Origin: Candidatus Dojkabacteria bacterium
GTDB taxonomy: Bacteria > Patescibacteriota > Dojkabacteria > J137
Assembly: GCA_040006935.1 (NCBI GenBank)
Contig: JBDTVZ010000001.1
Span: 18,218 to 82,217 of the forward strand
Direction: 5' to 3'
Length of the DNA: 64,000 nucleotides
In this document: positions 1 to 64,000 of the stretch, piece by piece
Position numbering within the stretch: the first letter of the stretch is position 1
How the letters are laid out: every line of letters starts with the position of its first letter
Notes under the pieces: model-generated
Told to the model about the DNA's origin: nothing
The model's input: only the letters and a program-made list of their open reading frames with translations
Database searches by the model: none
Position numbers and translations under genes: made by a program

Positions 1-795
1 GGTCTTCATAAATGCATTGGAAACTTGTAAGAAATTATTATAATCAACTTCCTTTCCCCAAATCGGATATATATAAACACCTAGAGTTATATTCTTAGTT
101 TTTAACTGATCTTTAAGAAGGTTAATTAAATTTAGATAATCTTTAATATATGTAAAGGAAGTGTCCAAATATATTTTCTTAGAACCAGAGGTTGTTGCAT
201 CATTCACTATTACATTTGTAAGCTTAATGTTATCGAAAGCTGAGGTCTCAGTTAATGTTTTTAAAGAAAAGAAATATATTGGCACAAAATCAGGGTTAGT
301 TTTGTCTGAATTTGGAATCGCATGATCGTCAATTGTTAAGTCTTTCGAAATTTCAAAAACCTTTGCTGTTCTATAATTAACAGAAGGATTTTGAACTTGT
401 TCAACTGCAATCGAAGAGTTATATCCAATGATTAATTGGGATTTATCCTTCTGTGCAGTTGCAACATTTTCTAGATTTCTACTTTCGGCTTCAGCTTTAG
501 AGATAGTGTCATCATTGACTGTTGCATTACTATCTACTTTGTTGATCGTAATATCCCTTCGAATAAAAAACACATATGCTAAAACCAGACTAAATGCTAC
601 AAGAACTAGAATTAATATAATTGTAAGAAATTTCAAAAAGGACTTTAATAAATCTCTTTTTTTAGATGTACTCTCAACCTCATTAACCTGTGGTGAAAAT
701 GGGTGTGGAAGAGTCTCTGGTACAGTTTTAACAATAGGAGCTGACACTGGCTCGTCAATAATAGATTGTATTTGTTTATTTTTAAACCCAAACAT
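1..795 (-). CDS. partial CDS (start codon in window, 3' end runs off the window start): hypothetical membrane-anchored protein
   Basis: ATG at 795-793 on the minus strand, 1 nt after the rnhA stop. I checked all 265 codons of this frame down to position 1 and found no stop, which is very unlikely by chance at this AT content. A hydrophobic helix FLKFLTIILILVLVAFSLVLAYVFFI is encoded around 585-660. It is missing from the ORF track because it has no stop inside the window. Confidence 0.75.
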   Translation of the reverse strand, partial: MFGFKNKQIQSIIDEPVSAPIVKTVPETLPHPFSPQVNEVESTSKKRDLLKSFLKFLTIILILVLVAFSLVLAYVFFIRRDITINKVDSNATVNDDTISKAEAESRNLENVATAQKDKSQLIIGYNSSIAVEQVQNPSVNYRTAKVFEISKDLTIDDHAIPNSDKTNPDFVPIYFFSLKTLTETSAFDNIKLTNVIVNDATTSGSKKIYLDTSFTYIKDYLNLINLLKDQLKTKNITLGVYIYPIWGKEVDYNNFLQVSNAFMKT

Positions 796-796
796 T

Positions 797-1204
797 TTAT
801 TTTGATTCTATTGTATCTAAAATAGTATTAACTAATTTATCAGCGAATTTATTTTGTTCTCTTGGAACGTGTTTAAATTCAATCTTTTTAAAGTTTTTCT
901 CTAAATATTTCACCTCTTTATGTTGTTCTTTAATTGAATCACTAGATACTTTATAAATCCCAGTAATTTGTTTGATAGCAAGTTCACTATCCATGCAGAC
1001 TAATAAATCATCGATACCATTTTTCACAGCTAGCTTTAATCCATTGATCAATCCTGAGTACTCTGCATTATTATTAGTTACTGTTCCTAAAAATTCACCT
1101 CCAAAATCGGATAATTTCCCTTCGGAGTCCAAAAGAAAGTAAGCACAAGCAGAATTTCCCGGATTACCTCTTGAGCCACCATCTGTAAATAGAGTAAACA
1201 TCAA
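797..1204 (-). CDS. rnhA: ribonuclease HI
   Basis: 135 aa; TDGGSRGNPG...AEY.GL..GL...D....S.L...Q..G.Y, the conserved RNase H fold motifs with acidic catalytic residues. Confidence 0.85.
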   Translation of the reverse strand: MMFTLFTDGGSRGNPGNSACAYFLLDSEGKLSDFGGEFLGTVTNNNAEYSGLINGLKLAVKNGIDDLLVCMDSELAIKQITGIYKVSSDSIKEQHKEVKYLEKNFKKIEFKHVPREQNKFADKLVNTILDTIESK

Positions 1205-1295
1205 AGCTAGTTAATAATTAATAGTTAAGAGTTAATAATTGAATAAACAGTGAATCTGGACTGTTTAACTATTAACTTTTAGCTCTTAACTAAAT

Positions 1296-1967
1296 TTATA
1301 CTTGTGACATAAAGTAGGATACATTTCTTACCCATTGATCTTGATTATCAGATGGGCCTCCATACTTTCTTATTATACAATACAAGTCACCTTTGCAGGG
1401 TGCAATAAATCTTTGGGAAATAACACACGACAGTTTTGTTAAAGATTGTGACCAACCAGTGTATTGAACACCATCTAAATATCCAAAAGGATTATAGATC
1501 TTATACGGAACTTTCCCCAATCCGGATTCGTTTCCGGCTATTCCTACAAGAATTTTATAGTCTCCACCGCATTCAACTGCTTTCCTCACCATTATTCCAC
1601 CATAACCTTTCATTGGCGAGTCATAGCTATTAAAAAGATTTTCAACTCGAGCAGTCCATTCCTCTATATCAGCTTCCTGTTTTGCTTCTGCTACACGTTT
1701 TGCTTTTGCTACTTTTGCTTCTTCTATCTTCTCCTGAGAGGCTAAATGTAGTGCATTTACTACATCAGCTTCTGTTATTTTGATAGTAAATCCCTTATTT
1801 AATGCATTTAAATCCCCAATCCAAATTCCGGAGAGAATAATTAAAACTATAGAAATAGTTACAAGAGAGGAAGCGATAATGTGAGAATCGTAATAATTTA
1901 CGAAGTTCTTGATTTGCTTTACTAATTTCTTTTTATTAAATTTAACTCTGAACTTTATTCTAGCCAT
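1296..1967 (-). CDS. membrane-anchored protein, possibly a glucosaminidase-like peptidoglycan hydrolase
   Basis: 223 aa; N-terminal TM segment; VGIAGNESGLGK...NPFGY resembles the ESGWG...NLFGIK motif of mannosyl-glycoprotein endo-beta-N-acetylglucosaminidase domains; the functional call is weak. Confidence 0.55.
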   Translation of the reverse strand: MARIKFRVKFNKKKLVKQIKNFVNYYDSHIIASSLVTISIVLIILSGIWIGDLNALNKGFTIKITEADVVNALHLASQEKIEEAKVAKAKRVAEAKQEADIEEWTARVENLFNSYDSPMKGYGGIMVRKAVECGGDYKILVGIAGNESGLGKVPYKIYNPFGYLDGVQYTGWSQSLTKLSCVISQRFIAPCKGDLYCIIRKYGGPSDNQDQWVRNVSYFMSQV

Positions 1968-2272
1968 TTCAGACTTCCTAATTTAACAATTAGTTCACGA
2001 TCGTCATCTGGAGCTATTATACAGTATGTGAGCTTATTACACTTCCCACACCTGTAAACTATTTGATTTCGACTATTCTTAACTCTAAGTCCAATCGGTT
2101 TTAGTAAACCTTTACAATCATTCGCTCTGTCTCCTGGATTAATATCAACGTGTTGGCTATATAAGCAAAAAATACAATGGTCTCTTGAGCTTGATGGATG
2201 GGCAGGTGTGACTTTCCCACAATTTAAGCAAGTAAAGGACTTGTTGTTCTTTTGAAATTTCTTTTGATCCAT
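1955..2272 (-). CDS. RNHCP-domain zinc-ribbon protein
   Basis: 105 aa; CLNCGK...RDHCIFCLYSQHVDINPGDR...CKG...YRCGKC matches the RNHCP domain pattern (C..C...RNHCP.CL.S.HVD..PGDR); overlaps the upstream gene by 13 nt. Confidence 0.6.
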   Translation of the reverse strand: MDQKKFQKNNKSFTCLNCGKVTPAHPSSSRDHCIFCLYSQHVDINPGDRANDCKGLLKPIGLRVKNSRNQIVYRCGKCNKLTYCIIAPDDDRELIVKLGSLKWLE

Positions 2273-3616
2273 TTAAATTAAATATATAACTAAACCAGCC
2301 AAGGCAGATCCCATAAGTCCAAGTGTTAAATACTTAGCATATTTTCTTGTTCCAATTGTATAAGCATAAATGCTCTTGGCAACAAAATTAACAAAATTAG
2401 TCAGTAAAAAGGCAATCAGTGCAGTATTAACATCAATAACCCCATTTGTAAGTAATCCGGCAATTGCAATTGTGGGTGCATCTACTCCTATAACTCCCGA
2501 TAAAGCAGTAACTATAATTACAAAACCTGTATTAATATTTATTAATTGCATTGCTTGCACAACTAAACTAAGTACAACAATAATAGAAACAAATTTTAAA
2601 GCTGGTACAACTGAAAAAGCTTGATATTCGACAGTAATGCTTTTGGAAGATCCTCCTCCATATAAAAATATTAATAAACTACCAGTTACAAATCCAAAGA
2701 TTAGAACTACTAAAGTAACTGGAAATGCTGCAATGAATAAATCTTTATTAATTATCAATAGAAGAGTTGTTACAACCACAAAACTTACGGCATTTGAAAC
2801 AATTGCAGCTCCAGATAGAAGGATATCTTCTTTCTTAGTCTCTTTTGACTTTGAAGCGAAAGAAATAATTCCCGAGGTAGAAGAAATAAAACCAGAGAAA
2901 ATTGATGTGAAAAATAATCCTAATTTTTCTCCCGTAAGTCTACTTAAAATATAACCTAAGAGATTAATGCCAGAAATTATTACTACTATTACCCAAATCT
3001 GAAAAGGATTTCCTAAACTAAAATTTTGTAAAGCAGTACTACCAATATTAGTTACTCCAATAAGTGAAAAGAAATCTCCAAGCGTAAATACATGATCGGG
3101 GAAGACAGGTAGAATTACTAATGCAATTAATCCAAAACTAAAAACATCAATAACTTCACGGTGTTGAATTTTCTTAATAAATTTTCCAAAGCCTCTTTTC
3201 TGTGAAAGGAAAAAAGCCATTAAAACTAAAATAACCAACACAACTTCCAATTTTATTATTGAAGATGTTGTTAGAAATCCTAAAACGAAAGTAATTATTA
3301 CTGCGATTTCTGTTGTTATTCCAAAAGCTTCCTTCAATTTTACATTCATAAAGTAAGCTATTAGTAAAAATCCAGCTAATGCAAGAATTAGAAAAAAACT
3401 TAATATTTCTAAATGATTTACAAAAAGAATCCCAGCAATCCCACCCATCAACGATATTAAAGTATAAGTTCTAAATCCTCCAATTCTACTTTTCTCTTCT
3501 TTCTCTGCTTTTTCCACTCCATTTTCTTCAATTTCTCTAGTTTCGGTTTCCAGACCCAATATGGCACCAAATAGTACAGATAATAGAATCTTGGTAAAAA
3601 TATTAAGCTCAATCAT
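2273..3616 (-). CDS. MgtC/SapB-family membrane protein with a DUF4010-like C-terminal polytopic domain
   Basis: 447 aa; N-terminus LSVLFGAILGLETETRE...GFRTYTLISLMGGIAG has the typical MgtC signature; many TM helices follow. Confidence 0.65.
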   Translation of the reverse strand: MIELNIFTKILLSVLFGAILGLETETREIEENGVEKAEKEEKSRIGGFRTYTLISLMGGIAGILFVNHLEILSFFLILALAGFLLIAYFMNVKLKEAFGITTEIAVIITFVLGFLTTSSIIKLEVVLVILVLMAFFLSQKRGFGKFIKKIQHREVIDVFSFGLIALVILPVFPDHVFTLGDFFSLIGVTNIGSTALQNFSLGNPFQIWVIVVIISGINLLGYILSRLTGEKLGLFFTSIFSGFISSTSGIISFASKSKETKKEDILLSGAAIVSNAVSFVVVTTLLLIINKDLFIAAFPVTLVVLIFGFVTGSLLIFLYGGGSSKSITVEYQAFSVVPALKFVSIIVVLSLVVQAMQLININTGFVIIVTALSGVIGVDAPTIAIAGLLTNGVIDVNTALIAFLLTNFVNFVAKSIYAYTIGTRKYAKYLTLGLMGSALAGLVIYLI

Positions 3617-3668
3617 AAATCTATTATGTACTAATGTTAAAATAAAAAAGTCTTATATAATTTACCAT

Positions 3669-4553
3669 ATGGATAAAAAGAAAGTAATAGTTGTAGGTGG
3701 CCCTACAGCTACTGGTAAAACTCAAACAGCATTTGAAATAGCTAGGTCAATTGGAGGCGAGATAATAAGTGCAGACTCGCGACAAATATATAAATATTTA
3801 GATATTGGAACCAATAAGGAAATCCCAATAGATATTCCAATCCACTTAATAAATTTAATAAATCCTGATGAAAGATTCAATGTCTATGAATTCCAAACCA
3901 TGGCACTTAAAAAGATAGATGAAATTATAAGTAGAGGGAAAGTCCCAATCATTGTAGGAGGAACCGGGTTATATATAGATTCATTAATCAGAAGCTATGA
4001 ACTAAGAACTAAAGATGAGAACTATTCCGGGAGATCTCAATTTGAAACTTTAAGTGTAGCCGAACTTCAGCAACTTATAAATTCTTATGATTCATCAATT
4101 TTATCTCAATTAAACAATAGTGATAAAAATAATCCGCGTCGTCTAATCCGATTATTGGAAAAAACAAATGAAACTGTTGCCAATAATAGGTATAATAACC
4201 TGGATTTCCTTTTTCTTTATCCGGAATATGATTGGGAAAAGCTAAAAGAAAAAATAAATTCAAGAGTAGAAAAAATGTTTGAAAGTGGATTAATTGAAGA
4301 AACTAGGAGAGTTATCCAATTAGGATATTCTAAAAATTGCGATGGTTTAAATATAATGGGATATAAGCAAATAGTAGAATTTCTTGATTCCAAAATAAAT
4401 TTAACAGAGTGCATCGAACAAGTTAAGATTGCACATAAGCAATATGCTAAAAGACAACGAACTTGGTTTGAAGGCAAAGGCAGAGGGTATAAATTAACTA
4501 AGTATAATAATACAAATGAAGCTTTGGATGCTTCAATAAAATTTCTAAAATGA
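3669..4553 (+). CDS. miaA: tRNA dimethylallyltransferase
   Basis: P-loop VIVVGGPTATGKT, DSRQIYK..DIGT.K, PIIVGGTGLYI...; the true start is probably the ATG at 3669 (MDKKKVIVV) rather than 3561 in the ORF track. Confidence 0.9.
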   Translation: MDKKKVIVVGGPTATGKTQTAFEIARSIGGEIISADSRQIYKYLDIGTNKEIPIDIPIHLINLINPDERFNVYEFQTMALKKIDEIISRGKVPIIVGGTGLYIDSLIRSYELRTKDENYSGRSQFETLSVAELQQLINSYDSSILSQLNNSDKNNPRRLIRLLEKTNETVANNRYNNLDFLFLYPEYDWEKLKEKINSRVEKMFESGLIEETRRVIQLGYSKNCDGLNIMGYKQIVEFLDSKINLTECIEQVKIAHKQYAKRQRTWFEGKGRGYKLTKYNNTNEALDASIKFLK

Positions 4554-5848
4554 GAGTAGATATAAAAAGTATTTTAAGAAAACTTATTTATTTCTTTTCA
4601 ATCGCGATCACAACTTTAATTCTAGTCGAAATATCAGACAAATCTTTCTTCACCTCAATTAACAATTTCATCGCAAGAGTTTTAAATTTCTATCGAGTAA
4701 GCGAGATAAATATCGTTAGCTTAACTTCTATAAACATTCGGATTGCTAACTTTAGTACAGAAACTAGTTCAGTTATCCTCATTATCATTTTAGGCTTAAT
4801 TGCTGGAGTTATATATTTACTATCTCGAAATTTCATTGTTCAAACTACTTTCTATTTAGTCACACTATCCCTAAACTTGATGGTTTTTGTAATATCAATC
4901 AGCAGTGGGAACCTCTGGCCTTTCTTACAAATTATATTTCTTTCATCCGTAGGCTACATTGCAACAATTTTTCTTAATTACTTTGAGAAAATGCTTAAAA
5001 TCGTGCAAATGCAGCAAGCACTTGGCACATTCGTAAATAAAAAAGTAAGTGAGGATTTACTGAATGGATCAAAATTAAGAGTGAGTGGAGCTGAAAAAGA
5101 TATAAGTGTAATGTTTATAGATATTCGTGAATTTACCAGTTTGACTGAAAATATGAAGGCAAAAGATTTGATTAAATTTTTAAATGGTTATTTATCTTTT
5201 ATGAGTAACCTTATTATTAAAAATGGAGGAACAATAGATAAATATATAGGAGATTCTGTAATGGCACTTTGGAATGCACCAGAAGATATAAAATTTCATG
5301 CTTATAACTCTGTAATTGCAGCTTTAGAAATTGTTCAAAATATGAAGGAGTTTCAAAACAAAAATCCTGATCTGCCTAAAATTCAAATAGGGGTTGGTAT
5401 TAGTACAGGCAAAACAATTGTTGGAAATATTGGAACCGAAGTGAAGCTTAACTATACAGTAATTGGTGACAATGTAAATTTAGCTTCAAGAATAGAAGGT
5501 TTAACAAAAAAATATGGGTTGCCAATGTTACTTGCAGATACTACTTATGAAGAATGTGTAGGATGTCCACTACTTTTTAGGGAAGTGGATACTGTTTTAG
5601 TGAAAGGTCGTAAGAAATCATTAAAATTGTATGAGCCAATGATAAATAATTCAAAAAATAAGAAGATTAAAGAAATATACGAAAAAGCATTAAAGTATTA
5701 TTATCAGAAGAAATTTGACGAGGCTAGGGACCTATTTGTTAAAATAGAAGATAACGATGGTCCATCTAAAACAATGCATAGAAGAATCTTCGAACTTTCT
5801 AAAGACCCTTCCAGCTTTAAAGGAGTTTGGAAATGGAGCGATAAATAA
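4550..5848 (+). CDS. membrane-bound class III adenylate/guanylate cyclase
   Basis: 432 aa; about 4-6 N-terminal TM helices, then a cyclase homology domain (VMFIDIREFTSLTE...GGTIDKYIGDSVMALWNAP...GVGISTG..IVGNIG...YTVIGDNVNLASRIE). Confidence 0.8.
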   Translation: MRVDIKSILRKLIYFFSIAITTLILVEISDKSFFTSINNFIARVLNFYRVSEINIVSLTSINIRIANFSTETSSVILIIILGLIAGVIYLLSRNFIVQTTFYLVTLSLNLMVFVISISSGNLWPFLQIIFLSSVGYIATIFLNYFEKMLKIVQMQQALGTFVNKKVSEDLLNGSKLRVSGAEKDISVMFIDIREFTSLTENMKAKDLIKFLNGYLSFMSNLIIKNGGTIDKYIGDSVMALWNAPEDIKFHAYNSVIAALEIVQNMKEFQNKNPDLPKIQIGVGISTGKTIVGNIGTEVKLNYTVIGDNVNLASRIEGLTKKYGLPMLLADTTYEECVGCPLLFREVDTVLVKGRKKSLKLYEPMINNSKNKKIKEIYEKALKYYYQKKFDEARDLFVKIEDNDGPSKTMHRRIFELSKDPSSFKGVWKWSDK

Positions 5849-5864
5849 ATATTAATTAATAAAA

Positions 5865-6320
5865 ATGATAATTGAAGGAATAGACAAAGAAGAAATTGAT
5901 ACTGTTCTATATTCACTTAAACAATTAGTAGAAGATGATTATAGAGAAATAAGAGTAATCCACGTTCCTCTTGAAAACATTAATAGTGGTCTGTCAGATC
6001 TATTTCAACAAAATGATCAGCTGCAGGCAAAATACGGCTTTGAAATGAAGAAAGGAAGTATAAGTAATGACGCTAATGGTTTTATGGATCTTGTTGATTT
6101 CTGCAGAGCTATAATAGCTTCAATTGACCTAATGTATTTTGATGAAGGTAAAGTACAGTCTCAAATGAAATTGCAGATTGCCAATTATTTTTCAGGGAAA
6201 GGGAGTGCTATACATTTAACTCATTTAGCTCGCGAATACATTCAAACAACAGCAGATGCTGACCTCGAAGGGAAAATTGTACAACTTGCTTTATTAGTTG
6301 CAAGAAAGACTATAAATTAG
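5865..6320 (+). CDS. hypothetical protein
   Basis: 151-aa ORF with coding-like composition; no recognised motif. Confidence 0.5.
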   Translation: MIIEGIDKEEIDTVLYSLKQLVEDDYREIRVIHVPLENINSGLSDLFQQNDQLQAKYGFEMKKGSISNDANGFMDLVDFCRAIIASIDLMYFDEGKVQSQMKLQIANYFSGKGSAIHLTHLAREYIQTTADADLEGKIVQLALLVARKTIN

Positions 6321-6741
6321 AGCTTTCAGATTCAAATAACAAGCTATATTGATCCTGAACAAAAGTATTGAAACCATCAAATTCAGGAAATCCATTTTTA
6401 ACCAAACTGTTGAGTATTTCTCTAATATCTATAAGATCAAGCACAGCATTGCTTTTTGCTCTTTCATAAATACTTTTACTGGATTCTGTTGTTCTATCTT
6501 TAAAAAATTCATAAAAGGATTCTGGTGCTCTACTTGAGAAAATAAAAGCAAATATTTCCATTAAAACACTCAGTTCATCCAAGCTTCTATTTCCCTGGAG
6601 AATTTCATAAAACCTATCTTTCAAGGTAAACTCCTTTTGATAAGCTAAATGTAGCAGCGAGTACTGAATGGCATTCATTTTCCTAGAACGTGGGATGTTA
6701 TCGACTGTATGGATATTTATGGCTGTAGCATGATCTGACAT
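6310..6741 (-). CDS. hypothetical protein
   Basis: 143-aa ORF, convergent with and overlapping the previous gene by 11 nt. Confidence 0.5.
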   Translation of the reverse strand: MSDHATAINIHTVDNIPRSRKMNAIQYSLLHLAYQKEFTLKDRFYEILQGNRSLDELSVLMEIFAFIFSSRAPESFYEFFKDRTTESSKSIYERAKSNAVLDLIDIREILNSLVKNGFPEFDGFNTFVQDQYSLLFESESSNL

Positions 6742-6890
6742 ATAAAGATAATAAACTTATAAAAACACATGATCTTACCAAATTCACTAATAACTGTCTG
6801 TAAGTATAATATTCTAGGATACTAAATTCTAAAACCATATTAGAAATATTTAGGTATAATAGACTATAAATTAATAATTAATTAAAATTT

Positions 6891-8036
6891 ATGGATATTA
6901 ATCAATTACTTCTAATTGTTCTTATTTTAATACTCATCGTAGGGTTTATCTATATTGCTTCTAAAATAAGCAAACCTCCTGTAAAAGACGACGGAACAGA
7001 GAAACTTTTACAAATGATGATGGTTCAGATGAACAGCGAATCCTCTAAAAATCAAGAAAAGCTAGATAGAACAATCAAAGATTTAAACGACAGATTAAAT
7101 GATCAAAATAGAACTATAAACGATCAGATGAGCAAATCTCAAACAAATATTCTCCAACAGTTTGCAATGTCTCAAAAAAATATGAGAGAAACTAGTGATA
7201 GCGCAGCTAAAATTATTAAGGAAGTTACAGAAAAACTTACTAAACTCGATGATACTAATAAGCAAGTTGTTAATTTCGCAGAACAACTACAAAGTTTAGA
7301 AAATATTCTTAAAAACCCAAAACAAAGAGGAGTTTTAGGTGAATATTTTCTGGAAACTGTTCTTAAAAACGTACTTCCACCCAATGGTTATCAAATGCAG
7401 TATAAATTTTTAAATTCTGAAATAGTTGATGCTGCTGTATTTGTAGGGAAAAAGATAATTCCAATTGATGCAAAATTTTCATTAGAAAACTACAATAGAA
7501 TTCTAGAGGCTAAAGAAGTAGGTGCACGCGAGATTTTAGAGAAAGAATTTAAAAATGACTTGAAGAAAAGAATAGATGAGACTTCTAAATACATTCGACC
7601 AGAAGAAGGCACAATGAGCTTTGCCTTTATGTTTATCCCATCTGAAGGTATTTACTACGATTTATTAATAAACCAGGTTGGAAATGTAAAAACTAATACA
7701 CACGATTTAATTGAATACGCTTTTAAACAAAAGAGTGTGATTATTGTCTCTCCTACATCTTTCCTAGCTTATTTACAAACAGTATTACAAGGTTTAAATG
7801 CACTTAAAATTGAAGAAAAAGCAATTGAGATTAAGGAAAATGTAGAAAAACTGCAAAAGCATATTGCAAGTTTTGATATGAATTTTGCAAAACTTGGGAA
7901 AAATTTATCTACAGTAGTAACAGCTTACGGAGATGCTCGGAGCGAATATAAAAAGATAGATAAAGATTTATATAAAATCACAGATAATACAATAGCAATA
8001 ACCTCGGAAGATATTGAAAGACCTGTTTTAGATTAA
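6891..8036 (+). CDS. rmuC: DNA recombination protein RmuC
   Basis: 381 aa; N-terminal TM anchor, a long coiled-coil, and a C-terminal RmuC-type nuclease-like domain (GEYFLE..L...LPPNGYQ.QY...VDA.VF......PIDAKF.LE). Confidence 0.75.
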   Translation: MDINQLLLIVLILILIVGFIYIASKISKPPVKDDGTEKLLQMMMVQMNSESSKNQEKLDRTIKDLNDRLNDQNRTINDQMSKSQTNILQQFAMSQKNMRETSDSAAKIIKEVTEKLTKLDDTNKQVVNFAEQLQSLENILKNPKQRGVLGEYFLETVLKNVLPPNGYQMQYKFLNSEIVDAAVFVGKKIIPIDAKFSLENYNRILEAKEVGAREILEKEFKNDLKKRIDETSKYIRPEEGTMSFAFMFIPSEGIYYDLLINQVGNVKTNTHDLIEYAFKQKSVIIVSPTSFLAYLQTVLQGLNALKIEEKAIEIKENVEKLQKHIASFDMNFAKLGKNLSTVVTAYGDARSEYKKIDKDLYKITDNTIAITSEDIERPVLD

Positions 8037-8053
8037 CGTGTTAAAATTAAAAC

Positions 8054-9262
8054 ATGAAAAGAGCTTATCTAATCTTACTAATTATACTTTCCTTGCTTAT
8101 TCCTGCAGAAGGAGTACTTGCTTATAACTTCTACAAAAACCCAGTAAAAGAGACTAGAGTAGAGCAGAATGTACATAAAACGTATATTTCTACAAAAAGA
8201 GATATTGATCTAGAATTTGCAAAATTGGATAAAGTTACTAAGCAACCAAAGAATTTAAATGATGTTTATGTAACTGGCTGGATTCCTGACTGGGACATTC
8301 CTAATGGTTTAACTACTTTAGAAGATCAAAAAGAAGTTTTTGATGGCATAAGTCCTGTTTGGTTTTATGTAAATGAGGATGGAACTTTAGAGGATACGAC
8401 TTATTCAAATGGACCTACGCTTAAATCTTTTGCGAGTGATAATAATCTGGAACTTGTACCTTCAATAGCATTATTTGATGCAGATACAATTAGCAAAGTA
8501 TTAAATTCAGAGGAAAATTTGAATAAGCATATCGACGCAATTGTAAATATGACTGTTGATAATAATTACAAAGGAATTGATTTAGATTATGAATCAGTTT
8601 TCCTTGCAGATAAGACTTTGTTTTTTAAATTTCTTCAAACAGTATCGACAAAGTTAAAGGAAAAAGGGAAACTTTTAAGCTTTACAGTTTTGCCAAAGTG
8701 GGGAGACTACATTGATTATCCTACTCTACCGCAAACCAGAAGAGTAGAGGATTACAAAAAAATTGCAGATCTAGTGGATGAGTTTAGAATCATGACATAT
8801 GACTTTAATGGTCGTGGAAGTAATACAGCTGGCCCAGTAGCGCCTTTGAAGTGGATGGAATCTACAATTAAATATGCTATCAGCTTAGGAATTCCAAGAA
8901 ATAAAATTCTACTGGGCATTCCAACCTACTCATACGATTGGGGTGAAAGACCTCTCGAACCGGACGACGTTGATATAATAAATTGGTACGGGAATTTGAT
9001 AACTGACACTCCGTTAGAGGCTGGTGTTGCTTACTTTAATAAGCAAATAAATCAAGTTAGAAATGGCTACACTTTAACTGAAACATTCAATAATGCTTGG
9101 GGAGAAGTTGTGGGAACTTATAATTATAAAGGAGAGAACAGAATAATAGTTTTTCCTAATGAAGAATCTTGGAAATTGAGAAAGCAACTAGCAGCAGATT
9201 ATGGATTAAAAGGAATTGCATACTGGAGAATTGGTGACGAAGATGGTTTAAAACTACAATAA
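8054..9262 (+). CDS. secreted glycoside hydrolase family 18 (chitinase-like)
   Basis: 402 aa; signal peptide; the GH18 catalytic motif GIDLDYE is present (DxxDxDxE). Confidence 0.8.
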   Translation: MKRAYLILLIILSLLIPAEGVLAYNFYKNPVKETRVEQNVHKTYISTKRDIDLEFAKLDKVTKQPKNLNDVYVTGWIPDWDIPNGLTTLEDQKEVFDGISPVWFYVNEDGTLEDTTYSNGPTLKSFASDNNLELVPSIALFDADTISKVLNSEENLNKHIDAIVNMTVDNNYKGIDLDYESVFLADKTLFFKFLQTVSTKLKEKGKLLSFTVLPKWGDYIDYPTLPQTRRVEDYKKIADLVDEFRIMTYDFNGRGSNTAGPVAPLKWMESTIKYAISLGIPRNKILLGIPTYSYDWGERPLEPDDVDIINWYGNLITDTPLEAGVAYFNKQINQVRNGYTLTETFNNAWGEVVGTYNYKGENRIIVFPNEESWKLRKQLAADYGLKGIAYWRIGDEDGLKLQ

Positions 9263-10327
9263 ATGAAAACTTGGCAACTTCTAAAACAAAACCCTGAGTT
9301 ATTCGAAAGATATTTTGTAAAAGAATATATAATAAAAGCCTGCAGAAAATTCTTCGAGAATAAAAATTATCATGAGCTTGAAAGCCCATTGTTAACTCCC
9401 TACTTACCTCAAGAAAGGTACATGGACCCAATGAGAGTCGATTTAGAATTGAAGGGACAGAAATTGAAAAAAGAAGTCTATATCACACCAACAACAGAAA
9501 GATATAATAAAGTTCTATTATCAGCTGGGTTTGGAGAGCATTTTGTAATTACAAAAGTTGCCAGAGATTTAGAGGACATTAGTCCAAATCATGGACCAGA
9601 ATTTACAATGTTGGAATGGTATCACCTAGATGCAAATTATAAAGACATGATGGATGATACTGAAGATTTAATAATAAGCATCTTAGATTATTTAAAAAAA
9701 CATTCAAAATTAGATAAATTCTCAAACGGTTATAAATTAACTTTTCAAGGGCAAGAAATAGATTTTTCAAAAGGTTGGGATAGACTTTCAGTTAGTGACG
9801 CTTTAGAAAAATTTGCAGGATTAAAATTAGAAAGTATTCAAACTTTGGAGCAAATTAAAGAAGCAGCAATTAAAAAAGGACATACTGTGGAAGGTGTGGA
9901 AGATTGGCAAGCTTTGTTTGAGCTTATTTTTATAACTGATATTGAACCTAATTTATCTAAAACAAAACCTACTTTCATTTATAATTATCCAAAAATTTTA
10001 GGACCTTTGACAAAACCAAATGTGGAAAACCCTTTAGTTTGTGAAAAGGTTGAGTTGTATATTGCAGGTAAGGAAATTGCTAATGGATATACAGAATTAA
10101 CCGATGGCAATCTTTTAGAACAAAATTTTAAAGAGGAAGAAGGAGCAAGGAAAAAATTAGGAAAAGACTCAATAACATTTGATAATGATTTAGTAGATGC
10201 TGTGAAATCTGGAATGCCAGAGGTTGGAGGAGTGGGAATGGGATTAGATAGATTGGCAATGATATTTACGGATGCAAAAAATATTGCAGAAGTAAATTTC
10301 TTTCCTGCGACGGAATGGTTTGAATAA
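9263..10327 (+). CDS. epmA: EF-P lysine lysyltransferase (PoxA/GenX)
   Basis: 354 aa class II LysRS-like catalytic core without an anticodon-binding domain; HGPEFTMLEWY, KPTFIYNYP, VELYIAGKEIANGYTELTD and GMGLDRL align with E. coli EpmA motifs. Confidence 0.85.
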   Translation: MKTWQLLKQNPELFERYFVKEYIIKACRKFFENKNYHELESPLLTPYLPQERYMDPMRVDLELKGQKLKKEVYITPTTERYNKVLLSAGFGEHFVITKVARDLEDISPNHGPEFTMLEWYHLDANYKDMMDDTEDLIISILDYLKKHSKLDKFSNGYKLTFQGQEIDFSKGWDRLSVSDALEKFAGLKLESIQTLEQIKEAAIKKGHTVEGVEDWQALFELIFITDIEPNLSKTKPTFIYNYPKILGPLTKPNVENPLVCEKVELYIAGKEIANGYTELTDGNLLEQNFKEEEGARKKLGKDSITFDNDLVDAVKSGMPEVGGVGMGLDRLAMIFTDAKNIAEVNFFPATEWFE

Positions 10328-10357
10328 GATTAATAATTATCAATTACTAACTTAAAT

Positions 10358-10570
10358 ATGAATCTAAAAAATAAAATTGCCTTAGTTACGGGTTCTACAT
10401 CAGGTATAGGAAAAGCAGTAGCTCAAAAACTTATGAATGAAGGATGTGTTGTCATTGTTTCGTCAAACGAAAATCTTGATGAAACCACAGTGTTAAGTAT
10501 GTTTGAAAATAGTGATTCATCAAGTTACTTTAAATGTGATATTTCTAAGAGAGTTCATTGCAGACTCTAG
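10358..10570 (+). pseudogene. truncated short-chain dehydrogenase N-terminal fragment, a partial duplicate of the downstream SDR
   Basis: 70 aa carrying only the Rossmann motif LVTGSTSGIGKAVA, then terminates; an out-of-frame ORF (10503-10700) follows; a full-length paralog starts at 10710. Confidence 0.5.
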
Positions 10571-10709
10571 CGTTGTGATGAAACAAGAAATCGAATTTTA
10601 TAGAAAATATTCACCTTCAATTTTTCATGAAAATACTTATAAAAATATAGAATCGGGTTTGAGAATTTATGATGAATTAGAAAAGTCTTTGAGTAGTTAA
10701 TATTATTTT

Positions 10710-11450
10710 ATGGAATTACAAAATAAGGTTGTACTAATAACAGGATCTTCCAGTGGGATTGGAAGGACAACGGCTATTAGATTTGCGAAAGAAGGCTGTA
10801 AAATAGTTATTAATTACCATATGAATAAAGAAGGTGCTGAAGAAGTAGAAAAAGAAATTAAAAAATTAGGAAATGAATGCATAGTGGTTCAAGCAGATGT
10901 ATCTAAACCCGAAGAGGTGAGAAAAATGTTTGATACAGTTACAGAGAAATTTAAAACAGTAGATATTTTAATAAATAATGCAGCAATTCCAAACGATCAA
11001 GTAGACTATTTTGAAGCAACACCTGATGATATTTCTACACTTGTAGCTACAGATTTAATTGCCCCAATGATTTGTTCTCAGCATGCAATTAAATTAATGC
11101 AGAAACAAGGTTACGGAAAAATTCTTAATACAAGTTCTATAAGAGGAGCTGAACATGGAGGAAGATCTGTGGTTTATGCAGCATCAAAAGCAGGACTAAA
11201 TAGTTTTACAAAAACACTTGCTAAAAAAGTAGCTCCCAATATTCAAGTAAACGCTGTTGCTCCAGGATTTGTAAAGACTAGAAATTATGACAAGATGCAA
11301 CCTGAACAACTTCAGAATTTTCTAGATCAAACATATTTAAAAAGATGGGTGACTGAAGATGAGATTGCAGACGCATTTATTTTTCTTGCTAAGAATGATG
11401 CTATGACAGGACAAGTAATTTATGTTGATGCTGGTTTTACTTTGAAATAA
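10710..11450 (+). CDS. short-chain dehydrogenase/reductase (FabG-like)
   Basis: 246 aa; TGSSSGIG, NNAA, and the S...YAASKAG catalytic triad pattern. Confidence 0.9.
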   Translation: MELQNKVVLITGSSSGIGRTTAIRFAKEGCKIVINYHMNKEGAEEVEKEIKKLGNECIVVQADVSKPEEVRKMFDTVTEKFKTVDILINNAAIPNDQVDYFEATPDDISTLVATDLIAPMICSQHAIKLMQKQGYGKILNTSSIRGAEHGGRSVVYAASKAGLNSFTKTLAKKVAPNIQVNAVAPGFVKTRNYDKMQPEQLQNFLDQTYLKRWVTEDEIADAFIFLAKNDAMTGQVIYVDAGFTLK

Positions 11451-12208
11451 TGTCCAATCCAAACGATACTACTGCACAACTTTACGACATTATTTCTGCT
11501 CCGGTTAAAGGTCCAGATATAACAGATGAAGAAATCGCGTTAATTTCGAGTTTAGTGCTTCCAGGATCAAGTATCCTAGACATTGGAGCTGGAACTGGAA
11601 GGCATTTAGTTCCTTTAGTTGAACTTGGCTACAAAGTTACGGGAATTGATTCTTCGGAGAAAATGCTTAACGAGCTTCGCACTAAATTACGAATTAAGAA
11701 TGACGAATTACAAATAGAATCCCATGTGATTAATGCAAATATTTTAACTGATAACTCAAAACTGGAAACTTATAACTTGGTGATTCTTATGTGGAATGCT
11801 TTTAACGAAATTGCTCTCACTTTAGAGGGTGCACAACATCTCCTCGGAGTTTTGAGCAGAATCACAGCTTCAGGTGGTAAAGTCCTTATAAATTCTGATG
11901 ATCCTGAGCTGGAAGATATGAAAAGTAAAGACTTTGAGCTTAATTATTCTAAAGATAATATTGATTATAAAATGAAATGGAAAGTAATTAGTTACGATGA
12001 GGAAAGTAATACTTCGACTTCGGAAGAAATCGTTTCTTTTATGGATAATGACAAATTAGTAGAGCATAAAACTCAAATTACACAAAGATGGTGGAGTGAA
12101 GATGAATATAGAAAACTTGCAGAACAAAATGGATTTAAATTTGAAAGAATGAAACTGAAGAGAAATAGTGAGATGTATTTGGTGTTGAATAAAGTGTCAA
12201 GTGCTTAG
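11450..12208 (+). CDS. class I SAM-dependent methyltransferase
   Basis: 252 aa; motif I ILDIGAGTGRH; start overlaps the SDR stop. Confidence 0.8.
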   Translation: MSNPNDTTAQLYDIISAPVKGPDITDEEIALISSLVLPGSSILDIGAGTGRHLVPLVELGYKVTGIDSSEKMLNELRTKLRIKNDELQIESHVINANILTDNSKLETYNLVILMWNAFNEIALTLEGAQHLLGVLSRITASGGKVLINSDDPELEDMKSKDFELNYSKDNIDYKMKWKVISYDEESNTSTSEEIVSFMDNDKLVEHKTQITQRWWSEDEYRKLAEQNGFKFERMKLKRNSEMYLVLNKVSSA

Positions 12209-12222
12209 TGTGTAGTGAATAG

Positions 12223-12591
12223 TTATTTAAGTCTTTTGATTAGTGTAACTATCATTTTAGATATTTCAATCATATCATTTAAAAGTTCTTCGTATTGTTT
12301 CTCATTGAGGTAGTTTATTTTGAAAGAAATCAATGTTTGTGTTTCCAATTCTGAGAGTGAACCTAATGAAATCCTTAAGAAGTTTATGAAATCTTTAGTA
12401 GTTCTTCTGGATCCTTCCGCAATATTTGAAGGAATCGAAACAGAGGATCTTCTTAATTGGTTTGTAATTCCGTAAACTTCTTTTGCAGGAAAATTTTCTG
12501 TATATTGATAAATTTTTACAGATAAATTAATACTTTTTTTCCAAATAGATAAATCTTTATATGAGGATATTTTGTTTTCCATACTATTCAC
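12223..12591 (-). CDS. four-helix-bundle protein (TIGR02436, '23S rRNA intervening-sequence protein' / bAvd-like)
   Basis: 122 aa; QLRRSSVSIPSNIAEGSRRTTKDFINFLRISLGSLSELETQ is the family signature. Confidence 0.8.
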   Translation of the reverse strand: MNSMENKISSYKDLSIWKKSINLSVKIYQYTENFPAKEVYGITNQLRRSSVSIPSNIAEGSRRTTKDFINFLRISLGSLSELETQTLISFKINYLNEKQYEELLNDMIEISKMIVTLIKRLK

Positions 12592-12612
12592 TATTAACTA
12601 TTTCACTTAACA

Positions 12613-13179
12613 CTAATTCGCTTTTGAGAAGTATTCCCCGTCCTCGGTGTTTACAATAATCTTTTCTCCTTGTTTTATGAATAATGGAACTTTTACAACA
12701 ACACCTGTTTCTAAGGTAGCGTCTTTTTTAGCACCGGTTGCAGTATCGCCTTTTACAGCATCGTAAGTTTCTGTGATTTCTAGAGTGATTTTTGGTGGTA
12801 ATTGAAGGTAAATAACTTCGTCCTCGTAAACTTTTGCAACATATTTAGCATCTCCATGAAGCCAATCAGTTTTCCCTGGAATTAAATCAAGAGAAATACT
12901 TGTTTGTTCGTATGTGTTTGGATCCATAAAAACAGCATTATTTCCATCTACATAAATAAATTGAACATTTTTTGTAGAAACATCAATTTCCTCAACTTTT
13001 ACACCAGAAGTAATGGTTAAGTTAAAAAATTTACCTGTTTTAATACTTTGAAGTCGAACTCTATTAAATCCCGACCCCTTTCCCATTGATGCGAACTCTT
13101 TCTCAACCATAATGTGAGGTTCTCCATTGTGTTTTATAATCATTCCTCGATACAAATCTGATGTCATTGCCATATACAC
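12613..13179 (-). CDS. efp: elongation factor P
   Basis: 188 aa; KH-like N-domain with the conserved lysine loop SMGKGSGFNRVRL (site of EpmA lysylation) and OB domains. Confidence 0.9.
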   Translation of the reverse strand: MYMAMTSDLYRGMIIKHNGEPHIMVEKEFASMGKGSGFNRVRLQSIKTGKFFNLTITSGVKVEEIDVSTKNVQFIYVDGNNAVFMDPNTYEQTSISLDLIPGKTDWLHGDAKYVAKVYEDEVIYLQLPPKITLEITETYDAVKGDTATGAKKDATLETGVVVKVPLFIKQGEKIIVNTEDGEYFSKAN

Positions 13180-13257
13180 GAACTAATAATTACGAGTAAT
13201 AAGAACCTGAATAACTAAGTATAATAGCATAAATGAAGCAAAGTGAGAAGTTAAAAT

Positions 13258-13749
13258 TTACGCTTCTAGGTTTACACTATCACTTAAATCGTACATAATT
13301 TCCAAAATAATATTAATGGCTGTATTTGTTTTTTCATACATATTAGTTCTACCTAAATAAGGAGTTCTTCTATTCTCATACTCAAGAAAATTATCATTAT
13401 CAGATATGGCTAATGAGATTGACCTAAGATGACTTAGAAAAGTATCAAGAATGTATTTCCTTGTTTCACTTGTAAAAGTTAAATTTCCTATCAATTCTAA
13501 AAAGCCCCTTTCTAAATCACAACTAAACATAGTTATAAACCATGGTGTTATAACTGACTTAGTAGTCTGTGTTGGACTTAAATGATCAGGTGGATTAATT
13601 ATTTTACGGCTAGTAAATTCAGCTAAATTTCTTCTATATGGGTCAGTGATTAGGTTAAGAAGCATTTGAGTTCCAACTTCACTTTTACTAATTTTTGGTA
13701 ATTCTGCATAATTTCCATCACATCCTTGTGTAGGTCCATTTATTTCCAT
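13258..13749 (-). CDS. hypothetical protein, paralog 3 of a tandem triplet
   Basis: 163 aa; shares EVGTQMLLNLITDPYRRNLAEFTSRK and ITPWFITMFSCDLERGFLELI blocks with the two upstream ORFs. Confidence 0.6.
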   Translation of the reverse strand: MEINGPTQGCDGNYAELPKISKSEVGTQMLLNLITDPYRRNLAEFTSRKIINPPDHLSPTQTTKSVITPWFITMFSCDLERGFLELIGNLTFTSETRKYILDTFLSHLRSISLAISDNDNFLEYENRRTPYLGRTNMYEKTNTAINIILEIMYDLSDSVNLEA

Positions 13750-13817
13750 ATATTTTAGAAATAAAAAATATTTACTAAATAATAAAAAATATCCAAAAGA
13801 GAGAAATTTATAGCTGC

Positions 13818-14318
13818 TTAATTTAATATATCTCTACAATTATACAATAGGTTAACTAACTCTTCTAAATATTGCTGAATACAATCATACTTATACTCAA
13901 GTAATAAAAAACTATCTAATTTTACATTTCCACTGTGTTTTATATCTTCTATCTCTTTAACATAAATACTTATGGTATCTACTAGGAATATAAATTGTTC
14001 TAATGTTTGCTTATCAGTAAAGTTTTTGAAAACTAAATATCTTTTTTTAAATCCTTCAATTAAATCTGCAGCAAATTCATTTATAAATTCTGGAGTGATT
14101 ACTTGAGTAATATATTTTAAATAAAAGATCTTCTCTGGTTCGCTTTCTTTAGTTACGATTGAGGTAAGGGGTTTTCTTGTAAATATCTCAGCTCCCAGTT
14201 TTCTCTTTGGATCATTTATCAAATTGAAAAAGAGTTCTATTGAAGAGTAAGCATAGAAACTAACTTCACCATATTTCTTAAAATCATCTGCTCCTTTAGG
14301 GAAGAAGTTATATTCCAT
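13818..14318 (-). CDS. hypothetical protein, paralog 2 of a tandem triplet
   Basis: 166 aa; LFFNLINDPKRKLGAEIFTRK / ITPEFINEFAADLIEGF blocks. Confidence 0.6.
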   Translation of the reverse strand: MEYNFFPKGADDFKKYGEVSFYAYSSIELFFNLINDPKRKLGAEIFTRKPLTSIVTKESEPEKIFYLKYITQVITPEFINEFAADLIEGFKKRYLVFKNFTDKQTLEQFIFLVDTISIYVKEIEDIKHSGNVKLDSFLLLEYKYDCIQQYLEELVNLLYNCRDILN

Positions 14319-14329
14319 GCAATAAATAT

Positions 14330-14800
14330 TTAATCTAACTCGGAACTATATTCTTTAAGTTCAAATAATATGTGTAAAAGAGGATTTATGATTTTATTGT
14401 CAGCTTTTATTATTAAATCCTTATCTTTAGGTAAACTTAAACTTCCTTCTTCAAACCCATCACTTAATAATCTTGCTGATAAAAGAAATTCATTTACTAG
14501 AGATATTTTGTCTTTTTGTTCACCAGGTTGGAGATTTGTTTTTTTTATAAATTCTATAAATCCATTCTCTATATCCTTGCTAAACGCAGCAATAAACCAA
14601 ACTGTAATTTGATTGTGAAATTTGTATGTAGTTGGTCCTTCAGAAAGCGAAACCATTTGACGACTGCTTAATTCTGCTAGACGCCTTCTTTGCTTATCAG
14701 CAATAAGGGCAACTAGCATTCTAGATCCAACATCTGCCTCTGTTAATTCTGGAAACCTTATATCGTCATCATAACCTTGGTAGATTTCTGTTCTGCTCAT
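14330..14800 (-). CDS. hypothetical protein, paralog 1 of a tandem triplet
   Basis: 156 aa; ADVGSRMLVALIADKQRRRLAELSSRQ / ITVWFIAAFSKDIENGFIEFI blocks. Confidence 0.6.
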   Translation of the reverse strand: MSRTEIYQGYDDDIRFPELTEADVGSRMLVALIADKQRRRLAELSSRQMVSLSEGPTTYKFHNQITVWFIAAFSKDIENGFIEFIKKTNLQPGEQKDKISLVNEFLLSARLLSDGFEEGSLSLPKDKDLIIKADNKIINPLLHILFELKEYSSELD

Positions 14801-14802
14801 TC

Positions 14803-16602
14803 TTAATTAGGCTTATAAGCTAAGTTGCCTCCAAGCAATGTTCTAATATCTGTAATTTTATATTTTGCCATCGCCCATCTATCCAGCCCCATTCCAAATG
14901 CATAACCTTGCCATTTACTAGGATCTAATCCACCCATCTTCAAAACATTAGGATGAATAATTCCTGCGCCTCCCATTTCAATCCAACCTCTTCCTTTACA
15001 AATTGCGCAACCTTCACCATGACAGTTAAAGCATCTTAAATCTGGTCCAACTCCTGGTTCAACTTCAGGATAGTATTTACATCTGAATCTTATTTCTACA
15101 TCATCTCCTAAGAAAGTTTTAAACATGTAATTAATAATAGCGAATAATTCAGCCATACTAACCTTCTCTTTCACTGCTGTCATTTGGTATTGATGGAATG
15201 TGAAGTGGTTTGTTCTATTAACTTTCTCATTTCTATAAACTCTTCCTGGCATAACAACTTTGAATGGAGGTTTGAAATCTTCTATAACATGCGCCTCGAT
15301 TGAGGATGTTTGGGTTCTCAATAGAATATTGGGTTCTTCTACAAAAATAGAATCTAATAGATCTCTAGCCGGATGATCCATCGGCAAATTTAGCCTTTGG
15401 AAACTATACTCATCTGTTTCTAACTCCGGTCCATCCATTACGCTAAAACCAATACTTCGAAAAATCGCGTTTAAATCCAGTTCTGTTTGAGTTAAAGGAT
15501 GAAGATGACCTACTTTAGCTTTAGAAAAATTTAATTCTGACTGAGGAATACTTAAGTAACCCTTATTATCAGAATTTTGAATATTTTCTTTTGCCCCATT
15601 AATTAATGCATCGATTGAAGCTTTTAGATTATTAATTGACTGGCCAAAATCTTTTCTTTTATCGTTTGGAACATCTTTAATTGTTTTCATTAATTCAGTT
15701 ACAATACCTTCTTTCCCTAAATACTTTCTCCAAAGATTTGTAAGTTCATCTAATGATGCCGCTTTAGCTACTTCATCATTTACTGTACTTATAATTTCTG
15801 TTTCGTTAACGTATTCAGATTCTACATGTGGCTGTATTTCCTTGACTGTTTTCTCACTCATTTCCTGATTTTTATTAATAGAATAGGACACTTTTAAAGT
15901 ATCTCCTTCTTTTATAATTTCTTCAATAGTAATTCCACCAACTTCAGAAGTTTTTTGCACAATAGTTCCACCATCTGCAAATGACCCAACTCCTTCAAGT
16001 TTCAGCATTCGCAAAGGTTTATTAGAAGGAAGATTTGGTTGTAAATATACTGCTTCTTTAGAAAGCTCATCTAATGTAACAAATCCCCAACTAAATTTTA
16101 AATCTGAGTTTATAAGATCATTTGTAGTGTTTTGAATTTTTTCTTTAAGCTCATTTAAATCACCAACATCTTTTAAAATACTGTATAGGATAAATGGCTT
16201 CTTACCATGATCTGCTTTTAAAGGACTAAGGGAATTAGGAACCAAACCTAATTTCACTAAAGAACAATCAATAATATGTCCTGCAGAATGCATTTTCATG
16301 TTTTGGTACCTTCTTTCCCAATTTATTTCTGCATCAACTTCATCTCCTACTTTTAATTGATTTGTTTTTATACTATGCCAAATTTCTCCATCCTTGATTT
16401 GTACTTGGAAAACTTCAACAAAAGATCCATCGCTAAGCATAAATTTACCTTGATCTGTAGGCTGACCGCCTCCCATAGGGTAAAATACAGTCTTGTCTAA
16501 AATTACTCGCGATTGGTTATCACCTTCTGTAAATACTTCCAAAACTTTAGCTTTGGTAGTTTTTATATATGGTTCTAGAAGGTAGATTGTTTCAGTCTTC
16601 AT
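14803..16602 (-). CDS. pheS: phenylalanine--tRNA ligase alpha subunit with an N-terminal AlaX/tRNA_SAD-like domain
   Basis: 599 aa; the C-terminal 260 aa are a PheS catalytic core (motifs FRSIGF...HPARD, FRCKYYP.EP, GMGLDRWAM); the N-terminal ~240 aa have HSAGH (HxxxH) and a degenerate DGGTIV in place of CGGTHV. Confidence 0.85.
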   Translation of the reverse strand: MKTETIYLLEPYIKTTKAKVLEVFTEGDNQSRVILDKTVFYPMGGGQPTDQGKFMLSDGSFVEVFQVQIKDGEIWHSIKTNQLKVGDEVDAEINWERRYQNMKMHSAGHIIDCSLVKLGLVPNSLSPLKADHGKKPFILYSILKDVGDLNELKEKIQNTTNDLINSDLKFSWGFVTLDELSKEAVYLQPNLPSNKPLRMLKLEGVGSFADGGTIVQKTSEVGGITIEEIIKEGDTLKVSYSINKNQEMSEKTVKEIQPHVESEYVNETEIISTVNDEVAKAASLDELTNLWRKYLGKEGIVTELMKTIKDVPNDKRKDFGQSINNLKASIDALINGAKENIQNSDNKGYLSIPQSELNFSKAKVGHLHPLTQTELDLNAIFRSIGFSVMDGPELETDEYSFQRLNLPMDHPARDLLDSIFVEEPNILLRTQTSSIEAHVIEDFKPPFKVVMPGRVYRNEKVNRTNHFTFHQYQMTAVKEKVSMAELFAIINYMFKTFLGDDVEIRFRCKYYPEVEPGVGPDLRCFNCHGEGCAICKGRGWIEMGGAGIIHPNVLKMGGLDPSKWQGYAFGMGLDRWAMAKYKITDIRTLLGGNLAYKPN

Positions 16603-16686
16603 TACTGTTAATTAATATATGCAGTATTTTACCAGAGTTATTAAGTTTTTAGTATTTCTTAATAAAACATTTGAAATATTAACTGA

Positions 16687-17433
16687 ATGTTGGTATTATT
16701 TGGCAACATATTATTGAAAACACAAATGACTACTGCTATGCTTATTCCAAGAGAAGAAATTTTAACTCCAAAAGATTATGATATTGCTCTGACTTTGCTT
16801 CCATTAAATTATAAAGGTAGAGACGAAAGTATGAGAGAATTCTCAATTCATACAAGTTCAATAGCAGATAAATTATTTTCAGATGTACTAGACAAAGAAT
16901 CATTAGATATTCTTGTTAAAACTATTAATGATTGGATGTTTAAATCCAGAGATTTAGTTTTAAAAACTGAGGAAGGTTTTTATTCAGGATTACTAAATAG
17001 CAGGCTTTTTGCTTATAGATTAAATAGCATTTTAAGCCCATTATCAGACGGAAATAAGTACAGTAAAGATAGTTTCTCTACAAACTCTATTGAATTATTA
17101 ACTAAAATTTGTTCATTAACTAGACAGGGAGTAGATGAAATTCTATTGAGTGTTCAACCAGATTGCTTTCCATATTTAAACCCTCAAGGGATACCATATA
17201 GCAATGAAGATAAAATGATAGGATCGAATAGAATTATTAATCCAAACTATGACAATAGAAAAAGGAATATCTATATTGAACTAAACCTACTGAAAAATAC
17301 AACTAACAGACTTTTGTTACTTATCGGGAGACTAGGATCTAAAAAAGAACAAGAATACCTTTTGCACCCTCCTGTTGAAGGTTCACTTAATGGAGATTCT
17401 AATATCCTGCATCCAGGAAGTATAGAAGGTTAA
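16687..17433 (+). CDS. hypothetical protein
   Basis: 248-aa ORF; its 3' end overlaps convergent tgt by ~50 nt; the start may be the internal ATG near 16720. Confidence 0.5.
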   Translation: MLVLFGNILLKTQMTTAMLIPREEILTPKDYDIALTLLPLNYKGRDESMREFSIHTSSIADKLFSDVLDKESLDILVKTINDWMFKSRDLVLKTEEGFYSGLLNSRLFAYRLNSILSPLSDGNKYSKDSFSTNSIELLTKICSLTRQGVDEILLSVQPDCFPYLNPQGIPYSNEDKMIGSNRIINPNYDNRKRNIYIELNLLKNTTNRLLLLIGRLGSKKEQEYLLHPPVEGSLNGDSNILHPGSIEG

Positions 17434-18618
17434 GTTATGGATTGTTGCCAGTCTAAATCCAGCGGGCTCATTCATTCTAATTAAATGTCTAATGTAAGCT
17501 CTGGAATAATTAACGCAAGCTTCACACTTACAATTTTCGTCAATTGGCCTTGAATCCTTAGAATAAATTTCTTTTTTAATTCTCAAAACATCATGAGACA
17601 GCTTTTTATAAATTTTTGTTTCTTCACCTTGACCTTCACTTACATACAAATACCCATGCCTAGCATTTCTTGTTGGTAAAACAGTATCAAATAAATTCCA
17701 TCCAACATCAACACAGTAAGCAATGTCCGTAGGTTGGCCAACTCCCATCGCATATTTACACTTCTTGTCCGGAATTAGGTCGGAAACATATTTGAGCATA
17801 TCGTGAAAGAACCCTTCCTCAGATTCTGTTTTCCATGTCACAGGAGTATGAAGAGGAAGTCCTCCAAAATTATAAATATCAAAATCAAGTTCAACTAATT
17901 CTTCAGCACTTTGCTTTCTTAATTCATAATCATTACCACCTTGAATTACACAACCAAGTAGAGGTTGAACCCCTCTCATCCTCCCTTTTATTAAAGGTGA
18001 TGTGTCACGAAGTGACGAAGGGGTTGACAACTCATCGAATTTTTTCTTAGCTCTTTTTGCCCACACTGTATTAATTCTTACACATTCTTTCCTTTCAGCA
18101 AAACTAGCATCACCTAAAATTGGGTCGTCTAAGACAGTCATTAAGTCCGCTCCTAAGTTAAATTGAATTTGCATTGAAGATTCGGGAGTTAGTAAAAATT
18201 GCTGATTAGTTACTGGATCTAAAAAAGAACAACCTGCCTCCGTGATAAAGTTATCAGTCATCAGTTTTGAGTTTTCAGATCGTTGCTTTTTATCTGAAGA
18301 CTGATTACTGATAACTGACCTCTGTCTATTTATTAAACTAAATACTTGCCATCCACCACTATCTGTAAGAATTGGCCTGTCCCAACCAAAAAATTTATGA
18401 ATACCTCCAAATTCTTTTATGAACTCGCTACCTATATTTTGCTCAATGTGCATAGTCGTAGTCACAATTTCTTTAACACCAGCTGTCTCTGCATCTTTAA
18501 AGCTTATAGATTTAATAGATCCATAAGTTGCGTCGGGCATGAAGGCAGGAAGTAGAATGTCTCCGTGTTGTGTTTTTATTAGTTCTTTTACCATATGTAA
18601 AACTCTAAACAAATTCAA
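17383..18618 (-). CDS. tgt: queuine tRNA-ribosyltransferase
   Basis: 411 aa; LPAFMPDAT, catalytic Asp region, and the zinc site CKCEAC...H. Confidence 0.9.
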   Translation of the reverse strand: MNLFRVLHMVKELIKTQHGDILLPAFMPDATYGSIKSISFKDAETAGVKEIVTTTMHIEQNIGSEFIKEFGGIHKFFGWDRPILTDSGGWQVFSLINRQRSVISNQSSDKKQRSENSKLMTDNFITEAGCSFLDPVTNQQFLLTPESSMQIQFNLGADLMTVLDDPILGDASFAERKECVRINTVWAKRAKKKFDELSTPSSLRDTSPLIKGRMRGVQPLLGCVIQGGNDYELRKQSAEELVELDFDIYNFGGLPLHTPVTWKTESEEGFFHDMLKYVSDLIPDKKCKYAMGVGQPTDIAYCVDVGWNLFDTVLPTRNARHGYLYVSEGQGEETKIYKKLSHDVLRIKKEIYSKDSRPIDENCKCEACVNYSRAYIRHLIRMNEPAGFRLATIHNLTFYTSWMQDIRISIK

Positions 18619-18775
18619 AATACAAATTTCAAAGTTTAAAACATTTGAGAATTGGTTGATTAGATATTATTTAGTTTTTTTGATATTAGAATTTTAAGAT
18701 TAAATAAAGTTATTTGGAAATGATAATTATTTTCTGATAGACTATTCCTCGCACTTAAACTATTTATTACACCAA

Positions 18776-20416
18776 ATGAAATCTCGTTCAAAAACTTCAT
18801 TTCTTAAATTAGTTATCCCAGTTGTAATTATAGCAGGGATAATGCTTTTTATAACCAAAAGCAGAGCCGAAAACGACTTCAATATTCCAAGTAAGCCGAA
18901 TATTTTACAAGGCTCAGAATGGTGGAATAATGACTTTGCTTTCCGTAAAAAAGTTATTACTTCAAGTGAAATAGATCAGGTAATTAAAATCAATCATTCC
19001 CAAATGGTTATAGATAATAAATCTATCCAGGACGGCAGTGATTTAAGAGTGGTTGCATATGAAGGAACCGAATCAAAAGAAGTTCCAATGGATATTACAA
19101 ACCCAGATACATCCGAAACTTTAATAAATTTCTCAAAATCTAAAAATGTAACAGATGTATATTTATACTATGGTAATAAATCAGATTTACCTGAACCAAC
19201 GATTAGAAGCGAAGACCTCTCAACCTTAAAAGAAAATGCAAGTTTATCGGAAGAAGAAACTCCTGAGTTGCTGGTGACTACTCAAAAAAAATGGAATTTA
19301 AAGGAAAAAGATTCACAGTTAATTCTTCAAGTTGCAGACCAATTAAAGCAAGGAGATACCATTTATTATTATCTTCTTGATAATGAACAAACTCCACGGA
19401 ACATGGAAGTTCAAAATGGTTTTTCGACTATAAATCCAATTGATATTCAGCCTGGTGACCACAATATATTTCTAATCAAAAAATCAGGAGTAAATATTAC
19501 ACGTAGCAATTCTTCTAGATTTATTCTTTCCGAACCTATATATATTGCATGGACTGTTGATTGGGAAGGAATAGACCCAGGAAAACCAAATATAGAAAAT
19601 ATTTCTAAAACTGCTGTTGAGTTTAAAATTCCGATTACACATTTTTTTAGTCCAAGAACAATTATTAGTACAAAAATAACAGAACCAAGAAAAAAGGAAA
19701 TTATAAATTGGATAAAAGATAGAGTAAATAATTTTGGTGATGATCTAGCAATGAATTTACATTTTCAATTTGATTTAGTCGATGCTGCAGGAGTTGACCC
19801 AAAATATTCTGAAAAAACTTGGGATAATGGTATAAGTGGTTACGATATGCCTGGAACAGTTTACGATTATAATGAATATTTAAAAATACTAAATTGGGGA
19901 AAGCAAAAATTAATAGATGCTGGATTACCATCACCAAAAGGTTTTAGAGCAGGCGGTTGGTTTATAAATGATGATAATTTAAGAGCTGTTAAAGATGCAG
20001 GTTTTGTTTATGATTCCTCAGCAATTAAACCCACTGAGCTTGGTGAGAATAAAATGATGCAGGATTGGGAAACAACAAGTATAACCCAACCCTATAAAAT
20101 TTCTCAAAAAGATAAAAATTCTAGCGATGACCCAACCCTAGGAATTCTAGAAGTACCTATAAATGGAGGTGATACCTATATAAATTCTGCTGAGGAAATT
20201 TTACAAAATTTCAAAGATAATTATAGTTACAATACTTACTCGAATACATCGAAATTAATTGTTTATTCTTCAAGCCCAGATTGGTTTGATACTAGTAAAG
20301 ATGGTGTAGAGAATTTATTTGCAACAGTGTCAAATTACAGATATGATAGAGATAGGGGACCAGTTAAATTTATCACGCTAAATGAATGGCTTGATAAAAG
20401 TAATACAGGTAAATAG
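18776..20416 (+). CDS. secreted or membrane-anchored protein, weakly polysaccharide deacetylase (CE4)-like
   Basis: 546 aa; N-terminal signal anchor; IAWTVDWEG, FRAGGW and FVYDSS loosely resemble NodB motifs (TFDDG / RxPxG / DxxDW); first gene of the giant-ORF block. Confidence 0.5.
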   Translation: MKSRSKTSFLKLVIPVVIIAGIMLFITKSRAENDFNIPSKPNILQGSEWWNNDFAFRKKVITSSEIDQVIKINHSQMVIDNKSIQDGSDLRVVAYEGTESKEVPMDITNPDTSETLINFSKSKNVTDVYLYYGNKSDLPEPTIRSEDLSTLKENASLSEEETPELLVTTQKKWNLKEKDSQLILQVADQLKQGDTIYYYLLDNEQTPRNMEVQNGFSTINPIDIQPGDHNIFLIKKSGVNITRSNSSRFILSEPIYIAWTVDWEGIDPGKPNIENISKTAVEFKIPITHFFSPRTIISTKITEPRKKEIINWIKDRVNNFGDDLAMNLHFQFDLVDAAGVDPKYSEKTWDNGISGYDMPGTVYDYNEYLKILNWGKQKLIDAGLPSPKGFRAGGWFINDDNLRAVKDAGFVYDSSAIKPTELGENKMMQDWETTSITQPYKISQKDKNSSDDPTLGILEVPINGGDTYINSAEEILQNFKDNYSYNTYSNTSKLIVYSSSPDWFDTSKDGVENLFATVSNYRYDRDRGPVKFITLNEWLDKSNTGK

Positions 20417-20440
20417 TTTTAAACATTTATCGTTGAAAAG

Positions 20441-20899
20441 GTGATGATTAAATTTATATCAGAATCAAATATATTCGATCTTTTAAACCTGGGCAATCTT
20501 GACGAGGAGAAAAAAAACGACTTATTGCAAAACATGTTAACGATAACTCTAACGAAGAGTGTTTATAATTTCTTCGATGATACAGAGACCTCAATTGCAG
20601 AGTTAAATAGAATAGAAAAGAAAATGGATGAGGCTAAAGACGTAATTAAATTCCAAGAATTCCTACTAAAAAAATACCCTCAATTAAACGACTATATTGC
20701 AGAAGGTACCTACAGCTTTAAAAGAGATGCGTTAGTAAAACAAGTCGAGGCATATATACAAGAGTTGAAACAAGGAGAGCAAAATGAAGATACGACTTAT
20801 AAATTAAAATCTGCGGAGGATTTAGTAAAGTCCATTGATACAGAAAACGAAGAGGAATTCGAAAAGAGTTATCAAATTTATAAACAAGTAAGAAAATAA
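20441..20899 (+). CDS. hypothetical acidic protein
   Basis: 152-aa ORF tightly packed before the giant ORF. Confidence 0.5.
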   Translation: MMIKFISESNIFDLLNLGNLDEEKKNDLLQNMLTITLTKSVYNFFDDTETSIAELNRIEKKMDEAKDVIKFQEFLLKKYPQLNDYIAEGTYSFKRDALVKQVEAYIQELKQGEQNEDTTYKLKSAEDLVKSIDTENEEEFEKSYQIYKQVRK

Positions 20900-20905
20900 A
20901 ATAAC

Positions 20906-23900
20906 ATGAATAGTGCAATTGCAAAAGCTATCGCAGGACAAGACACTCTTGTTACTCCAGCTAGATTTGATAATAATCAGCAAAAAGACAGAATGAGAAA
21001 TAAAAATGGAGCTGATGGTCGTGGTCTTGTACAAAAGTACGGTATTAATCCTACTGATTTAGCAGCGCTTGAAGCCTATGTTGATGGAAACCTACAACAA
21101 GTACAAATTATAGACCAAGACGCAAATACAATGGAAGCTGATAGATTAAATCAGTCCAGTGGTGGTGAGCAATGGCTTAGAAAACATAAAATTACTAAAT
21201 TTATTGGTAAATTTGGTAAATTTATAGCACCACAAATTGCAGGAATGGGCGTAAGAGCAGCTTTTGGAACAGTAGGTGCAACAGGTGGTCCATTAGTTGC
21301 AGGGGCAATTGGAGGACTTACAGGTGGTTTAAAAGCTGCAGTTGATATTACATTGGCAGGAAGGAATAACACAGACATTGTCGAGTTCTTTGGTAAGAAT
21401 GTAAACGTGGCTGGAGTATTTGAGCAACAGAATAGAGATAAATGGAAAGTAGATAAATTGGCAAGAGGCTGGTTTAATTGGGGAAAAAATTGGGCATTAG
21501 AACCAGTTTATAAATATCAAGAGAGAGAAGATAGGATTTTAAATTTCTTAAGCGATAAAAGGCTAGATTTTTCTAGAGAGGGATATTTCAGAGATCCAAT
21601 GACGGTATTCCCTGTAATGAAGAATCTCCCACTTTCAGATATCCAATTATTTTTGAAAGATTTGTATATACAAGGTACTCTCCTTAGTGCTGTAGGGAGC
21701 AGAAAGGATTTAACACCAGAAGTTAGAAGGATAATCCAAAATTGGATAGACTCATTTTGTGAATTACAACTAATGCTAAATGCTATTTTGTTGAATAGAG
21801 GTTTGCCTTTAACACAAATAGAAGGGATTAGGACTGATGCAACGAAAGAAATAACTTCGTTTAGATCTGCCAAAGGAGAGGCTGCATATGCTCTCAGAAG
21901 AGGCACAACTAATGCAATTCAAAGTGCTGTTTATAATGTAGCATTCCAAACCTTAGTAACAGGTGTTCAAAAATTAGTTACACACTATCAAGGTCTAGTT
22001 ACAATTAATAGAGAGTTAGTTCCAATAAATAACAATGTGGATGCAATGAGGGCAGCTAATCCTCGTTTGGATCAAATAGATCAACAGGTACAGAATTTAC
22101 AGACCCAATTACAACAGACAAACGTAGCTGGTGGGGTTACTAATGTAACCAATCAAGTAGTGCAAAATGTGGCAGGGACTGCAAGAGATAGAGCCCTTTC
22201 ACTCTTTGGTGCAGATTACTTAAATAATGCCGGAATGGGAGAAATGGGAAGGTGGGCAAGAGTTGCAGCAATACAAACTTTTCAAAATCAATATACACCT
22301 CAAGTTGAGAATTTGATTGGAACTTTATCAAGAAACACACACTTAAGCAGAGATGATATCTTAGCCTGGATAATGAATAGAGGGTCTATTGATGGAGCTT
22401 ATCAAGTAGTTGGCGGAGCTTCTATAGTAAATTTAAACGTAACTGATTTACTAACAAGAGCCATAAATGGTCAGTATAATGTTGCATCAATTATTCAAGG
22501 TGCAAATGCAAATGTAGATGCTAGGTGGTTAGATTTAATGAAAAATGGAATGGGACAAATAATTAATCAAGTAACTACTACTAATGTTGCAGGTGCTGGA
22601 TTAACAGATGCTGCACGAGCAAATATTTTTGAGCAAATTGCGAGATTATTAGCTGAGAAAGCTTTAATTGGAGAGAATATTGGGGGAGCTGAATTGCAAA
22701 GAGCAGTAGCTGCTATGGATCCTAACATTTTAAGACAGATATCAGAAGGAAGTGTAAATGTTTTGGATTACTTAATCGATACTGGGTTAATTGTTGCTGG
22801 CGGTGCAATTGGGTTTATAGGTGTTGCAGGTTCTTGGGCAGCAGAAAGTGGGGAATTAGGCACAAGAAGAACTGTTGAAGTTAGAAGAAATATCCCTAAT
22901 CCAAATACTCCTATGCCGCCACCGGTTGGGCCAAATGGTAGACCTTATCCTCAGCCTAACGCGCAACGTGCAGCAGTTTATAATGCAACGCCATATCCAC
23001 AACAAGCTGCGAATCAGCAGCCAGGATTAGCTCCTGTTCCGCAAGGAGGATTAGGTTCAGGTGTTCCAGTTTCAAGCGATGAAACGCTTCATGGTGTCAG
23101 AGCATTGGATGATGCTTCAGCTCAAACAGTCCCATCTGATTTTTTTGCTAACACAAGGCAAAATACCTCCACTCAGCCTATATTAAATAATGCTGTGCCT
23201 CAACAAAATCAACCAGTAGATCAAAATAATCTTGTAGCTAAGATTAATCAAATTATGACTGAGAATTATGACTTGCCTAGAATTATTAATGAGATAATTA
23301 ACAATCCTAGAACAATTACTTTGGACGCTGTTATCCATAACGATAATATATCGAGGCTTTTTGACAAAGCCTTGATCTCGAATTTAGGTATTAAAGAGAA
23401 AGTCTACTATTTAGGAAATGATGGACTAAAAAAAGAAAAAGATATTATGAAATTGATTATTATTAATGACCAATACAATGATATTGTGAAGGATCTAGAC
23501 GCTTGGGGATTAAGTAAAGATCAAATTATCCTTAGACGTATTGTTAATAAACCAGGTGGAGGTGAGGAGGAAGTATTCTACAATATGAAAATAAATAATA
23601 GAAATTATACAATTGAGGAAATAACTGATTCAGGTGTTGAAGTAGGTGGTATTCAATATGGAACACCAAAAGTCACTGACTTAGGCATTGGATTCAATTT
23701 ACTTAGTCAAATAGAAGAAACACAGAAATCTACATCAGTAGGAGAAAATCAAGTAGAAAATAAGGACGAAGATATTATTGCGAGATTTAATATTCCTGAT
23801 TATCCTACTGGAGCTTCTCAGGGTTATCCCGAATCTATAGCAGGAAAAGAAGCAATTATTAATAAAAATTATAAAGAGGAGTATAAATTGCAGCCATATG

Positions 23901-26900
23901 ATGGAGAAGTAGAAAAATATCCACTATTTGATAATGATTACAATGAATTTGACGGAATAATGTTACATAGATTTGAAATTGAAGGTCAAAAATTTGATTT
24001 ATTTATAACTAAAGAAGGTGCAATTTGGTATTTCGATAAAGATAATAATTTTATGAGATTAGAAAATCCTGCAAATGTAGGAGGAACTATTACTTTAGAT
24101 AACGGTGAAGCTTATGAAATAAAATTAGATGCAAATCATAATGTAAGAGTTAAGAAGAACGAAGTTGTTGCAGCACCAGATGTAATTGGTGAGAAGATAA
24201 TTGTAGATGGAGATGAAGTTATCATTAACTCATCAGAAAATTTAAGATTACTTGGCTCTGGAAATAGCTCTATCCCACTTGAATCTTTTGCGATTAAAGA
24301 TGGTAAAGGGAAAATAGAAGAAGACTCAAGGCTATTAGTAATTAATAACCAGAAGTATGTGTTCAGAGATGGGAAAATATATGAAATTAATGGAACAGAG
24401 GTAGTAGAAGATCAAGATGGAACTATCACTATTGAATCATCAAAAGAGCGAGATGTGAAAGTAAAATTATCTAACGGTAAAATAGAAGTATATGAAATTA
24501 TAAAGGGTGATCTTAAATTACCAAAATTGGAAAGAAGAGAATTCCAAGCTAACAGTGTCGAAACGAAGAAACTAAGTTCAGAAGAAAGATTGCAATCACT
24601 AAATGATCAATTAAAAGATAAAAAAATCACTATAGAAAACAAAAATGAGAGTGCAATTACTATTAGTGATTTAGAATTAACACCAGATGAAAAGGCTTTA
24701 CTCCAAGGAAGATTATCTTTGTGGTACGACAGAATTCAAGAAATCAACCCTTTAATCTTAACTGGTCCGTATGATAAAACTTTCAATTTTCAAGAGTATG
24801 GTAATGGTGAAAGTATAGCTGCTGCAATTGTAGAATCTGGTTTTGAAGGAAATAATAATAGTTTAAATCTAGTTGATTTTATAAATAACCCTGACAAATT
24901 GGATATAGCTGATGTAGAAAGAGCTTTGATTAACAAATTTGGATGGAAAGAGGAAAAACAAGCAGAAAATAGAGTGGAAATTATGCTTTATGTTTACCAT
25001 TTAGTTCATGCTGTGGAAGGTGCATTAGGTGGATATTTCGGAGTATATAATCAATTAGAGGCTCTTGATGGTAAAGATATAAAAATTGATATTCAAAATG
25101 ATTCTGGGGCAAATGCTATTCGTTTTGTAGGTAAAGATAATATTAAAGAATTAACACCAGAGAACAAGGCCTTCATTGGCGGTAGAATTACTAAATTATT
25201 TGATATTTCTAGGAAGTTGAATCCTGATATTAGCCCTGAAGACCATCAAACACTTCACTATGACTTTTCAAATGATGGTAATAGGATGCTTAATGCTATT
25301 AGAAAAATTGTTTCTAAAGAGAACGCGGGACCAATATCCTTGTTTAATCTATTAAATGAGATCGAGATTATTGATTTCGGAGAATTATTCCCAACGTTGT
25401 TTATGGAGGGTTGGAAAGACGACAACATGAATGATAATAGAGCAGCAGTTGGTTTAATGCTTTGGCATTTAGCAAATGCAATTGAGGGACAGCTAAGTGA
25501 TAATGAAGTAAAGGGCGAAGACAAAATTTTGGATGTTGACACTGAAATAAAAAAAGACAAGGAATTTGTTGTCAGATTAATCTCTAGCATAAAAGATGTC
25601 ACACCTAAATCTACCTCTGAAGAACGGCTATTCCCGATGGTATTTGAAGCGATTGGCTATAATACTGGAAATAGAGATAACCCAGATTTGCTTGTAACAG
25701 CAATTATTATGGATTCTATTGAGCATTATGCACTTCCAGGATTAGTAAATAGAATAATAGACTTAATGGATATTGATGATGTCGATAGAGAATCCGTGCG
25801 ATTAGGAATTTATACATTTATAGAGGAAAAATTATTAACTAACGATATTGCTGTAGTTCATAAGGACGATGCAAAGACTGCTTTAATTGGACTTGAATCC
25901 AGGAAAACTCTAGAGACACTAGATATTGCTTTAAGTGTCGAAGAAATAAGTAAATTAAATAAAGAAAGTAATGAAGATGAACAAACTAATAATTTAGAAG
26001 TTAACAAGTTCCCGGAGAGTATGGAACTAAACAAGGCATATGAAACTTTAATTCAATGGGATAGAAATCCTTTAAAAGTTGAAATCCCAGTAACTAATGA
26101 GCAAGGGGTAAGTTTTCAGATAAGTTTTAACCATAAAGAATTAGTACCAGCACTTAATGCAGAAGGTCGAATAATGCATAGGGAATTTAACGTTAAGAAC
26201 TCCCAAAATGTTAAGGATTATCCTACTGAGTCTGGGGAATACACGTTGATTTATTCTTTTAGTAAGGTTAAAACATCGGGAGAGGGGATTGAAAGTTTAT
26301 TAATAGAGTATAAAGTTTTAAAGAAAGAAACTCCCGATTCTAAAAATATAGATAAAGTTAAGCTACTAAGAACGATTGAAGAAAAAGAGAAAAACTTAGG
26401 AGAATTACAAGAACAATTACAATCTAATCTAATAAGTAGAGAACTTTATAATGTCAAGAGGAGAGATTTAATGTTTAAAGTAGGAAATGATTGGTTATTA
26501 GTGGGGTTAAAACGATGGCATCTTCATCATCCTGAAAAAGCAGGTACCAAGGACGAATGGGAAATAATTAACCCATACCAAAGGTATCAATTAGAGAGGC
26601 CTATTATTAAAACTAAAGATATTAATGAACCAGACTTTCTTGCCAGCCTAAGTGAGGGTAATGATCAGGTAATCAGAAATCTAGATGCTGAGAAAATAAT
26701 TGGAGAACTTAAGCCAGGAAGACAGTTTGAATCGGATGATAATATCTTTACAGTTATAGAGATTACCCCAAACGGAGTATTTAGAACAAAAAGGCAATCA
26801 AGGAAAGGGGGAATAGAAGTATCTCTAAATTTTGCAAGAGAAAATCTATTGGAATATTTTACAGAAGGAAGGTTGAGAACTATTGAAAATATTAATGTAA

Positions 26901-27463
26901 ACGAAAATAAAAAGAAAGTAGATGAAATTGTTATCTCATTAGAAAAAAATAAAGAACTAATTGAAAGATTAACTATCAATGACAGATTCAGAAGAAAAAC
27001 CACAAATACTACTTACACAATCGAAGATAATGATGGTGATAGTTTGGTAGTAATAGAAAGCACTGCTCGAACAGAAACTCCTATGTTTTTAAGAAAAAGC
27101 ATTTTGCTTGAATGGTTGCTTAACGATGATGTGGAGATGTTAGAGCCAGAAGATAATTCTGAATATGAAAAAACTGTTGAAAACTTAAAGAAAGGGGATG
27201 AATTTACCTACAACGGAAACAAGTACGTGGTTTTACCTAGTATCTCAGGTTATCGTGGGATAGTTGGCGGTAACATAGATAAGCGAAGCGATGTGAAGAG
27301 ATTTCCATCTGGGACCTTTATGAGATTTTTAAAGGAAGGAGTAGTTAAGATTGAAAGTACGAATGAAGAGATAACGCAACAAGTTGCAAAAGGAGTAAAG
27401 GAAGCTCAGAGAAGTCCAACAGCTATTCTAAAGGAAATAGCAGATACTTATGAAGATTTATAA
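20906..27463 (+). CDS. giant protein (2185 aa): Gly/Ala-rich hydrophobic N-terminal region, Pro/Gln-rich linker, long K/E/N-rich C-terminal region
   Basis: Uninterrupted 6.56 kb ORF. Glycine-zipper-like hydrophobic segments (GMGVRAAFGTVGATGGPLVAGAIGGLTGGL; LIVAGGAIGFIGVAGSWAAES). A proline-rich low-complexity segment sits at ~22890-23230 and is locally GC-rich. No recognised catalytic motif. Confidence 0.8.
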   Translation: MNSAIAKAIAGQDTLVTPARFDNNQQKDRMRNKNGADGRGLVQKYGINPTDLAALEAYVDGNLQQVQIIDQDANTMEADRLNQSSGGEQWLRKHKITKFIGKFGKFIAPQIAGMGVRAAFGTVGATGGPLVAGAIGGLTGGLKAAVDITLAGRNNTDIVEFFGKNVNVAGVFEQQNRDKWKVDKLARGWFNWGKNWALEPVYKYQEREDRILNFLSDKRLDFSREGYFRDPMTVFPVMKNLPLSDIQLFLKDLYIQGTLLSAVGSRKDLTPEVRRIIQNWIDSFCELQLMLNAILLNRGLPLTQIEGIRTDATKEITSFRSAKGEAAYALRRGTTNAIQSAVYNVAFQTLVTGVQKLVTHYQGLVTINRELVPINNNVDAMRAANPRLDQIDQQVQNLQTQLQQTNVAGGVTNVTNQVVQNVAGTARDRALSLFGADYLNNAGMGEMGRWARVAAIQTFQNQYTPQVENLIGTLSRNTHLSRDDILAWIMNRGSIDGAYQVVGGASIVNLNVTDLLTRAINGQYNVASIIQGANANVDARWLDLMKNGMGQIINQVTTTNVAGAGLTDAARANIFEQIARLLAEKALIGENIGGAELQRAVAAMDPNILRQISEGSVNVLDYLIDTGLIVAGGAIGFIGVAGSWAAESGELGTRRTVEVRRNIPNPNTPMPPPVGPNGRPYPQPNAQRAAVYNATPYPQQAANQQPGLAPVPQGGLGSGVPVSSDETLHGVRALDDASAQTVPSDFFANTRQNTSTQPILNNAVPQQNQPVDQNNLVAKINQIMTENYDLPRIINEIINNPRTITLDAVIHNDNISRLFDKALISNLGIKEKVYYLGNDGLKKEKDIMKLIIINDQYNDIVKDLDAWGLSKDQIILRRIVNKPGGGEEEVFYNMKINNRNYTIEEITDSGVEVGGIQYGTPKVTDLGIGFNLLSQIEETQKSTSVGENQVENKDEDIIARFNIPDYPTGASQGYPESIAGKEAIINKNYKEEYKLQPYDGEVEKYPLFDNDYNEFDGIMLHRFEIEGQKFDLFITKEGAIWYFDKDNNFMRLENPANVGGTITLDNGEAYEIKLDANHNVRVKKNEVVAAPDVIGEKIIVDGDEVIINSSENLRLLGSGNSSIPLESFAIKDGKGKIEEDSRLLVINNQKYVFRDGKIYEINGTEVVEDQDGTITIESSKERDVKVKLSNGKIEVYEIIKGDLKLPKLERREFQANSVETKKLSSEERLQSLNDQLKDKKITIENKNESAITISDLELTPDEKALLQGRLSLWYDRIQEINPLILTGPYDKTFNFQEYGNGESIAAAIVESGFEGNNNSLNLVDFINNPDKLDIADVERALINKFGWKEEKQAENRVEIMLYVYHLVHAVEGALGGYFGVYNQLEALDGKDIKIDIQNDSGANAIRFVGKDNIKELTPENKAFIGGRITKLFDISRKLNPDISPEDHQTLHYDFSNDGNRMLNAIRKIVSKENAGPISLFNLLNEIEIIDFGELFPTLFMEGWKDDNMNDNRAAVGLMLWHLANAIEGQLSDNEVKGEDKILDVDTEIKKDKEFVVRLISSIKDVTPKSTSEERLFPMVFEAIGYNTGNRDNPDLLVTAIIMDSIEHYALPGLVNRIIDLMDIDDVDRESVRLGIYTFIEEKLLTNDIAVVHKDDAKTALIGLESRKTLETLDIALSVEEISKLNKESNEDEQTNNLEVNKFPESMELNKAYETLIQWDRNPLKVEIPVTNEQGVSFQISFNHKELVPALNAEGRIMHREFNVKNSQNVKDYPTESGEYTLIYSFSKVKTSGEGIESLLIEYKVLKKETPDSKNIDKVKLLRTIEEKEKNLGELQEQLQSNLISRELYNVKRRDLMFKVGNDWLLVGLKRWHLHHPEKAGTKDEWEIINPYQRYQLERPIIKTKDINEPDFLASLSEGNDQVIRNLDAEKIIGELKPGRQFESDDNIFTVIEITPNGVFRTKRQSRKGGIEVSLNFARENLLEYFTEGRLRTIENINVNENKKKVDEIVISLEKNKELIERLTINDRFRRKTTNTTYTIEDNDGDSLVVIESTARTETPMFLRKSILLEWLLNDDVEMLEPEDNSEYEKTVENLKKGDEFTYNGNKYVVLPSISGYRGIVGGNIDKRSDVKRFPSGTFMRFLKEGVVKIESTNEEITQQVAKGVKEAQRSPTAILKEIADTYEDL

Positions 27464-27465
27464 CT

Positions 27466-28485
27466 ATGGATCAACCACCTCAAGATTTGGTCAAAAAAAA
27501 GGGGAAAGTACTAGCTAGCCTTAACTTGTATCCAGAGCTTCTAAATCATCCTGATATGCAGGAGGATCGGCTAGCTACATTGAACCAAATTGGAGAAACT
27601 CTTTTAGGTTTGTTTCAAAAATTATTTAGTAACCCTGAGTACTACGGCGATGTATTTTTCATTGGTGGAATAGAAAAATGGCTTTCCGATTTAGAGAATA
27701 TTGAGATATTTGAAGCAGTAGTTCAACAACTTCGAACACTGGAGGAGATAGGGTCTGATCAAGCAGAATGGCATATTAGAAACTTTTTAAATAATGTAGC
27801 AAAAAGAGTTAAAAGTAATGGAGGTCAGTTATCACTACAAACAAATGATAAGTTAGGAATTACGGAAGCCGAAGCTGTTTTTAAGCAAATGGATAAAATT
27901 AGTGCAGAAAGAATTCATATCCCTGAGAATTTAAATATTTTATTGGACCAAAGATTTATAATTTCTGCACGCGAACTAGAAATAGATATGCAAAAGGTTT
28001 TAGCGCGTCCAAAAGTTACAGAAGTATCCTTTTTAGATCAGCCTAGAGCAGATTTCCAAAAAGAGATTGAGATGTACGATAATGATAGCGAAATTGATGG
28101 AGTTCTTTTGTTTATTCTTTCCAACTTAACAGGAGATGCTATGCAATATGTTATCAATCAAATGGTAAATAAATTAAAAAGAACTACTCAAACAGTTGTG
28201 GCAGTTCTTGAAAGGTATAGAACTTCGTTTGAAAGCAGAGTTTTGAGAGGAGAACAAATCTCGGTCTATGGATCGCCAATACGAGATTATGAATTAATTA
28301 TAAATGAAATACTTGATCTTATTAAAGAACAAGAGAAAAAGAATGGAGAGTATTTATTCGGTGCAGTAGATCTACTTAGAACCAAATCACCAGACGGGTT
28401 TGTAGGTATAACTAAAATGTCACAAATACTATTAACCACACATAGAGCAAGGTATAAAAGTAAAATTATAGCCTTACTAAAATAA
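27466..28485 (+). CDS. hypothetical soluble protein
   Basis: 339 aa; begins 3 nt after the giant ORF stop, so probably co-transcribed. Confidence 0.7.
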   Translation: MDQPPQDLVKKKGKVLASLNLYPELLNHPDMQEDRLATLNQIGETLLGLFQKLFSNPEYYGDVFFIGGIEKWLSDLENIEIFEAVVQQLRTLEEIGSDQAEWHIRNFLNNVAKRVKSNGGQLSLQTNDKLGITEAEAVFKQMDKISAERIHIPENLNILLDQRFIISARELEIDMQKVLARPKVTEVSFLDQPRADFQKEIEMYDNDSEIDGVLLFILSNLTGDAMQYVINQMVNKLKRTTQTVVAVLERYRTSFESRVLRGEQISVYGSPIRDYELIINEILDLIKEQEKKNGEYLFGAVDLLRTKSPDGFVGITKMSQILLTTHRARYKSKIIALLK

Positions 28486-28505
28486 ATCTCTTCTATAGTT
28501 CTAAA

Positions 28506-31500
28506 ATGCAGTACGATGAGATTAAACAAACACAAAATAATAATCTTACCGAAATTCAAAGAGAACGTGAATTAAAAGCTGCACAACTTCGAGCACAAAA
28601 TGCTTCTACAATTTTAAACAAAAAAATTAATCGGTCTTCATTTTCTAATTCTGCTAAAGAAGTTAAACCATTTGATTATCTTGAACGGCTAGAATGTTCC
28701 ATGACATTAGATAGAGTTGATTCAGAAAGAAATGGTACTAATATCAATACTCAAATTATAAATTGTGATTACTCTACAGAAATAGATTCTAAAGGTAGAG
28801 AAATAATTAAAATGACAGTGCCCCATCGGCTGGATTTTTTAGCACTAAATTTAAACCCAGGATCAGTTTTTATTTTTGATAGGTCTAACTATAGATTGCT
28901 ATCTATAGAACAAAAAGATCAGCAGAAAGTAGTAAATTCTGTTGAAGTTTGGCCTCATGTTGAAATACTATCTATAGATAAAATACTTTTCACATTCTCA
29001 GATTTACTTAATAAAGAGAAAATCGTAGCCTTTGAAAGTTTAGAAAATAATGTAATGCGTCTCAAAAAAGGTCCTTTTGATGGCTTCCCAAATAAAATTT
29101 ATTTCCAAAAATATAACCTTGAGAACCCAATATTTATTGAAGACTATGATGAAATTAAAAAAGCCTACCATGCTCCTGGGCAAGGGTCTTTTATTGATGT
29201 TGATTATAATATGGCTATTAAAGCGTTTAACCAAGCATCGAACATATTAGAAACCGAAGACAGAACTGCTGATTTTCAATACCCAGAAGTATTAAGATTA
29301 TTTTCTAAATTAAAAATAGCATTTGCTAAAGATTTAATTCCTAATGAAAATCCTCATGACACTGTTTTTGAATTGAGATTAAGAAACGAATTAAATATTG
29401 ATGGTGTACATATTTACGCAGGGGCAGTAATGAAAATTGATGTGAATGATCCAGAATTTTTTACAATAAAGTATCCTCCTCAAAATGGTGTCCAGATTGA
29501 GTTTATAGAAATAAATGGCACAAAATTATATGCACCAGGGGAAATTTTGTGTAGAAATACCTCCGAAGATCTCCAAATAACCTCAATAAATGGTGGCCAA
29601 CTCGAGAATATGGGAAGCGAAAGAGTTATTAAAATTATAAAAGCAAATAATGGATTTATTGGCTTGGTAGCAAATGATGAAGTAATTAAATTCACGAAAG
29701 ATCATAAAGTTTTAACTTTACTAAGTAATGTGGACCCATCAGTACAAATACTAATAAGTGATATTATGAAAAATAGATACTTTTTACATGATATTTACTC
29801 TGATAATTACCTAGAAGGGGCAATTGAACTTGTAAGTAATCACACAGGTTCTCTTGCTACAATAATATTTGAAGATGAACAACCTGGGAATATAATTATT
29901 CCAAACTATCCAAACATTCATCCATCGTTACACGGTCTTGCAATAGGCCAATTTGACAGATTAATTTTAGATAAAAAAGGTGAATTTGCAATCTTTGGCG
30001 TTGCTACTGAAAGATACGATATGCATTTTCGTGGAGTATGGTACGAAAGAATAGAACGAATTTTTATAAATTTTCGAACTGGAGAGGTTAGGTTTAGGTG
30101 TGATAGCTATTTTGAAGGTGGCAAAAGATACGGTCAAACTAAGTACAGTGAGAATACTTATATTATTGTCGATAATTTAGGCCTTAAACAAACAGGAGAT
30201 GGTATATTTTCTGAAGTCGAAAACAATGTGCCAAAGGGAGATGATTATAAGGACCACATTTCAAGGACGCTTAAAATTAAAGAAATAAGAATAGGAGATA
30301 TGAGACAGTTAAATGAAGATAGGATTGATATAACTGCATCATTTGACTCAATAGTATTAAATAACCAAGAAAACCCCACATTACATAACTGGATATACGC
30401 ACAGGCTCCATTTGGAAGTATTGTTAACTTTAATAGTAAAAATTCTATAATTGAAAGCATTGAAGTACCCTACGATACCTATATAAAATCTGGTGGGATA
30501 CGCGCATCACTAGGATCTAGCTTTAAAATAAGTGGTATAAGAAAAGTTTTATTTGAGGAAGATTCTCAGAATTTTCCATTAGATGTAAAGGAATTAAAAG
30601 GTGAAATTACTATTACATTAAATAATAAAATTTATAGGGCAAAAGATATTAGTGTTAATAGTTTAGGTTTAAAATTGGACAAATTCCCTTTAATTACTTG
30701 GGAGGTTATTTACAATGGTGCTACAGAATTACCTGATGAGTTATTAGTGGAAAATAATAGTGTAAATATACCAACAAAGAACGAAATTCTTTATCTTGCA
30801 AATCGATTAACTGTGCAGGTTAATAATAGGAAACCTGAAGATGACTTTGATCTAGAACAAAATGTAAATAGTTTAATCGGGCTAACAAGATGGCTATATG
30901 AATCTGCAAATAAATTAGGTGGCCCATTCAATCTAGCGGAATGGGTTACAATCTATAAACCATTACTTTATTATTACTATAACGACCCTGAGGCAGTAAT
31001 ATTGCTAATAATGGGCTTTATACCTAATTCAAACGGTAATATAGATCCAATAGATTACATGTTTCTTTATGCAACATACCTTGAGATTTTTAAACAAAGA
31101 TATCCGGAGGTAGAAAGTGAATTAATTTTACTATTGAGTAGTTTAAACCCCGATCTTAAATTTATATATAAGAATGAAATTAAAGATATTATAAGTAATT
31201 TTGAAATACTCGAAGATGAGAATAAGCAACATTTCCTAGACGAGTTAGATAGCATAAATATGGATACGCCTAGTCATATCCCAGTCCCAGTAAGTCACTC
31301 TCAAGTAGAAGGCTTCAAAGCAGACCAATTCTCAATAGAAAAAGGTTTTCTCAAATTTAATGAAGAACCTAAAGCAATCGATCTTTTACAAAGAATAGGT
31401 AACCTTCGAGAACTTTCAACTAGCTCTGAGCTTGACAAGCAAATAGAAATAATTAAAGAAAACGGTTCGAGAATTGATATGAATGTTGTTGGTCAGATTT

Positions 31501-33941
31501 CTCAAATCCTTGAAACAATAATAGGCTTTAAGATCGAAGGTTTAGATCTAGCTAAGAACTTTGTTGTATTTGGAATGATAATAAACTTTGCAAATAACTT
31601 ACGCGAATTAAAGAACAAAAGGTCTAAAGACTCTCAAGAAGAAATAAATATTGCTATAACTGAACTGCAGAATAAAATAAATAGAATTAAATCTGGCGAA
31701 TTAACAGAAGAAGAAATGCAATTTGAAATGTCTAATGAAAATGTATTGAAGATTTTAATGCACATGACCTCCGGAACTTTACCCAAAGAATATCTAGTAT
31801 TTACAATATTGATGTTGATTACTTCTGGTGTTGAAATTGCTGGAGTTAGAAACGTTTTAAAACTTGATCAAATTATAAAAAACCAAAGAGGAGATGATAT
31901 TGGAGTTCCGTATTTAAAGTATAGAGAGGAAATACTTGAAGTAAAAGCCACAGGAAATGTGATGGCACTACAAGAAGTTATTATAAAAAACGTAAGCATG
32001 TTAATCAACTACATGAGAAATTTTCATAATTACGAGGATTACTCCGAAGATTTTTTAGTAATGTGTAAATTATTGAACCTTAAAGAAGGTGAGTTCTCTA
32101 CCAACTGTTTTGGTATAGGGCTAATTTATCAAGCCATACTTGACTTAATGATTGGTGATATTTGTGAGATTAATTATGCAACTCTCCATCACGAATTAGG
32201 TAATGATATTGAAGACTGGTTTAAAAATCTGGGTGAAATAGTTATGGCGGGTCATGCTGTATTCATTATTAAACTTCCACTTATAGATGGAGAGGAAAAT
32301 AAATATATCATTGGAGATCCACTAAGTGTGATTAACAGCTTAGCTCAAAAAAATAAAAGAAAACCTTTAGACAAACATCATAATTGCATGGTTGTAAAGG
32401 AGTCCGAACTTATGCTAGACAATGAGATTAATTCTGTTCTTGAAAATACAAAATTCGTTACTATAGATCCTAATAAAAAAATCCGAATAGTTCAGAAAGA
32501 TAATAAAGAAATACAAATGAAGATAGATCCTAATGATGTTTATCAAGTATATAAAGACAGGAATTCTATTTTAACCTATGCAATGATTAGTTCCTTCAGA
32601 GATTTAAATGGCTACTTAACAACCATAGCGCCAGATGAAGGTGAAGTATTAATGGATATGATTACAGATTCAAAATATAAAGGAGATAGAAACAAAGCAT
32701 TTGAGAAGTATATGCTTTTATATAATAGATATTCAGGATTTGAATATAGATCTACAAACTCTAATCAAGTAATAGCATCGAATATAATATTATTAAATTT
32801 TGCTCTTGAAAATGATTATTATATTGAAGCTTTGTTCCTGGCCAATGTAAATAAAATAAAATTAGCCAAACTATATCCAGACAAAGACGACTACGATGAA
32901 TCTTTAATTTTCGATACGCAAAAAGCATTTATACTTACAAAAATAGCCAATCTCGATGAGACAGAAATCCTAAAATTAATTGAAGATAAAAAATATCTTT
33001 TAAGAAAAGAAGATATTACACTTATCTGGGAAAATGTCTCCTTTATAAATTTAACATTGCGTTTATTTAATGAAACAAAAGAGGATCAAAAAAGAACTCT
33101 AAAATTACTATCTTCTGAGTCACTTTACTATTTGATTTTTGATCCACTAAGATACAATAATATCCAGGAAATGAAAGACTTATGTAAAGAGATATTAAAA
33201 GTTGCTTTGGAAAATGATTATTTACCATATTCAGCTTATATTATAGAAAAACTAGTTAAGTTAAGTCCCGAAGACGAAACTCTGAAATTAGTAGAAGATA
33301 AGATTATAAAATTCATTGCTAAAACCGATAACTATATAATACTTACACAACTAAATCCACATTTAATTTTCTCAAAATTTATAGACAAAATTCATAAAGT
33401 TTTAGAAGTTAGTTTTGAGATACCAACTATCCAATCAATTTTAAACATATTGAATGGAGTGAAGGATGATAAAGTTATTGATGATCAATACGAAAGTCTT
33501 CACAAAGTATTAAGTAGTAATCACACTGCACTTGATAGAGCTGCTTATCGACATAAAGTTGAAGAAGAAAAAAGAATAGTTGCAGCTGTAGAGGCAAACA
33601 CTCATAGAATTGAGGAGATAAATAATCAAGTAAAAACTGAAGTGAGGTCAGGAGGGCAATCCTACCAATCCCTGCATCAAGAAGAAAAACCCCTTGAACT
33701 TGGAGACAACTATATAAAAATAACTGAAGAGGCTGTTTTCGGATCGATTGATCTACTCGTGAGTAAATATGGTGAACTCTCAGGAGACATAATGGCTCTA
33801 TTTCTTCGAGGAGCTGATGAAACAGTAATTCGTCTAGCAGAGAATAATTTGAGGAAGAAAGGAATATTACTTCCATCACCCGAAAATGCAGCTAAAAGGT
33901 TACAAGGACAAAATCTCCCATTGTTACAATCGAATTCTTAA
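28506..33941 (+). CDS. giant protein (1811 aa), no hydrophobic segments recognised
   Basis: Uninterrupted 5.4 kb ORF; its stop overlaps the stop of the convergent VirB4-like gene by 4 nt. Confidence 0.8.
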   Translation: MQYDEIKQTQNNNLTEIQRERELKAAQLRAQNASTILNKKINRSSFSNSAKEVKPFDYLERLECSMTLDRVDSERNGTNINTQIINCDYSTEIDSKGREIIKMTVPHRLDFLALNLNPGSVFIFDRSNYRLLSIEQKDQQKVVNSVEVWPHVEILSIDKILFTFSDLLNKEKIVAFESLENNVMRLKKGPFDGFPNKIYFQKYNLENPIFIEDYDEIKKAYHAPGQGSFIDVDYNMAIKAFNQASNILETEDRTADFQYPEVLRLFSKLKIAFAKDLIPNENPHDTVFELRLRNELNIDGVHIYAGAVMKIDVNDPEFFTIKYPPQNGVQIEFIEINGTKLYAPGEILCRNTSEDLQITSINGGQLENMGSERVIKIIKANNGFIGLVANDEVIKFTKDHKVLTLLSNVDPSVQILISDIMKNRYFLHDIYSDNYLEGAIELVSNHTGSLATIIFEDEQPGNIIIPNYPNIHPSLHGLAIGQFDRLILDKKGEFAIFGVATERYDMHFRGVWYERIERIFINFRTGEVRFRCDSYFEGGKRYGQTKYSENTYIIVDNLGLKQTGDGIFSEVENNVPKGDDYKDHISRTLKIKEIRIGDMRQLNEDRIDITASFDSIVLNNQENPTLHNWIYAQAPFGSIVNFNSKNSIIESIEVPYDTYIKSGGIRASLGSSFKISGIRKVLFEEDSQNFPLDVKELKGEITITLNNKIYRAKDISVNSLGLKLDKFPLITWEVIYNGATELPDELLVENNSVNIPTKNEILYLANRLTVQVNNRKPEDDFDLEQNVNSLIGLTRWLYESANKLGGPFNLAEWVTIYKPLLYYYYNDPEAVILLIMGFIPNSNGNIDPIDYMFLYATYLEIFKQRYPEVESELILLLSSLNPDLKFIYKNEIKDIISNFEILEDENKQHFLDELDSINMDTPSHIPVPVSHSQVEGFKADQFSIEKGFLKFNEEPKAIDLLQRIGNLRELSTSSELDKQIEIIKENGSRIDMNVVGQISQILETIIGFKIEGLDLAKNFVVFGMIINFANNLRELKNKRSKDSQEEINIAITELQNKINRIKSGELTEEEMQFEMSNENVLKILMHMTSGTLPKEYLVFTILMLITSGVEIAGVRNVLKLDQIIKNQRGDDIGVPYLKYREEILEVKATGNVMALQEVIIKNVSMLINYMRNFHNYEDYSEDFLVMCKLLNLKEGEFSTNCFGIGLIYQAILDLMIGDICEINYATLHHELGNDIEDWFKNLGEIVMAGHAVFIIKLPLIDGEENKYIIGDPLSVINSLAQKNKRKPLDKHHNCMVVKESELMLDNEINSVLENTKFVTIDPNKKIRIVQKDNKEIQMKIDPNDVYQVYKDRNSILTYAMISSFRDLNGYLTTIAPDEGEVLMDMITDSKYKGDRNKAFEKYMLLYNRYSGFEYRSTNSNQVIASNIILLNFALENDYYIEALFLANVNKIKLAKLYPDKDDYDESLIFDTQKAFILTKIANLDETEILKLIEDKKYLLRKEDITLIWENVSFINLTLRLFNETKEDQKRTLKLLSSESLYYLIFDPLRYNNIQEMKDLCKEILKVALENDYLPYSAYIIEKLVKLSPEDETLKLVEDKIIKFIAKTDNYIILTQLNPHLIFSKFIDKIHKVLEVSFEIPTIQSILNILNGVKDDKVIDDQYESLHKVLSSNHTALDRAAYRHKVEEEKRIVAAVEANTHRIEEINNQVKTEVRSGGQSYQSLHQEEKPLELGDNYIKITEEAVFGSIDLLVSKYGELSGDIMALFLRGADETVIRLAENNLRKKGILLPSPENAAKRLQGQNLPLLQSNS

Positions 33942-35911
33942 ACTTGCGGTGGAACAGCTGAAACTTCTGTAGTAACAGGTTGTTCAATAGGCTGTGCTTG
34001 AGGAGTTACATTATCTGTTGGTAGAACTGTTCCTGGTTGTTCTAATGGTGGAGCCGAAGAAATATCTAACTGATCTCCTTCTTCATTTTCTACTTTCTGT
34101 TGAAGTAACTCATTAGGGTTTGTAGTTATCAAATTATGCTCATTTTGACTTGCAACAATTTGTATAGCAACATGATTAGCCCCAGCAAAAAATAATCCTT
34201 GTCCAATTCCTGCAGACATTAAAAAAGACTTTTCACCATCTGTAAGATAGAATACTTTCTTTAATTTATCTATCGCAGCTGGTGCTTGCTTCAATAATAT
34301 CTGCATGGATGAGTTATTAATTATTGCTTTACCATAATCTGAAGCTAAGAAGTCATCAACATCTTGTGTAATAGTTGTTAGACCTAATGCATATTTTCTA
34401 GCTCTCTTAGCAATTGAGTATACAAACTTGGCAGCATCTTCGTATTGCATCATAATCCAAGCTTCATCAATTATTAATAATCTTTTCCTCTTATCTCTTT
34501 TAATCTTGGTCCAAATGTAATCAAGCATTACATACATGGCCATTGGTCTTAAATCATCAGCTAAATCACGAATTGAAAATACTGTAAATGTATTGTGAAT
34601 GTTAACCGTGGATTTCCTATCAAACACACCAGATGCGGAACCTTTTAAATATTTTTCTAATCTACGAGCCATTGAATGGGATTCATCTTCCGACATTGCA
34701 TTTAAAATCTTATACAAATCTTCTAACAAAGGAGCTTCGTTTGAATGTGTTGATGGATCGGGTGTGATACCTTTTTCTTTGTACGTTAATATTAAAGCTC
34801 TATCTAAAATTGCTGCTTCCTCTGCAGTTACTGTTCCACCCAACATCATTCTAATTAATCCAGAGAGAGTTAAAATTTTAAATCGGAGTTCATCTTCATC
34901 AGCGTTAAATATCCCAGATAATTCAAAGGGATTCAATTTCTGAGCACCGTCTTGCGAGAATGATATATATTCTCCACCAACTGCATCACATAATCTATCA
35001 AATTCTTTTTCTGGGTCTATAATAATAATGTCAATTCCAAGCATTAAGGACCTCACAGCTTCCAATTTAACTGCATAGGATTTACCAGCTCCGGATGTAG
35101 CCAAAACGACTGAGTTAGCATTAGGAAGTGAAAATCTATCGAAAATAACTAAAGAATTATTATGAAGATTAACCCCATATAAAACTCCTTTATCCATTGT
35201 TAACTCACTACTGACGAATGGGAAAGTTGTAGCAATGGCAGTAGTATCCAAGTTTCTGGTCATATTTATTTTATCAAGACCATATGGAATTGTGCTTTGG
35301 AAACATTCTTCTTGTTGAAGTGTAGCAACTTTAATAATAATTCCAATCGTTGCCATTGTGCTCTCCAGATTCTTTGAAATTTTATCTAACTCTTCCATAG
35401 TATCTGCATGCAATGTTACGTACAAGGCATATTGGAAGAATTTTTCGTTCCCAGCGGCAAGCTGTTCTTGCAAAGTTAATGCATCTTTAAGTTGTACTGC
35501 AACAATAGGATCTCCTTGTCTACCTGCTTCAATTTCAATATTTATTGTTGCCTGAAACTCTGCAATTTTTCTTTTTAAGATTTTTAATATTTCACCAGTT
35601 TCAAAAGGATAATAATAAGTGCTGATGTCTACGGGATATTCAAAGTTAATTAATGGTTCTAACCAACTAGGAGAAACAACACTAGGAAAGCCGATAGCAA
35701 AATATGATCTAAAATACTTATTCCCTATTATTAAATTACTGAAGTTAACCTCAATGGCACTTGGTGCAATAATGTCTTTAACATCAATTAATCCTTGAGC
35801 AAATTTCTGAATAGATTGGTTCTCTCGAGCCAAAGCAGCAGCTTCTTGAGGGTTTATAGGTTTTGTACCTTTTTTAGGTTTTGCGTCTGGTATTAATCCG
35901 AATAAAGCCAT
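33938..35911 (-). CDS. VirB4/TrbE/CagE-like type IV secretion ATPase (C-terminal 657 aa)
   Basis: Walker A LATSGAGKSYAV, Walker B LLIIDEAW; the overall VirB4-family arrangement; a C-terminal ~60 aa Pro/Gln-rich tail. Confidence 0.85.
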   Translation of the reverse strand: MALFGLIPDAKPKKGTKPINPQEAAALARENQSIQKFAQGLIDVKDIIAPSAIEVNFSNLIIGNKYFRSYFAIGFPSVVSPSWLEPLINFEYPVDISTYYYPFETGEILKILKRKIAEFQATINIEIEAGRQGDPIVAVQLKDALTLQEQLAAGNEKFFQYALYVTLHADTMEELDKISKNLESTMATIGIIIKVATLQQEECFQSTIPYGLDKINMTRNLDTTAIATTFPFVSSELTMDKGVLYGVNLHNNSLVIFDRFSLPNANSVVLATSGAGKSYAVKLEAVRSLMLGIDIIIIDPEKEFDRLCDAVGGEYISFSQDGAQKLNPFELSGIFNADEDELRFKILTLSGLIRMMLGGTVTAEEAAILDRALILTYKEKGITPDPSTHSNEAPLLEDLYKILNAMSEDESHSMARRLEKYLKGSASGVFDRKSTVNIHNTFTVFSIRDLADDLRPMAMYVMLDYIWTKIKRDKRKRLLIIDEAWIMMQYEDAAKFVYSIAKRARKYALGLTTITQDVDDFLASDYGKAIINNSSMQILLKQAPAAIDKLKKVFYLTDGEKSFLMSAGIGQGLFFAGANHVAIQIVASQNEHNLITTNPNELLQQKVENEEGDQLDISSAPPLEQPGTVLPTDNVTPQAQPIEQPVTTEVSAVPPQV

Positions 35912-35926
35912 ATTTTTAATTCTTAA

Positions 35927-36622
35927 TTAGCTGGATCTAACAATTCCAGTAGAAACATCAGAATCTCTAAGATTAAGTATCTCAAGACCCAATTTATCTG
36001 GTTCGTACACAGAGTAATATAGTTTTATTAATTCATCATTTGTTAATTGTTTTGCTGCTACACCCATATTCTGATATTGTTTAATTATCGAATCCCTTTT
36101 TGGATATAACTCCTCTTTAGCCTTTTCTACAATTCTTGTTACATGGGCAATTCTTTCAGGTGTTCCAAAAGTTTCTTTAAACCAGTTATTTTTTATAACA
36201 GGTAAATTTAAACTTGGAATCACAGTATAAAATCTTTTATCTAGAATCTGAGTTGTTTGTGTTAGGTTATTTATGAAGTCCTGGTACAAAGAAACCTGTT
36301 CTGTTACAGCAGTCGAAGTAATTTTCGATTTATAACTTTCTAGAAGTTTTAAATAATTTGCAATGTCAGTTCTTTGAGTTTTAATTACAATTTGTACTGG
36401 GAAATTTGTAGCATTTAAAAATGCAGCAAAAGATCCGATTTTAGCATCTTGTTCCGGTCCATCAAGTAAATCAAAATTAAGCGAAGTAGTTTCTATCACA
36501 ATAGACACTTTTCCACTTTTCAGTACAACCATATCATCTTTAATATCTGCGATATCTAAATGCTCCTGCGTGCTAATTCTTTTTGGATCGAAAATACCCA
36601 TAATACAATTAAAAGTTCTCAA
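35927..36622 (-). CDS. VirB4-like N-terminal domain encoded as a separate 231-aa ORF
   Basis: MVVLKSGKVSIVIETTSLNFDLLDGPEQDA resembles the N-terminal region of Gram-positive VirB4 homologs (TcpF/PrgJ type); it is in the same frame as the downstream ATPase ORF and separated from it only by TAA plus 5 codons. Confidence 0.6.
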   Translation of the reverse strand: MRTFNCIMGIFDPKRISTQEHLDIADIKDDMVVLKSGKVSIVIETTSLNFDLLDGPEQDAKIGSFAAFLNATNFPVQIVIKTQRTDIANYLKLLESYKSKITSTAVTEQVSLYQDFINNLTQTTQILDKRFYTVIPSLNLPVIKNNWFKETFGTPERIAHVTRIVEKAKEELYPKRDSIIKQYQNMGVAAKQLTNDELIKLYYSVYEPDKLGLEILNLRDSDVSTGIVRSS

Positions 36623-36834
36623 TTAAAAATTAAAAGATTTCTCCTTCAACTATAACAGTATATAGTAAATAGCTGAAAGGATACAATAGGAAATTATTAA
36701 GGACCTATAGCATTAGTCAATAGAAGTTAATCAAAGAATCTAAAAATTTGGGACTGGTTATTTGCCATTGGTTATTATAAGGGTATAATCCTTTAAGCAT
36801 ACCTGATGGCGCAGGTTATTTTTTTAATTTTTAA

Positions 36835-37383
36835 TTGAAATGTATGCCTTCTCCAGAAGAATCAGAAAAATTATTATTAGAATATATACAAAATGAGTCA
36901 TTGTTGAATCATTGCAGAATGGTTGCGAAAGCAATGGGAGCTTATGCAAAATCTTTAAATCTTTCCGAAAATGAAGTAGAGGAATGGTACACAGCAGGAT
37001 TATTACACGACTTAGATTGGGAAAAATTTCCTGATGAACACCCGAATAAGGCTGTAAACGAAATACTTCCAGCAAAAGGTTATCCTGAGAATGTAATTCT
37101 TGCTGTTAAAGCACACGGACCTCAAAGAACTGGTAAATATCCAGAAACTAAAATCGAAAAATACTTATTTGCATGCGATGAACTATCTGGATTTCTAAAT
37201 GCATCGTCCTTAATGAGGCCTACAAAATTCGAAGGTATGGAAGTTAAATCGGTAAAGAAAAAATTAAAAGATAAGCATTTTGCAGCTAATGTAAGCAGAG
37301 AGGATATAGAAGAAGGAGCAAGATTAATTGAGAGACCAATTGAGGAGCATATTCAGTTTTTGATAAATGTGTTTAATAATTAA
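36835..37383 (+). CDS. HD-domain phosphohydrolase
   Basis: 182 aa; YTAGLLHDLDWEKFPDEHP (an H...HD motif) and a further His. Confidence 0.8.
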   Translation: MKCMPSPEESEKLLLEYIQNESLLNHCRMVAKAMGAYAKSLNLSENEVEEWYTAGLLHDLDWEKFPDEHPNKAVNEILPAKGYPENVILAVKAHGPQRTGKYPETKIEKYLFACDELSGFLNASSLMRPTKFEGMEVKSVKKKLKDKHFAANVSREDIEEGARLIERPIEEHIQFLINVFNN

Positions 37384-37392
37384 AACTATTAT

Positions 37393-37462
37393 GGACCGCC
37401 GAACTATTGCGCGAGAATTGGCGGTATGACCTCACCCTAACCCTCTCCTTGAAAGGAGAGGG
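37393..37462 (-). repeat. GC-rich two-hairpin intergenic repeat, copy A (reverse orientation)
   Basis: GGACCGCC-loop-GGCGGTATGACCTCACCC-TAA-CCCTCTCC-TTGAAA-GGAGAGGG; the same stems recur at 46885-46956 and 62216-62288. Confidence 0.8.
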
Positions 37463-37743
37463 AATTGGTCCCTCTTGTAATGACAAGTGCACCTGAGATT
37501 CATAAGGTACACAGATTTACCCTGTCGAAGGCATGGTCTGCGCCCCTGTTATTCGTATGGGGTCCAGCCACCTGCCTGACTGCGCACACAGGCACGGTGA
37601 CTGGACCTTCATTAAGTGCCAAGTTAAAGAGTGTTGTAACATCATGCAGTAATAAACTGCCACGATCAAAAGATGAGGTGGTAAGGTCAACATAAAACTA
37701 AAGCTAATAAATTCGCTAAGATTTATAGCAGTATAGCAATAAC

Positions 37744-37773
37744 AAAAAAAACTGGATTTTACTCCAGTCTTTT
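37744..37773 (-). terminator. bidirectional intrinsic terminator
   Basis: A7-ACTGGA-ttttac-TCCAGT-cTTTT; on the minus strand the hairpin is followed by a U8 run, downstream of the 37791-38156 gene. Confidence 0.65.
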
Positions 37774-37790
37774 AAACTTCTAAAAAGAAA

Positions 37791-38156
37791 TTATGCAGTC
37801 ACAGGTGTTTTTCCTTTGGTAGCTTCTGCTCTTGGAACTAGGAAGTAAATCAAGATTCCAATAATATTAAAGAAGAAACATAATACTGCCCATAATCCAG
37901 CGTTTTCAATTTTATGCTTAGTAGCATCTTTGTAAACCAAATAAGCTATTACAGAATCGATTAGTAATGGAACACAACAAACGCAAAGTAACCAAACAAA
38001 GCTAAACCCTAAACCTGCTGCACTTGCTGCTGCTGCATCTGCTGCTGTAGTCGTAGTGTATGGATAGTATGTTTGTGCAAATGCTGGTGTTGCAAGAAGT
38101 GTGAATCCAACAACTGCTGTTATCGCTGCAAGCGCTCTTGAGAAAATTTTTCTCAT
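37791..38156 (-). CDS. small membrane protein
   Basis: 121 aa; signal or TM at the N-terminus, Ala-rich region, two C-terminal TM helices. Confidence 0.6.
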   Translation of the reverse strand: MRKIFSRALAAITAVVGFTLLATPAFAQTYYPYTTTTAADAAAASAAGLGFSFVWLLCVCCVPLLIDSVIAYLVYKDATKHKIENAGLWAVLCFFFNIIGILIYFLVPRAEATKGKTPVTA

Positions 38157-38234
38157 ATTGAATAAAAATAAAAAATAATAGATATACCGAAATAAGGTTT
38201 ACTTATAATATAACCATATAAGTAATTCCATGTC

Positions 38235-38265
38235 AAAAAAAACTGCACCCATAAATGAGTGCAGT
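38235..38265 (-). terminator. intrinsic terminator downstream of hpf
   Basis: On the minus strand ACTGCAC-tcatttatgg-GTGCAGT is followed by T8. Confidence 0.65.
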
Positions 38266-38287
38266 ATAATATCATATTCAATTGTAC

Positions 38288-38599
38288 TTAGCCTATCATT
38301 TTCTTTCTTTTAGAAATGATTTGCGATTTAAGCTTATGGGCAGCTGTTCCTATAGCTTTTCTCAAATCATGATCCTTAATGATAACAACAGGATTCTCTC
38401 TTTTAAAGTCTAGTACTTCTACATTTATTCTAAATATATTCCCGTGACCTTCTTTGGAGACTGAGATCTTAATTGTGCATTCAGTTTCATTAATTTTTTT
38501 TAGAATTTCTTCAACTTTCTTGAACATCCTAAAGCTAACTTCTTGAAGTGTTTCGAATGTAGGCTGTGTTAAATTTGGTGCGACAAATAAATATCTCAT
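38288..38599 (-). CDS. hpf: ribosome hibernation promoting factor / RaiA family
   Basis: 103 aa; beta-alpha-beta-beta-beta-alpha pattern with KISVSKEGHGNIFRINVEV...AIGTAAHKLKSQIISKRKK. Confidence 0.8.
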   Translation of the reverse strand: MRYLFVAPNLTQPTFETLQEVSFRMFKKVEEILKKINETECTIKISVSKEGHGNIFRINVEVLDFKRENPVVIIKDHDLRKAIGTAAHKLKSQIISKRKKMIG

Positions 38600-38908
38600 G
38601 GTATCGTCATTAAAAATTAAAATACCGTTTGAGAAGCTCCTCTAAATTAAGTATACTACCGAGTACTATATCGGGCAAATATAATCTCTATCATCAGTGT
38701 AGTATTAAGGATAGAAAAAATAGAGAGTTCGTGAAATCTGATCGTGAAAACATAGAGCCAGTAATCTTTAGTTGATTTAGCTAACATTCATCGGAAATTC
38801 ACAAATGCTAAAAAACTATAATGTTTAAAGTTACAAAGTTTGAATAACCTTTTAACATTTTAACTTTTGAGCATTGCAACATATTTCTTAATTTTTAATT
38901 AATTTATA

Positions 38909-39295
38909 ATGAGTAACACAAAAAACGATGACTTATTAACAAATGAGAATCTGGATAAAGTAGAGGAATACTTTAAACTTAAAGGAGTTATTAAGACTTT
39001 GAGAAACGACTTAAAAGATATTAAAGACTCTTTAGAAGCTCAAATAGAATTAGAAAAGATAAATAAGAAAGTAAAAGAACTTAGAGATAAAGTAAAAGGA
39101 GACGAGACTGTTTTTGAACTATCCGAAAAGCTTTCCACTACAAGAGAAAGATTAGATTTAATTAAAGAATTAATCAGAATTGATTTAATTGAAACTGCTC
39201 AAGAAGAAGTAAAACGAGATGGGAAAAAATTAAAGTTAGTACATGTTTTAAAAGAAGTCAAAGACGATGGGAAAGATGAGAAAAAGAAATCCTAA
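38909..39295 (+). CDS. K/E-rich coiled-coil protein
   Basis: 128-aa charged ORF. Confidence 0.5.
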   Translation: MSNTKNDDLLTNENLDKVEEYFKLKGVIKTLRNDLKDIKDSLEAQIELEKINKKVKELRDKVKGDETVFELSEKLSTTRERLDLIKELIRIDLIETAQEEVKRDGKKLKLVHVLKEVKDDGKDEKKKS

Positions 39296-39409
39296 GCACT
39301 AAACTCTAAATCCTAAACAAATTATAATAACCAAATGTTTTAAATTTAAAATATTTGAATTTTGGAAATTGTTTAGTATTTAGTAATTAGATTTTATAGC
39401 TTAATTAAT

Positions 39410-40207
39410 ATGCGTAAATTCACTCCTTACGAAATTAATCAATTAATAAAATTTGGATTTGATCCATTTGAACTAGCTTCCGAAGTAGATGCAAATATTC
39501 CTGTAGAATACATAACTGGTAAAGCAGAATTTCGAGGGGAAATCTATGAAGTATCAAAAGATGTATTAATTCCAAGAGTAGAGACAGAAGGAATTATTAA
39601 TATTGCATTAAATAAAATTGAAGATCGAAGTCGTAAATACGAAAAAATTACTTTTGCTGATGTAGGAACTGGTTCTGGTGCAATAGGAATTAGTTTTGCA
39701 CTTGAGTTAGAAAAATTAATTATTCCATACAATTGCTACTTATCAGATAAATCACAAAAAGCACTTGATGTTGCGAGAAAGAATGTTGAAGAAATGCTGG
39801 TTAAAAGAAAAGTAAATTGTTTTACATATCAAAAAGAAGAAAGTTCTGTAAAGATTGTAGAGTCAGATTTGTTAAGTAATTACCCAAAGAAAATCCAGTT
39901 TGATGTTATCTTTGCTAATCTTCCGTATATTCCTTCTTCACGAATAGATACGTTAGATTCCAGTGTAAAAGATTATGAACCTATGATTGCTCTTGATGGC
40001 GGAACAGATGGTTTAAAGTTTATAAGAGAACTATTACAACAGGCAGAGTTAAAATTAGCCAATCACGGAATCATACTTCTTGAAGTTGATGATAATCATG
40101 ATGAAGAATTTTTAAAGTCTCAAGAATCTATTCTTCATAAATTTAATACCGAACTAAAGAAAGATCAATTCGGAAGAACTAGATTCTGGATCTGTACTCT
40201 AAAATAA
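39410..40207 (+). CDS. prmC: release factor glutamine N5-methyltransferase (HemK)
   Basis: 265 aa; SAM motif DVGTGSGAIG and the catalytic NLPYIP (NPPY-type) motif. Confidence 0.85.
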   Translation: MRKFTPYEINQLIKFGFDPFELASEVDANIPVEYITGKAEFRGEIYEVSKDVLIPRVETEGIINIALNKIEDRSRKYEKITFADVGTGSGAIGISFALELEKLIIPYNCYLSDKSQKALDVARKNVEEMLVKRKVNCFTYQKEESSVKIVESDLLSNYPKKIQFDVIFANLPYIPSSRIDTLDSSVKDYEPMIALDGGTDGLKFIRELLQQAELKLANHGIILLEVDDNHDEEFLKSQESILHKFNTELKKDQFGRTRFWICTLK

Positions 40208-40208
40208 C

Positions 40209-41015
40209 TTACTCGAGAAACGTAAGTGCATACATCAGTGCAAACCCTATCACAAACATTGATATCTCAATCACATATTTTTTTACTCCAGACTTTTCGT
40301 GTATTTCAGGTAAAAGATCAGCCAATGCAATATAAATAAATTGGCCAGCAGCTAAAGGGATTAGAAACTTCTGTGCACCTTGAACATAATTACTTAATAT
40401 TAAAGTGAACACGGCTCCGGCCACAGCTGTTAACGCAGTCAGAAAATTTACTATTAAAACTTTCTTTTTAGACCAGCCAGAATACAAAAGGATTCCGACA
40501 TCAGCAAATTCTTGTGGAATCTCATGAACAATAATGGCAATAGTACTTGCTACTCCAGCAATCGGACTTACCAAAAAACTTGCTGCAATTGCAATTCCAT
40601 CTAAAAAATTATGTATTCCATCTCCAAATGTATTTAAATTTGCTAAAACTGATTTTTTAACATGCTCATGCTTATATTCATCTGAAGTATCATGGCTACA
40701 ATGAAAATATGCCTCTATCACTAACATTAATAAAATTCCTGCAAAAACAAAAACCATTGCTTCAATACTATAGCCATTTTCCGAAATACTTTCTCCTATC
40801 AAATGAAGGAAAGCGTCACCCAACAAGGCTCCCGCAGCAAATGCAATTAAAGAAGTTATAAAATTACTTTTTTCAGAAATTTTTCTAAAAAATAATAAAA
40901 CGCCTACAAATGAGATTAAACTCACAATAAAAGTTGCAAGCAGAGAATATAATAAAGTTTCCATATTACAATTTAATAAATAAATTTCTTTCCTGCCTAC
41001 CATTAGGCATGGCAA
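40209..41015 (-). CDS. zupT: ZIP-family zinc transporter
   Basis: 268 aa; 8 TM helices; the HEIPQEFADVGIL signature plus His-rich loop. Confidence 0.85.
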   Translation of the reverse strand: MPCLMVGRKEIYLLNCNMETLLYSLLATFIVSLISFVGVLLFFRKISEKSNFITSLIAFAAGALLGDAFLHLIGESISENGYSIEAMVFVFAGILLMLVIEAYFHCSHDTSDEYKHEHVKKSVLANLNTFGDGIHNFLDGIAIAASFLVSPIAGVASTIAIIVHEIPQEFADVGILLYSGWSKKKVLIVNFLTALTAVAGAVFTLILSNYVQGAQKFLIPLAAGQFIYIALADLLPEIHEKSGVKKYVIEISMFVIGFALMYALTFLE

Positions 41016-41359
41016 TCTTCACATTTTCCTTTTAAATTAAGTTCAAAATTTTCAAGACTAGCACCATTAGGAATAACTTGTTTTAAGAATTTATCATCTA
41101 CTTCTACATGCACAACCTTTTCGCAATTATTACAAATAAAATGTTGATGATGATCTCCAATTTTGCTTAATTCATAACTCATAACACCTTTTTTTACATT
41201 AACTTCCCTCAAAATGCCTTGCTCTACAAATAAAGATAAGTTTCTATAAATAGTTGCCCTGTCTATATCTGGAATTAAACCACAGACTTGGCTAGCTGTT
41301 AAAAGGAAACCATTAGAAAATAATTTTAATATTCTGTCTCTTTTCTTCGAATTTTTCAT
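41003..41359 (-). CDS. Fur-family metalloregulator (probably Zur)
   Basis: 118 aa; winged helix then HHQHFICNNCEKV...CEDCH metal sites; 13-nt overlap with the ZIP transporter gene suggests a Zur-zupT operon. Confidence 0.85.
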   Translation of the reverse strand: MKNSKKRDRILKLFSNGFLLTASQVCGLIPDIDRATIYRNLSLFVEQGILREVNVKKGVMSYELSKIGDHHQHFICNNCEKVVHVEVDDKFLKQVIPNGASLENFELNLKGKCEDCHA

Positions 41360-41866
41360 ATATAAATGCGATTAAGTTGCGAAGATAATAATGCAACATT
41401 GTCGCATTGTCAAATATTACTTATAGTTATTTTTAATTGAGTAAAATTGTTCTCTGTATACAATTATTTATCACGAAACTACAGCATATAGTATTTCCTT
41501 GACTTACTTATCACAACTTTCTAAAGTATAAGTTACAGCATTCTAAATATTTAGAAATTGGGAAAGAGGAGTAACTCAATTAAAAATTATAAATTTAAAG
41601 ATGAATAGCAAATGAGATTCTCTTTAATTGATTACTTTTAATTTTTAATTGTAAAATCTCCCACTGTGCCGCAACTGTGATGAGAGAGCTTGAGTTTATG
41701 AGAGGATAAGTTACGAATGAAAAATTCCCGTAACACAATTACTCATCATCTCATTCTCTATCTAAGTCAGAAAACCAATCTGTGCCTACAAAGAATTTCT
41801 TTGGAGTCTACGAGCAATAGACATTAGTTTTTAGCAGTTGTACGCTCACAGCTGTTTTTTTACAAT

Positions 41867-43858
41867 TTGGAAGAGTTATTAGGTACAATAAATATAGATA
41901 GTCTAGAAGGAGAAAACTTTAATCAGGAAATCTTTAGTATTCTTGAAAAATACAATTCTCTTATAAATACTCTTCAAACCGAAGGGTTAGAATCTATAGA
42001 AATTATAGGGCATGAAATGGCTACCGTAACACTTTACAAAAACCTCTTCCGCGTACAACTAGAAAAGTTGTTGCAAACTCTACTAATAAAAGAAATAGAT
42101 AAACTGAGTAATGTGAACGAAAGGCAATTGCTTTCATCTATTACATTAGAAAATATTTCCATATTTTTAGAAAATGATTTGTTTCTTGATGGAAGTTCTA
42201 TTTCGAATACACTCAAAAATATTGTGGTGAATATAATGAATAAAGTAAACATTATTTCGGAGAATTGGACTTTCCTTTTAAACACAGACACCAGCGTTAG
42301 CCCAATTTTAAATAATATAAATAAGGAAGTTGAGTATTTATTTGCAGATAATGTTAATACTTTCTTAGGTGAAAACTTAATTTTAAGAGAAGATTTGTTT
42401 AAGGATAAGTTAAAAAATTTTGGTGTTGACGATCAAATTAAATTAATGGACTTAATAAAAGTAAATGGAGCGAGAAAGATTGAGTTTGGTTATGACATGG
42501 ATTTTGGAATGATTAAATACCTTATTGATTCTGCAATTAGGTGTAAGAATCAATTACATAACGAAAGAGAAGATATTGAGCTATTCAATTTAATTACAAT
42601 TCTAATTACTTTTTTTAGAAATAATTTAGGTACTCAGAAAATATTAGATGAAGTAATTAATATTTATGAGGATAGGCCGGAAGTAATCGCTCATTTAAAA
42701 TATTTAATGAATCTGGAGTTATTACCAAAACTAATAATAGAAAATAGTCCTCCTATATACAAGAAAGTCCAAAAAAATTTGATGTTTAGAATTTATGAAC
42801 ATACCGATGGTGGAGTAAAAGTACATATTCATTCCATACCTTACAGCCAAATTGATGCAGAAAAATCTATTGATGATTTTATAATTAATAATGGATTAGA
42901 AATACAATCATTTCCTAATAGTGTGAATAGACAAACTGAAAATAAAATACTTTCAAGACTAGTTGCAACTAATTTAAGTTTTGAAGAGGCCGTTAAGATG
43001 CACACAAGTATAAGTAAAATAGGGTTACAAACCATTAAAAATAACGACTCTTTATTAGATCCAATTCTCGAAAAACTAAACCATTCATTAAAACCTTTTG
43101 TAAAAGAGGTAGCACAAATACTTCCACAATTAATTAATGATCAACGACTAAGAGCACAGTATGTGGATCAATACGAAAGCAGAATTAAAGGAATTCATTT
43201 TCACCATGCACCAAAATCTAGTATTGAAACAGATTTAAGCGAAGCAGAACTCACGGATCTTCAAGAAAAAATTATGAAAAGAGTTATGGAAGGGCAAAGT
43301 TTCGAAGCAGCAATTGGAGATATTGTAGATAGAGAGGATTTTAATTTAAGAGTGGGATCTCAAGGGGATTGTGTTCAATTTGAGACAAAAATTGAGCAGG
43401 TCGCAGTAGTAGCACAAAAAAGTGAGGATTTATCTGGATATAAAGATGGCACAGTCCTAACTAGCAAGAAAGTGGAAGGAAATGGTTTTCAAAGTACAAT
43501 TAGAGAAAAGGTAATTGATGGGAAGAAGATTAATACAGTAACTTGTCTAGTTTGCCAAAAAGAATTTGATACTTGTAATGACAAATGCCCTGAATGTGAT
43601 ACATCTAGAGAAATGCAATATAACGCTATCTATAACGGGAATACTAGATTAGGGAAGGAGGCTATTAAGACTATTCAGGAAAGAATAGATCAAAAGAGAT
43701 CAGAAGTTGAGTCTCAACTAAATGACAATGTTGTAAAAGAAACTAACCAATCTATGGACCCTTGGCTTGGGAAAAAAGTTGAAGGAGTTTTTAGCCAGTT
43801 AATTTCTGTAGTAACATTTGGTGCTGTGAAGGAAAGCCCTAAATATTATGAGAATTAA
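41867..43858 (+). CDS. hypothetical protein with a C-terminal zinc ribbon
   Basis: 663 aa; CLVCQKEFDTCNDKCPEC near the C-terminus. Confidence 0.6.
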   Translation: MEELLGTINIDSLEGENFNQEIFSILEKYNSLINTLQTEGLESIEIIGHEMATVTLYKNLFRVQLEKLLQTLLIKEIDKLSNVNERQLLSSITLENISIFLENDLFLDGSSISNTLKNIVVNIMNKVNIISENWTFLLNTDTSVSPILNNINKEVEYLFADNVNTFLGENLILREDLFKDKLKNFGVDDQIKLMDLIKVNGARKIEFGYDMDFGMIKYLIDSAIRCKNQLHNEREDIELFNLITILITFFRNNLGTQKILDEVINIYEDRPEVIAHLKYLMNLELLPKLIIENSPPIYKKVQKNLMFRIYEHTDGGVKVHIHSIPYSQIDAEKSIDDFIINNGLEIQSFPNSVNRQTENKILSRLVATNLSFEEAVKMHTSISKIGLQTIKNNDSLLDPILEKLNHSLKPFVKEVAQILPQLINDQRLRAQYVDQYESRIKGIHFHHAPKSSIETDLSEAELTDLQEKIMKRVMEGQSFEAAIGDIVDREDFNLRVGSQGDCVQFETKIEQVAVVAQKSEDLSGYKDGTVLTSKKVEGNGFQSTIREKVIDGKKINTVTCLVCQKEFDTCNDKCPECDTSREMQYNAIYNGNTRLGKEAIKTIQERIDQKRSEVESQLNDNVVKETNQSMDPWLGKKVEGVFSQLISVVTFGAVKESPKYYEN

Positions 43859-44901
43859 TTATTTATCTCATACTTAATCTTATCTTTCAAAGTATCAATT
43901 ATAGATTTCTTTCCTTTAGTTTCAGTAGACTTTAAGGATTCTAAGATACTCTTTTTATTTAAATCTTTCCCAAGAATCAAAAGTGCAGTTATTTTTTCTT
44001 CACCATTATCCCATTCTTTATAAGTGTAATCTTTTCTAGATACAACATATTGAAGAAGGTATTTCTTTGAATTATTCCTAGTATCTTTAATAGGTGCATT
44101 GTCAAAATATAAAAACCCTTTTGCCCTAATAACGTTTTTTGGAAACTTTCTTAAGACTTCTTCAAATTTATAAAAATCTAAGGGTACTTCAGATTTAAAG
44201 AAAATTTCGTCAATATTTTCATGATGATGCTCCACTTCACCTTCATGATCATGCGATTCATGACCTCCTTCCTCAACAATCTTCTGAAACTCTTCCAAAG
44301 TTTTTAAATCACTCATAGATCTATCTATTAAAATGGACATATCTAAATCATCATTAATTTCGTAAACTAATGCTTTTGGATTTAAACTGGTGACCAAATC
44401 CTTCAGTTGCTCTATCTTTTCTGGTCTGGATTTATTTATCTTAGAAATAAGAATTATATTAGCAGTTGAGACTTGAATCCTTGCGATGTCGTAATTATCA
44501 AATTGTTCTTCAAAATTAACAGCGTCTACCACACAAATCACGGCATCTAATTTAAAATCTTTCTCAAGGCTGGGATTATAAAAGGTTAAACCTAAAGCTA
44601 GAGGATCCGATAAACCTGAGGCTTCAAGAATAATATAGTTAGTTTCTGGATTTGCTTTCATTACTTTATTAAAAGCTGAAATTAAATCTCCTCTTGCAAC
44701 ACAGCAAACGCAACCATTGCTTAGTTCCACGACTTCATCTTCAGTTGGCACAAGAAATTGGCTTTCTAGCGAAACATCGCCGAATTCGTTTAAAATAACT
44801 CCTAGCTTTAAGTCCTTGTTATTTTCAATTATTTTGTTTAAAAAAGAGGTTTTACCTGCTCCTAAGAACCCTGTTATTAATGTTATTGGAATTCTAGACA
44901 C
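43855..44901 (-). CDS. COG0523 (CobW/ZigA/YeiR-like) metallochaperone GTPase
   Basis: P-loop ITGFLGAGKTSFL, GCVCCVARGDL (the CxCC motif), and a His-rich stretch HESHDHEGEVEHHHEN. Confidence 0.85.
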   Translation of the reverse strand: MSRIPITLITGFLGAGKTSFLNKIIENNKDLKLGVILNEFGDVSLESQFLVPTEDEVVELSNGCVCCVARGDLISAFNKVMKANPETNYIILEASGLSDPLALGLTFYNPSLEKDFKLDAVICVVDAVNFEEQFDNYDIARIQVSTANIILISKINKSRPEKIEQLKDLVTSLNPKALVYEINDDLDMSILIDRSMSDLKTLEEFQKIVEEGGHESHDHEGEVEHHHENIDEIFFKSEVPLDFYKFEEVLRKFPKNVIRAKGFLYFDNAPIKDTRNNSKKYLLQYVVSRKDYTYKEWDNGEEKITALLILGKDLNKKSILESLKSTETKGKKSIIDTLKDKIKYEINN

Positions 44902-45085
44902 GAAAAACTATTAAAAATTAAAAGAGATAATAGAATTATTATACATTATTAAAAATAGTCAAAAAAATAACTAATTACTAAATATGAAAACTTACGGATT
45001 GATTATTGGCTATTTGTTATTCGGCATTAATTAGCACTCGGGCTAACCTCTTGCTAAAATTAAAATCTGGTGATATTATGTCTGA

Positions 45086-46837
45086 ATGCGTAAAAAAGAT
45101 TCATCTCAAAAAGATACAACTAAAAAGCAGGATTCAACATTTAAGAATTTCCTACAAACTCTAAAGCCATATACTTTATATTTAGTAATTATCTTGGCGT
45201 TAACAGCTGCTTTGAATAGTTATAACTTAGAAATACCTAAGGTAATTTCTAGGGCTATTGATGCTTACGCAAGAGGTACCTATAATCAAAACACAACTTT
45301 AAACGAGTTTATAGTGATTGTTGCTGCTGTGTTAATACTTTCAATTCTTCAAGTAGTAATTGGAAGTTACACTGCTGAAAGAGTTGCAAAAGATTTAAGA
45401 TTAAAATTATCAAGAAAAATTGCTGGAGGTTCATTTAGATTTGTACAAGATCAAACTTCATCTAAATTATTAACTAATATAACTTCTGATGTAGATGGAG
45501 TTAAAACATTTGTTTCTCAAGCAGCACCAACTTTATTCTCATCCATCTACCTAGCAATTGGAGCTGCGTGGAATATGTTTCAGTTAAATGGAAGTTTAGC
45601 TTTATTCACAATTGCATTTATCCCTGTAATAATTTTTGCATTTACTTATATTTTCGGGAAAATTCAAAAATTATTTACAAAAGGACAGGAAAATATTGAT
45701 GCCTTAAACAAAAAAATATCTGAGACAATCGAAGGAAGTGCATTAATAAGAGTTCTAAATTCACAAAAATACGAAACTGCAAGATTTGATGTTTTAAATA
45801 TAGTTACAAGAGATATAGGGAAAGGAATTCTTACAGGATTTGCGACTATATTCCCTTTAATAGGAGTTCTATTTAATGCAATGATTATTGGAATTATATG
45901 GTTTGGTGGGAATCAAGTTATTACAGGTGATTTATCAATTGGTAATTTTGGAGCATTTTACTCCTATGTTGCTATTTTAATAATGCCCATTATTACCTTA
46001 GGATTCATTAGTACATTAATTTCTAGATCTTTCTCAACATTTGTTAGAGTTTCTAGTGTCCTAAGTTCTAAAGACGAGGGACCTCAAGGAACGATTGTAA
46101 AAGATATTAAAGGTGATATTGAATTTAAGAAAGTACACTTAAAAATAGGTGAAAAAGAAATATTAAAGGATATTAACCTTAAAATTAAAGCTGGTACACG
46201 AAATGCAATAGTTGGACCAACAGCCTCAGGAAAAACTCAATTACTTTATATAATAGCTGGATTAGTGGAGCCAACAGATGGAGAAGTATTAGTTGATGGA
46301 GAAAATATTGAAAAGATAGAACCTAAAAGTCTTTATGGACAAATGGGTATCGTTTTTCAGGACAGCATTATCTTTAATACAACTTTAGAAGAGAATATAG
46401 CATTTAATAGCGAGGTAGATAAAGAATCTACAGATAAAGCAATTAATACAGCAGAGCTTGACGAATTTATTTCCAAACAACCAGAAGGTTTGAAAACGCA
46501 AGTTTCAGAAAGAGGAACAAGCTTATCCGGAGGACAAAAACAGAGATTGACTTTGGCAAGAGCTTTAACTTTAAATCCTAAAATATTACTACTAGACGAC
46601 TTTACTGCGAGAGTGGATCAACGGACAGAAAAATCAATTTCTGATAATCTAGTTAAGAATTATCCTGATACTACAGTTATTTCTATTACACAGAAAGTAA
46701 ATTCAATCACTGATTACGATCAAATATTTTTAATTATGGAAGGAGAATTACTAGCAAGTGGAACTCATCAAGAATTATTAAAGAATAGTTTCGAATATAA
46801 ACAAATTTTTGAATCACAAAAATCAACTGATAGATAA
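45086..46837 (+). CDS. ABC exporter, fused permease-ATPase (MsbA/MdlB-like), partner 1
   Basis: 583 aa; 6 TM helices; Walker A GPTASGKT, signature LSGGQKQR, Walker B LLLDD. Confidence 0.85.
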   Translation: MRKKDSSQKDTTKKQDSTFKNFLQTLKPYTLYLVIILALTAALNSYNLEIPKVISRAIDAYARGTYNQNTTLNEFIVIVAAVLILSILQVVIGSYTAERVAKDLRLKLSRKIAGGSFRFVQDQTSSKLLTNITSDVDGVKTFVSQAAPTLFSSIYLAIGAAWNMFQLNGSLALFTIAFIPVIIFAFTYIFGKIQKLFTKGQENIDALNKKISETIEGSALIRVLNSQKYETARFDVLNIVTRDIGKGILTGFATIFPLIGVLFNAMIIGIIWFGGNQVITGDLSIGNFGAFYSYVAILIMPIITLGFISTLISRSFSTFVRVSSVLSSKDEGPQGTIVKDIKGDIEFKKVHLKIGEKEILKDINLKIKAGTRNAIVGPTASGKTQLLYIIAGLVEPTDGEVLVDGENIEKIEPKSLYGQMGIVFQDSIIFNTTLEENIAFNSEVDKESTDKAINTAELDEFISKQPEGLKTQVSERGTSLSGGQKQRLTLARALTLNPKILLLDDFTARVDQRTEKSISDNLVKNYPDTTVISITQKVNSITDYDQIFLIMEGELLASGTHQELLKNSFEYKQIFESQKSTDR

Positions 46838-46884
46838 GTTTCTCCCCTTCATAAGGGGAGATGGCGAAGCCGAGGGGTTTGGCT

Positions 46885-46956
46885 CCCTCTCCTTTTAAGG
46901 AGAGGGTTGGGGTGAGGTCATACCGCCGCAAAACCACGTACTAGTTAGGGCGGTCC
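46885..46956 (+). repeat. GC-rich two-hairpin intergenic repeat, copy B, preceded by an extra hairpin at 46841-46861
   Basis: CCCTCTCC-TTTTAA-GGAGAGGG-TTG-GGGTGAGGTCATACCGCC-loop-GGGCGGTCC; an upstream TCTCCCCTT-CATAA-GGGGAGA hairpin. Confidence 0.8.
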
Positions 46957-46975
46957 AAATTAATATACAACAAAT

Positions 46976-48742
46976 ATGAGATACAAATTAACTCAAAAAA
47001 AAGAAGGTGAAGTTGAGAAAAAAAGTAATATACTTTCTATCCTTATAGCATTCTCTCCTTTTTTAAGAACAGAGAAATTAAGAATTACCTTAGGCTTTAT
47101 TGCTATTGTAATCAACTCAGCAGTATCCATAGTTGCACCTTTTATTTTAGGATCAGTAATCGATGATTATATTCTTAAGAGAGATGTGGATGGTTTACTA
47201 CGCATTGTACTAGTTTTAATTGCCATGTACGCTGTTGCTTTCGTAACTAGCTACTTGCAAATATATTTAATGGGTATTGTAGGCCAGAACGTATTGTTTA
47301 AATTAAGAGATAAAATATTTAGAAAAATACAATCACTTCCCCTAGAGTTCTTTAACGATAATAAATCCGGAGATTTGATCTCAAGAATTAATAATGATAC
47401 AGACAAGCTAAATCAATTATTTTCAGAAGTTTTAGTAAGGCTTACAGGTAGTGTATTTACAATTGTAGGAATTGGTATTTTTATAATTTTTGTTAATGCA
47501 AAACTTGCCGCTGCTACATTAATTGGAGTTGTAGCCTTGTTTGTTATTACAACACTACTGGGACCGCTAATTAGGAAAGCAAATAAGAAAAGTTTAGATG
47601 CTTTGGGTAATTTCTCAGCGGAAATACAAGAAAGTTTAAGCAACTTTAAAGTTATCATAGCTTTTAATAGAAGAGATTATTTTAAAGAGAAATTTCAAGA
47701 AGCTCAACAGAAGAACTACTTGGCAGCAGTTTGGGCAGCAGTAGCAAATGGAGTAATTGCGCCAATCTATGATTTCGCTGGGAATATTGCTCAATTATTG
47801 ATATTGATTTACGGTATCTACTTAATTGGAACTGGAGAAGTTACAATAGGTTTATTAATAAGTTTTATTTCATATGCCGATAGATTCTATCAACCATTAA
47901 GAATTATGGCTTCTTTAATTGCGACCCTACAGTCTTCTTTGGCAGCATGGACTAGAGTAAATGAAATCTTAACGGCAGAAAGTAATTTAATAGAAGCAGA
48001 CGAAAAAACTATTGATGAGAAGAAATCTATTTTAAAATTCGATAATGTTTCTTTTGGTTATTTAGAAGGGTCAGATGTGCTTAAAGATATAAATATTGAT
48101 TTAGATTACGGTAAAACATACGCATTGGTAGGGCCAACTGGGGGAGGAAAAAGTACATTAGCATCTTTAATTGCAAGACTTTTTGACGCGAGAGCAGGAG
48201 AAATATATTTAGAAGGGAAAAATCTAAAATCTATAGCACCATCAGAAATAGCTAAAGAAATAGGGTTTATTTTACAAGATCCTTACCTGTTTGGTGGTAC
48301 CTTAGCAGACAATATTAAATATGGTAACGATGAGTTGCAAAATCTAAACTCAGAAGAATTAGCAACTAGAATAAAAGAATTAGGCTTAGAGAAAGTTCTA
48401 GAAAGATTCAATTCAGGTTTGGATGTTAAAGTAAGTTCAGATTCTGAAAATATTAGTCTTGGACAAAAGCAACTAATTGCATTCTTAAGAACTATTTTAA
48501 GAAAGCCGAAGTTACTAATATTAGATGAGGCTACTGCCAACATAGATACAATTACTGAGGCACTGCTTGAGGAAATTATTGATAAGCTTCCAAAAGATAC
48601 TACAAAAATTATCATTGCACACAGGCTTAATACCATTAAGAAAGCTGATCAAATCTTCTTTATTGCTAATGGGGAAGTTACACAAGCTAAAAACCTAAAA
48701 GGAGCTGTGGAAATGATTGAAAATGTTAAACGAAGCTCCTAA
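46976..48742 (+). CDS. ABC exporter, fused permease-ATPase, partner 2
   Basis: 588 aa; Walker A GPTGGGKST, a degenerate signature ISLGQKQL, Walker B ILDEAT; probably heterodimeric with the upstream gene. Confidence 0.85.
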   Translation: MRYKLTQKKEGEVEKKSNILSILIAFSPFLRTEKLRITLGFIAIVINSAVSIVAPFILGSVIDDYILKRDVDGLLRIVLVLIAMYAVAFVTSYLQIYLMGIVGQNVLFKLRDKIFRKIQSLPLEFFNDNKSGDLISRINNDTDKLNQLFSEVLVRLTGSVFTIVGIGIFIIFVNAKLAAATLIGVVALFVITTLLGPLIRKANKKSLDALGNFSAEIQESLSNFKVIIAFNRRDYFKEKFQEAQQKNYLAAVWAAVANGVIAPIYDFAGNIAQLLILIYGIYLIGTGEVTIGLLISFISYADRFYQPLRIMASLIATLQSSLAAWTRVNEILTAESNLIEADEKTIDEKKSILKFDNVSFGYLEGSDVLKDINIDLDYGKTYALVGPTGGGKSTLASLIARLFDARAGEIYLEGKNLKSIAPSEIAKEIGFILQDPYLFGGTLADNIKYGNDELQNLNSEELATRIKELGLEKVLERFNSGLDVKVSSDSENISLGQKQLIAFLRTILRKPKLLILDEATANIDTITEALLEEIIDKLPKDTTKIIIAHRLNTIKKADQIFFIANGEVTQAKNLKGAVEMIENVKRSS

Positions 48743-49007
48743 ATCTACAATTGTCATTGCGAGCGAACGAAGTGAGCGTGGCAATCCCGTATTAAAAGCA
48801 AATCTATTAAAGATACACGACGAAATCTGTATGGCAGGCAGGTTAAAAAGAGGGGAATGAATAACAACTCATAGCAATAACACTTTTCATTATTTGAAAA
48901 TTAAATACTGATTATTTGTCAGTGGTTATTATAAAAACCTATAACATTTTTTTTCTTGCAGTCTGTTTACGAATTTATTAAACTGGACTCATTTGGTAAA
49001 TTTTTCT

Positions 49008-50681
49008 ATGAAGACAAAGTATATTTTTATATCAGGGGGTGTGATCTCGGGCATTGGCAAGGGAGTAACCGCATCCTCTTTAGGACTTCTTCTCAAATCC
49101 CGCGGATTTAAAATTAGTGTCATTAAGTGTGAAACCTATCTAAATGTAGACTCCGGAACCATTAACCCCATTGAACATGGGGATCCTTTTTTATGCGCGG
49201 ATGGGCTAGAAGCTGACATGGATTTAGGAACATATGAAAGATTTCTTGAAATAGAAGTGGGACATAAAAATTTCTGTACAATGGGACAGGTGTACAAGAC
49301 CATTATTGATAAGGAAAGATCTATGGGTTACCATGGGAAAACCGTGGATGCTATACCAGAAATTCCAAATGAAATAATAAGAAGAATAAAGGAAGCAGGA
49401 AAAGGTTCAGAAATATGTTTGGTAGAACTGGGTGGCACAGCAGGTGAATATCAAAATATTTACAACTACGAGGCAGCTAGAATGATGAAGTTAGAAATGC
49501 CTGATGATTGTGTACATATTCATATTAGTTATGTTCCAATTCCAGAACACATTGGTGAGCCTAAAACAAAACCTACGCAGTTATCTATGAGATTTTTGAA
49601 CATGGCTGGAATACAGCCTGATTTTCTAGTTTTAAGAAGCAGCAAAGTTGTTGATTCGCTCAGGCTATCTAAAGTTGCAATTCAATGCAATATCCATCCT
49701 GATAGAATAATAATGAATTCTAATGTTAAGAGTATTTACGAACTACCTTTAAAATTTCAGTCACAAAATATGGATATTAAGGTTTTAAGTCTACTTAAGC
49801 TTAAAAGGAAGCCCTTAAATCTAAAAAGATGGCAGAAATTGGTAAAAATTATTACTACTGAAAGAAAAAAACGTGTTCTAATAGCTGTTGTTGGCAAATA
49901 TATTGCAACTGGATCTTTCCAATTACCTGACTCTTATAATTCTTTATCACACGCTCTAAAACATGCAAGTTGGGGTACGAATATTGGAGTAGACATAATG
50001 TTTATAAACGCAGAAGACCTTGAGGATAGCCACAAAGCCAGTGATCTACTCAAGCACGCAAATGGAATAATTGTTCCAATTGGATGGGGTAGCAGAGGAG
50101 TAGAAGGTAAAATTAAAGCAATAGAGTATGCTAGAAAGAATAAAGTTCCATATTTAGGTCTTTGTTATGGTATGCAACTTGCATGCGTAGAATTTGCAAG
50201 AGATGTTTTGGGTTGGAAGGATGCTAATTCTGAAGAAGTTAATCCTAAAACGAATCATAAAATAATACATACGATCCCTTTTGATCCAAAATACCAAACA
50301 ATAAAAGGAGAAGGCACTTCGATGAGGCTAGGAACTTACCCTTGTGTTGTAAAGAAAGGAAGCCTAGCATACGATATATATTCTAAAGACGCGCAATTGC
50401 GCGTCTCAAAAAAGAACAAAGATATGATTGTTTATGAGAGACATCGTCATAGGTTTGAATTTAATAATGAATATAGAAAAGCCTTAGAAGATAAAGGAAT
50501 GGTATTTAGTGGAACTTCACCTGATGACTTTTTTGTAGAAATTATAGAACTTCCAAAGAAACTACATCCATTTTTTATTGCTACACAAGCGCATCCAGAA
50601 TATAAATCTAAGCCTTTGGAACCTCATCCAGTTTTCGTAGAATTTGTTAAAGCCTCTATGAAATTCACTCCAAAAAAATAA
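49008..50681 (+). CDS. pyrG: CTP synthase
   Basis: KYIFISGGVISGIGKGV...YLNVDSGT...HGDPF; C-terminal glutamine amidotransferase domain with GLCYGMQ; the start is probably the ATG at 49008. Confidence 0.9.
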   Translation: MKTKYIFISGGVISGIGKGVTASSLGLLLKSRGFKISVIKCETYLNVDSGTINPIEHGDPFLCADGLEADMDLGTYERFLEIEVGHKNFCTMGQVYKTIIDKERSMGYHGKTVDAIPEIPNEIIRRIKEAGKGSEICLVELGGTAGEYQNIYNYEAARMMKLEMPDDCVHIHISYVPIPEHIGEPKTKPTQLSMRFLNMAGIQPDFLVLRSSKVVDSLRLSKVAIQCNIHPDRIIMNSNVKSIYELPLKFQSQNMDIKVLSLLKLKRKPLNLKRWQKLVKIITTERKKRVLIAVVGKYIATGSFQLPDSYNSLSHALKHASWGTNIGVDIMFINAEDLEDSHKASDLLKHANGIIVPIGWGSRGVEGKIKAIEYARKNKVPYLGLCYGMQLACVEFARDVLGWKDANSEEVNPKTNHKIIHTIPFDPKYQTIKGEGTSMRLGTYPCVVKKGSLAYDIYSKDAQLRVSKKNKDMIVYERHRHRFEFNNEYRKALEDKGMVFSGTSPDDFFVEIIELPKKLHPFFIATQAHPEYKSKPLEPHPVFVEFVKASMKFTPKK

Positions 50682-50723
50682 TTATCTGCTAAAATAGATT
50701 TCTAAGATTGTTTCCATAAACTG

Positions 50724-51158
50724 ATGTTACTTCAAATTGATAAAGCTTTTACCCGTTTTGCTTATAAACTAGGGGTTGAATCTGCATATATTGCTGCGAA
50801 AGGGAAAAAGAACGCTCTGGAATCCTCAAATGATTTACCTATCTCAATGGCAGTTCTTGTAGATAAATGCAATAGTTTCAATCAACTCCCAGCAAACAGA
50901 GCAATTTACTTTATAGCTTTATTAGAGCAGCTCCAAAAACAAAACTATAGTGGATTTATTATTTCCAGTGAGAATTATAATTACTTTTTATCAAACTCTA
51001 ATAGCCCTTATCTTTCCAAAGATATTCAAATACTAAATAACTGGAAAAGCATAGATACGGAGACAGTCACTAAAGCCTATATTAGGACTTTAATGACTGT
51101 TAAATACGGCGAGAATCATCATGGAAGAGAGTTCCGAGTTGTTATATCAGAGTCTTAA
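50724..51158 (+). CDS. hypothetical protein
   Basis: 144-aa ORF. Confidence 0.5.
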   Translation: MLLQIDKAFTRFAYKLGVESAYIAAKGKKNALESSNDLPISMAVLVDKCNSFNQLPANRAIYFIALLEQLQKQNYSGFIISSENYNYFLSNSNSPYLSKDIQILNNWKSIDTETVTKAYIRTLMTVKYGENHHGREFRVVISES

Positions 51159-51164
51159 GAGTAA

Positions 51165-51587
51165 TTACTTAATTGCTATCTTTTTAGGCATTATTTCAGG
51201 TTGTTTTGGAAGTTTAAGAGTCAATACTCCACTGTCCAGAGTAGCTTCAACACTATCTGTGTCCACTTTCCCAGGAAGGGCCACACTTCTTTTAAAACTA
51301 CCTTCTCTGTATTCTTGCATTACAAAATTATTTTCTTCTGTATTTGATTTCTCGCTCATTTTTCCCTCCAAAATAAGCATATTTTCTTGAAAAGCAATTT
51401 CAATATTTTCCTTTGTATAACCTGGAACTTGTGCAGTAACTTCAAATCTATCTGGAAGGTCTTTAATATTCACGCTTATGGATGATCCTAGATTCGGCAT
51501 TCCAACGTCACTTATAAAGTTTGACATAGAATCTTCAAAAACTCTAAACATCTCCGATGGTCTTACTAATGTTATTTTTCTAGTCAT
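51165..51587 (-). CDS. Hsp20/alpha-crystallin small heat-shock protein
   Basis: 140 aa; an alpha-crystallin domain pattern F.R...LP..VD...V.A....GVL.L..PK. Confidence 0.85.
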   Translation of the reverse strand: MTRKITLVRPSEMFRVFEDSMSNFISDVGMPNLGSSISVNIKDLPDRFEVTAQVPGYTKENIEIAFQENMLILEGKMSEKSNTEENNFVMQEYREGSFKRSVALPGKVDTDSVEATLDSGVLTLKLPKQPEIMPKKIAIK

Positions 51588-51702
51588 AAATTTATTTTTA
51601 ATAAATATTTGGCAGACTCTTATTTACTCTGCTAATAGTATTTTATTACCTAAGTAGTTTTTCTGTCAAGAATTAGTATAATTACTTAATAATATTTAGT
51701 AA

Positions 51703-52110
51703 ATGACCATGGCAGAACTAAAAACAAAAGCTACAACTGTAAGCGTAGCTGACTTTATAAATTCAATAGAAGATGAAATAAAAAAGAATGATTGTAAAGA
51801 AATCTTAAAAATGATGGCAGAAGTTACAGGTGATAAAGGTAAAATGTGGGGATCAAGCATAGTTGGATTTGTTGATGTACATTTAAAATACGAAAGTGGA
51901 AGAGAGCTAGACTGGTTTAAAATTGGATTTTCTCCTAGAAAACAGAACCTGACTCTTTATGGTTTATTAAACAACTTAGGTGACTCTTCAAATTTGCTAG
52001 ATAAACTAGGAAAATACACAACAAGTAAAGGATGTTTATACATCAAAAAACTTTCGGAAGTAAATAAAGATATCTTAAAAGAAATCATAAAGAAGGCTTT
52101 AACAGTATAG
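51703..52110 (+). CDS. DUF1801/YdhG-like protein
   Basis: 135 aa; weak resemblance only. Confidence 0.45.
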   Translation: MTMAELKTKATTVSVADFINSIEDEIKKNDCKEILKMMAEVTGDKGKMWGSSIVGFVDVHLKYESGRELDWFKIGFSPRKQNLTLYGLLNNLGDSSNLLDKLGKYTTSKGCLYIKKLSEVNKDILKEIIKKALTV

Positions 52111-52200
52111 CTTTATAAGAATTAAATGTTTTACTAATTTGTTATAATAATTTCCTAAAAATATCTAGTCATAATTTTTACGATGTGACATAATTGTCAC

Positions 52201-53220
52201 ATGGACAAAAATGAACAAAAAAATATCAAATATTTCCAGTTAGCTTCTATAATATTTAGTATTATCTTTTTCATATTAGTTTTTCAAGCAATTTACCCGC
52301 ACTACATATTTGGTGTTTGTGACTATACTCGGTGGTTGACAATTCCGATGGTTCTTTTTGCCATACTAAGTTTCTTAACATTTTTACCTAACTTTATTAT
52401 CCGATTTAAACAAAGATCACAAACTAAATTATTTTTAGTTAATCTAATCTTCATTTTGCTTACAGTTTCTATACTGTTTATTTCAATTTTAAGTAACCTT
52501 TGTGGTGGTTCTACAGGTATAACTGGAGCCACTGGTTTAAACGGGACAATTGGAGTATCAGGGAATATTGGTGGAACGGGTGAACAAGGAAAACCAGGAT
52601 CAACTGGATCAAAAGGGATTTCTGGGCAAACTGGTACCCAGGGTAACTCCGGTGAAGCAGGTGCAGTTGGAGCTGGTGGAACACCTGGATCTGTAGGATC
52701 TACTGGAAGCAATGGGATACCCGGAACAAACGGTTTAGTTGGAGGTTTAGGGTTACAAGGGCCACCAGGTCCACAGGGAGATCCAGGAGCTGCTGGTACT
52801 CCAGGAACAAGTGCTAATATTAACTATGGGTACATTTATAATACTGGTGCCCAATCAGTAGCAATTGATGCTCCTATTCTTTTCAGCTCGTCCGGACCAA
52901 TGGTTGGAGTCACACATACTGCTGGAACATCTACAATTACTATTACTAATGCTGGAGTATATTCAATTAATTTTTCAGTATCAGGGGCAGAAGCTAATCA
53001 ATTTACTGTATATATAAATGGCACACCATCTCCTACAACTACTTATGGCTCAGCAGCTGGTATCCAACAGAATAATGGACAAGCAATTCTTATACTCGGT
53101 GCTGGTGATGTTTTAACTGTTGTAAATCATTCTTCTGCAGCTGCTGTAACTCTTACAGCTCTAGTTGGAGGGACACAATCAACAGTAAGTGCTTCAGTAC
53201 TTATTAGACGATTAGATTAA
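52201..53220 (+). CDS. collagen-like triple-helix repeat protein with a BclA/C1q-like C-terminal domain
   Basis: 339 aa; three N-terminal TM helices, ~100 residues of G-X-Y repeats (GATGLNGTIGVSGNIGGTGEQGKPGSTG...GPPGPQGDPGAAGTPG), then a ~130-aa beta-rich domain (ITITNAGVYSINFSVS...TVYINGTP...AILILGAGDVLTVVN) typical of BclA/TNF-like trimerisation domains. Confidence 0.8.
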   Translation: MDKNEQKNIKYFQLASIIFSIIFFILVFQAIYPHYIFGVCDYTRWLTIPMVLFAILSFLTFLPNFIIRFKQRSQTKLFLVNLIFILLTVSILFISILSNLCGGSTGITGATGLNGTIGVSGNIGGTGEQGKPGSTGSKGISGQTGTQGNSGEAGAVGAGGTPGSVGSTGSNGIPGTNGLVGGLGLQGPPGPQGDPGAAGTPGTSANINYGYIYNTGAQSVAIDAPILFSSSGPMVGVTHTAGTSTITITNAGVYSINFSVSGAEANQFTVYINGTPSPTTTYGSAAGIQQNNGQAILILGAGDVLTVVNHSSAAAVTLTALVGGTQSTVSASVLIRRLD

Positions 53221-53630
53221 GGTATAGGTTTAGTATACTTTTCAATTGCTACTTCTAAATGTTTCTTAATCCAAGGTTGTAGCTCTTCTTTCGCAAGATC
53301 TTGGAAAGCAACCCATTTATAACCTTCATGTTCATAAGATAATTTAACCTCACCGCTCTTATAGTCAAGAATATAAAAAAGTGCTAAAGCTGGCTCACCT
53401 TTTCTCTCAAAAATTGTATTCGACATTAAAGCAGAGTTTTCAACTTCCAAGCCAGTTTCCTCTTGAACTTCTCTTAAAACAGCATCGTCAGGAAGCTCAT
53501 TATCATCAACTAAACCACCCGGTAAATCCCAGGTTAAAGGAAAAGTAGGAGCAGTGGACCCACGTTTAACAAGAAGGATTTTGCCTTCTTTTAAAATTAA
53601 AGCTTTTACACCAAGTAGAAATTTGTTCAT
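53217..53630 (-). CDS. Nudix hydrolase
   Basis: 137 aa; Nudix box GGLVDDNELPDDAVLREVQEETGL. Confidence 0.85.
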   Translation of the reverse strand: MNKFLLGVKALILKEGKILLVKRGSTAPTFPLTWDLPGGLVDDNELPDDAVLREVQEETGLEVENSALMSNTIFERKGEPALALFYILDYKSGEVKLSYEHEGYKWVAFQDLAKEELQPWIKKHLEVAIEKYTKPIP

Positions 53631-53646
53631 AAATATATATAAATAA

Positions 53647-54217
53647 TTATTTACTAATCTTCTTTATCATCCCCTCTATTTTTGGTAATAGATCAGTGTC
53701 TATAAATTTGATTAATTCAGATCCTTTATCCGGTGAATTCGATACGTCTATTGTGCAGGCATATTTAATACCATATTCAGCACCCGGAGGAAGTTTAGAT
53801 AGGTAATCTGCTAATTCAGACTCCTTAAGTGTGATAACTTCTACAGGTCGATCTAAGTGGGAGAGCTCAATTAGAATTTTATAACCTGGTAAATCTTTAA
53901 AAAACCTTGCCAAAAATCGTGTTGGAGTCTTCAGTTCAGTCTTTGAAGGTATAAATATTTGATCATGAAGAATTAACCCTTTCAGATTATTTAATCCTAA
54001 AGATATATCCTCCAGTGTATTTATTAGTTTATCCTTAGTAGGTGCAAATGTGGATCCTAACAATACTTCTTCATATAGCCCCCCCAAAGTGAAACTGTGC
54101 CCGATCTTCTACTGTATTAATTACCATATTTAGCCCCGGAGAGAGAGTAACAGATAGCGTATCCTTGCCTAGACTGCCGATTTTTTCAATTATAGGAGTA
54201 AATAATGTTGGGTTCAT
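53647..54217 (-). CDS. hypothetical protein interrupted by a frameshift in a C7/G7 homopolymer
   Basis: A 49-aa ORF from the ATG at 54217 (MNPTLFTPIIEKIG...AQFHFGGAI*) and the 146-aa ORF 53647-54087 (which starts at TTG) are joined into one ~194-aa reading frame by removing one C from the C7 run at 54079-54085. Confidence 0.5.
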
Positions 54218-54241
54218 AATTTAGAGTTAAAATTTATATAT

Positions 54242-54592
54242 TTAGTAAGTTAACATTTTATTAATCAATCCAGACAGCATCTTCCCTATTATAACTAATG
54301 AACTATAAATATTGCTATACTCGATTTCGTTTATTTTATCTTCGATCTTTAGAAGCTTTATTATTGCTACACATTCCTGCGTGGAACCACGAGCTATTAT
54401 ATAAAAGTTCTTCTTATCTTTACTACTATATTTACCAGCTCCCTCTGCAATATTTAACAAAATACTTGAAGACGCACGATATAACTGGTCTCTTAGGCTA
54501 TTATGTATCAATCTATTTTTTAGAAAAGGTTGTAGAGAAGTTATTAAGTCTTCAGTTTTCAAATACACAGGAAATTTTTCGAAATCAAACAT
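54242..54592 (-). CDS. four-helix-bundle protein (TIGR02436 / bAvd-like), second copy
   Basis: 116 aa; LNIAEGAGKYSSKDKKNFYIIARGSTQEC family signature. Confidence 0.8.
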   Translation of the reverse strand: MFDFEKFPVYLKTEDLITSLQPFLKNRLIHNSLRDQLYRASSSILLNIAEGAGKYSSKDKKNFYIIARGSTQECVAIIKLLKIEDKINEIEYSNIYSSLVIIGKMLSGLINKMLTY

Positions 54593-54725
54593 TACTATTA
54601 TGGTAAATGTTTGATTATAGCAAAAAGAGAAATCTTGAAAAAGAAATTCCTAAATTCTTAATCTTTGCCTTTATCTTAATTCTTAGAATTTAGATAAAGA
54701 ATTGAGTATTAGAATTAAGAAGAAT

Positions 54726-54969
54726 AGCAGGTAGGGGGAATCGAACCCCCCTCATCAGTTTGCCTGCCCGCCTAAGGTAAAGTCAGGTTGCAATAAAGAA
54801 TGTGAATACAGCGGGTAGAGGGAATCGAACCCTCCTCTTCAGTTTGGAAAACTGACATAATAACCGATATACTATACCCGCTGTATTCACACTAATTATT
54901 TTTAATACCAGTTAAGTTTACTATGGCAGGCGGGGGAAACTGGCATAATAACCGATATACTATACCTGC
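54726..54969 (-). tRNA. tRNA-Gly(CCC)-like gene split in the anticodon loop: 5' exon 54969-54934, 173-nt insert 54933-54761, 3' exon 54760-54726 (minus strand)
   Basis: Minus-strand halves: GCAGGTA-TA-GTAT-ATCGGTTA-TTAT-G-CCAGT-TTCCC | insert | AA-ACTGA-TGAG-GGGGG-TTCGATT-CCCCC-TACCTGC. The acceptor pairs perfectly (GCAGGTA/TACCTGC). The discriminator is U. The T-arm is canonical. The anticodon stem has a C27.A43 mismatch. Confidence 0.5.
54810..54881 (-). tRNA. tRNA-Gly(UCC), complete, inside the insert of the split tRNA
   Basis: Minus strand GCGGGTA-TA-GTAT-ATCGGTTA-TTAT-G-TCAGT-TTTCCAA-ACTGA-AGAG-GAGGG-TTCGATT-CCCTC-TACCCGC-T. The anticodon is UCC and the discriminator is U73, as expected for Gly. 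The D-arm is identical to that of the outer tRNA. Leader TGTGAATACA and trailer TGTATTCACA form a perfect 10-bp extension of the acceptor helix. Confidence 0.8.
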
Positions 54970-55588
54970 ATTAATTACTCCACAATTATAGCAAGTAACT
55001 CAAAATTTTCAAGAATAACAATAATGGCTATGCTACTCATAAACCGACATTTTGAAAAGGCCGTGCCACCTCCTATTCAGTTTTCCGTCAAACTTTAGCG
55101 ACACATCGAATTATCGTTACCAGGTAAGCACTTAGATGTATTCTGATGATTGACAAAAGTATATTTCTGTTATATAATTAAATAGTTAAAAATCAATTAC
55201 AGATCGCGTGTTTACAAGACGGGATGGTCAAGGGAAAGTACGTGAGTCCCAAAACAACCACAAAACTCCCCAACCCTAGTTAATAGTTAAAAATTAATAG
55301 TTAAAAGAAGGAAATATCTTCTTGTTCAATTTCAATAAATGGTTATTAATAGTGCACTTAACTCTTCACTATTAAATCTTAACTATTTATGGGCATTGAA
55401 CCATCTTATTTTCGTAAGAATTTAAGACTCATGCTTAATTCTACTTTATTGTAGAAGAACCTTAAAAACTCAAAAGAAGAAATTCTTTTGGGTTTCGTGA
55501 TTAACAATACACATGCTAACGCTGTGTGTTAATTGCAAAAACCCAATAGAAAGCTTAATAATTCGATTTAACTCTAGTTTACAACTGG

Positions 55589-55625
55589 ACGCATATTGCC
55601 TATAAAATTTGTAGGTAATATGCGT
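55589..55625. promoter_or_regulatory. 37-bp near-perfect palindrome upstream of the island ORF (candidate operator)
   Basis: ACGCATATTGCCTA-TAAAATTT-GTAGGTAATATGCGT: 9-bp perfect arms plus a 4/5 extension, about 80 nt upstream of the ATG at 55707. Confidence 0.35.
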
Positions 55626-55706
55626 ATTCAGTTGTAACTAGGGTGCACGTAGATGCAACTGAAGAAAGAAGTCCCGATACGCTAGGGCAATATAGGAGGG
55701 TCTTAA

Positions 55707-56696
55707 ATGACCGCAACTACAACAAGCCCTGTAACCCGGGCTTCCAATTCGGGTTGGTTCTGGATATATTTGATACTTTTTATGTTCGCTTGTATTGGTT
55801 TAAGCGGTCTCGCGCTACGATACACCAATGGCAACGGAGCAATCAAGAACAGTGCAGCAAGCGTAAGCTTGACAATGCAGCCACTGAACACTAACTACGG
55901 AGCCGGTGGTGTAAATGATTCACCAACGGCAACGCCTTATTGGCAACCTTCGACTATTTCGACGCAGACAGCAGTTCCAAACACATTGATTAACGACTCG
56001 ACATTCGGTTGGGTATATCAAAGTGATGTAACATGTATTCGCAATACATTTGAAGCAATGCATGTTACTCGCATCGTCAACATCGGACAGTCTGTCGGAA
56101 CTGACGGTTCGCCTTCACCAACCCTTGCTTTAATTGGCGTAATCAGCGAAGGCTCTTTTGTGTCTGAATTTGACAACACCAATGGACGGTCATTGACCTT
56201 TCGAGGTGGCGAGGAAGAACAAATCACTCCTACAAGTCCGACACAAATTATCCTCGTAATACTCAATCAAAATGTGGTCAATTTCGCAAATTTCTACTCA
56301 CAACCCTTGCAAGGGGTTGTTGCTGAAGGCGGAGTACCGCTGCTGTCTGTGGGTATAGAAATTAATCAAGGTCAAGGGAATGTTAGCGAAAATCTCTACT
56401 GGGGTAATTCTCTTATTGGTTACGTTAACGGACCTGTAACAATTGTACAGGATATTGGATCAGTATTCACCAACTACACTATGTCGGAGCTGGGCAATCA
56501 CTTGACTTTCAATGACTTTTCTCCTGATAACCTCAGAGGAATCGGTATACCTGTTGAAATGCTTGGAAATGACTGCTGGTCAATCAGCCTAGCTGTCACA
56601 GTCCCAACAAATCAAATACTCAGCTTTGGTGTGGGAACTTTTCAGTATCCACACTATACAGCTATCGCAGACTACCTGATGGTTCACAGCCAGTAA
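55707..56696 (+). CDS. membrane-anchored Ser/Thr/Gly/Asn-rich protein of foreign composition
   Basis: 329 aa; one N-terminal TM helix (WFWIYLILFMFACIGLSGLAL). Codon and amino-acid usage are clearly different from neighbours: GC about 45% against about 30%, and almost no Lys/Glu. No recognised domain. Confidence 0.7.
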   Translation: MTATTTSPVTRASNSGWFWIYLILFMFACIGLSGLALRYTNGNGAIKNSAASVSLTMQPLNTNYGAGGVNDSPTATPYWQPSTISTQTAVPNTLINDSTFGWVYQSDVTCIRNTFEAMHVTRIVNIGQSVGTDGSPSPTLALIGVISEGSFVSEFDNTNGRSLTFRGGEEEQITPTSPTQIILVILNQNVVNFANFYSQPLQGVVAEGGVPLLSVGIEINQGQGNVSENLYWGNSLIGYVNGPVTIVQDIGSVFTNYTMSELGNHLTFNDFSPDNLRGIGIPVEMLGNDCWSISLAVTVPTNQILSFGVGTFQYPHYTAIADYLMVHSQ

Positions 56697-56728
56697 ATCG
56701 CCATGTTAAGCTTCTATTGGCTCTTTGC

Positions 56729-56768
56729 CCCGACCCTCAAAAAGTCGGGGCAAATCCCTTTTTTTTCA
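56729..56768 (+). terminator. intrinsic terminator
   Basis: GCCCCGAC-cctcaaaaa-GTCGGGGC-aaatccc-TTTTTTTT, 30 nt after the island ORF stop. Confidence 0.75.
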
Positions 56769-56841
56769 GATCAAATTTAATAAGATAACACATTGTCTTA
56801 ATAAATTTGCTTTGTATACAAATTTATAGAACAATATATTT

Positions 56842-58764
56842 ATGTTTAGATACAGAATACTAACAACTCTCATACAAATCGCAGTACTTTCTCTAATTCT
56901 TTTTTTAGGGTTTACTAATCCAAATTATTCTACAAATTACTTTATTATTGGCTACATTTGGCTAATCCTATTCACTTTCCCAAGCTTACTTTCTAAAATT
57001 ATTTTTAATAAGTCTTATTTTAGTTTAACTTCCGCACTTTGCTTTCTTTATTATCCAATTACTTATCTATTTGTATTTTTTGTAGCAAAGGTCTTTGCAA
57101 TTGATATAAATATATTAATACTTACATTGAGTATATTAGTAGTTCTACTTTGGAACCTTGCATTAATTAGTATTACTTTTACTCAAAAGGCTCATGAAAC
57201 CAGGCAAATAATCACGTTTGCACTTGGAGTACTAATTTTGAGTGTAACGTTATTTGGATTTTTAACAATTGCAGGTAGGTCTGTAAATTCAGTAGTAGCA
57301 AACGATTACCTTGTACACAAAACAGTTGTCTTCCCCATGGCTAATAGCGCAGAAACACTTTGCTTTCTACCAAGCCAGTGTTCAAATTTATTTCTATTAG
57401 ATTCCTATACAAGCTTTTACCATACTTTCATAATAATTCCTCTTGGAGGATTTAAATTTGATCCTATAATCTCAAGTTATATCTTAGACATTGTTTTTTC
57501 ATCTTTTATTATAATTTTAAGCTACATAACAGCCAGAAAGTTTGGCCTAAAAGTCAATTATGCAATTTTTGCAGGATTAATTTCACTAGTGGTTTTCGAT
57601 TCTGGAGCATTTACCGCCACAATATTCATTCCTCAAACTATGGCCTTTATGCTTACATTGTTTATTATTAACTCTCAAAAGCTAAATTTAAAATCACTCC
57701 TAATATCACTTATAGTGCTAATTCCAATACATTTTATAATGGGAATTTATTGTTTTGGAATTATGCTGCTTTACTATTTAATTGTAGAAAAAGAAATTTT
57801 AGAAAAATTTGAAATTAGAAAAAGATTACTAATAATACTGTCACTTTCAGCTACTTTATTAGTTTTATTGCTCAGTATTTCAGGCTTTGGAATAGAAAAG
57901 ATCTTTCAAGCAGAAGAAATTAAAAAACTTGGGTTTGCTACAAACTACTACTTTCCTGACAATTTAAAATTTCTATTCGAAATGGTCGGTTTAGGGAGTT
58001 TTATTTTTATAGCATGTCTTATTTATTACTATATCAAGGGAAAAGAAGATAAATATAATAATTTCCTAATAACAATAATTACTTGTGAACTGGTAGCATT
58101 TTTACTTGCACCAATATATGCAAATAAGTTTTTAATTGGCATTGGTGTATTTTTAGCAATTTTTATAATCAAAATTATTGCTAACCTAAAACAAAATGAA
58201 ATTAATAAATTATTTTATTGTTTTTATACCCTAATTTTAATCGCAATAAGTTTTGTTACACAATATAGATTCTTTCTTCTATTTTATACTCAGAGTAATG
58301 GTGAAACTTCGGCAATAGTTCAGAAAGACTTACCTATGGTTAACTTTGTAAAAAATAGCAAATTAAATTGCTTTTATGTTTCAGACCCACAAACACAACT
58401 CACAATCAGTGCTTTAGGCGATAAAATAACAGCAAGTGGGCACTATATGAGCTTAGACTCTCGAAGAGTATTATTTGAATTAATAAAATCTCCAAACGAT
58501 TTAAGGCTAAGTAAATTATATTCATTAGAAGAGTTCAAAGGAGTACGAACAGATATCTGCTTTGTTTACTCTGCAAGGTTAAAGGAATACGTAGCAAATG
58601 ATAACCAAAACTGGACGTTTAATATCTACAACTATATTGTAGATTATCAAAGAGAGATTGACCCAACAGACAATATTGAGAGGTATATGGTAAGTAAAAA
58701 TATCCACAGTGTCTACAATGACAAATACTATTCAATATACTTACTTCCTAAAAGTAGTAACTAA
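56842..58764 (+). CDS. polytopic membrane protein, probably a GT-C-type (ArnT/PMT-like) glycosyltransferase or polymerase
   Basis: 640 aa; at least 12 TM helices then a soluble C-terminal domain; next to GT4, GT2 (polyprenyl-phosphate sugar synthase-like) and a flippase. Confidence 0.55.
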   Translation: MFRYRILTTLIQIAVLSLILFLGFTNPNYSTNYFIIGYIWLILFTFPSLLSKIIFNKSYFSLTSALCFLYYPITYLFVFFVAKVFAIDINILILTLSILVVLLWNLALISITFTQKAHETRQIITFALGVLILSVTLFGFLTIAGRSVNSVVANDYLVHKTVVFPMANSAETLCFLPSQCSNLFLLDSYTSFYHTFIIIPLGGFKFDPIISSYILDIVFSSFIIILSYITARKFGLKVNYAIFAGLISLVVFDSGAFTATIFIPQTMAFMLTLFIINSQKLNLKSLLISLIVLIPIHFIMGIYCFGIMLLYYLIVEKEILEKFEIRKRLLIILSLSATLLVLLLSISGFGIEKIFQAEEIKKLGFATNYYFPDNLKFLFEMVGLGSFIFIACLIYYYIKGKEDKYNNFLITIITCELVAFLLAPIYANKFLIGIGVFLAIFIIKIIANLKQNEINKLFYCFYTLILIAISFVTQYRFFLLFYTQSNGETSAIVQKDLPMVNFVKNSKLNCFYVSDPQTQLTISALGDKITASGHYMSLDSRRVLFELIKSPNDLRLSKLYSLEEFKGVRTDICFVYSARLKEYVANDNQNWTFNIYNYIVDYQREIDPTDNIERYMVSKNIHSVYNDKYYSIYLLPKSSN

Positions 58765-59880
58765 CGTATAGTATTGCTCAAAGAGAACTTTATCTGAAAG
58801 CTTTTCAAAAGCCTTAGTCGAAACTTCTTGGTTTAATTTAAAGTTAGTTTTCTCACAAAGTTTAATTGCCTCAGAAACTTTATTAACTAAATCAACAATA
58901 TTTTTTCTTTCAAATACCAAATTATCAATTCCCAAAGTTTTAGCCATTTCAATATTACTTTCAGCATTAGAAAACACTCCTACATTGCCTAAAGCACTAG
59001 CTTCTTGATTAGCAAGAGAAAACCCCTCACTTAGTGAAGAATTGATGAAAATAGAGCTTGTAGAGAGCAAACTAAATACTTCCTCTTGCGGTAACAACCG
59101 ATTCTGAACTGATACATTGGAAGGGTAACTATAATCACCTGGTTTTATTTCAAAATCCCCTTTACCTATTAACTGAAACTTCCAATTTGGATATTTTGTA
59201 CTTAAAATTTCATATGCTTTTGCTACAGTTTCAGGATCCTTCACGATGGATATTCTAGATATGAAAGATATTGTTTTCTCTTTCTTTGTAATATCGTATT
59301 TACTGACTTTATCGCTATTAAAACCTGTATTTATCACAATAACTCTATCTTTAATCTTTGGATGAAGGTTAATTAATATGTTCTTAGTATATTCCGAAAT
59401 TGCAACGACAGCTTTTGCTTTAAATACTATGCTTCCAAATACAAATTTATCTAAAAAAGCCATCAATTTATTTGCACCTCCAGATTTGAAGATATTTGGC
59501 TGAAAACCACTATCAATATAGATGTAATTTATTCTCATTAATACACAAAGTACAAAAGCAATATAACTTGTAGTGAAATGCCTACCATTAATAATTACAA
59601 CTTTATTCTTAGTTTTAAGAAAAAACTTTAAAACAGTAAAAAAGAACTTTAAAGTTACAAATGGATATAACCCTCCAAAAAGCATCTTAGCCCTAATTGA
59701 CATTTTTAAAATCCCATTCTCTTGCCTGGTGTAATTTTCACTTGAACAAAAAATAGCAGTAGTTTTAATATGTGGCTTAGATACTAAAAAACTTAGTAAA
59801 TTATATGCAAAGGTTTCAACACCACCTACATGAGGAAGAAAAAGGTGGGAAATTGAGATTACATTTATTTCTTGTTCCAT
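58741..59880 (-). CDS. glycosyltransferase family 4 (GT-B)
   Basis: 379 aa; the C-terminal EGFSLANQEASALGNVGVFS motif (E.7E-like). Confidence 0.8.
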   Translation of the reverse strand: MEQEINVISISHLFLPHVGGVETFAYNLLSFLVSKPHIKTTAIFCSSENYTRQENGILKMSIRAKMLFGGLYPFVTLKFFFTVLKFFLKTKNKVVIINGRHFTTSYIAFVLCVLMRINYIYIDSGFQPNIFKSGGANKLMAFLDKFVFGSIVFKAKAVVAISEYTKNILINLHPKIKDRVIVINTGFNSDKVSKYDITKKEKTISFISRISIVKDPETVAKAYEILSTKYPNWKFQLIGKGDFEIKPGDYSYPSNVSVQNRLLPQEEVFSLLSTSSIFINSSLSEGFSLANQEASALGNVGVFSNAESNIEMAKTLGIDNLVFERKNIVDLVNKVSEAIKLCEKTNFKLNQEVSTKAFEKLSDKVLFEQYYTLVTTFRK

Positions 59881-59913
59881 AACTTTGTAAAGTAATACAA
59901 TGATATTGTATAC

Positions 59914-60612
59914 TTATGCCTTCAAAGATGCGAATCTATTAGAGATTAACCAGCCTAAGTGACTTAAACCAGTTTTTAGATATTGTTGTTTAGAGTTACC
60001 TTTAGATCTTCTGTTTTGTCTAATTGAATACTCACCCATTTTCAAATCTTTATTTTTTGCAACGTTAATTTTTATTTGAGGGCTTAAGTTCCAATCTCCT
60101 TGAGTTAAATTAAGTTGAGATTTAACCTCTTTTCTAATAAACCACATACCGGAGAGTATGTCGTTAAAGTACTTTCCATAAAGTATAAAGGCAGTGATAT
60201 TAAGCACATAAACTCCTAACTTTTGTATAGCACTAATTTTAGAACCTTTAGCTGGAGGAAGTCTATGGCAATACATAAAGTCGTACTTAGAATCTATAAA
60301 TTTATCCAACATTACGGTTAAATTATCTAACGGGTGTTCTGCATCTCCGTCTATAGAAAGAATTATATCTCCCGTAGCTTTTTCTATACCAGTCATATGG
60401 GCAAAACCATAACCTATTCCATTTAACTCTCTGTCATCTTTGAATGCTTTAAATCCAAGCGATAAGGCTTTCTCATAGGTATCATCTGTAGATCTATTGC
60501 TTACCACAATAATCTCATCTACAAAACTAGGTATAGAAGATTTAATCGTTTCCAGATTATTAGATTCATTCCTACAAGGAATATAGATTGTTACTTTGTT
60601 ATTTCTATACAT
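59914..60612 (-). CDS. glycosyltransferase family 2, polyprenyl-phosphate sugar synthase (DPM1/ArnC-like)
   Basis: 232 aa; IYIPCRNE...VVSNRSTDDT...DGDAEHP (DXD region). Confidence 0.85.
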   Translation of the reverse strand: MYRNNKVTIYIPCRNESNNLETIKSSIPSFVDEIIVVSNRSTDDTYEKALSLGFKAFKDDRELNGIGYGFAHMTGIEKATGDIILSIDGDAEHPLDNLTVMLDKFIDSKYDFMYCHRLPPAKGSKISAIQKLGVYVLNITAFILYGKYFNDILSGMWFIRKEVKSQLNLTQGDWNLSPQIKINVAKNKDLKMGEYSIRQNRRSKGNSKQQYLKTGLSHLGWLISNRFASLKA

Positions 60613-60718
60613 ATGATGCTATTAGTATATACTAATTATATCATAAATAGAGCAAAAACTCAATTTTGAGGAGACCAACAATGCTTTACTGTAGATCCAA
60701 TCGAAGAGATTACTAGAA

Positions 60719-60997
60719 TTATTGTACGCTGCTGACTTCCAGTCCCTTATCTTCTAAACACAATTGATAAAGGTAAGTAGAAGGTTCCGTTCTAGTCACT
60801 CCATTGGCAGTATTAGTTACTGTTGCACTCTTAAAACAGCCGTCAATTGCATCGTTTTTTGTCTTTTGTACTTCAAGAGAGTACGTATCTTGAGCTATTT
60901 TTAGGTAATCTGCTGACCTTATGAATGCAACATAAGCAAGGATACCTATAGCTATAATGAATGCGATTCCTAGTAGAAAATTTATAAATACCTTCAT
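60719..60997 (-). CDS. small membrane-anchored protein
   Basis: 92 aa; N-terminal TM; two Cys. Confidence 0.5.
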   Translation of the reverse strand: MKVFINFLLGIAFIIAIGILAYVAFIRSADYLKIAQDTYSLEVQKTKNDAIDGCFKSATVTNTANGVTRTEPSTYLYQLCLEDKGLEVSSVQ

Positions 60998-61109
60998 AGT
61001 GATAACTTAATAAATATATGATGATTATATATTAAGGATGAATTTATCTCAAATAAAAAGGCGACAATTTATATTGCCGCCTTTTAAATACTTTAGAAGT
61101 TCTGTAAAC

Positions 61110-61388
61110 TTACTTTTTAAGTTTGTTCTTAATATATTTACCGTTTAGTATAAGTACTAAGCCCGCATTGAATGCTGCTCCAATAGCTATTACATCAAAT
61201 GCTCCTATCTGACCGGGATTATCATCTTGAAAAATAATACCAGTATTTGCGCATGTAGTAATACCATATGCTCCAACTGTACAAGTTTGACCACCAGCTG
61301 CTGAAACAGTATTTATATTACTAAATACAAATGTAAATAGGAACATTGATATTGCTACTATTATTAATTTTATTATATTTTTTGTCAT
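61110..61388 (-). CDS. small secreted Cys-containing protein with a C-terminal hydrophobic segment and basic tail (possible sortase substrate or pilin-like)
   Basis: 92 aa; signal peptide ending ...NTVSAAG; C-terminus AIGAAFNAGLVLILNGKYIKNKLKK resembles a cell-wall sorting signal but has no LPXTG. Confidence 0.5.
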   Translation of the reverse strand: MTKNIIKLIIVAISMFLFTFVFSNINTVSAAGGQTCTVGAYGITTCANTGIIFQDDNPGQIGAFDVIAIGAAFNAGLVLILNGKYIKNKLKK

Positions 61389-61456
61389 ATTATTTTTATA
61401 TAAAACTATTGTTTTAATATATAAGCATTATACACTCAATATACCAATTTGTCAAG

Positions 61457-62134
61457 TTATCTAATCAAAGTGGCATAGACAATTATCCTTTCTGGTGAAT
61501 AATAATCTATACATGTGTACATTATTAAGTCTGCTAATTTTGAGACATGATTAGAAGTCTCAATTGCATTAACCTGATACCTATATTGTTTACCATTCCA
61601 ATTTATTGTGACTATTTCTCCACCTTTTAATTGATCGAATTCCGTGAATAAGTTGGCATTTCTCCAATCCCAAGATATGTTATTTTCACCCCATCTATGA
61701 GCTGCGAGAACAATAGGTAGCTCATTATTGTCTGGAGTACCATAATTCGGATCTCTCCAAACACCTGCAGCTAAAGCAGCCTCTTGGTTTGTAGATTCGT
61801 AGATTGTTGTATTTATTTTGATTCCGCTTACTTGTACAGTAGCACCTGTAGTAGTTACCGTATTCCCTACGACAAACTGTAATGGTTTTACCTTAGTTTC
61901 ATTAACAACTGTAGCTGTAAATGGATCTTTAAAGGTATATTTTGGAGTAGGTTTTACATCTGATTGTGCAAAAATAGCTGTTGATAGGATTTTATCTTCT
62001 TTTTGAGCCTCAAAAACATTAGTTTCAGCTTTAGGTGCAAAATTGATAAAAGACAAGAAAGCTATCGGGATTATCATCAGAATAATTCCGATCAAAATAT
62101 TTATATTGGCAAAGGTTTTTAGCACTTTTTTCAT
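61457..62134 (-). CDS. sortase-family transpeptidase
   Basis: 225 aa; N-terminal TM; catalytic His in LAAHR, Cys in LIMYTCID (TLxTC-like), and a C-terminal Arg (RIIVYATLIR). Confidence 0.75.
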   Translation of the reverse strand: MKKVLKTFANINILIGIILMIIPIAFLSFINFAPKAETNVFEAQKEDKILSTAIFAQSDVKPTPKYTFKDPFTATVVNETKVKPLQFVVGNTVTTTGATVQVSGIKINTTIYESTNQEAALAAGVWRDPNYGTPDNNELPIVLAAHRWGENNISWDWRNANLFTEFDQLKGGEIVTINWNGKQYRYQVNAIETSNHVSKLADLIMYTCIDYYSPERIIVYATLIR

Positions 62135-62215
62135 ATACCAATTATATCACAAAACGAAGTGTTTTACGAGGCATCAGGATTGTGGATCATGCTAAGAGTG
62201 ATGTGAGAAGAAGTT

Positions 62216-62288
62216 CCCTCTCCTTTCAAGGAGAGGGCTAGGGTGAGGTCATACCGCCCCAAAACCATGACATACATCTGGGCGGTCC
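62216..62288 (+). repeat. GC-rich two-hairpin intergenic repeat, copy C
   Basis: CCCTCTCC-TTTCAA-GGAGAGGG-CTA-GGGTGAGGTCATACCGCC-loop-GGGCGGTCC; hairpin 2 is identical to copy A. Confidence 0.8.
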
Positions 62289-62313
62289 ATATTTAGATTT
62301 GCTTATTGATTGT

Positions 62314-63543
62314 TTACCGCCTTAACTCTAAATCTCTCAAACTAAATCTTAAGTTTAGTATATTCAAGAATAAGAAAAGTATATTAGCTAGAAGTAACAA
62401 AATCGGAAGTAATGAAATCCCAAATATATTTATTAAAAGTACTGAAAGCACTAGGAACGAAATACTTTGAATTAAAGCAGCATTTCTATATCTATTTTCG
62501 AAACCTAAAGCCATTAAAGCCGATAATATAGGTGAAGTAACAATGTAGATCAAAACACCCCCAAGAATAGGGTAAAAGTACTGTAAGCCATTATCTGCAA
62601 TTTCCTGGTTATAGACAATTCTTAGGGCTAACCCAGCTAGAGGAATACTTAAAAGGAAGATTGCGACACAGAATGCAGATAATATTTTTATATACCTAAA
62701 CATCGACTCAACAAGCTCTTTCATTTTACCCTGCGCAACTAAGTGACTAAATTCCGGTAAGAGTTTCGTTTGTAATATTACGGATAGCACTATTGGTACA
62801 GTTGCCAAAGTACTTACAGATTTATAAATTCCGTTTTCATAATTACCAGCATAGTTGGTCACAAGTATTGAATCCCATTGTCCCATAATCACATAGGCCA
62901 TTATAGAAATTAATACATTTGCTGCAAAAATAACAAAGCGCTTATCGTATTTAGCTTTTGAAAAGTCTATTAGCTTATCTTTAAATAACTTTTGAAGAGG
63001 AATTATTGAGAATAAGAGCCAAGCAAAGGCTCTACTTAATAGGAAAGCATTTATTACATCTGTGATTTTCAAGAAGTATAGAACAAAAGTAAGTCCAATA
63101 AATATTAATGAAGAAATTGTAAAGTAGAGACTGGTTCGAAAATCGTCTCTAAGTCCATTAAAAATGAGAATAAATACGTTGCTCGCAGAAAATATTAGTA
63201 TTAAAGCCATTTGCCAACCATAACCGAAGGAGATTCTATAACCAGTAGCCCAATCAAGTAGTAGAAACAAAACTCCACCAATTAAAACTAGCACAATCTC
63301 TGCATAAACCGAGAACGAAATTCTCTCAACTCTGTCTGTATTTTGAGCAACAAACTTTTGAGCAGCTTCTGGTAAGCCAAAATCCGTTAAAACTCCAACA
63401 ATAGTAATCAAAGCAATAAAGTAATTTAATAATCCTATCTCGTCTGTACGAGCAAATTTACTCAATACAAAAAGAATAATTACGGGACTTGTGCTTGATA
63501 GTACTCGAGAGATTCCGGGAAGAACAGATTTTATAAATTTCAT
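62314..63543 (-). CDS. MOP-superfamily polysaccharide flippase (Wzx-like)
   Basis: 409 aa; ~12 TM helices; length and topology typical of polysaccharide biosynthesis transporters. Confidence 0.7.
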   Translation of the reverse strand: MKFIKSVLPGISRVLSSTSPVIILFVLSKFARTDEIGLLNYFIALITIVGVLTDFGLPEAAQKFVAQNTDRVERISFSVYAEIVLVLIGGVLFLLLDWATGYRISFGYGWQMALILIFSASNVFILIFNGLRDDFRTSLYFTISSLIFIGLTFVLYFLKITDVINAFLLSRAFAWLLFSIIPLQKLFKDKLIDFSKAKYDKRFVIFAANVLISIMAYVIMGQWDSILVTNYAGNYENGIYKSVSTLATVPIVLSVILQTKLLPEFSHLVAQGKMKELVESMFRYIKILSAFCVAIFLLSIPLAGLALRIVYNQEIADNGLQYFYPILGGVLIYIVTSPILSALMALGFENRYRNAALIQSISFLVLSVLLINIFGISLLPILLLLANILFLFLNILNLRFSLRDLELRR

Positions 63544-63672
63544 ATGTTTTAAGTTAAATAAGCTGCTTAATTATATATGAACCTCGAGGGAAGAGCTAGA
63601 AGGAAGATGTCATTCGTAGGGTCCGTCGATCGACGAACCTAGAGATTCATATTCATATGCAAAGCTAAACAA

Positions 63673-63754
63673 GGACCGCACAAAGAAATATCCTGCTTTC
63701 GGTGCGGTAGAAACCCCTCCGGCTACACCACCTCCCCTTTGATCAAAGGGGAGG
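63673..63754 (-). repeat. diverged member of the two-hairpin repeat family, copy D
   Basis: GGACCGCAC-loop-GTGCGGTA...CCTCCCCTTT-GATC-AAAGGGGAGG: the same architecture with different stems. Confidence 0.4.
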
Positions 63755-63861
63755 GTGGGTGGAGTTAGTTATTCTCAACCCTTAATCACAAAATCCATTT
63801 TCTCATTCCTTCATTTTTCTGATAGAATATTTTTGCACAATAACTTTTACTAAATTCCTCA

Positions 63862-64000
63862 ATGGGAAAATTAAATTCTCTTTTTAATCCTAAAAGTGTA
63901 GCAATAGTCGGAGTTTCCGAAGATCCCGCAAAATTAGGTTCCGTAATGCTTTCTAATTTGAACGAAGGCAAATATAAAGGTGAAATCTACCCTGTAAATC
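63862..64000 (+). CDS. partial CDS (5' end): CoA-binding domain protein / NDP-forming acyl-CoA synthetase N-terminus
   Basis: MGKLNSLFNPKSVAIVGVSEDPAKLGSVMLSNLNEGKYKGEIYPVNP matches the CoA-binding Rossmann N-terminus of the SucD/ACS-alpha family; it runs off the window end; the antisense ORF 63786-63971 was rejected. Confidence 0.7.
   Translation, partial: MGKLNSLFNPKSVAIVGVSEDPAKLGSVMLSNLNEGKYKGEIYPVN

Follow-up and report, generated by a model that had tools for sequence, protein, structure and literature searches.

A seven-guanine run at the break in an apparently split, CPR-restricted gene of Candidatus Dojkabacteria: a possible slipped-strand lesion next to a nested pair of tRNA-Gly sequences

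When a homopolymer coincides exactly with a change of reading frame, does it mark a reversible genetic switch, a recent accident of replication or an error of assembly? The locus that raises this question lies in a 64,000-nt stretch of DNA (referred to as the window) from the 516,739-bp contig of a Candidatus Dojkabacteria MAG. Read directly, the plus strand carries CCCCCCC and the minus strand a G7 tract. The minus-strand ATG at 54217 opens a frame of 48 sense codons that passes through the tract as CAG TTT CAC TTT GGG GGG GCT ATA TGA; the stop codon (54073-54071) thus lies two codons past the run. A second listed ORF is read in the +1 frame and has its start inside the run. For this downstream part the NCBI record gives a product of 138 aa from TTG 54063 (hypothetical protein MEP7103146.1, locus ABI721_00350), and the upstream fragment is without annotation. 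Removal of one G joins both frames into a single ORF, MNPTLFTPIIEKIG...AQFHFGG-LYEEVLLGS...KKISK, with the junction peptide AQFHFGGLYEEVLLGSTFAPTK; its 189 aa replace the roughly 194 aa of the original prediction. In silico, a G6 tract yields the 189-aa product, G7 one of 48 aa and G8 one of 53 aa owing to an early stop, such that G6 and G9 are in frame and G7 and G8 are out of frame. The tract occupies codons 45-47 of the reconstructed 189-codon ORF, within its first quarter. The features of the locus and its surroundings are collected in Table 1.

Table 1. Features of the split gene and its surroundings, numbered from the first letter of the window
Feature	Position	Strand	Remarks
G7 homopolymer	54079-54085	-	Probable +1 insertion site; direct sequence reading, FHFGG aligned to P0002
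5' gene fragment	54071-54217	-	From ATG 54217; N-terminal four beta-strands of the predicted family fold
3' gene fragment	53647-54087	-	+1 frame; 146-aa ORF from TTG 54087
Whole interrupted gene	53647-54217	-	With G6, would encode 189 aa; rare CPR-restricted family
NUDIX hydrolase MEP7103145.1	53217-53630	-	Downstream neighbour, 16-nt gap
Four-helix-bundle / 23S rRNA-intervening-sequence protein	54242-54592	-	Upstream neighbour, 24-nt gap; PF05635 5e-20, TIGR02436 4.9e-20
Promoter-like site TTTTCA-16-TATAAT, extended TG	54614-54641	-	Upstream of the four-helix-bundle gene; consensus match only, 10/12
Outer tRNA-Gly(CCC)-like 3' half	54761-54726	-	Flanks the inner tRNA
Insert with the inner tRNA, 172 nt	54933-54762	-	Begins directly after the outer anticodon, in the anticodon loop
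Inner tRNA-Gly(UCC), complete	54809-54882	-	Annotated; called by ARAGORN and Rfam
Outer tRNA-Gly(CCC)-like 5' half	54969-54934	-	Flanks the inner tRNA
Promoter-like site upstream of the nested tRNA	55012-54985	-	11/12 matches plus TG

Sequence comparison shows that the two frames belong to one gene and not to two. An exhaustive HMMER search of the fused protein against 1.84 billion representatives recovered three true homologue clusters, namely P0002 (NCN03878.1 of a Candidatus Pacebacteria MAG; 199 aa, E 5.9e-23, aligned to query residues 5-186), P0003 (205 aa, E 4.6e-11) and P0005 (194 aa, E 5e-7); a fourth match, P0004, is a repeat-protein artefact and was discarded. A word-indexed search with the fused protein matched the gene's own annotated product alone, and a profile re-search for the family added no further members. 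All three homologues come from other CPR bacteria and are single ORFs of 194-205 aa that span both halves, as the original prediction had proposed should be checked in relatives, and no split homologue was found among them. They are intact on contigs from independent samples, 11 for P0002 (from JGI, NCBI, ENA and Logan), eight for P0005 and two for P0003, and relative to these intact homologues the ORF in the window is disrupted in the manner of a frameshifted pseudogene. Each half also finds the family by itself in BLASTP: the upstream 48 aa align with residues 7-53 of P0002 (E 4e-10), and the downstream ORF follows collinearly with residues 64-198 of the same protein (E 5e-25). The alignment has invariant columns on either side of the run, and the motif RAxFHFGG is common to P0002 and the protein of the window.

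Codon usage and structure prediction lead to the same view. With log-odds scores trained on the other genes of the window, the upstream and downstream halves score +0.32 and +0.37 per codon in their expected frames, compared with 0.41 +/- 0.11 for other genes, and both are negative in the alternative frames. AlphaFold2, run on the four-sequence alignment, returns one domain (pLDDT 85.9, pTM 0.83) to which the upstream piece contributes four beta-strands (E9-12, E20-26, E29-34 and E39-44). Single-ORF homologues, codon usage and a single-domain model thus strongly support the proposal of one coding sequence interrupted at the homopolymer. A search of both halves for further decay, in the form of extra stops or loss of codon bias, revealed none beyond the single lesion. 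The normal codon usage and the lack of a second stop point to a recent lesion, and a pseudogene, if it is one, would be a recent one.

The same data bear on the idea of a stable gene fission, in which polypeptides of 48 aa and 138-146 aa would reassemble into the fold. PGAP does call the 3' part as a gene, and TTG codons are available at 54087 and 54063. However, ATG opens 39 of the 50 genes in the window, and 46 of the 50 have an AT-rich start context, a pattern into which ATG 54217 fits and which both TTG codons lack; Shine-Dalgarno sites are missing from 46 of the 50 genes. Since, in addition, no homologue is split and the break adjoins a conserved strand, a working two-piece protein is most improbable.

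How precisely can the lesion be placed? A one-base deletion at any position of 54073-54111 restores the ORF. Homology through FHFGG narrows the site to 54073-54085, judging from the alignment, and the run makes up 7 of those 13 bases; in the G6 state, the conserved Gly-Gly of the motif would be encoded by two GGG codons. The run could conversely be innocent and read in frame as GGG GGG GCT (Gly-Gly-Ala), with a deletion of 3n+2 nt just downstream as the true cause. The protein of the window is indeed 4-9 residues shorter than its homologues in the linker after GG, the alignment has a 6-residue gap directly after GG, and the 'AI' of the 0 frame resembles the 'SM' of P0002. Yet this account needs a rare multi-base event within about 8 nt of the sole G7 in 64 kb, the length of the linker already varies among homologues (P0005 being 4 residues shorter), and a one-base homopolymer slip is far more probable a priori, which leaves a deletion next to the run with a very slim chance.

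Little in the product betrays its function. Searches of Pfam, NCBIfam, PADLOC and PHROGs gave no match, no signal peptide is evident, and no signatures of surface, restriction-modification, glycosylation, glycosyltransferase, defence or phage proteins were found. The fold is confidently modelled as alpha/beta and has no known fold assigned; in the model it is at most weakly GNAT-like. The likeness to GNAT-fold acyltransferases is restricted to the protein fold, and the combination of a significant sequence or structure match with an acetyl-CoA binding motif that defines membership of that family was not found. A CoA-binding neighbour accompanies P0002 in its loci. The family appears to consist of rare, CPR-restricted cytoplasmic proteins of 190-205 aa.

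The gene sits in a compact series of genes on the minus strand. The four-helix-bundle gene probably is the first gene of the transcription unit that also holds the split gene, and it is preceded by a promoter-like site of a kind whose total count in the region is not above that in shuffled sequences. The NUDIX gene is probably co-transcribed with the split gene, and the premature stop could therefore be polar on it. In the nearest NUDIX relatives (61% and 50% identity), a DUF1801 gene takes the place of the split gene; together with the mere three homologous clusters among the 1.84 billion representatives, this marks the split gene, as far as comparison goes, as a patchily distributed accessory gene of a readily lost kind. 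On the other side, a plus-strand gene at 52201-53220 converges on the NUDIX gene with a 4-nt overlap; its product combines a collagen triple helix with a BclA domain at the C-terminus and a hydrophobic segment at the N-terminus, resembling surface proteins of exosporium filaments.

The tract itself is less exceptional than it may seem. The original prediction considered a 7-nt G/C run in coding DNA rare in so AT-rich a genome, and at a window G+C of 32% this G7 is in fact the only G/C run of at least seven within the 64 kb, the sole other run of at least six being a C6 at 54746-54751 in a tRNA-like T-stem. However, 100 dinucleotide-preserving shuffles contain on average 0.93 G7/C7 runs per window, with at least one in 53 of the 100, against the one observed. 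The existence of the run is not beyond chance; its location exactly at the frame change is the non-random part. A mechanical scan for homopolymers at which a gain or loss of one base fuses open frames of at least 40 codons returned 27 sites, mainly ordinary gene boundaries and antisense frames, and is unspecific.

At the Gly-Gly site, the homologues use GGT GGA (P0002), ACT GGA (P0003) and ATT AGA (P0005), and at 14 homologue loci no G/C run of at least six occurs anywhere in the gene. Within the window, GGG accounts for 12.7% of Gly codons, from which GGG-GGG is expected at roughly 1.6% of Gly-Gly dipeptides. Among the 79 Gly-Gly dipeptides of the other genes, GGGGGG is found in none, compared with about 1.3 expected; the difference is not significant, and the absence is compatible with avoidance and with chance alike. 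On the basis of GGG usage, G6 tracts are expected to arise occasionally by drift or chance, and G6 tracts are natural, known hotspots of slippage.

The explanation that we tentatively prefer, and which we would place just short of probable, is a genuine and recent slipped-strand lesion from G6 to G7 that switched a dispensable accessory gene OFF. The conserved Gly-Gly of FHFGG would first have become encoded by GGG GGG in this lineage, and the resulting G6 tract would then have gained one G via slipped-strand mispairing in replication. Translation from ATG 54217 would halt after 48 codons, and the remaining three quarters, which have no credible start of their own, would go unexpressed, leaving the gene OFF. 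We infer that the extra G belongs to the organism's own DNA and is no product of the assembly, that slippage was its cause and that the truncated products are inactive. Such a loss-of-function lesion may still be polymorphic in the population; reversion from G7 to G6 is mechanistically possible, and there is no sign that selection maintains the tract. It is important to point out what speaks against this reading: one clean lesion between intact halves is exactly what a contingency gene in its OFF phase looks like. Overall, we favour a slippage mutation over a consensus error, and a consensus error over a selected contingency switch.

A consensus error would mean that the 189-aa gene is intact, with G6, in the organism itself, and that faulty homopolymer calling introduced the extra G into the MAG. 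Exact-product look-ups for the gene and both of its neighbours retrieved no contig in the index, hence no independent assembly, and a protein-guided scan of species-representative genomes and JGI metagenomes found no relative; this lineage is represented by one assembly only. In favour of an artefact, one extra base accounts for the break, it falls in the window's longest G/C homopolymer, the two halves are flawless otherwise, and the NCBI annotation carries no pseudogene flag. Homopolymer indels are the main residual error of long-read data, and the 517-kb contig fits data of that type; in short-read data, a G7 is normally called correctly. Against an artefact stands the quality of the remaining sequence, in which no other frameshift was found among about 60 genes. 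Intact ORFs of the window hold 81, 27 and 6 A/T runs of 6, 7 and 8 nt, respectively, and all 114 are in frame, which implies a low per-run error rate, at least for A/T runs; this control covers A/T runs, as the same ORFs contain no G/C run of at least six. Coding sequence fills 90% of the window, two ORFs as long as 2185 and 1811 aa are unbroken, 20 large ORFs have essentially full coverage of their Pfam profiles, and same-strand overlapping ORF pairs encode distinct complete domains rather than pieces of split genes. An artefact of base calling is therefore unlikely, though a serious contender.

The remaining major alternative holds that the G tract is kept because stochastic switching between G6 and G7 is advantageous, and that the MAG caught the OFF phase; the downstream NUDIX gene would then perhaps be switched too, by polarity. 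We regard a selected switch of this kind as rather unlikely. Its appeal lies in the architecture: a simple-sequence tract of potentially hypermutable type, albeit of marginal length with G6 as the ON state, lies in the first quarter of the ORF, its length toggles the frame in silico, both halves are undecayed, and two rare GGG codons stand where P0002 has GGT GGA. In its 5' intragenic G/C tract, AT-rich genome and toggling by gain or loss of one base, the locus resembles the poly-G/C loci of Campylobacter, Neisseria, Haemophilus and Helicobacter. The tracts of these classical contingency loci are usually at least 8 nt long, many per genome and variable between strains, and the genes that they control are surface, LOS, flagellar-glycan or restriction-modification genes (see also PMC8355987). 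Here, in contrast, there is one tract; with G6 as its ON state it is short for high-rate slippage, and its host is a cytoplasmic orphan gene in whose product no signature of surface, restriction-modification, glycosyltransferase or defence proteins was found. The tract occurs in no homologue, its number equals the chance expectation, and neither its maintenance nor its over-representation is apparent relative to chance and homologues. The product is not of the typical cargo, the 64-kb window does not hold several such loci, and this G7 remains the sole G/C tract of at least seven despite a nearby cluster of glycosyltransferase, polysaccharide and sortase genes at 58.7-63.5 kb. The label of a phase-variable contingency locus that was originally attached to the gene is accordingly neither demonstrated nor favoured, as the tract is absent from homologues and not above chance.

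Other homopolymer tracts provide further precedents. In M. tuberculosis, which lacks MMR, the 7C tract of glpK is an experimentally reversible switch (10.1101/717272), which makes the idea plausible in principle, and a general role of homopolymer tracts in switching genes off has been proposed (PMC2831843). The glpK tract and the one described here are both 7-nt, glycine-encoding G/C tracts in a cytoplasmic gene in which a +1 insertion inactivates (10.1101/717272); however, the in-frame state of glpK is 7C, whereas the 7-mer in the window is the OFF state, and the reversibility and within-host polymorphism of glpK have been shown experimentally, whereas the gene in the window is known from one assembly. 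The 5' poly(A) tract of Listeria monocytogenes inlA offers a likeness in that inactivation near the 5' end is efficient and potentially reversible (PMC2831843); the over-representation reported in that study concerns poly(A)/poly(T), while no over-representation of G/C tracts is seen in the window. MutS/MutL are missing from some CPR lineages, at least from Saccharibacteria (PMC8406219). Our literature search on phase variation in Patescibacteria found no report. Should the gene be phase-variable after all, which again is rather doubtful, it would be the first documented homopolymer phase-variable gene in Patescibacteria, and G6/G7 heterogeneity in sequencing reads would make it an entry point to phase variation in this group, where the topic is of interest because these episymbionts rely on contact with a host and MMR is missing from some CPR lineages.

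A full-length protein might also be made from a genuine G7 by recoding, which could proceed by +1 ribosomal slippage of tRNA-Gly on GGG_GGG_G, by quadruplet decoding or by transcriptional slippage. A +1 slip on GGG-G would re-pair perfectly and give the exact conserved FHFGG-LYEE junction, and GGG is a minor Gly codon. In this perfect re-pairing towards a correct product, the site is akin to prfB/RF2 and to sufD-type suppressors. Classical frameshift suppressors of the sufD type are tRNA-Gly(CCC) variants with an extra C, and in prfB the site is conserved, an in-frame stop stands at the shift codon and an SD-like stimulator lies upstream. None of these three features of prfB is present or conserved at G7: no homologue has a slippery site here or shares the split, the next 0-frame codon is the common GCU, and the stop follows only two codons further on. 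Stimulatory elements at the shift, be it structure, a stop or a rare codon, are lacking; the mRNA fold of 53990-54110 shows no extra structure compared with shuffles (z = +0.64). Moreover, G7 is short for slippage by RNA polymerase. Taken together, recoding at the tract is very unlikely. A separate form of recoding, read-through of UGA under code 25, was rejected, given that a TAA soon follows and that ORFs under code 11 cover 90% of the window.

In an ORF-free stretch of 1.1 kb beside the split gene, 650 nt away from it, lies a tRNA-Gly(CCC)-like gene of unusual nested arrangement that has a C5 run at the anticodon. If this gene matured into a tRNA that reads GGG-G or favours +1 slippage, full-length protein would be made and the two loci would constitute a natural frameshift-suppressor pair in a CPR bacterium; the link between them rests on adjacency only, and we consider it exceedingly improbable.

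The nested tRNA-Gly pair is nonetheless a more unusual object than the frameshifted gene. Joined together, the two outer halves form a canonical 72-nt tRNA-Gly(CCC) according to ARAGORN, a program that accepts many artificial joins; ARAGORN in intron mode does not call the outer gene. The insert forms a long stem with the complete inner tRNA on it, and the 257-nt unit as a whole folds as one cloverleaf nested in another (MFE -99.3 kcal/mol, z = -7.8, none of 200 shuffles being as good). Outer and inner tRNA differ at 7 of 72 positions, one of which is the wobble base of the anticodon; four of the seven differences make up two compensatory pairs, 3:69 from G-C to A-T and 49:63 from A-T to G-C. 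A group I intron signal was not detected in the nested unit even at E 1 or better. The outer gene is either functional and in need of a novel route of maturation, or a tRNA gene disrupted by an insert that itself carries a tRNA.

Comparable arrangements did not surface elsewhere. Among the 120 tRNA-Gly loci listed from other genomes, the motif belongs to a normally called tRNA in 116 cases and to a bare 3' half in the other four; none of these four has a matching 5' half, and a second copy of the motif was found in none of the 120. The two-copy tRNA-Gly pattern had no match in metagenome contigs, the literature on nested or split tRNAs that we searched held no description of such an arrangement, and a paper on tRNA introns in Patescibacteria mentions neither tRNA-Gly nor nesting. 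The four bare 3' halves begin in the anticodon arm (L055 3186-3209, L073 335-358, L089 1761-1784 and L090 416-439); they come from Clostridia, Spartobacteria and two cyanobacterial genomes and look like attachment-site remnants of integrative elements.

As it stands, the annotation calls for a routine correction. ABI721_00350 (MEP7103146.1) represents a 189-aa gene without its 5' quarter, and the entry should be marked as frameshifted or as a pseudogene; the comparison also defines a small CPR-only protein family that comprises P0002, P0003, P0005 and the gene in the window.

Several further elements of the window deserve mention in their own right. On the plus strand, a perfect sigma-70 consensus, TTGACA-17-TATAAT (12/12), lies at 55150-55178, about 530 nt upstream of the ORF 55707-56696, which encodes 329 aa without a family match and is among the few genes with a strong AGGAGG site. 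In the long leader of this ORF, Rfam gave no match at gathering score; a near-perfect hairpin of 76 nt (55570-55645, plus strand) closely precedes the ORF. The 11-mer TTAATTTTTAA occurs seven times, at 36623, 36824, 38610, 38888, 41638, 44911 and 55287, compared with 1.19 copies expected, a number that none of 100 shuffles reaches. All copies lie outside mapped ORFs. For five of the seven, a gene start is no more than about 25 nt away, and these five include copies on either side of two divergent intergenic regions; those at 41638 and 55287 are further from any mapped start. TTAATTTTTAA is a candidate promoter or regulatory motif.

The two giant plus-strand ORFs, at 20906-27463 (2185 aa) and 28506-33941 (1811 aa), and the 339-aa ORF between them (27466-28485, plus strand) have no Pfam match at E 1e-5 or better. 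A TraG/AAA_10-type P-loop ATPase gene (33938-35911, minus strand) adjoins them, and the region may be a cluster for a CPR surface or secretion apparatus. The alpha subunit of phenylalanyl-tRNA synthetase (14803-16602, minus strand, 599 aa) has an N-terminal segment that matches the AlaRS profile, namely the C-terminal end of class II AlaRS (PF01411 positions 478-552, E 2.4e-12), an unusual fusion. Finally, two minus-strand ORFs of exactly 92 aa each, at 60719-60997 and 61110-61388, lie between glycosyltransferase genes and a sortase gene; both are without a Pfam match, and they may be tandem paralogues.

Follow-up and report, generated by a model that had tools for sequence, protein, structure and literature searches.

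Fragments of tRNA genes are left behind by integrating elements as scars of their attachment (att) sites, as described in PMC9897764 (Williams 2002 as cited there). Scars of this kind are direct repeats of the 3′ part of the tRNA gene and flank elements of 9–23 kb that carry an integrase. In Patescibacteria, group I introns of normal length with a U at position −1 are found in tRNA genes for Asn, Asp, Met, Phe, Tyr and Thr (PMC13011429). For the disruption of tRNA genes in Archaea, a mobile-element origin has been proposed (PMC3293823). The split, permuted and intron-containing tRNAs of Archaea depend on a bulge–helix–bulge motif and the archaeal splicing endonuclease. Intervening sequences in 23S rRNA are removed by RNase III without religation, and some of them encode PF05635 proteins.

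Here we analyze a locus in a 64-kb stretch of DNA (the window) from a metagenome-assembled genome (MAG) of Candidatus Dojkabacteria (CPR/Patescibacteria). Two halves of a tRNA-Gly gene are separated by an insert that contains a second, complete tRNA-Gly gene. As at att-site scars, partial tRNA copies lie beside an intact tRNA of the same kind, a tRNA gene appears to have been the target of recombination, and the intact copy keeps the function. The flanks of the insert are, however, complementary halves instead of a direct repeat of the tRNA 3′ segment, which is absent from the insert ends, and the "element" has 172 nt and no integrase. The group I introns of Patescibacteria occur in the same phylum and at the same anticodon-loop site, 35/36 or 36/37 (PMC13011429; 10.1101/2020.01.27.920355), and there too the outer gene is missed by standard tRNA finders. 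In contrast to these introns, our insert has no ribozyme core, is too short, has C at −1, carries a tRNA as cargo and lies in a tRNA-Gly gene. As in the intervening sequences of 23S rRNA, a stable RNA has an extended helix (here a predicted one) where a hairpin loop would be, and a PF05635 gene is linked to the locus, but here the host is a tRNA, whose function is destroyed when the anticodon loop is broken, and the PF05635 gene lies outside the insert. Division in the anticodon loop and GC-rich complementary sequences beside the halves recall the split, permuted and intron-containing tRNAs of Archaea (PMC3218864, PMC3293823, PMC4033280). Neither the bulge–helix–bulge nor the endonuclease is evident here, however, and the two halves, with another tRNA in between, belong to a single transcription unit. 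The closest known processes are att-site scarring (PMC9897764) and the disruption of archaeal tRNA genes by mobile elements (PMC3293823). The locus is genuine, precise and unusual, and we would class it as a variant form of tRNA-gene disruption and not as a spliced tRNA of Bacteria.

Results

A tRNA-Gly gene enclosed by the halves of another

The features of the locus are listed in Table 1. Joining 54969–54934 to 54761–54726 gave a 72-mer that ARAGORN identified as tRNA-Gly(CCC), with the loop UUCCCAA, a perfect 7-bp acceptor stem, a 5-bp T-stem (GGGGG/CCCCC) and the discriminator U73. The joined molecule has the canonical features of a bacterial tRNA-Gly (7-nt anticodon loop, T-loop, C35 C36); A3:U70 is present in place of the usual G3:C70. 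The canonical cloverleaf described in an earlier note on this DNA, with its perfect 7-bp acceptor stem, U73 and anticodon CCC, was thus reproduced by ARAGORN and by a check of the stems, given a 3′ half that starts at 54761. The coordinates of the 5′ half in that note (54969–54934) were correct. A 3′ half starting at 54760, as proposed there, gives a loop of 6 nt, for which ARAGORN returned tRNA-???. Since the 3′ half begins at 54761, the insert comprises 172 nt (54933–54762) instead of the 173 nt given earlier. Insertion after position 36, also claimed earlier, fits the sequence, but position 35/36 fits equally well: a run of C makes the junction ambiguous between 35/36 and 36/37. Such boundary ambiguity of interrupted tRNAs has been described before (10.1101/2020.01.27.920355; PMC13011429). 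Judged by homology, the isotype of the outer tRNA is Gly.

Table 1. Features of the interrupted tRNA-Gly locus, with positions in the window
Feature	Position	Strand	Remarks
PF05635 (23S_rRNA_IVP) four-helix-bundle gene	54242..54592	minus	Pfam E = 5e-20
AT-rich palindromic repeat	54640..54725	minus	between outer 3′ half and IVP gene
Outer tRNA-Gly, 3′ half	54726..54761	minus	positions 37-72 plus U73
Insert	54762..54933	minus	172 nt: 52-nt leader, inner tRNA, 48-nt trailer
Closing stem, 3′ arm	54762..54772	minus	GGCGGGCAGG (54772-54763) plus C; core GGCAGGC 54768-54762, then AAA
Palindrome, right half	54801..54810	minus	TGTATTCACA; includes discriminator U73
Inner tRNA-Gly(UCC)	54810..54881	minus	intact, CCA not encoded; ARAGORN; Rfam RF00005, 64 bits, E = 1e-11
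Palindrome, left half	54882..54891	minus	TGTGAATACA; abuts 5′ end of inner tRNA
Closing stem, 5′ arm	54925..54934	minus	CCCGCCTGCC; core GCCTGCC 54931-54925
Outer tRNA-Gly, 5′ half	54934..54969	minus	positions 1-36: acceptor 5′ strand, D-arm, anticodon stem 5′ strand, loop UUCCC
Promoter-like site	54985..55012	minus	TTGAAA-16-TGnTATAAT; 11/12 matches, extended -10 TG
Third tRNA-Gly fragment	55069..55083	minus	AAACTGAATAGGAGG; isolated, inner type, positions 37-51; upstream of promoter

The tRNA-like flanks are not due to chance. Local alignment of the inner tRNA with its own flanks gave scores of 57 for the 5′ half and 54 for the 3′ half, whereas the maximum with shuffled flanks was ∼ 25. ARAGORN and Rfam agreed on one tRNA call only in the entire 64 kb, the tRNA-Gly(UCC) at 54881–54810, which is fully canonical by both. 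In ARAGORN intron mode, the check that the earlier note had suggested, the outer tRNA was missed in its genomic context owing to overlap suppression. When the inner tRNA was scrambled, the halves were paired over exactly 54969–54726; the internal boundary then picked by the program differed and produced a 78-nt "Arg-GCG".

The inner and outer tRNAs have the same D-arm, as noted earlier, and the shared stretch comprises 23 identical bases. This similarity, and the fact that the source is a MAG, could indicate that two tRNA-Gly loci of similar sequence were chimerically joined during assembly. A 23-nt repeat is, however, shorter than normal assembly k-mers, and a chimera would not yield two exactly complementary halves, unique flanks and a closing helix. 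Moreover, a comparable nest around a tRNA-Gln gene at a related locus (L011) was identical across three independent assemblies, so such arrangements are not assembly artefacts. We therefore regard a chimeric join as extremely unlikely.

Structure of the insert

The repeats TGTGAATACA and TGTATTCACA are perfect 10-nt inverted repeats that form a 20-bp palindrome with the inner tRNA at its exact center. As the earlier note had reported, and as both sequence and predicted fold confirm, these arms lengthen the acceptor helix of the inner tRNA to 17 bp. The imperfect complementarity of the insert ends was likewise borne out: CCCGCCTGCC and GGCGGGCAGG pair at 8/10 positions, and in the optimal register they form a perfect 7-bp helix, GCCTGCC/GGCAGGC, that terminates at the last insert base. 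Terminal inverted repeats of the type seen in MITEs and palindromic elements are thus present. A target-site duplication at the insert is absent; removal of the insert restores exactly a 7-nt loop, so that no duplicated bases are needed. The window and the related loci yielded no second copy of the insert interior and no other copies of leader, trailer or arms, apart from short hairpins with the same arms at two loci, L015 and L018. Derivation of the insert arms from acceptor-stem fragments (CCCGC/CCTGC and GCGGG/GCAGG) was also considered, and the alignment score was not significant.

The 244-nt unit is predicted to fold as a nested double cloverleaf (−99.3 kcal/mol, z = −7.8). The pairing between leader and trailer (z = −6.7) is owed solely to the two pairs of arms; the middle ∼ 30 nt of leader and trailer show no complementarity (z = −0.2). 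We also considered a single long processing stem made of leader and trailer in their full length; the non-complementary middle sections rule this out.

At L015, the hairpin CCCGTCTGCC-27 nt-GACGGGCAGGCAAA is a simple one located at the leader start of an ordinary tRNA-Gly(UCC) gene. The 5′ arm of the window's closing stem recurs there as CCCGTCTGCC, and GRCGGGCAGGCAAA is also present. At L018, a CCTGCC-18 nt-GGCAGGCAAG hairpin lies upstream of an IVP gene, and ACTTTACCT...GGCAGGCAA is common to this locus and the end of the window's trailer. By sequence similarity, the closing stem is probably a member of a family of small hairpins that adjoin tRNA and IVP genes in two other Dojkabacteria. Viral contigs contained no match to the hairpin pattern, and blastn against a phage database returned generic tRNA-Gly matches only.

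Expression signals and neighboring genes

The promoter-like site lies upstream of the outer 5′ half, from which ∼ 15 nt separate it, and is the only strong one on the minus strand for the unit. Since the insert contains no promoter-like site on the minus strand, the inner tRNA appears to depend on the promoter of the outer gene. We detected no terminator-like feature throughout 54200–55300.

The neighboring genes have housekeeping or envelope functions; they comprise Hsp20, NUDIX, DUF1801, a collagen/BclA-like protein, glycosyltransferases, a sortase and an ABC transporter, and CTP synthase was recognized by sequence. The 17 ORFs scanned within ∼ 10 kb gave no matches to integrase, transposase, homing endonuclease, reverse transcriptase or RNA ligase families, and the same scan revealed no RNA-repair genes. 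The earlier note had described the gene next to the locus as encoding a bAvd-like four-helix bundle. The four-helix bundle is correct; the family is PF05635 (23S_rRNA_IVP), and there is no mark of a DGR since none of the 17 ORFs matched a reverse transcriptase family. The "GC-richer island" reported beside the nest has merely ∼ 35% GC as compared with ∼ 32% across the window. The designation of the region as an integration hotspot is in part supported by the third tRNA-Gly fragment and by similar scars at related loci. The third fragment (55083–55069) obtained an alignment score of 25 against a null maximum of 24, and as a genuine partial copy it is borderline but suggestive.

Possible removal of the insert from RNA

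Removal of the insert yields a canonical tRNA, and this raises the question of whether the outer gene is a functional interrupted tRNA-Gly(CCC) with a nested tRNA as its intron, the halves being ligated or paired as a two-piece tRNA. The halves are intact with compensatory changes, and with the inner tRNA masked ARAGORN pairs them in the genome. Group I introns of Patescibacteria occupy this very site, 35/36 or 36/37 (PMC13011429), and with the junction at 35/36 the last base of the insert is G, as expected of a group I intron. At −1, however, C stands in place of U with either junction, and with the junction at 36/37 the insert also ends in C. Moreover, cmscan of 54500–55200 gave no match to the group I core (RF00028) at E ≤ 10. 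Since P1–P9 require about 200 nt or more, the insert, with 172 nt of which 72 are tRNA, is too short for a group I intron, in agreement with the earlier note. Rfam analysis of the locus at the gathering threshold and at E ≤ 10 returned only the inner tRNA.

An exhaustive geometric search revealed no bulge–helix–bulge (3-4-3) at the junctions, and its sole match was an irrelevant pairing with the outer T-stem. In the predicted fold, the two junctions lie opposite each other across an internal loop. Given where RNase P and RNase Z are known to cleave, they would free the inner tRNA, while 52 + 48 nt would stay in the anticodon loop of the outer tRNA; ligation of these ends would produce a tRNA whose anticodon loop contains a 100-nt hairpin. 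We know of no bacterial enzyme that cuts at such junctions. The 17 neighboring ORFs, from a 64-kb part of a contig that measures at least 517 kb, included no ligase or endonuclease gene, and the genome scans described below contained no second example.

Nothing in the evidence supports splicing of a tRNA intron. We consider a functional interrupted tRNA-Gly(CCC) very unlikely, and the same holds for true splicing. We would give just as little credence to production of the CCC tRNA by the end enzymes (RNase P and Z, perhaps RNase III acting at the arm helices), which would excise the inner tRNA; the outer halves, kept paired through the acceptor, anticodon and arm helices, would afterwards be trimmed and ligated or be charged as a two-piece tRNA-like molecule. 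The earlier note had offered three readings. A nested-tRNA intron with rejoined halves is disfavored by the missing bulge–helix–bulge and group I core, the 100 nt left behind and the lack of the nest in any other genome searched. A rearranged tandem duplication of tRNA-Gly is unlikely because two deletions would have to end at the same loop position. The third, a tRNA gene used as an insertion target, fits best of the three.

The outer tRNA and its lineage

At 7 positions the outer tRNA departs from the inner one, in each case in a way compatible with a working tRNA. Two of the differences are compensatory pairs (3:70, which by raw count are positions 3 and 69, and 49:63), and the others are the wobble base 34, one base of the variable loop and position 27. 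The base at position 27 of the outer tRNA creates a C27–A43 mismatch that the ordinary UCC-type tRNA-Gly of L003, L004, L006 and L015, all Dojkabacteria, also has. The outer tRNA is identical at 69/72 bases to the tRNA-Gly(UCC) of L004, which is another Dojkabacteria genome. At the syntenic locus L009, a tRNA-Gly(UCC) lies upstream of the palindrome and the IVP gene, in the place that the outer tRNA occupies in the window. From the match to L004, the shared C27–A43 mismatch and the genome scans, which returned single UCC genes only, the outer gene looks like the resident tRNA-Gly of the lineage. Its anticodon CCC may be original or a private derivative, or may reflect a UCC anticodon with a later T34C change. 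A foreign origin of the inner tRNA (Saccharibacteria/Doudnabacteria type) was considered as well; it is less likely because L009 bears the identical type of anticodon arm. The outer halves show no decay despite the interruption; the event must therefore be recent, or else selection still acts on the halves.

Searches for related loci

The scan pattern TATCGGTTATTATGYCAGTTTYCC extends from the D-arm to the anticodon and matches both the UCC and the CCC type. It returned 6 loci in 185,579 species genomes, 2 in JGI metagenomes and none in viral contigs, and all 8 loci were single tRNA-Gly(UCC) genes. Thus, the nest did not occur elsewhere in these three collections, and an uninterrupted CCC tRNA of this sequence type was found neither in the species genomes nor in the JGI metagenomes. 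Comparison with related genomes, which the earlier note had asked for, hence gave no second example. The scanned DNA collections lack the contig of the window, and the 146-aa gene next to the locus is an orphan whose homologue search returned only itself; no close relative was thus available. The locus is a single case, with no close relatives among the collections scanned.

To identify partial copies, each tRNA was aligned to its own ±350-nt flanks, with shuffled flanks as the null. L002 and L006 had a strong partial copy (5′ positions 1–23) ∼ 80 nt upstream of the intact tRNA. The tRNA-Gln locus L011 contained fragments of 5′ positions 1–17 and a diverged 3′ piece (positions 50–71), and L009 contained a borderline fragment of 3′ positions 63–72 at 75 nt downstream of the intact tRNA. 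The fragments at these four CPR loci are unable to rebuild a tRNA. Rfam analysis of eight related loci (E ≤ 1 or 10) returned annotated tRNAs only, and the spacers of L018 and L009 had no match to a group I intron, a ribozyme or a degenerate tRNA in Rfam.

The fragment-containing leaders of L002 and L006 fold into a conserved three-way junction with 5 compensatory pairs, which suggests that some arrangements of fragment plus tRNA are functional rather than scars. They also bring up the possibility that the nest is a selected processing architecture. The outer halves and arm helices would clamp the precursor so that it forms a long helix and presents the inner tRNA at its tip, like the processing stems of rRNA. 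The inner tRNA would in this way be controlled in its maturation or stability, and no rejoining of the halves would follow. The single nested fold (z = −7.8), the perfect palindrome (10 bp), the closing stem conserved in L015 and L018 and the undecayed outer halves are in line with this. The complementarity is, however, confined to two short pairs of arms and does not extend to the middle; most tRNA-Gly loci of the same type (L001, L003–L005, L007 and L008) lack such flanks, and the nest itself is conserved nowhere. Thus, we find a selected processing architecture unlikely.

Association with PF05635 genes

The IVP gene has a promoter-like site of its own (54641–54614), and its protein is only 70–75% identical to those of the closest usable loci. 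In 6 of 11 distinct loci, a PF05635 gene lies 133–269 nt downstream of a tRNA gene on the same strand. The tRNAs in question are Gly (twice), Arg, Gln, Asn and His. In every such locus, a conserved AT-rich palindrome lies between the tRNA and the PF05635 gene, and the one in the window (54640..54725) belongs to a repeat that is dispersed in Dojkabacteria. In the window, as in L011 and L009, a 3′ fragment of a tRNA immediately precedes the palindrome, and the intact tRNA lies 48–75 nt upstream. In sequence, this looks like an older tRNA–palindrome–IVP arrangement in which the resident tRNA was displaced by an incoming tRNA copy.

An IVP-family gene next to the locus also brings to mind a remnant of an anticodon-loop intron, or of an intervening sequence of the rRNA type, whose interior was replaced by a tRNA cassette while the terminal helix survived. 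The precise site, with neither loss nor duplication, and the helix that closes exactly at the junction would be explained, and introns and intervening sequences abound in CPR genomes (PMC13011429). No intron-like sequence is left, however, the same hairpin in L015 sits in a leader and not within a tRNA, and an intron in tRNA-Gly is not reported for Patescibacteria (PMC13011429, Table 1). Such a remnant therefore seems to us distinctly improbable.

Discussion

On balance, we think it more likely than not that a palindromic tRNA cassette interrupted a resident tRNA-Gly gene, that the resident promoter drives the inner tRNA and that the outer halves are by-products. In what is the most parsimonious account, a single insertion would have taken place in the anticodon loop of the resident tRNA-Gly gene, without any base being lost or duplicated, and the interrupting piece would be the 172-nt palindromic cassette with a complete tRNA-Gly(UCC) at its apex. 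The resident gene would have stood in the recurrent position upstream of palindrome and IVP gene and would have kept its own promoter, from which one precursor of ∼ 250 nt would be transcribed. RNase P would cut at the 5′ end of the inner tRNA, RNase Z or exonucleases would trim its 3′ end, and RNase III may assist by cutting the 17-bp extended helix. CCA would be added after processing, because the gene encodes none. The outer halves, with the 52-nt leader and the 48-nt trailer, would be by-products that are never rejoined into a working tRNA.

Glycine codons of the GGG type account for 12.5% of Gly codons (127/1,020). A tRNA with the anticodon UCC is able to read both GGA and GGG. Because of this, loss of the outer tRNA would be without cost and the insertion would persist: the lost decoding would be covered by the inner tRNA, expressed from the captured promoter.

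As to how the cassette entered, our best guess is a member of the family of small GC-rich hairpins with a tRNA as cargo, or recombination with incoming tRNA DNA. More generally, the route of insertion could be a hairpin element with cargo, recombination with imported tRNA DNA or a remnant of an intron or intervening sequence.

A number of observations run counter to a disruption. The outer halves are undecayed, and all their differences are compatible with a tRNA. The insertion is precise, at a site used by tRNA introns. An insertion at such a site without loss or duplication is not the usual product of illegitimate recombination. No transposase or integrase was found nearby and the insert interior has no second copy, and at L002 and L006 the spacers are conserved and structured.

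If a palindromic cassette did interrupt the resident gene, the locus would be a natural case of a self-complementing gene disruption, in which the insert supplies a substitute tRNA and captures the promoter of its host. Viewed alongside the related loci, it suggests that tRNA genes in CPR are frequent sites of small-scale gene replacement linked to PF05635 genes, and this link could illuminate how intervening sequences enter genes for stable RNAs. Were the splicing reading true, the locus would represent the first non-ribozyme tRNA splicing in Bacteria, dependent on protein, and the first tRNA nested in a tRNA. Overlap suppression in tRNA finders hides nested genes of this kind.

A recurrent tRNA–palindrome–IVP module

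At 6 of the 11 distinct CPR loci, a gene for a four-helix-bundle protein of family PF05635 (23S_rRNA_IVP; IVP gene) followed a same-strand tRNA gene at a distance of 133–269 nt. The tRNAs upstream of these genes were of five isotypes (Gly, Arg, Gln, Asn and His), and in every case a long palindromic spacer separated tRNA and PF05635 gene. This tRNA–palindrome–IVP arrangement is a recurrent module. An AT-rich palindromic repeat with the core TTCTAAGAATTAAGATAAAG was dispersed across Dojkabacteria genomes; at several loci it bracketed the IVP gene on both sides. The arms of the window insert were shared with small GC-rich hairpins at two comparison loci (CCCGYCTGCC...GRCGGGCAGGCAAA and CCTGCC...GGCAGGCAAG). 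One of these hairpins was located where a tRNA-Gly leader begins; the other, oppositely oriented, preceded an IVP gene.

Positions of the elements described, in the window and in comparison loci (L numbers) from other CPR genomes
Feature	Locus and position	Strand	Remark
PF05635 gene downstream of a tRNA	Window 54242-54725; L009, L010, L011, L022, L027
AT-rich palindromic repeat	Window 54640-54725; L011 3604-3656, 4877-4905, 5386-5433; L016, L017, others
Small GC-rich hairpins	L015 7741-7787; L018 4825-4866
tRNA-Gly 5'-fragment + spacer	L002 1872-1974		Doudnabacteria
tRNA-Gly 5'-fragment + spacer	L006 7010-7110		Dojkabacteria
Second nest, tRNA-Gln(CUG)	L011 4545-4845; also L012, L014
Isolated 15-nt tRNA-Gly fragment, inner type, AAACTGAATAGGAGG	Window 55069-55083	-	Upstream of outer-gene promoter
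Sigma-70 promoter-like site, TTGACA-17-TATAAT	Window 55150-55178	+	12/12, perfect consensus
Intergenic hairpin repeat, AGGTCATACCGCC-N20-GGCGGTCCA, 3 copies	Window 37396-37432; 46915-46953; 62246-62285	-; +; +
Collagen triple-helix repeat protein, BclA-like C-terminal domain	Window 52201-53220	+	CPR genome
146-aa ORF	Window 53647-54087	-	NCBI entry ABI721_00350

tRNA fragments flanking complete tRNA genes

At L002 and L006, the 5' end of tRNA-Gly recurred as a 23-nt copy shortly before a complete tRNA-Gly(UCC), with a spacer of ≈ 80 nt between the two. The two spacers had a common three-way junction fold, the closing stem of which (ATCGGTTATT/AATAACCGAT) involved the D-loop portion of the tRNA fragment. 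Five compensatory pairs distinguished the junctions of the two genomes, and there was no match in Rfam. Fragment and spacer may constitute a conserved structured tRNA leader.

In the tRNA-Gln nest, a 21-nt copy of the tRNA-Gln 5' end lay ≈ 120 nt upstream of the intact tRNA, and a diverged T-arm/acceptor 3' fragment lay 65 nt downstream. The T-stem changes in the 3' fragment were compensatory. As in L002 and L006, the upstream spacer paired with the D-loop portion of the fragment. The nest was present without differences in three independent assemblies.

Other features of the window

The isolated tRNA-Gly fragment was borderline (score of 25 versus a null maximum of 24). The perfect-consensus promoter-like site was directed away from the tRNA unit, to a 329-aa ORF (55707-56696) without a Pfam match. 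The three-copy hairpin repeat, which has no relation to the tRNA insert, may represent a terminator or a REP-like element. Among 5.8 billion proteins, the sole homologue of the 146-aa ORF was its own NCBI entry, the call for which is 8 residues shorter.

Follow-up and report, generated by a model that had tools for sequence, protein, structure and literature searches.

A single gene in the 64,000-nt stretch of Candidatus Dojkabacteria DNA analyzed here (the window) is, on balance, probably a hypervariable surface-protein cassette of these CPR bacteria that is exchanged between conserved flanks, and its GC excess is probably a standing one. This gene, called gene X below, encodes a protein of 329 aa (Table 1) and has a GC content of 0.445 and a GC3 of 0.409, against means of 0.3225 (sd 0.030) and 0.229 (sd 0.042) for the 54 window ORFs of at least 100 aa, gene X counted in. 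It lies about 4 sd above the mean in both measures (the runner-up ORF has a GC3 of 0.32), and the 1-kb GC profile of the window has its maximum, 0.432, at 55501-56500 compared to about 0.31 elsewhere. An earlier note, made from the sequence alone, had drawn a GC-rich span from about 55000 to 56770; this is correct for about 55624-56762 and for 55216-55275 (50% GC), but the rest of 54990-55620 is AT-rich. The anomalous composition that it had reported for the ORF itself is borne out in the protein as well, in which Lys plus Glu make up 3.6% of the residues against about 15%, and Ser, Thr, Gly, Asn and Val together 46.5%. The codon shift is chiefly toward NNC in the two-fold pyrimidine codons, with Leu and Arg codons altered too, and the GC excess can be divided into about 0.054 from amino-acid composition and about 0.071 from synonymous codon choice.

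Gene X very probably encodes a surface protein that lies outside the cytoplasm. The N-terminal transmembrane helix that the earlier note had seen is present as a hydrophobic helix, and every X allele carries an export signal, although the kind differs: a TM anchor in the window, a lipobox in P0009 and L003, and a cleavable signal peptide in P0003 and P0004. Modeling shows the head domain as a beta-sandwich, in which Cys290 is invariant and Cys115 is conserved where aligned; an AF2 run on X without an alignment gave a pLDDT of 36. The protein has no match in Pfam, PHROG or NCBIfam, and nothing among the PDB sequences. The earlier note had suggested looking for a phage receptor-binding or capsid fold, and none was found (BFVD TM scores, normalised by query length, are at most 0.23). 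Jelly-roll carbohydrate-binding, MAM and RetS sensor domains are among the nearest known systems. A reading of the GC-rich block as a structured RNA was considered and rejected, as what is conserved in it is the protein, and synonymous sites show no more conservation than chance gives.

Table 1. Positions of gene X, its flanks and the neighboring envelope cluster in the window
Feature	Position	Strand	Remarks
tRNA locus	54726..54978	-	left bound of the module
3' half-copy of a second tRNA-Gly	54726-54762
Intact tRNA-Gly(UCC)	54809-54882		sole tRNA called by ARAGORN and Rfam
5' half-copy of a second tRNA-Gly	54934-54978
Promoter-like site TTGAAA-16-TG-TATAAT	54985..55012	-	consensus scan 11/12; just upstream of tRNA unit
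Sigma-70-type promoter TTGACA-17-TATAAT	55150..55178	+	consensus scan 12/12; for the gene X transcript
5' leader, ~520 nt	55179..55706	+	conserved blocks 55216-55275 and 55392-55563
Miniature palindromic repeat element	55277..55389	.	inserted in leader; arms are TTAATAGTTAA repeats
Leader hairpin P1	~55439-55456
Leader hairpin P2	55466-55495
Leader hairpin P3	~55498-55535
Long near-perfect hairpin, 74 nt	55571..55644	+	dG -43.9, z -11
Shine-Dalgarno AGGAGG of gene X	55694-55699
Gene X, 329 aa	55707..56696	+	hydrophobic helix (TM anchor) residues 16-40; Ser/Thr-rich stalk ~41-100; conserved beta-sandwich ~220 aa
Intrinsic terminator	56724..56766	+	right edge of variable zone
640-aa polytopic membrane protein	56842..58764	+	constant right neighbor; normal AT-rich composition
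Envelope cluster remainder	58741..63543	-	Pfam, ORFs
GT4	58741-59880	-	Pfam
GT2	59914-60612	-	Pfam
92-aa protein	60719-60997	-	ORF
92-aa signal-peptide/C-terminal-TM protein	61110-61388	-	ORF
Sortase	61457-62134	-	Pfam
Wzx-like flippase	62314-63543	-	Pfam

Relatives of gene X are few. The family has about six distinct members on eight contigs; an exhaustive HMMER scan of 1.8 billion representative proteins was needed to find it (a word-indexed search retrieved X alone), a scan of genome contigs gave one locus, L005, and a scan of metagenomes gave one locus, L006. The name Dojkabacteria is on record for the window, L005 and L009. All recovered X homologues are on AT-rich contigs and have the same neighbors wherever neighbors are visible: the order X, 630-640-aa protein, GT4/GT2 is found in L001/L002, L003, L004, L006 and L007, L006 additionally keeps the tRNA-Gly(UCC), the promoter and the ~520-nt leader, and in L008 only an adjacent 105-aa gene can be seen beside X. 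In every relative X lies above its flanks by 12-30 GC points. Its GC/GC3 values are 0.494/0.507 in L006 (flanks 0.25-0.30 GC), 0.577/0.667 in L001 (flanks about 0.43/0.40), 0.575/0.655 in L003 (flanks 0.44/0.46), 0.618/0.705 in L007 (flanks 0.31-0.36/0.20-0.30) and 0.578/0.611 in L008 (flanks 0.33/0.26). The equivalent slot in the more distant L005, L009, L010 and L012 holds small, unrelated GC-rich secreted or anchored proteins with GC of 0.44-0.51 versus 0.24-0.36. The earlier note had itself remarked that the same gene at the same place and with similar composition in relatives would speak against a recent arrival, and the homologues do lie at the same place and are similarly GC-anomalous. 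No donor of X was found among the 1.8 billion representative proteins, and there is no relative in the phage, plasmid and IMG/VR collections (tblastn and IMG/VR gave no match). An assembly artifact was rejected, since the same junctions occur in independent NCBI, JGI and Logan assemblies.

The occupant of the slot is much more variable than its surroundings. In close relatives the flanks are 83-100% identical and X is 38-86% identical or unalignable, and in four independent pairs of contigs the divergence of the slot exceeds that of both flanks, as follows: L001 and L003 are mostly 96-100% identical per 100 nt over the 2.5 kb downstream (one such interval is 91%) and 68-86% identical in X, apart from one block at 98%, and at identical residues they use the same codon 122 times of 168 in X and 585 times of 600 in the neighbor; L007 and L008 are 97-99% identical in the leader, 38-58% in the X coding sequence and 82-93% downstream; L009 and L010 have flanks of 57-93% identity around an unalignable slot; and the window and L006 are 69-86% identical in the leader, 39-62% over 55564-56800 and 48-85% in the membrane-protein gene. 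Synonymous sites of X are saturated between the window and L006 (the same codon is used 40 times, against 49 expected) and GC3 is high in both, and at this depth a relic GC composition should have decayed. The identity profiles of these few contig pairs suggest recombination at the slot. Locally raised mutation could give a similar identity pattern, but the 98% block within X and the presence of unrelated genes in one slot favor replacement.

The region ahead of X is conserved and appears to be structured. The promoter in L006 is identical to that of the window except for one spacer base, similar promoters stand ahead of the GC-rich genes of L005 and L001, and transcription of X would start near 55185. 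The leader blocks are 69-86% identical to those of L006, though the X proteins are just 46% identical. Hairpins P1-P3 are common to L006, L007 and L008, with compensatory changes at 7 of 30 pairs, and the segment 55539-55551 has an alternative pairing with the 3' arm of P2 (repeats I20 and I21). No Rfam family matches the leader (nothing credible at E up to 5; the tRNA alone passes), and the covariance model R1, built from P1-P3, matched only its own four training sequences. Within the leader lies a miniature element, inverted repeat I3, which has 26-nt arms that are 85% complementary; a second copy, which precedes the RNase H gene at 1207-1292, aligns with it. The TTAATAGTTAA repeats that the earlier note had placed upstream of X, with inverted copies in the rnhA upstream region, are real: exact copies lie at 55280 (+), 55294 (+), 1218 (+) and 1265 (-), which is four against 0.25 expected (0 of 100 shuffles reach 4), and copies with one mismatch lie at 55179, 55365 and 55379. 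The element was not found in L006 or in any fetched locus. The 37-bp palindrome that had also been noticed is the core of the larger 74-nt hairpin, and its arms, 55589-55606 and 55608-55625, are 89% complementary. Hairpins of unrelated sequence lie at the same position in L006 (dG -37.7) and in L007 and L008 (-30); the long hairpins at the slot are 52-74 nt and have three unrelated sequences over the window, L006, L007 and L008, of which L007 and L008 share one. On its left the variable GC-rich zone is bounded by the long hairpin, and identity to L006 falls from 80% to 39% at 55564.

Farther left, what had been described as a tRNA cluster contains one intact tRNA, the remainder being two half-copies between which it is nested; the half-copies, 5' and 3', belong to a second tRNA-Gly and are 84% and 89% identical to the intact one. 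The acceptor strand of one half, GCAGGUA, can pair with that of the other, UACCUGC, and both agree with the one tRNA-Gly, intact, that L006 has; the locus as a whole folds with a dG of -101.5 (z -7.75). ARAGORN in intron mode did not call an outer split tRNA-Gly, and a paper on tRNA introns of Patescibacteria mentions neither Gly nor nested tRNAs. A group I intron as the tRNA insert was rejected, as Rfam gives no intron match. The promoter-like site beside the locus may serve the tRNA unit.

On the right side the terminator that the earlier note had seen downstream of X is present, with the correction that its T-run starts 4 nt past the stem: an 11-bp stem (56724-56734/56744-56754) with a 9-nt loop is followed by T8 at 56759-56766 (dG -20, z -3.2), and the length of the loop, 9 nt, made the consensus scan pass over it. 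In L006 this position is taken by another GC-rich hairpin, and identity to L006 is back at 85% over 56806-56865. The 640-aa protein that follows is 37-64% identical to the corresponding neighbors of the X homologues and belongs to a family of 13 members; Candidatus Dojkabacteria is the source of all four for which a source name or organism title is given, and the protein has no match in Pfam, NCBIfam or the PDB sequences. The same envelope gene set is found in L001, L007 and L009-L013.

In the explanation that we favor, X would be a protein of the cell surface, probably exposed, in which a beta-sandwich head sits on a Ser/Thr-rich stalk that is anchored in the membrane, and its gene would be transcribed from a consensus promoter through the conserved, structured ~520-nt leader to the intrinsic terminator. 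Its slot is fixed at the head of a conserved envelope-biogenesis cluster (membrane protein, GT4, GT2, sortase and flippase), and alleles, or unrelated genes in more distant lineages, would be replaced between conserved flanks: to the left, the leader as far as the long hairpin, and to the right, the terminator with the membrane-protein gene. Homologous recombination is the likely route, and phages or host cells may be the source of diversifying selection. The GC excess would then be a lasting trait of the slot occupant and not the mark of a recent arrival, and might be upheld by recombination-linked GC bias or by selection; we know of no bacterial precedent for GC-biased conversion this large (up to about 45 points of GC3). 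The stalk could be glycosylated by the neighboring transferases, and an unsampled GC-rich reservoir could conceivably supply X.

The earlier note had proposed that a surface-protein cassette was acquired horizontally and placed next to tRNA-Gly, or that the region is left over from phage or ICE cargo. An exchangeable cassette is retained from this, but an island inserted beside the tRNA is not, and the cargo proposal is not upheld given the lack of an integrase in the 64 kb, of a tRNA-derived flanking repeat and of viral or plasmid relatives. Recent arrival from a GC-richer donor by either route, with amelioration not yet under way, is improbable. The strong GC and GC3 anomaly with its sharp edges, the adjacent tRNA with its duplicated fragments, and Arg and Leu codon choices unlike those of the host would fit it, but homologues occupy the same slot with the same neighbors in at least five other lineages, L006 has the tRNA, promoter and leader in common with the window, and synonymous sites are saturated relative to the nearest homologue. 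There are no att-like tRNA repeats (no direct repeat of the tRNA 3' end lies to the right of X, and the sole 14-mer match falls within the gene for the 640-aa protein and is AT-rich spacer sequence), no donor or viral relative was found, and the 64 kb contain no integrase: as the earlier note had said, none is visible, and scans of the 54 ORFs of at least 100 aa gave neither an integrase nor a transposase domain. Another unlikely alternative is an ordinary, vertically inherited gene that is very highly expressed (S-layer-like), its GC due to translational selection and cheap residues and its divergence to ordinary surface-protein evolution. The promoter of X is a perfect consensus, its leader is long and structured, its Shine-Dalgarno is strong and it has a terminator, as expected for such a gene; amino-acid composition accounts for about 40-60% of the GC excess, and the synonymous shift in the window is mostly to NNC (Phe, Tyr, Ile, Asn, Asp and His) and small at four-fold sites; an NNC-directed synonymous shift is a classic signature of translational selection. 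However, G-ending and four-fold sites are strongly enriched too in L001, L004/L006 and L007, and GC3 is not raised in EF-P of the window (0.238) or in ribosomal protein L25 of L001 (0.369 versus a background of about 0.40). High expression also leaves unexplained a synonymous divergence between L001 and L003 that is more than ten times the neighbor's, and the unrelated genes in one slot.

Could the diversity be generated by the cell itself? A dedicated Dojkabacteria mechanism that starts at the variable leader palindrome and keeps rewriting the slot gene, with the GC rise of 12-30 points as a by-product, is a speculative and rather unlikely possibility; it may work by programmed conversion, with donor copies as yet unseen, or by recombination or mutagenesis that is GC-biased and targeted to the locus. 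If true, CPR bacteria would have their own counterpart, of independent origin, to antigenic-variation systems. It is quite unlikely that the slot is the expression site of programmed intragenomic variation of the Borrelia vls or Mycoplasma MgPa/P1 type, in which partial silent copies elsewhere in the genome would donate segments by gene conversion and the upstream palindrome would promote it. Resemblances to such a site are that a surface (lipo)protein gene is GC-rich while its reduced genome is AT-rich, that the large inverted repeat beside it is conserved in presence but not in sequence, and that L001 and L003 differ in a mosaic manner, but no partial copies of X were found in the window, L001, L005, L006, L007, L009 or L010, and the GC skew of X is about 0 compared to about 0.5 in vls. 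DGRs have been reported in CPR genomes, and X has a 23S-rRNA-IVP/bAvd-like gene (54242-54592) 1.1 kb to its left. That X is the target of a DGR or of other targeted hypermutation is nevertheless very improbable: the window has no reverse transcriptase (the RVT_3 match at 797-1204 is the RNase H domain), no part of X has a template/variable repeat, and the divergence extends over the whole gene and not a C-terminal variable region, with no adenine-specific bias. An integron cassette was also considered, and no tyrosine recombinase was found in the window.

The cassette that we favor has partial likenesses in several known systems. Borrelia vls cassettes have a mean of 49.1% G+C against about 28.6% for the chromosome, and the inverted repeats at their junctions have no consistent length, location or sequence (PMC11499132). 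Gene X is similar in being a surface gene far GC-richer than its AT-rich genome (44-62% versus 26-44%), in its large adjoining inverted repeat of unconserved sequence and in its mosaic allele differences. It differs in having no silent cassette array in the window or the six fetched loci, a GC skew of -0.05 to +0.04, a beta-sandwich in place of the helical vls fold, and variation that is seen between genomes only. The slpA S-layer cassettes, the variable regions of flagellins and pilins and the O-antigen and capsule loci are likewise hypervariable between conserved flanks and near glycosylation genes, and allele-replacement surface loci share with X the unrelated alleles in one slot and a divergence far above that of the flanks. 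Known loci of this kind are usually atypically low in GC, however, whereas in this slot GC is high in all alleles whatever the host background, and the slot is accompanied by a structured leader that is conserved. With tRNA-associated islands, prophage remnants and ICEs the X locus has in common an atypical composition beside a tRNA with partial duplicates, but it has no integrase, att repeats or mobility genes, and the same site is filled in relatives.

The rule that atypical GC beside a tRNA indicates a recent island fails at the X locus. Gene X is a clean natural case of a long-term GC-rich gene in AT-rich genomes, and it bears on what counteracts AT-biased mutation in bacteria, be it selection or biased gene conversion. 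The compositional signature alone finds the slot, which offers a simple way to look for similar slots in further lineages of the CPR. Attachment to other cells is the presumed way of life of CPR bacteria, and to our knowledge almost none of their attachment and phage-receptor proteins is known; a slot that always holds a fast-changing, probably exported protein is therefore a concrete candidate for the surface that Dojkabacteria present to hosts or phages.

The 329-aa open reading frame X, encoding a putative surface protein (N-terminal TM anchor, Ser/Thr-rich stalk and beta-sandwich head), is as compositionally anomalous as the earlier note claimed: its GC and GC3 are 0.445 and 0.409, while the 54 window ORFs of at least 100 aa (X included) average 0.3225 (sd 0.030) and 0.229 (sd 0.042), and no ORF among them except X has a GC3 above 0.32. 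The mean GC of the window is 32.2%, and its 1-kb GC profile peaks at 0.432 at 55501-56500. The GC-rich block exists, but it starts at about 55624, not 54990, and ends at 56762. About 0.054 of the excess in X is due to amino-acid composition and about 0.071 to synonymous codon choice, chiefly a shift to NNC in two-fold pyrimidine codons, with Leu and Arg codons altered too. The collagen-like gene (GC 0.384) has a GC3 of 0.179, so its excess is due solely to amino-acid composition (Gly/Pro codons); its product combines an N-terminal TM segment with a C-terminal BclA (C1q-like) domain, and among PHROGs it best matches 'collagen like minor tail' (E 5e-51).

Features of the window discussed in the text
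Feature	Position (strand)	Remarks
Palindromic element, second copy	1207-1292	upstream of RNase H gene
bAvd-like genes	12223-12591 (-); 54242-54592 (-)	
Giant ORFs	20906-27463 (+); 28506-33941 (+)	2185 aa; 1811 aa
TraG/VirB4-like ATPase	33938-35911 (-)	adjoins giant ORFs
Collagen-like gene	52201-53220 (+)	
Nested tRNA unit	54726-54978 (-)	z -7.75
Insert base helix	54763-54773; 54921-54933	GCCUGCCA; GGCGGGCA
Intact tRNA-Gly(UCC)	54809-54882	inside nested unit
Promoter of X	55150-55178	consensus TTGACA-17-TATAAT
Palindromic element	55277-55389	~110 nt
Leader hairpin P1	~55439-55456	
Leader hairpin P2	55466-55495	
Leader hairpin P3	~55498-55535	
Alternative pairing segment	55539-55551	
Palindrome	55589-55625	core of 74-nt hairpin, dG -43.9, z -11
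Shine-Dalgarno of X		AGGAGG, 7 nt 5' of ATG
X	55707-56696 (+)	hydrophobic helix, residues 16-40
Terminator	56724-56754	hairpin, then T8
Membrane-protein gene	56842-58764	
Sortase-adjacent small protein	61110-61388 (-)	

The N-terminal helix described previously is present, and the repeats, palindrome and terminator were also found. A word-indexed protein search with X returned only X itself, as an identical hypothetical protein encoded on the 517-kb contig of a Candidatus Dojkabacteria MAG. Scanning 1.8 billion representative proteins exhaustively with HMMER gave four true homologues (P0002-P0005, 33-46% identity), and a profile search added P0009. All members have a domain of ~210 aa with the invariant motifs NGR..T.RGGE.GQ and DNL.G.G.P; Cys290 (X numbering) is invariant, and Cys115 is kept in all four sequences that align there. 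The N-terminus varies: it is a TM anchor in the window and the related locus L006, L001 and L003 combine a lipobox with Pro/Thr-rich repeats, and in P0003 and P0004 the signal peptide is cleavable and the C-terminus has a Pro/Thr-rich tail.

X homologues adjoin the same genes in every locus where neighbours are visible. In L001/L002, L003, L004 and L006 the homologue lies directly upstream of a gene for a 630-640-aa polytopic membrane protein, 37-64% identical to that of the window, and this gene is followed, given enough contig, by a GT4 gene on the opposite strand (and in L001 by a GT2 gene too); L007 shows these genes in slightly changed order, plus a sortase. The window cluster continues past the membrane-protein gene with GT4, GT2, sortase and Wzx-like flippase genes. 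L006 has tRNA-Gly(UCC) on the minus strand, as in the window, its promoter differs by one spacer base, and its leader is alignable over most of its length. The proposal of a recent foreign island at a tRNA is contradicted by these relatives, which hold an X homologue in the same slot with the same neighbours and GC anomaly (below), a vertical-type presence that the earlier note itself set against its reading. As it stated, no integrase is visible: Pfam scans of the 54 ORFs (64 kb) found no integrase or transposase domain. The two giant ORFs have no Pfam match; with the TraG/VirB4-like P-loop ATPase they could possibly form a secretion or conjugation-like apparatus.

GC/GC3 of X homologues and their flanks
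Locus	X	Flanks
Window	0.445/0.409	0.32/0.23
L006	0.494/0.507	GC 0.25-0.30
L001	0.577/0.667	~0.43/0.40
L003	0.575/0.655	0.44/0.46
L007	0.618/0.705	0.31-0.36/0.20-0.30
L008	0.578/0.611	0.33/0.26

In the more distant Dojkabacteria L005, L009, L010 and L012 the membrane protein is 29-33% identical, and small proteins of other kinds, secreted or anchored, occupy the slot, which lies two genes upstream of the membrane-protein gene (GC 0.44-0.51 vs 0.24-0.36); those of L010 and L012 have a head domain in common, and the remaining ones show no relationship to X or to one another. In L005 the slot gene (4318-4908) is GC-rich and encodes 196 aa; a neighbouring 286-aa lipoprotein gene (2754-3614) carries two paralogues of its head domain, 36% and 52% identical, that are AT-rich, so a normal composition can encode the same fold. 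L001 carries a second GC-rich gene (9292-9972; 226 aa, GC3 0.64, multi-TM C-terminus) between promoter/leader and X, with no homologue in the window. Proteins of 74-92 aa adjoin the sortase gene in the window, L009 (4113-4337), L010 (400-624) and L005 (3692-3946); their makeup (signal peptide, short exposed segment, motif ending in TG, C-terminal TM segment, basic tail) resembles that of minimal sortase substrates. The motif is IPEDTG or VPVDTG in the relatives and ...CANTG in the window.

The slot is hypervariable between conserved flanks. Over the 2.5 kb downstream of X, L001 and L003 share mostly 96-100% of positions in each 100-nt window (91% in one), whereas X itself gives 84, 86, 69, 68, 68, 98 and 72% and its N-terminal linker is unalignable. 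Identical residues use the same codon in 122/168 cases in X and 585/600 in the neighbour gene, so X is raised in synonymous divergence too, and import of diverged alleles fits this better than positive selection alone. L007 and L008 are 97-99% identical in the leader, 38-58% in the X coding sequence and 82-93% downstream; L009 and L010 have flanks of 57-93% identity around an unalignable slot with unrelated proteins; and window and L006 are 69-86% identical in the leader, 39-62% over 55564-56800 and 48-85% in the membrane-protein gene. The boundaries of the divergent zone are those of the GC-rich zone, the left edge at or just past the long hairpin and the right edge just past the terminator. 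Two 23S-rRNA-intervening-sequence/bAvd-like four-helix-bundle genes are present in the window, with no reverse transcriptase or template repeat within it.

Both the repeats and the palindrome belong to a conserved leader. Hairpins P1-P3 are common to the window, L006, L007 and L008, with compensatory changes in 7/30 pairs, and a downstream segment can replace the 5' arm of P2 in pairing with its 3' arm, so a structural switch is conceivable. In L006, L007 and L008 the position of the 74-nt hairpin is taken by long hairpins whose sequences are unrelated to it. The leader matches no Rfam family, and a covariance model of P1-P3 matches only its four training sequences. The repeat TTAATAGTTAA (four exact copies in the window vs 0.25 expected) forms the arms of a palindromic element, both copies of which are built from TTAAnAGTTAA units; because it is found neither in L006 nor in any other related locus, it is an insertion in the leader specific to this genome, perhaps a MITE/REP-like element or an array of binding sites.

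The "tRNA cluster" does contain tRNA-Gly(UCC), but as a single tRNA plus two half-copies. The intact gene lies in a 171-nt insert interrupting a second tRNA-Gly at the anticodon loop, and the spacers flanking it pair with each other (dG -35.4, z -5.1). The acceptor strands of the outer halves (GCAGGUA and UACCUGC) are complementary to each other, and these strands and the T stem are those of the single intact tRNA-Gly in L006, which makes the outer copy the orthologue. ARAGORN calls the joined halves as tRNA-Gly, but their anticodon stem is flawed. The unit is most simply read as a disrupted gene whose insert has taken over, though a processed or split tRNA is conceivable. The base helix of the insert, each 8-mer of which occurs 1-2 times in 64 kb, is also the base of a leader hairpin in L006 (L006 686-730), which suggests a hairpin element common to both or a rearrangement between tRNA and leader.

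What maintains the GC excess? A relic of one old transfer is ruled out, because synonymous sites are saturated in the two closest lineages (window and L006; 40 same codons observed vs 49 expected) and GC3 of X is 0.4-0.7 across lineages whose neighbouring-gene products have diverged by ~60%. That a GC-rich donor has supplied the gene repeatedly is unlikely, since no family member was found outside the slot context in the 1.8 billion representative proteins or the phage, plasmid and IMG/VR collections. Translational selection may contribute in the window, where X has the NNC pattern, but it leaves unaccounted for the enrichment of G-ending codons and four-fold sites in relatives, and GC3 is normal for EF-P (window) and ribosomal protein L25 (L001). 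That leaves recombination-linked GC bias, or selection on DNA or mRNA.

The closest precedent is Borrelia vls, whose cassettes average 49.1% G+C in a ~28.6% genome and whose junction has inverted repeats inconsistent in length, location and sequence (PMC11499132). Unlike vls, the X locus has no GC skew, and no silent cassettes of X occur in the window, L001, L005, L006, L007, L009 or L010, so we do not class it as a vls-like system. No published description of such a locus was found in targeted full-text searches on Dojkabacteria, hypervariable surface proteins in Patescibacteria, and tRNA introns in CPR. The evidence best supports reading the locus as a hypervariable cassette for surface proteins that occupies a fixed slot in a conserved envelope cluster, its alleles swapped between conserved flanks; the foreign island at a tRNA gives way to a surface-protein slot that is conserved, hypervariable and persistently GC-rich and has a structured leader.

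Follow-up and report, generated by a model that had tools for sequence, protein, structure and literature searches.

A Candidatus Dojkabacteria gene cluster combining glycosyltransferases, a sortase and a miniature sortase-substrate-like protein

Genes and regulatory features of the cluster

The window, the whole 64,000-nt stretch analysed here, belongs to a Candidatus Dojkabacteria CPR MAG. A preliminary description had placed a cell-surface decoration cluster in it, and the seven cluster genes were recovered as open reading frames at exactly the coordinates given there. The gene assignments of that description all hold: GT4, GT2, the Wzx-like flippase and the sortase passed the Pfam thresholds, and a fold model accounts for the 640-aa protein. 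The identity of each enzyme can be regarded as established. The features, with related loci designated by L numbers in the text below, are as follows.

56842-58764, plus strand: M640 (640 aa), polytopic membrane protein, modelled as a novel GT-C-fold, oligosaccharyltransferase-like glycosyltransferase
58741-59880, minus strand: GT4 glycosyltransferase, GT-B fold (PF00534, 7.2e-15; PF13692; PF13439, 4e-7)
59914-60612, minus strand: GT2, AglJ/DPM1/ArnC-like (PF00535, 1.3e-15)
60719-60997, minus strand: s2 (92 aa), conserved neighbour with an N-terminal membrane anchor and an ectodomain of ~60 aa holding two conserved Cys
61045-61085, minus strand: intrinsic-terminator-like hairpin (by folding energy) with U-run, directly 3' of s1
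61110-61388, minus strand: s1 (92 aa), mini sortase-substrate-like protein with signal peptide, motif, TM and basic tail
61427-61455, minus strand: perfect sigma-70-type promoter, TTGACA-17-TATAAT (12/12 match), dedicated to s1
61457-62134, minus strand: membrane-anchored sortase (PF04203, 5.3e-12, model positions 2-124 of 125)
62214-62267, no strand assigned: 53-nt GC-rich palindromic intergenic repeat in the flippase/sortase gap, terminator-like on the minus strand
62314-63543, minus strand: Wzx-like (MOP/Polysacc_synt) flippase candidate (PF01943, 5.8e-15, above the gathering score)

An identical perfect promoter lies upstream of s1 in L001. The 78-nt stretch 61035-61112, which contains the s1 terminator, has an MFE of -20.6 kcal/mol (z = -4.9 versus shuffles). 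With its strong dedicated promoter and its own terminator, s1 is predicted to be strongly expressed. The neighbouring s2, with an 11/12 promoter match at 61052-61024, gave no match in family searches; in L001-L007 and L064 it is again encoded next to s1 or the flippase. The 53-nt repeat occurs three times in the window, the other copies being at 37420-37464 and 46884-46936. Two copies had been reported within 56842-63543; one is indeed there (62214-62267), and the second is absent from this range. At 63731-63754, 188 nt past 63543, there is another GC-rich hairpin, similar in style but distinct from this repeat.

The membrane glycosyltransferase and its partners

M640 has ~15 helices and a C-terminal extracytoplasmic globular domain at residues ~483-640. 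No sequence family, Pfam included, was matched. The confident structure model adopts a GT-C fold, nearest to STT3/PglB/AglB, DPY19 and ArnT, with AftA/AftD also among the top structural matches, and its C-terminal domain is AglB-like, resembling on model comparison the acceptor-peptide-binding domain of AglB/PglB/STT3. The initial guess of a GT-C-like protein was therefore right, and M640 is no transporter. The model points to a previously unannotated oligosaccharyltransferase-like membrane glycosyltransferase, whose wider GT-C family comprised 233 clusters in a search of 1.84 billion proteins.

The top NCBIfam matches of GT2 were AglJ (1.7e-20), Dol-P-hexose transferase (5e-13) and PpgS (1.5e-9), all under their equivalog cut-offs. 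Its close homologues (phmmer 1e-49 to 1e-62) abut the GT-C gene in ~45 of 51 metagenome loci; in the wider family the two genes often overlap by 4 nt, and GT4 often comes after GT2. A GT4-GT2 fusion, one protein of 647-648 aa, adjoins the M640 homologues in L044, L052-54, L062 and L063. GT2 is probably an AglJ/DPM1/ArnC-like polyprenyl-phosphate sugar synthase and the cognate partner of the GT-C protein. Flippase homologues adjoin the sortase or s1 in L002-L011, L014 and L064. The flippase could not be upheld as a member of a widely conserved core, since a homologue was detected in 0 of the 51 wider-family loci.

The sortase and the small protein s1

The sortase consists of a TM (residues 7-32), a low-confidence linker of ~60 residues and a catalytic domain at residues ~94-225 (AF2 model, pLDDT 79). 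The His/Cys/Arg triad noticed earlier corresponds to His146/Cys208/Arg216, the positions that match the catalytic residues when streptococcal SrtA is aligned. All 14 homologues keep the His and Cys, and 4/14 have Lys in place of Arg216. Classes A, C, D and E were matched about equally by Foldseek (E-values 1e-8 to 4e-7). The top PDB matches of the sortase profile were the class C Ebp sortase (2e-7) and SrtA (1e-4), and the protein fell far under every cut-off of the NCBIfam class-specific sortase models.

In s1, a signal peptide (residues 1-30, ending VSA|AGG) is followed by the predicted mature YG-loop peptide of ~19 residues (AGGQTCTVGAYGITTCANT, residues 31-49), a spacer, a TM at residues ~63-83 and the tail KYIKNKLKK. 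The protein has no LPXTG and is matched by neither TIGR01167 nor PF00746. A non-canonical recognition motif had been anticipated, and one was found in the conserved C-A-N-T-G at residues 46-50 (nt 61239-61253), which begins with the second of two cysteines, Cys36 and Cys46; the NPGQIG stretch closer to the membrane is not conserved. A search of 5.8 billion proteins returned only two close homologues. Beside related sortases, 48 distinct small proteins form an s1 family with a shared non-canonical motif, [P/C]-[I/V/A]-x-T-[G/S], in which T is present in 45/48, G or S in 48/48, F, L or I at +2 in 46/48 and P or C at -3 in 42/48. Once processed, these proteins are predicted to be 10-34 residues long (median, 18). 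A sorting-signal architecture is present throughout the family.

When the window was scanned for open reading frames ending in a hydrophobic segment and basic tail, s1 was the sole match among annotated genes, the remaining matches being short or overlapping frames; no further protein with the s1 sorting signal was found in the window. Across ~0.7 Mb of related Dojkabacteria/Patescibacteria loci, this signal is carried by small peptides only. The mature codons of s1 differ from those of L001 by 10 synonymous and 3 non-synonymous changes. This comparison indicates purifying selection on the mature peptide; the strongest constraint within s1 lies there and not in the membrane segment.

In other CPR lineages, the GT-C module lies 2-4 kb from a sortase and from 200-240-aa DUF11/LPxTG proteins. 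Given that the N-terminal C-x4-YG-x3-C loop of these proteins matches the mature peptide of s1, the latter has the appearance of a sortase substrate in miniature. The full-size relatives carry LPKTG or LPPTG, and the anchor of L070 passes TIGR01167. An improbable alternative is that s1 is no substrate but a membrane factor associated with the sortase, comparable to actinobacterial SafA; that small transmembrane protein is encoded just downstream of srtA and shields the sortase from signal peptidase (PMC9282373). The gene order is the same, as s1 is immediately 3' of the sortase gene in all close relatives, and the window-type motif is unusually distant from the membrane segment: 14-17 residues separate the two, compared with 5 in the peptides of a second Dojkabacteria clade (clade 2) and 2-5 in the DUF11 relatives. 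However, SafA has 52 aa and an exoplasmic FPW motif, which s1 lacks, and the cleavable signal peptide, near-invariant x-T-G, membrane segment and basic tail of s1 together make up a sorting signal. The LPKTG/LPPTG of the full-size relatives and the constraint on the extracellular peptide also argue for a substrate.

The earlier suggestion of a surface filament or S-layer-like component was not supported at this locus: the predicted mature product of s1, ~19 residues without Lys, falls short of the size of a pilin or S-layer protein. There is a slight chance that s1 takes part in a sortase-assembled fibre or pilus, as a minor component (base or terminator subunit) or as a head-to-tail polymerised peptide. 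The class C pilus sortases that head the sequence-level matches would fit, as would the conserved (I/L)xINK Lys just past the loop of the DUF11 relatives, one of which weakly matches an isopeptide-forming fimbrial domain (TIGR04226, 1.7e-4, below cut-off). On the other side, the sortase is structurally equidistant from the four classes, mature s1 shows no conserved Gly nucleophile at its N-terminus, and neither the window nor the ~0.7 Mb of related loci yielded a large substrate, DUF11-type or other.

Gene linkage, proposed function and known systems

Every M640-family gene with enough flanking sequence lies within a few kb of a sortase and s1, in varying order and orientation (examples: window, L002/7, L003, L004-6, L008-11, L014, L044, L052-54, L062 and L064). 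Sortase, s1 and GT-C remain clustered across at least six different gene orders, and an s1-type small open reading frame is found near the sortase in ~40 of 55 related genome loci. In clade 2, s1 is followed by GT2 in ~30 loci, with a gap of ~10 nt or an overlap, and the large membrane protein of the cluster is another one, BIG (1.1-1.2 kaa), which matched no family or PDB entry and could not be related to M640 (hhalign probability 3%). The linkage to full-size LPxTG proteins, seen in other CPR lineages, adds to this: genes for glycosylation and for sorting are genetically coupled, as first proposed.

We tentatively favour a conserved CPR cell-envelope cluster comprising a lipid-linked extracytoplasmic glycosylation module, a sortase and a dedicated miniaturised substrate. 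A rather unlikely, though not negligible, alternative is that two independent envelope functions share the island, the glycosyltransferase module decorating something other than a protein (a glycolipid, peptidoglycan or a teichoic-acid-like polymer; cf. the ArnT, YfhO/CsbB and Aft/Emb enzymes) and the sortase anchoring unmodified s1. ArnT and AftA/AftD among the best structural matches of M640 would agree with this, as would the absence of a conserved N-glycosylation sequon from s1 and the presence of VanY, which edits peptidoglycan, in the clusters of clade 2 and L062. Among the wider-family GT-C loci, many long ones have no sortase within 8 kb, so the module is not strictly dependent on a neighbouring sortase. 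The persistence of the linkage through so many gene orders and into lineages with a full-size DUF11 substrate speaks against independence, as do the s1-GT2 spacing in clade 2 and the peptide-binding-like domain of M640. Glycosylation of s1 itself is inferred only from gene linkage, as is its anchoring to the wall by the sortase; no N-x-S/T sequon is conserved in the s1 family, which makes OST-type N-glycosylation unlikely and the acceptor residue a guess.

In the favoured reading, GT2 would charge polyprenyl phosphate with a sugar on the cytoplasmic side of the membrane, GT4 may attach a second sugar, and the Wzx-like protein would flip the lipid-linked glycan across the membrane. Outside, M640 would transfer the glycan; its most likely acceptor would be the YG loop of s1, closed by a disulfide, at a stage when the C-terminal anchor still tethers s1 to the membrane. 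Candidate sites are Tyr41, a Tyr that is conserved universally, and the neighbouring Thr residues. The sortase would then cleave C-A-N-T-G between Thr49 and Gly50 and attach the (glyco)peptide of ~19 residues to lipid II/peptidoglycan. In this scheme, donor lipid, sugar, s1 as acceptor, cleavage site and peptidoglycan nucleophile are all putative. The cluster suggests a cell wall decorated with a sortase-anchored (glyco)peptide.

LPXTG is the motif of class A sortases and LAXTG that of class E. Like canonical sorting signals, that of s1 is tripartite, with T-G closing the motif and a hydrophobic segment and basic tail after it, and its x-A-x-T-G in the window resembles LAXTG; it differs in that the s1 family has Cys or Pro rather than Leu at -3 and Ala, Ile or Val rather than Pro at -2. 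No sortase substrate known to us has a mature form nearly as short as this one. In archaeal Agl systems, AglJ starts on dolichyl phosphate, further glycosyltransferases follow, AglB is the oligosaccharyltransferase, and an archaeosortase processes the S-layer glycoprotein. Unlike these, the present cluster has neither WWDYG nor a conserved sequon, its GT2 scores 73.6 bits against the AglJ cut-off of 325 bits, its processing enzyme is a bacterial sortase rather than an archaeosortase/exosortase, and its host is a CPR bacterium.

In Actinomyces oris GspA/LcpA/SrtA, a membrane-tethered substrate is glycosylated and then anchored by the housekeeping sortase (PMC6381275), which is the order proposed here. 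Glycosylation there is by an LCP phosphotransferase rather than a GT-C enzyme, and GspA is full-size with a canonical sorting signal. In Streptococcus mutans, PgfS (GT2) and PgfM1 (GT-C) glycosylate cell-wall-anchored adhesins of the same cluster, and GtrB/PgtC2 of S. pyogenes and S. pneumoniae work similarly (PMC12041528). The Pgf (PgfS, PgfM1/PgfM2, PgfE) and GtrB/PgtC2 systems share with the present cluster a GT2 making a polyprenyl-P-sugar and a GT-C enzyme for extracellular transfer to proteins (PMC12041528; PMC5856776). In contrast to these systems, the GT-C protein here is not YfhO-type, the cluster includes GT4, a Wzx-like flippase and the sortase itself, and the putative acceptor is a 10-34-residue Tyr-Gly-loop peptide rather than the Ser/Thr-rich region of a large adhesin. 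Our verdict places the cluster with GT2 plus GT-C glycosylation of sortase substrates.

Gene content and surroundings of the cluster

The window is AT-rich (GC ~32%), and ORFs were found at exactly the coordinates proposed in the preliminary description, whose GT4, GT2, sortase and Wzx-like assignments were all confirmed by Pfam. The cluster comprises the following features.

Cluster features (window coordinates, strand, description)
56842-58764, +, M640, a 640-aa polytopic membrane protein
58741-59880, -, GT4 (PF00534, 7e-15)
59914-60612, -, GT2 (PF00535, 1.3e-15)
60719-60997, -, s2, a second 92-aa protein
61110-61388, -, s1, a 92-aa small protein with a signal peptide, two Cys, a hydrophobic C-terminal segment and a K-rich tail
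61457-62134, -, sortase (PF04203, 5e-12, full-length domain)
62314-63543, -, Polysacc_synt/Wzx-like protein (PF01943, 6e-15)

The GT2 protein scored 58.2 bits against PF00535 (cut-off, 23.3). Its top NCBIfam matches were the lipid-phosphate sugar synthases AglJ, Dol-P-hexose transferase and PpgS, with every equivalog score far under its cut-off (73.6 vs 325 for AglJ), and we infer a function as polyprenyl-phosphate glycosyltransferase from its conserved adjacency to GT-C genes. The Wzx-like protein scored 55.9 bits against PF01943 (cut-off, 28.2) and only 13.8 against the NCBIfam WZX_like model (cut-off, 300). A ~200-aa secreted protein encoded upstream of M640 in relatives is missing from the window.

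The 329-aa secreted-protein gene at 55707-56696 was excluded from the cluster: none of the related loci contains a homologue, and its GC content is 42-45% compared with ~30% around it. In the region 54700-56800, this gene, which has its own terminator, comes after tRNA-Gly(TCC) (54809-54882, -), and partial tRNA duplicates are present at 54726-54762 and 54934-54978. It looks like an island integrated at a tRNA, directly upstream of the GT-C gene. Further out, 3.6 kb from the cluster, 52201-53220 (+) encodes a protein that combines collagen triple-helix repeats (PF01391, 1e-13) with a C-terminal BclA domain (PF18573, 5.5e-11), a surface-fibre protein of BclA type in a CPR genome that may be glycosylated. 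Different Dojkabacteria have multiple genes for the four-helix-bundle '23S rRNA intervening sequence protein' (PF05635) in the vicinity of their sortase clusters: at 54242-54592 (-) in the window and, among the related genome and metagenome loci (numbered with L), at 3021-3395 and 5812-6156 in L002 and at 950-1306 and 6958-7323 in L003. Two giant ORFs (2185 and 1811 aa) without a Pfam match lie beside a TraG/VirB4-like P-loop ATPase gene (33938-35911, -) in the region 20906-35911, which may be type-IV-secretion-like or conjugative; L003 carries TraG/TraC-like genes ~10 kb from its sortase.

Two copies of a GC-rich repeat had been described as embedded in the cluster. One 53-nt copy (62214-62267) was found in that range, and the second was not; the remaining copies in the window are at 37420-37464 and 46884-46936. 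The repeat is intergenic, 45-53 nt long and present in both orientations, and reads CCCTCTCC-loop-GGAGAGGG followed by GGGTGAGGTCATACCGCC. These elements are REP/MITE-like, and the 62214 copy may terminate the flippase transcript. A fourth GC-rich palindrome, of similar design and different sequence, lies a short way outside the range at 63731-63754. In L010, the segment 10413-11757 between the flippase and the GT4-GT-C genes holds a high-GC lipoprotein-like ORF and a DUF559-like ORF ending in ...SKEGEG, which resembles a translation of the GC-rich repeat of the window; insertions may recur at this spot beside the cluster.

M640 and the conserved glycosyltransferase module

M640 had no match in Pfam, NCBIfam or PDB sequences. 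Its AlphaFold model, for which 13 homologues were used, was confident (pLDDT 84.4, pTM 0.85) and displays a polytopic membrane core with an extracytoplasmic domain, as expected of the GT-C superfamily, together with a C-terminal globular domain as in STT3/AglB/PglB. By this model, M640 is a GT-C enzyme with oligosaccharyltransferase-like architecture, and the earlier guess that the 640-aa protein is GT-C-like agrees with the predicted fold. Asp155/His159, the Cys174/Cys180 pair in the same loop, FIPQT, HFIxG and S-D-P-x-T-Q (positioned at the start of the C-terminal domain) are invariant in the core family and recur in remote relatives, in which the equivalent Asp157 is also invariant. The loop carrying Asp155 and the Cys pair is put outside the membrane by the positive-inside rule, judged by eye, and is a candidate counterpart of the GT-C first external loop, which carries the catalytic Asp/Glu in that superfamily. 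A profile search of 1.84 billion representative proteins recovered 233 clusters with E <= 1e-3, of which 44 reached E <= 1e-30; the family is small and unannotated, with no Pfam model.

Every M640-family gene with enough flank had a sortase and s1 within a few kb. Gene order and orientation vary among the window, L002/7, L003, L004-6, L008-11, L014, L044, L052-54, L062 and L064, and a GT4-GT2 fusion of 647-648 aa adjoins the GT-C gene in several loci. In clade 2, a second and larger Dojkabacteria clade (~30 loci), the order is sortase, VanY, s1 and GT2, the last of which begins ~10 nt downstream of s1 or overlaps it; further on lie another GT2 and a 1.1-1.2-kaa polytopic protein of unassigned family. 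This large protein takes the place of the GT-C, had no Pfam, NCBIfam or PDB relative, and was rejected as a relative of M640 (hhalign probability, 3%). L062 bridges the window-type and clade-2 arrangements. L015-L054 show both features of this clade, the large polytopic protein and VanY (e.g. L025 8439-9263 and 12231-15911); the VanY D-Ala-D-Ala carboxypeptidase gene adjoins the sortase gene there, mostly between sortase and s1.

A metagenome scan with the remote GT-C relatives gave 51 loci of a wider family. In ~45 of these, the GT-C gene abuts a GT2 gene closely homologous to that of the window (phmmer, 1e-49 to 1e-62), often with a 4-nt overlap, and GT4 frequently follows. Because of this adjacency, GT-C and GT2, with GT4 in many cases, form the conserved core of the module. 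In the 51 loci the Wzx-like gene had no detected homologue, and many long loci showed no sortase; the module may decorate a non-protein acceptor instead of a sortase-dependent protein. In several other wider-family loci, a sortase gene 2-4 kb from the module directly adjoins a gene for a 203-240-aa protein with a signal peptide, an N-terminal C-T-x-x-Y-G-G-G-x-T-C loop, a DUF11 domain (PF01345, TIGR01451) and the sorting signal LPKTG, LPPTG, TPATG or TPSTG.

The sortase and its candidate substrate

The window sortase aligned with positions 2-124 of the 125 in PF04203 (46.0 bits; cut-off, 26.6). Its AF2 model, in which a membrane anchor and a ~60-residue linker of low confidence precede a sortase barrel, matches sortase structures with E about 1e-8. 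The expected His/Cys/Arg triad is in place, with His146, Cys208 and Arg216 aligning with the catalytic positions of streptococcal SrtA. Among 14 homologues, His and Cys are invariant, and Arg216 is Lys in 4 sequences that are well conserved elsewhere (P0019-P0022 in alignment A3); Arg147 and Arg158 are invariant, and the catalytic Arg may be replaceable or relocated in that clade. Assignment to one class failed with NCBIfam models, a PDB-sequence profile search and the fold search alike: the NCBIfam scores were under cut-off for class C (43.8 vs 160), class D (24.6 vs 165) and SrtD (27.7 vs 140), the class A, B, E and F models did not match, and in the fold search structures of classes A, C, D and E were about equally close. 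We regard it as a CPR sortase that has diverged, paired with a motif that is divergent to match.

The architecture of s1 was read from its sequence, a C-terminal scan and a 48-member alignment. An N-terminal signal peptide is followed by the motif C-A-N-T-G (residues 46-50), a C-terminal hydrophobic segment and a positive tail, as in a sorting signal; neither TIGR01167 nor PF00746 matched. The suspicion that an s1 without LPXTG uses a non-canonical recognition motif was thus borne out as far as the motif itself goes, the family consensus being [P/C][I/V/A]xT[G/S]. When the window was scanned for ORFs with the same C-terminal pattern, s1 was the sole match to an annotated gene; the other matches were short or overlapping ORFs. 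NPGQIG was rejected as the sorting motif, being replaced by NDNQLS in the closest homologue, and so was a second motif beside the membrane segment (LQTG[N] in L008 and L010, LQTA[N] in L009), which is unconserved in the window and L001-L004.

Only two close homologues of s1 were found among 5.8 billion proteins. On nearly all contigs with relatives of the sortase, a protein of 72-105 aa is encoded on the sortase strand, either as the next gene or one gene further, and 48 distinct sequences of this kind were aligned. Behind a signal peptide, the mature segment is 10-34 residues long (median, 18; window, 19). The motif has Thr in 45/48, then Gly/Ser in 48/48 and Phe/Leu/Ile in 46/48; position -3 is Pro/Cys in 42/48, and position -2 is Ile/Val/Ala in 41/48. 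Acidic residues come next, ahead of the membrane segment and its basic tail. All have a Tyr 7-9 residues upstream of the motif Thr. Compared with its closest relative, the window has 10 synonymous and 3 non-synonymous differences in the 19 mature codons, against 6 and 13 in the signal peptide and 5 and 8 in the spacer; by these counts, the product under selection is the mature peptide. A perfect TTGACA-17-TATAAT promoter, conserved in the relative, lies in the 68-bp gap after the sortase gene, and a stable hairpin terminator (z = -4.9) follows s1, a pattern usual for structural genes with abundant expression.

In window-type s1, the signal peptide is immediately followed by a C-x(3-5)-Y-G-x(2-4)-C loop, CTVGAYGITTC, which makes up the mature peptide. 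This pattern occurred 28 times among 3,295 ORFs, and 19 of the 28 were s1-type or DUF11-type proteins. Because both share the loop, s1 looks like a miniaturised member of the CPR sortase-dependent DUF11 family that keeps only the YG loop and the anchor. No large substrate was found in ~0.7 Mb of Dojkabacteria/Patescibacteria loci. N-glycosylation of s1 was rejected, since no N-x-S/T sequon is conserved in the 48 mature peptides. The pilus-like fibre that a sortase might build, raised earlier as a surface filament, is unlikely here because mature s1 of the window contains no Lys.

The neighbouring s2, encoded in the window, L001-L007 and L064, is a conserved protein of 84-94 aa that has a membrane anchor and in which two Cys are invariant (AIDGCF...Y.LC..DKG). 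It was detected only in loci with a Cys-containing s1, yet not in all of them, and might help in forming the YG-loop disulfide.

A proposed route and comparison with known systems

CPR/Patescibacteria are mostly uncultured episymbionts, and to our knowledge their surface chemistry is essentially uncharacterised. Sortase is one of the families enriched in CPR (PMC6744442), and our literature searches found no paper describing substrates of CPR sortases.

In the proposed route, the best supported of the readings, GT2 with GT4 would build a polyprenyl-phosphate-linked mono- or disaccharide at the cytoplasmic face, the glycan would be flipped, in this lineage by the Wzx-like protein, and the GT-C would transfer it outside the membrane. 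The sortase is predicted to cut C-A-N-T-G between Thr49 and Gly50 and would link the ~19-residue peptide to the wall. Given the persistent linkage, the close s1-GT2 spacing in clade 2 and the retention of the YG loop as the sole extracellular part of the miniaturised proteins, the loop would be the acceptor of the GT-C. Taken as a whole, we tentatively suggest, as a possibility that may well prove wrong, that in Dojkabacteria a DUF11 surface protein dependent on sortase has shrunk to a dedicated carrier with a consensus promoter, a 10-34-residue peptide made up solely of the N-terminal Tyr-Gly loop and a non-canonical sorting signal; that an unannotated OST-like GT-C adds the glycan to this loop, with the invariant Tyr as a possible site; and that the sortase couples the glycopeptide to peptidoglycan. 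If true, such a glycopeptide anchor would be a new bacterial route for attaching glycans to the wall, with a 'linkage unit' made of protein, and no smaller natural substrate of a sortase would be known. The locus offers a sortase-substrate pair with a defined non-canonical motif, which may serve protein ligation, a new GT-C family with cognate GT2/GT4, and testable predictions for peptidoglycan-linked (glyco)peptides.

Small proteins beside sortases can have another role. SafA is a single-pass protein of ~52 aa with an exoplasmic FPW motif (PMC9282373), and s1 could be a sortase cofactor of this type. This is unlikely, since neither s1 nor s2 has an FPW motif, and s1 combines a signal peptide with full sorting-signal architecture. 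Compared with the canonical cell-wall sorting signal, s1 shares the signal peptide, hydrophobic segment and positive tail, whereas LPXTG and the corresponding model matches are absent. M640 likewise resembles STT3/AglB/PglB in its predicted OST-type C-terminal domain but lacks WWDYG and the STT3 Pfam domain. The Pgf cluster of Streptococcus mutans, which also encodes the wall-anchored adhesins that its GT2 and GT-C glycosylate (PMC12041528), is a precedent for GT2 plus GT-C glycosylation of wall-anchored proteins. The GT-C of the Pgf/GtrB-PgtC2 type belongs to the YfhO family, whereas M640 and its ten remote relatives matched neither YfhO (PF09586) nor any other Pfam model. Collectively, the kind of system, extracytoplasmic GT2 plus GT-C glycosylation of sortase substrates, is known; the new parts, which no paper found in our searches describes, are the family of the GT-C, the sortase together with its motif, a substrate miniaturised to an extreme degree, and a CPR bacterium as host.
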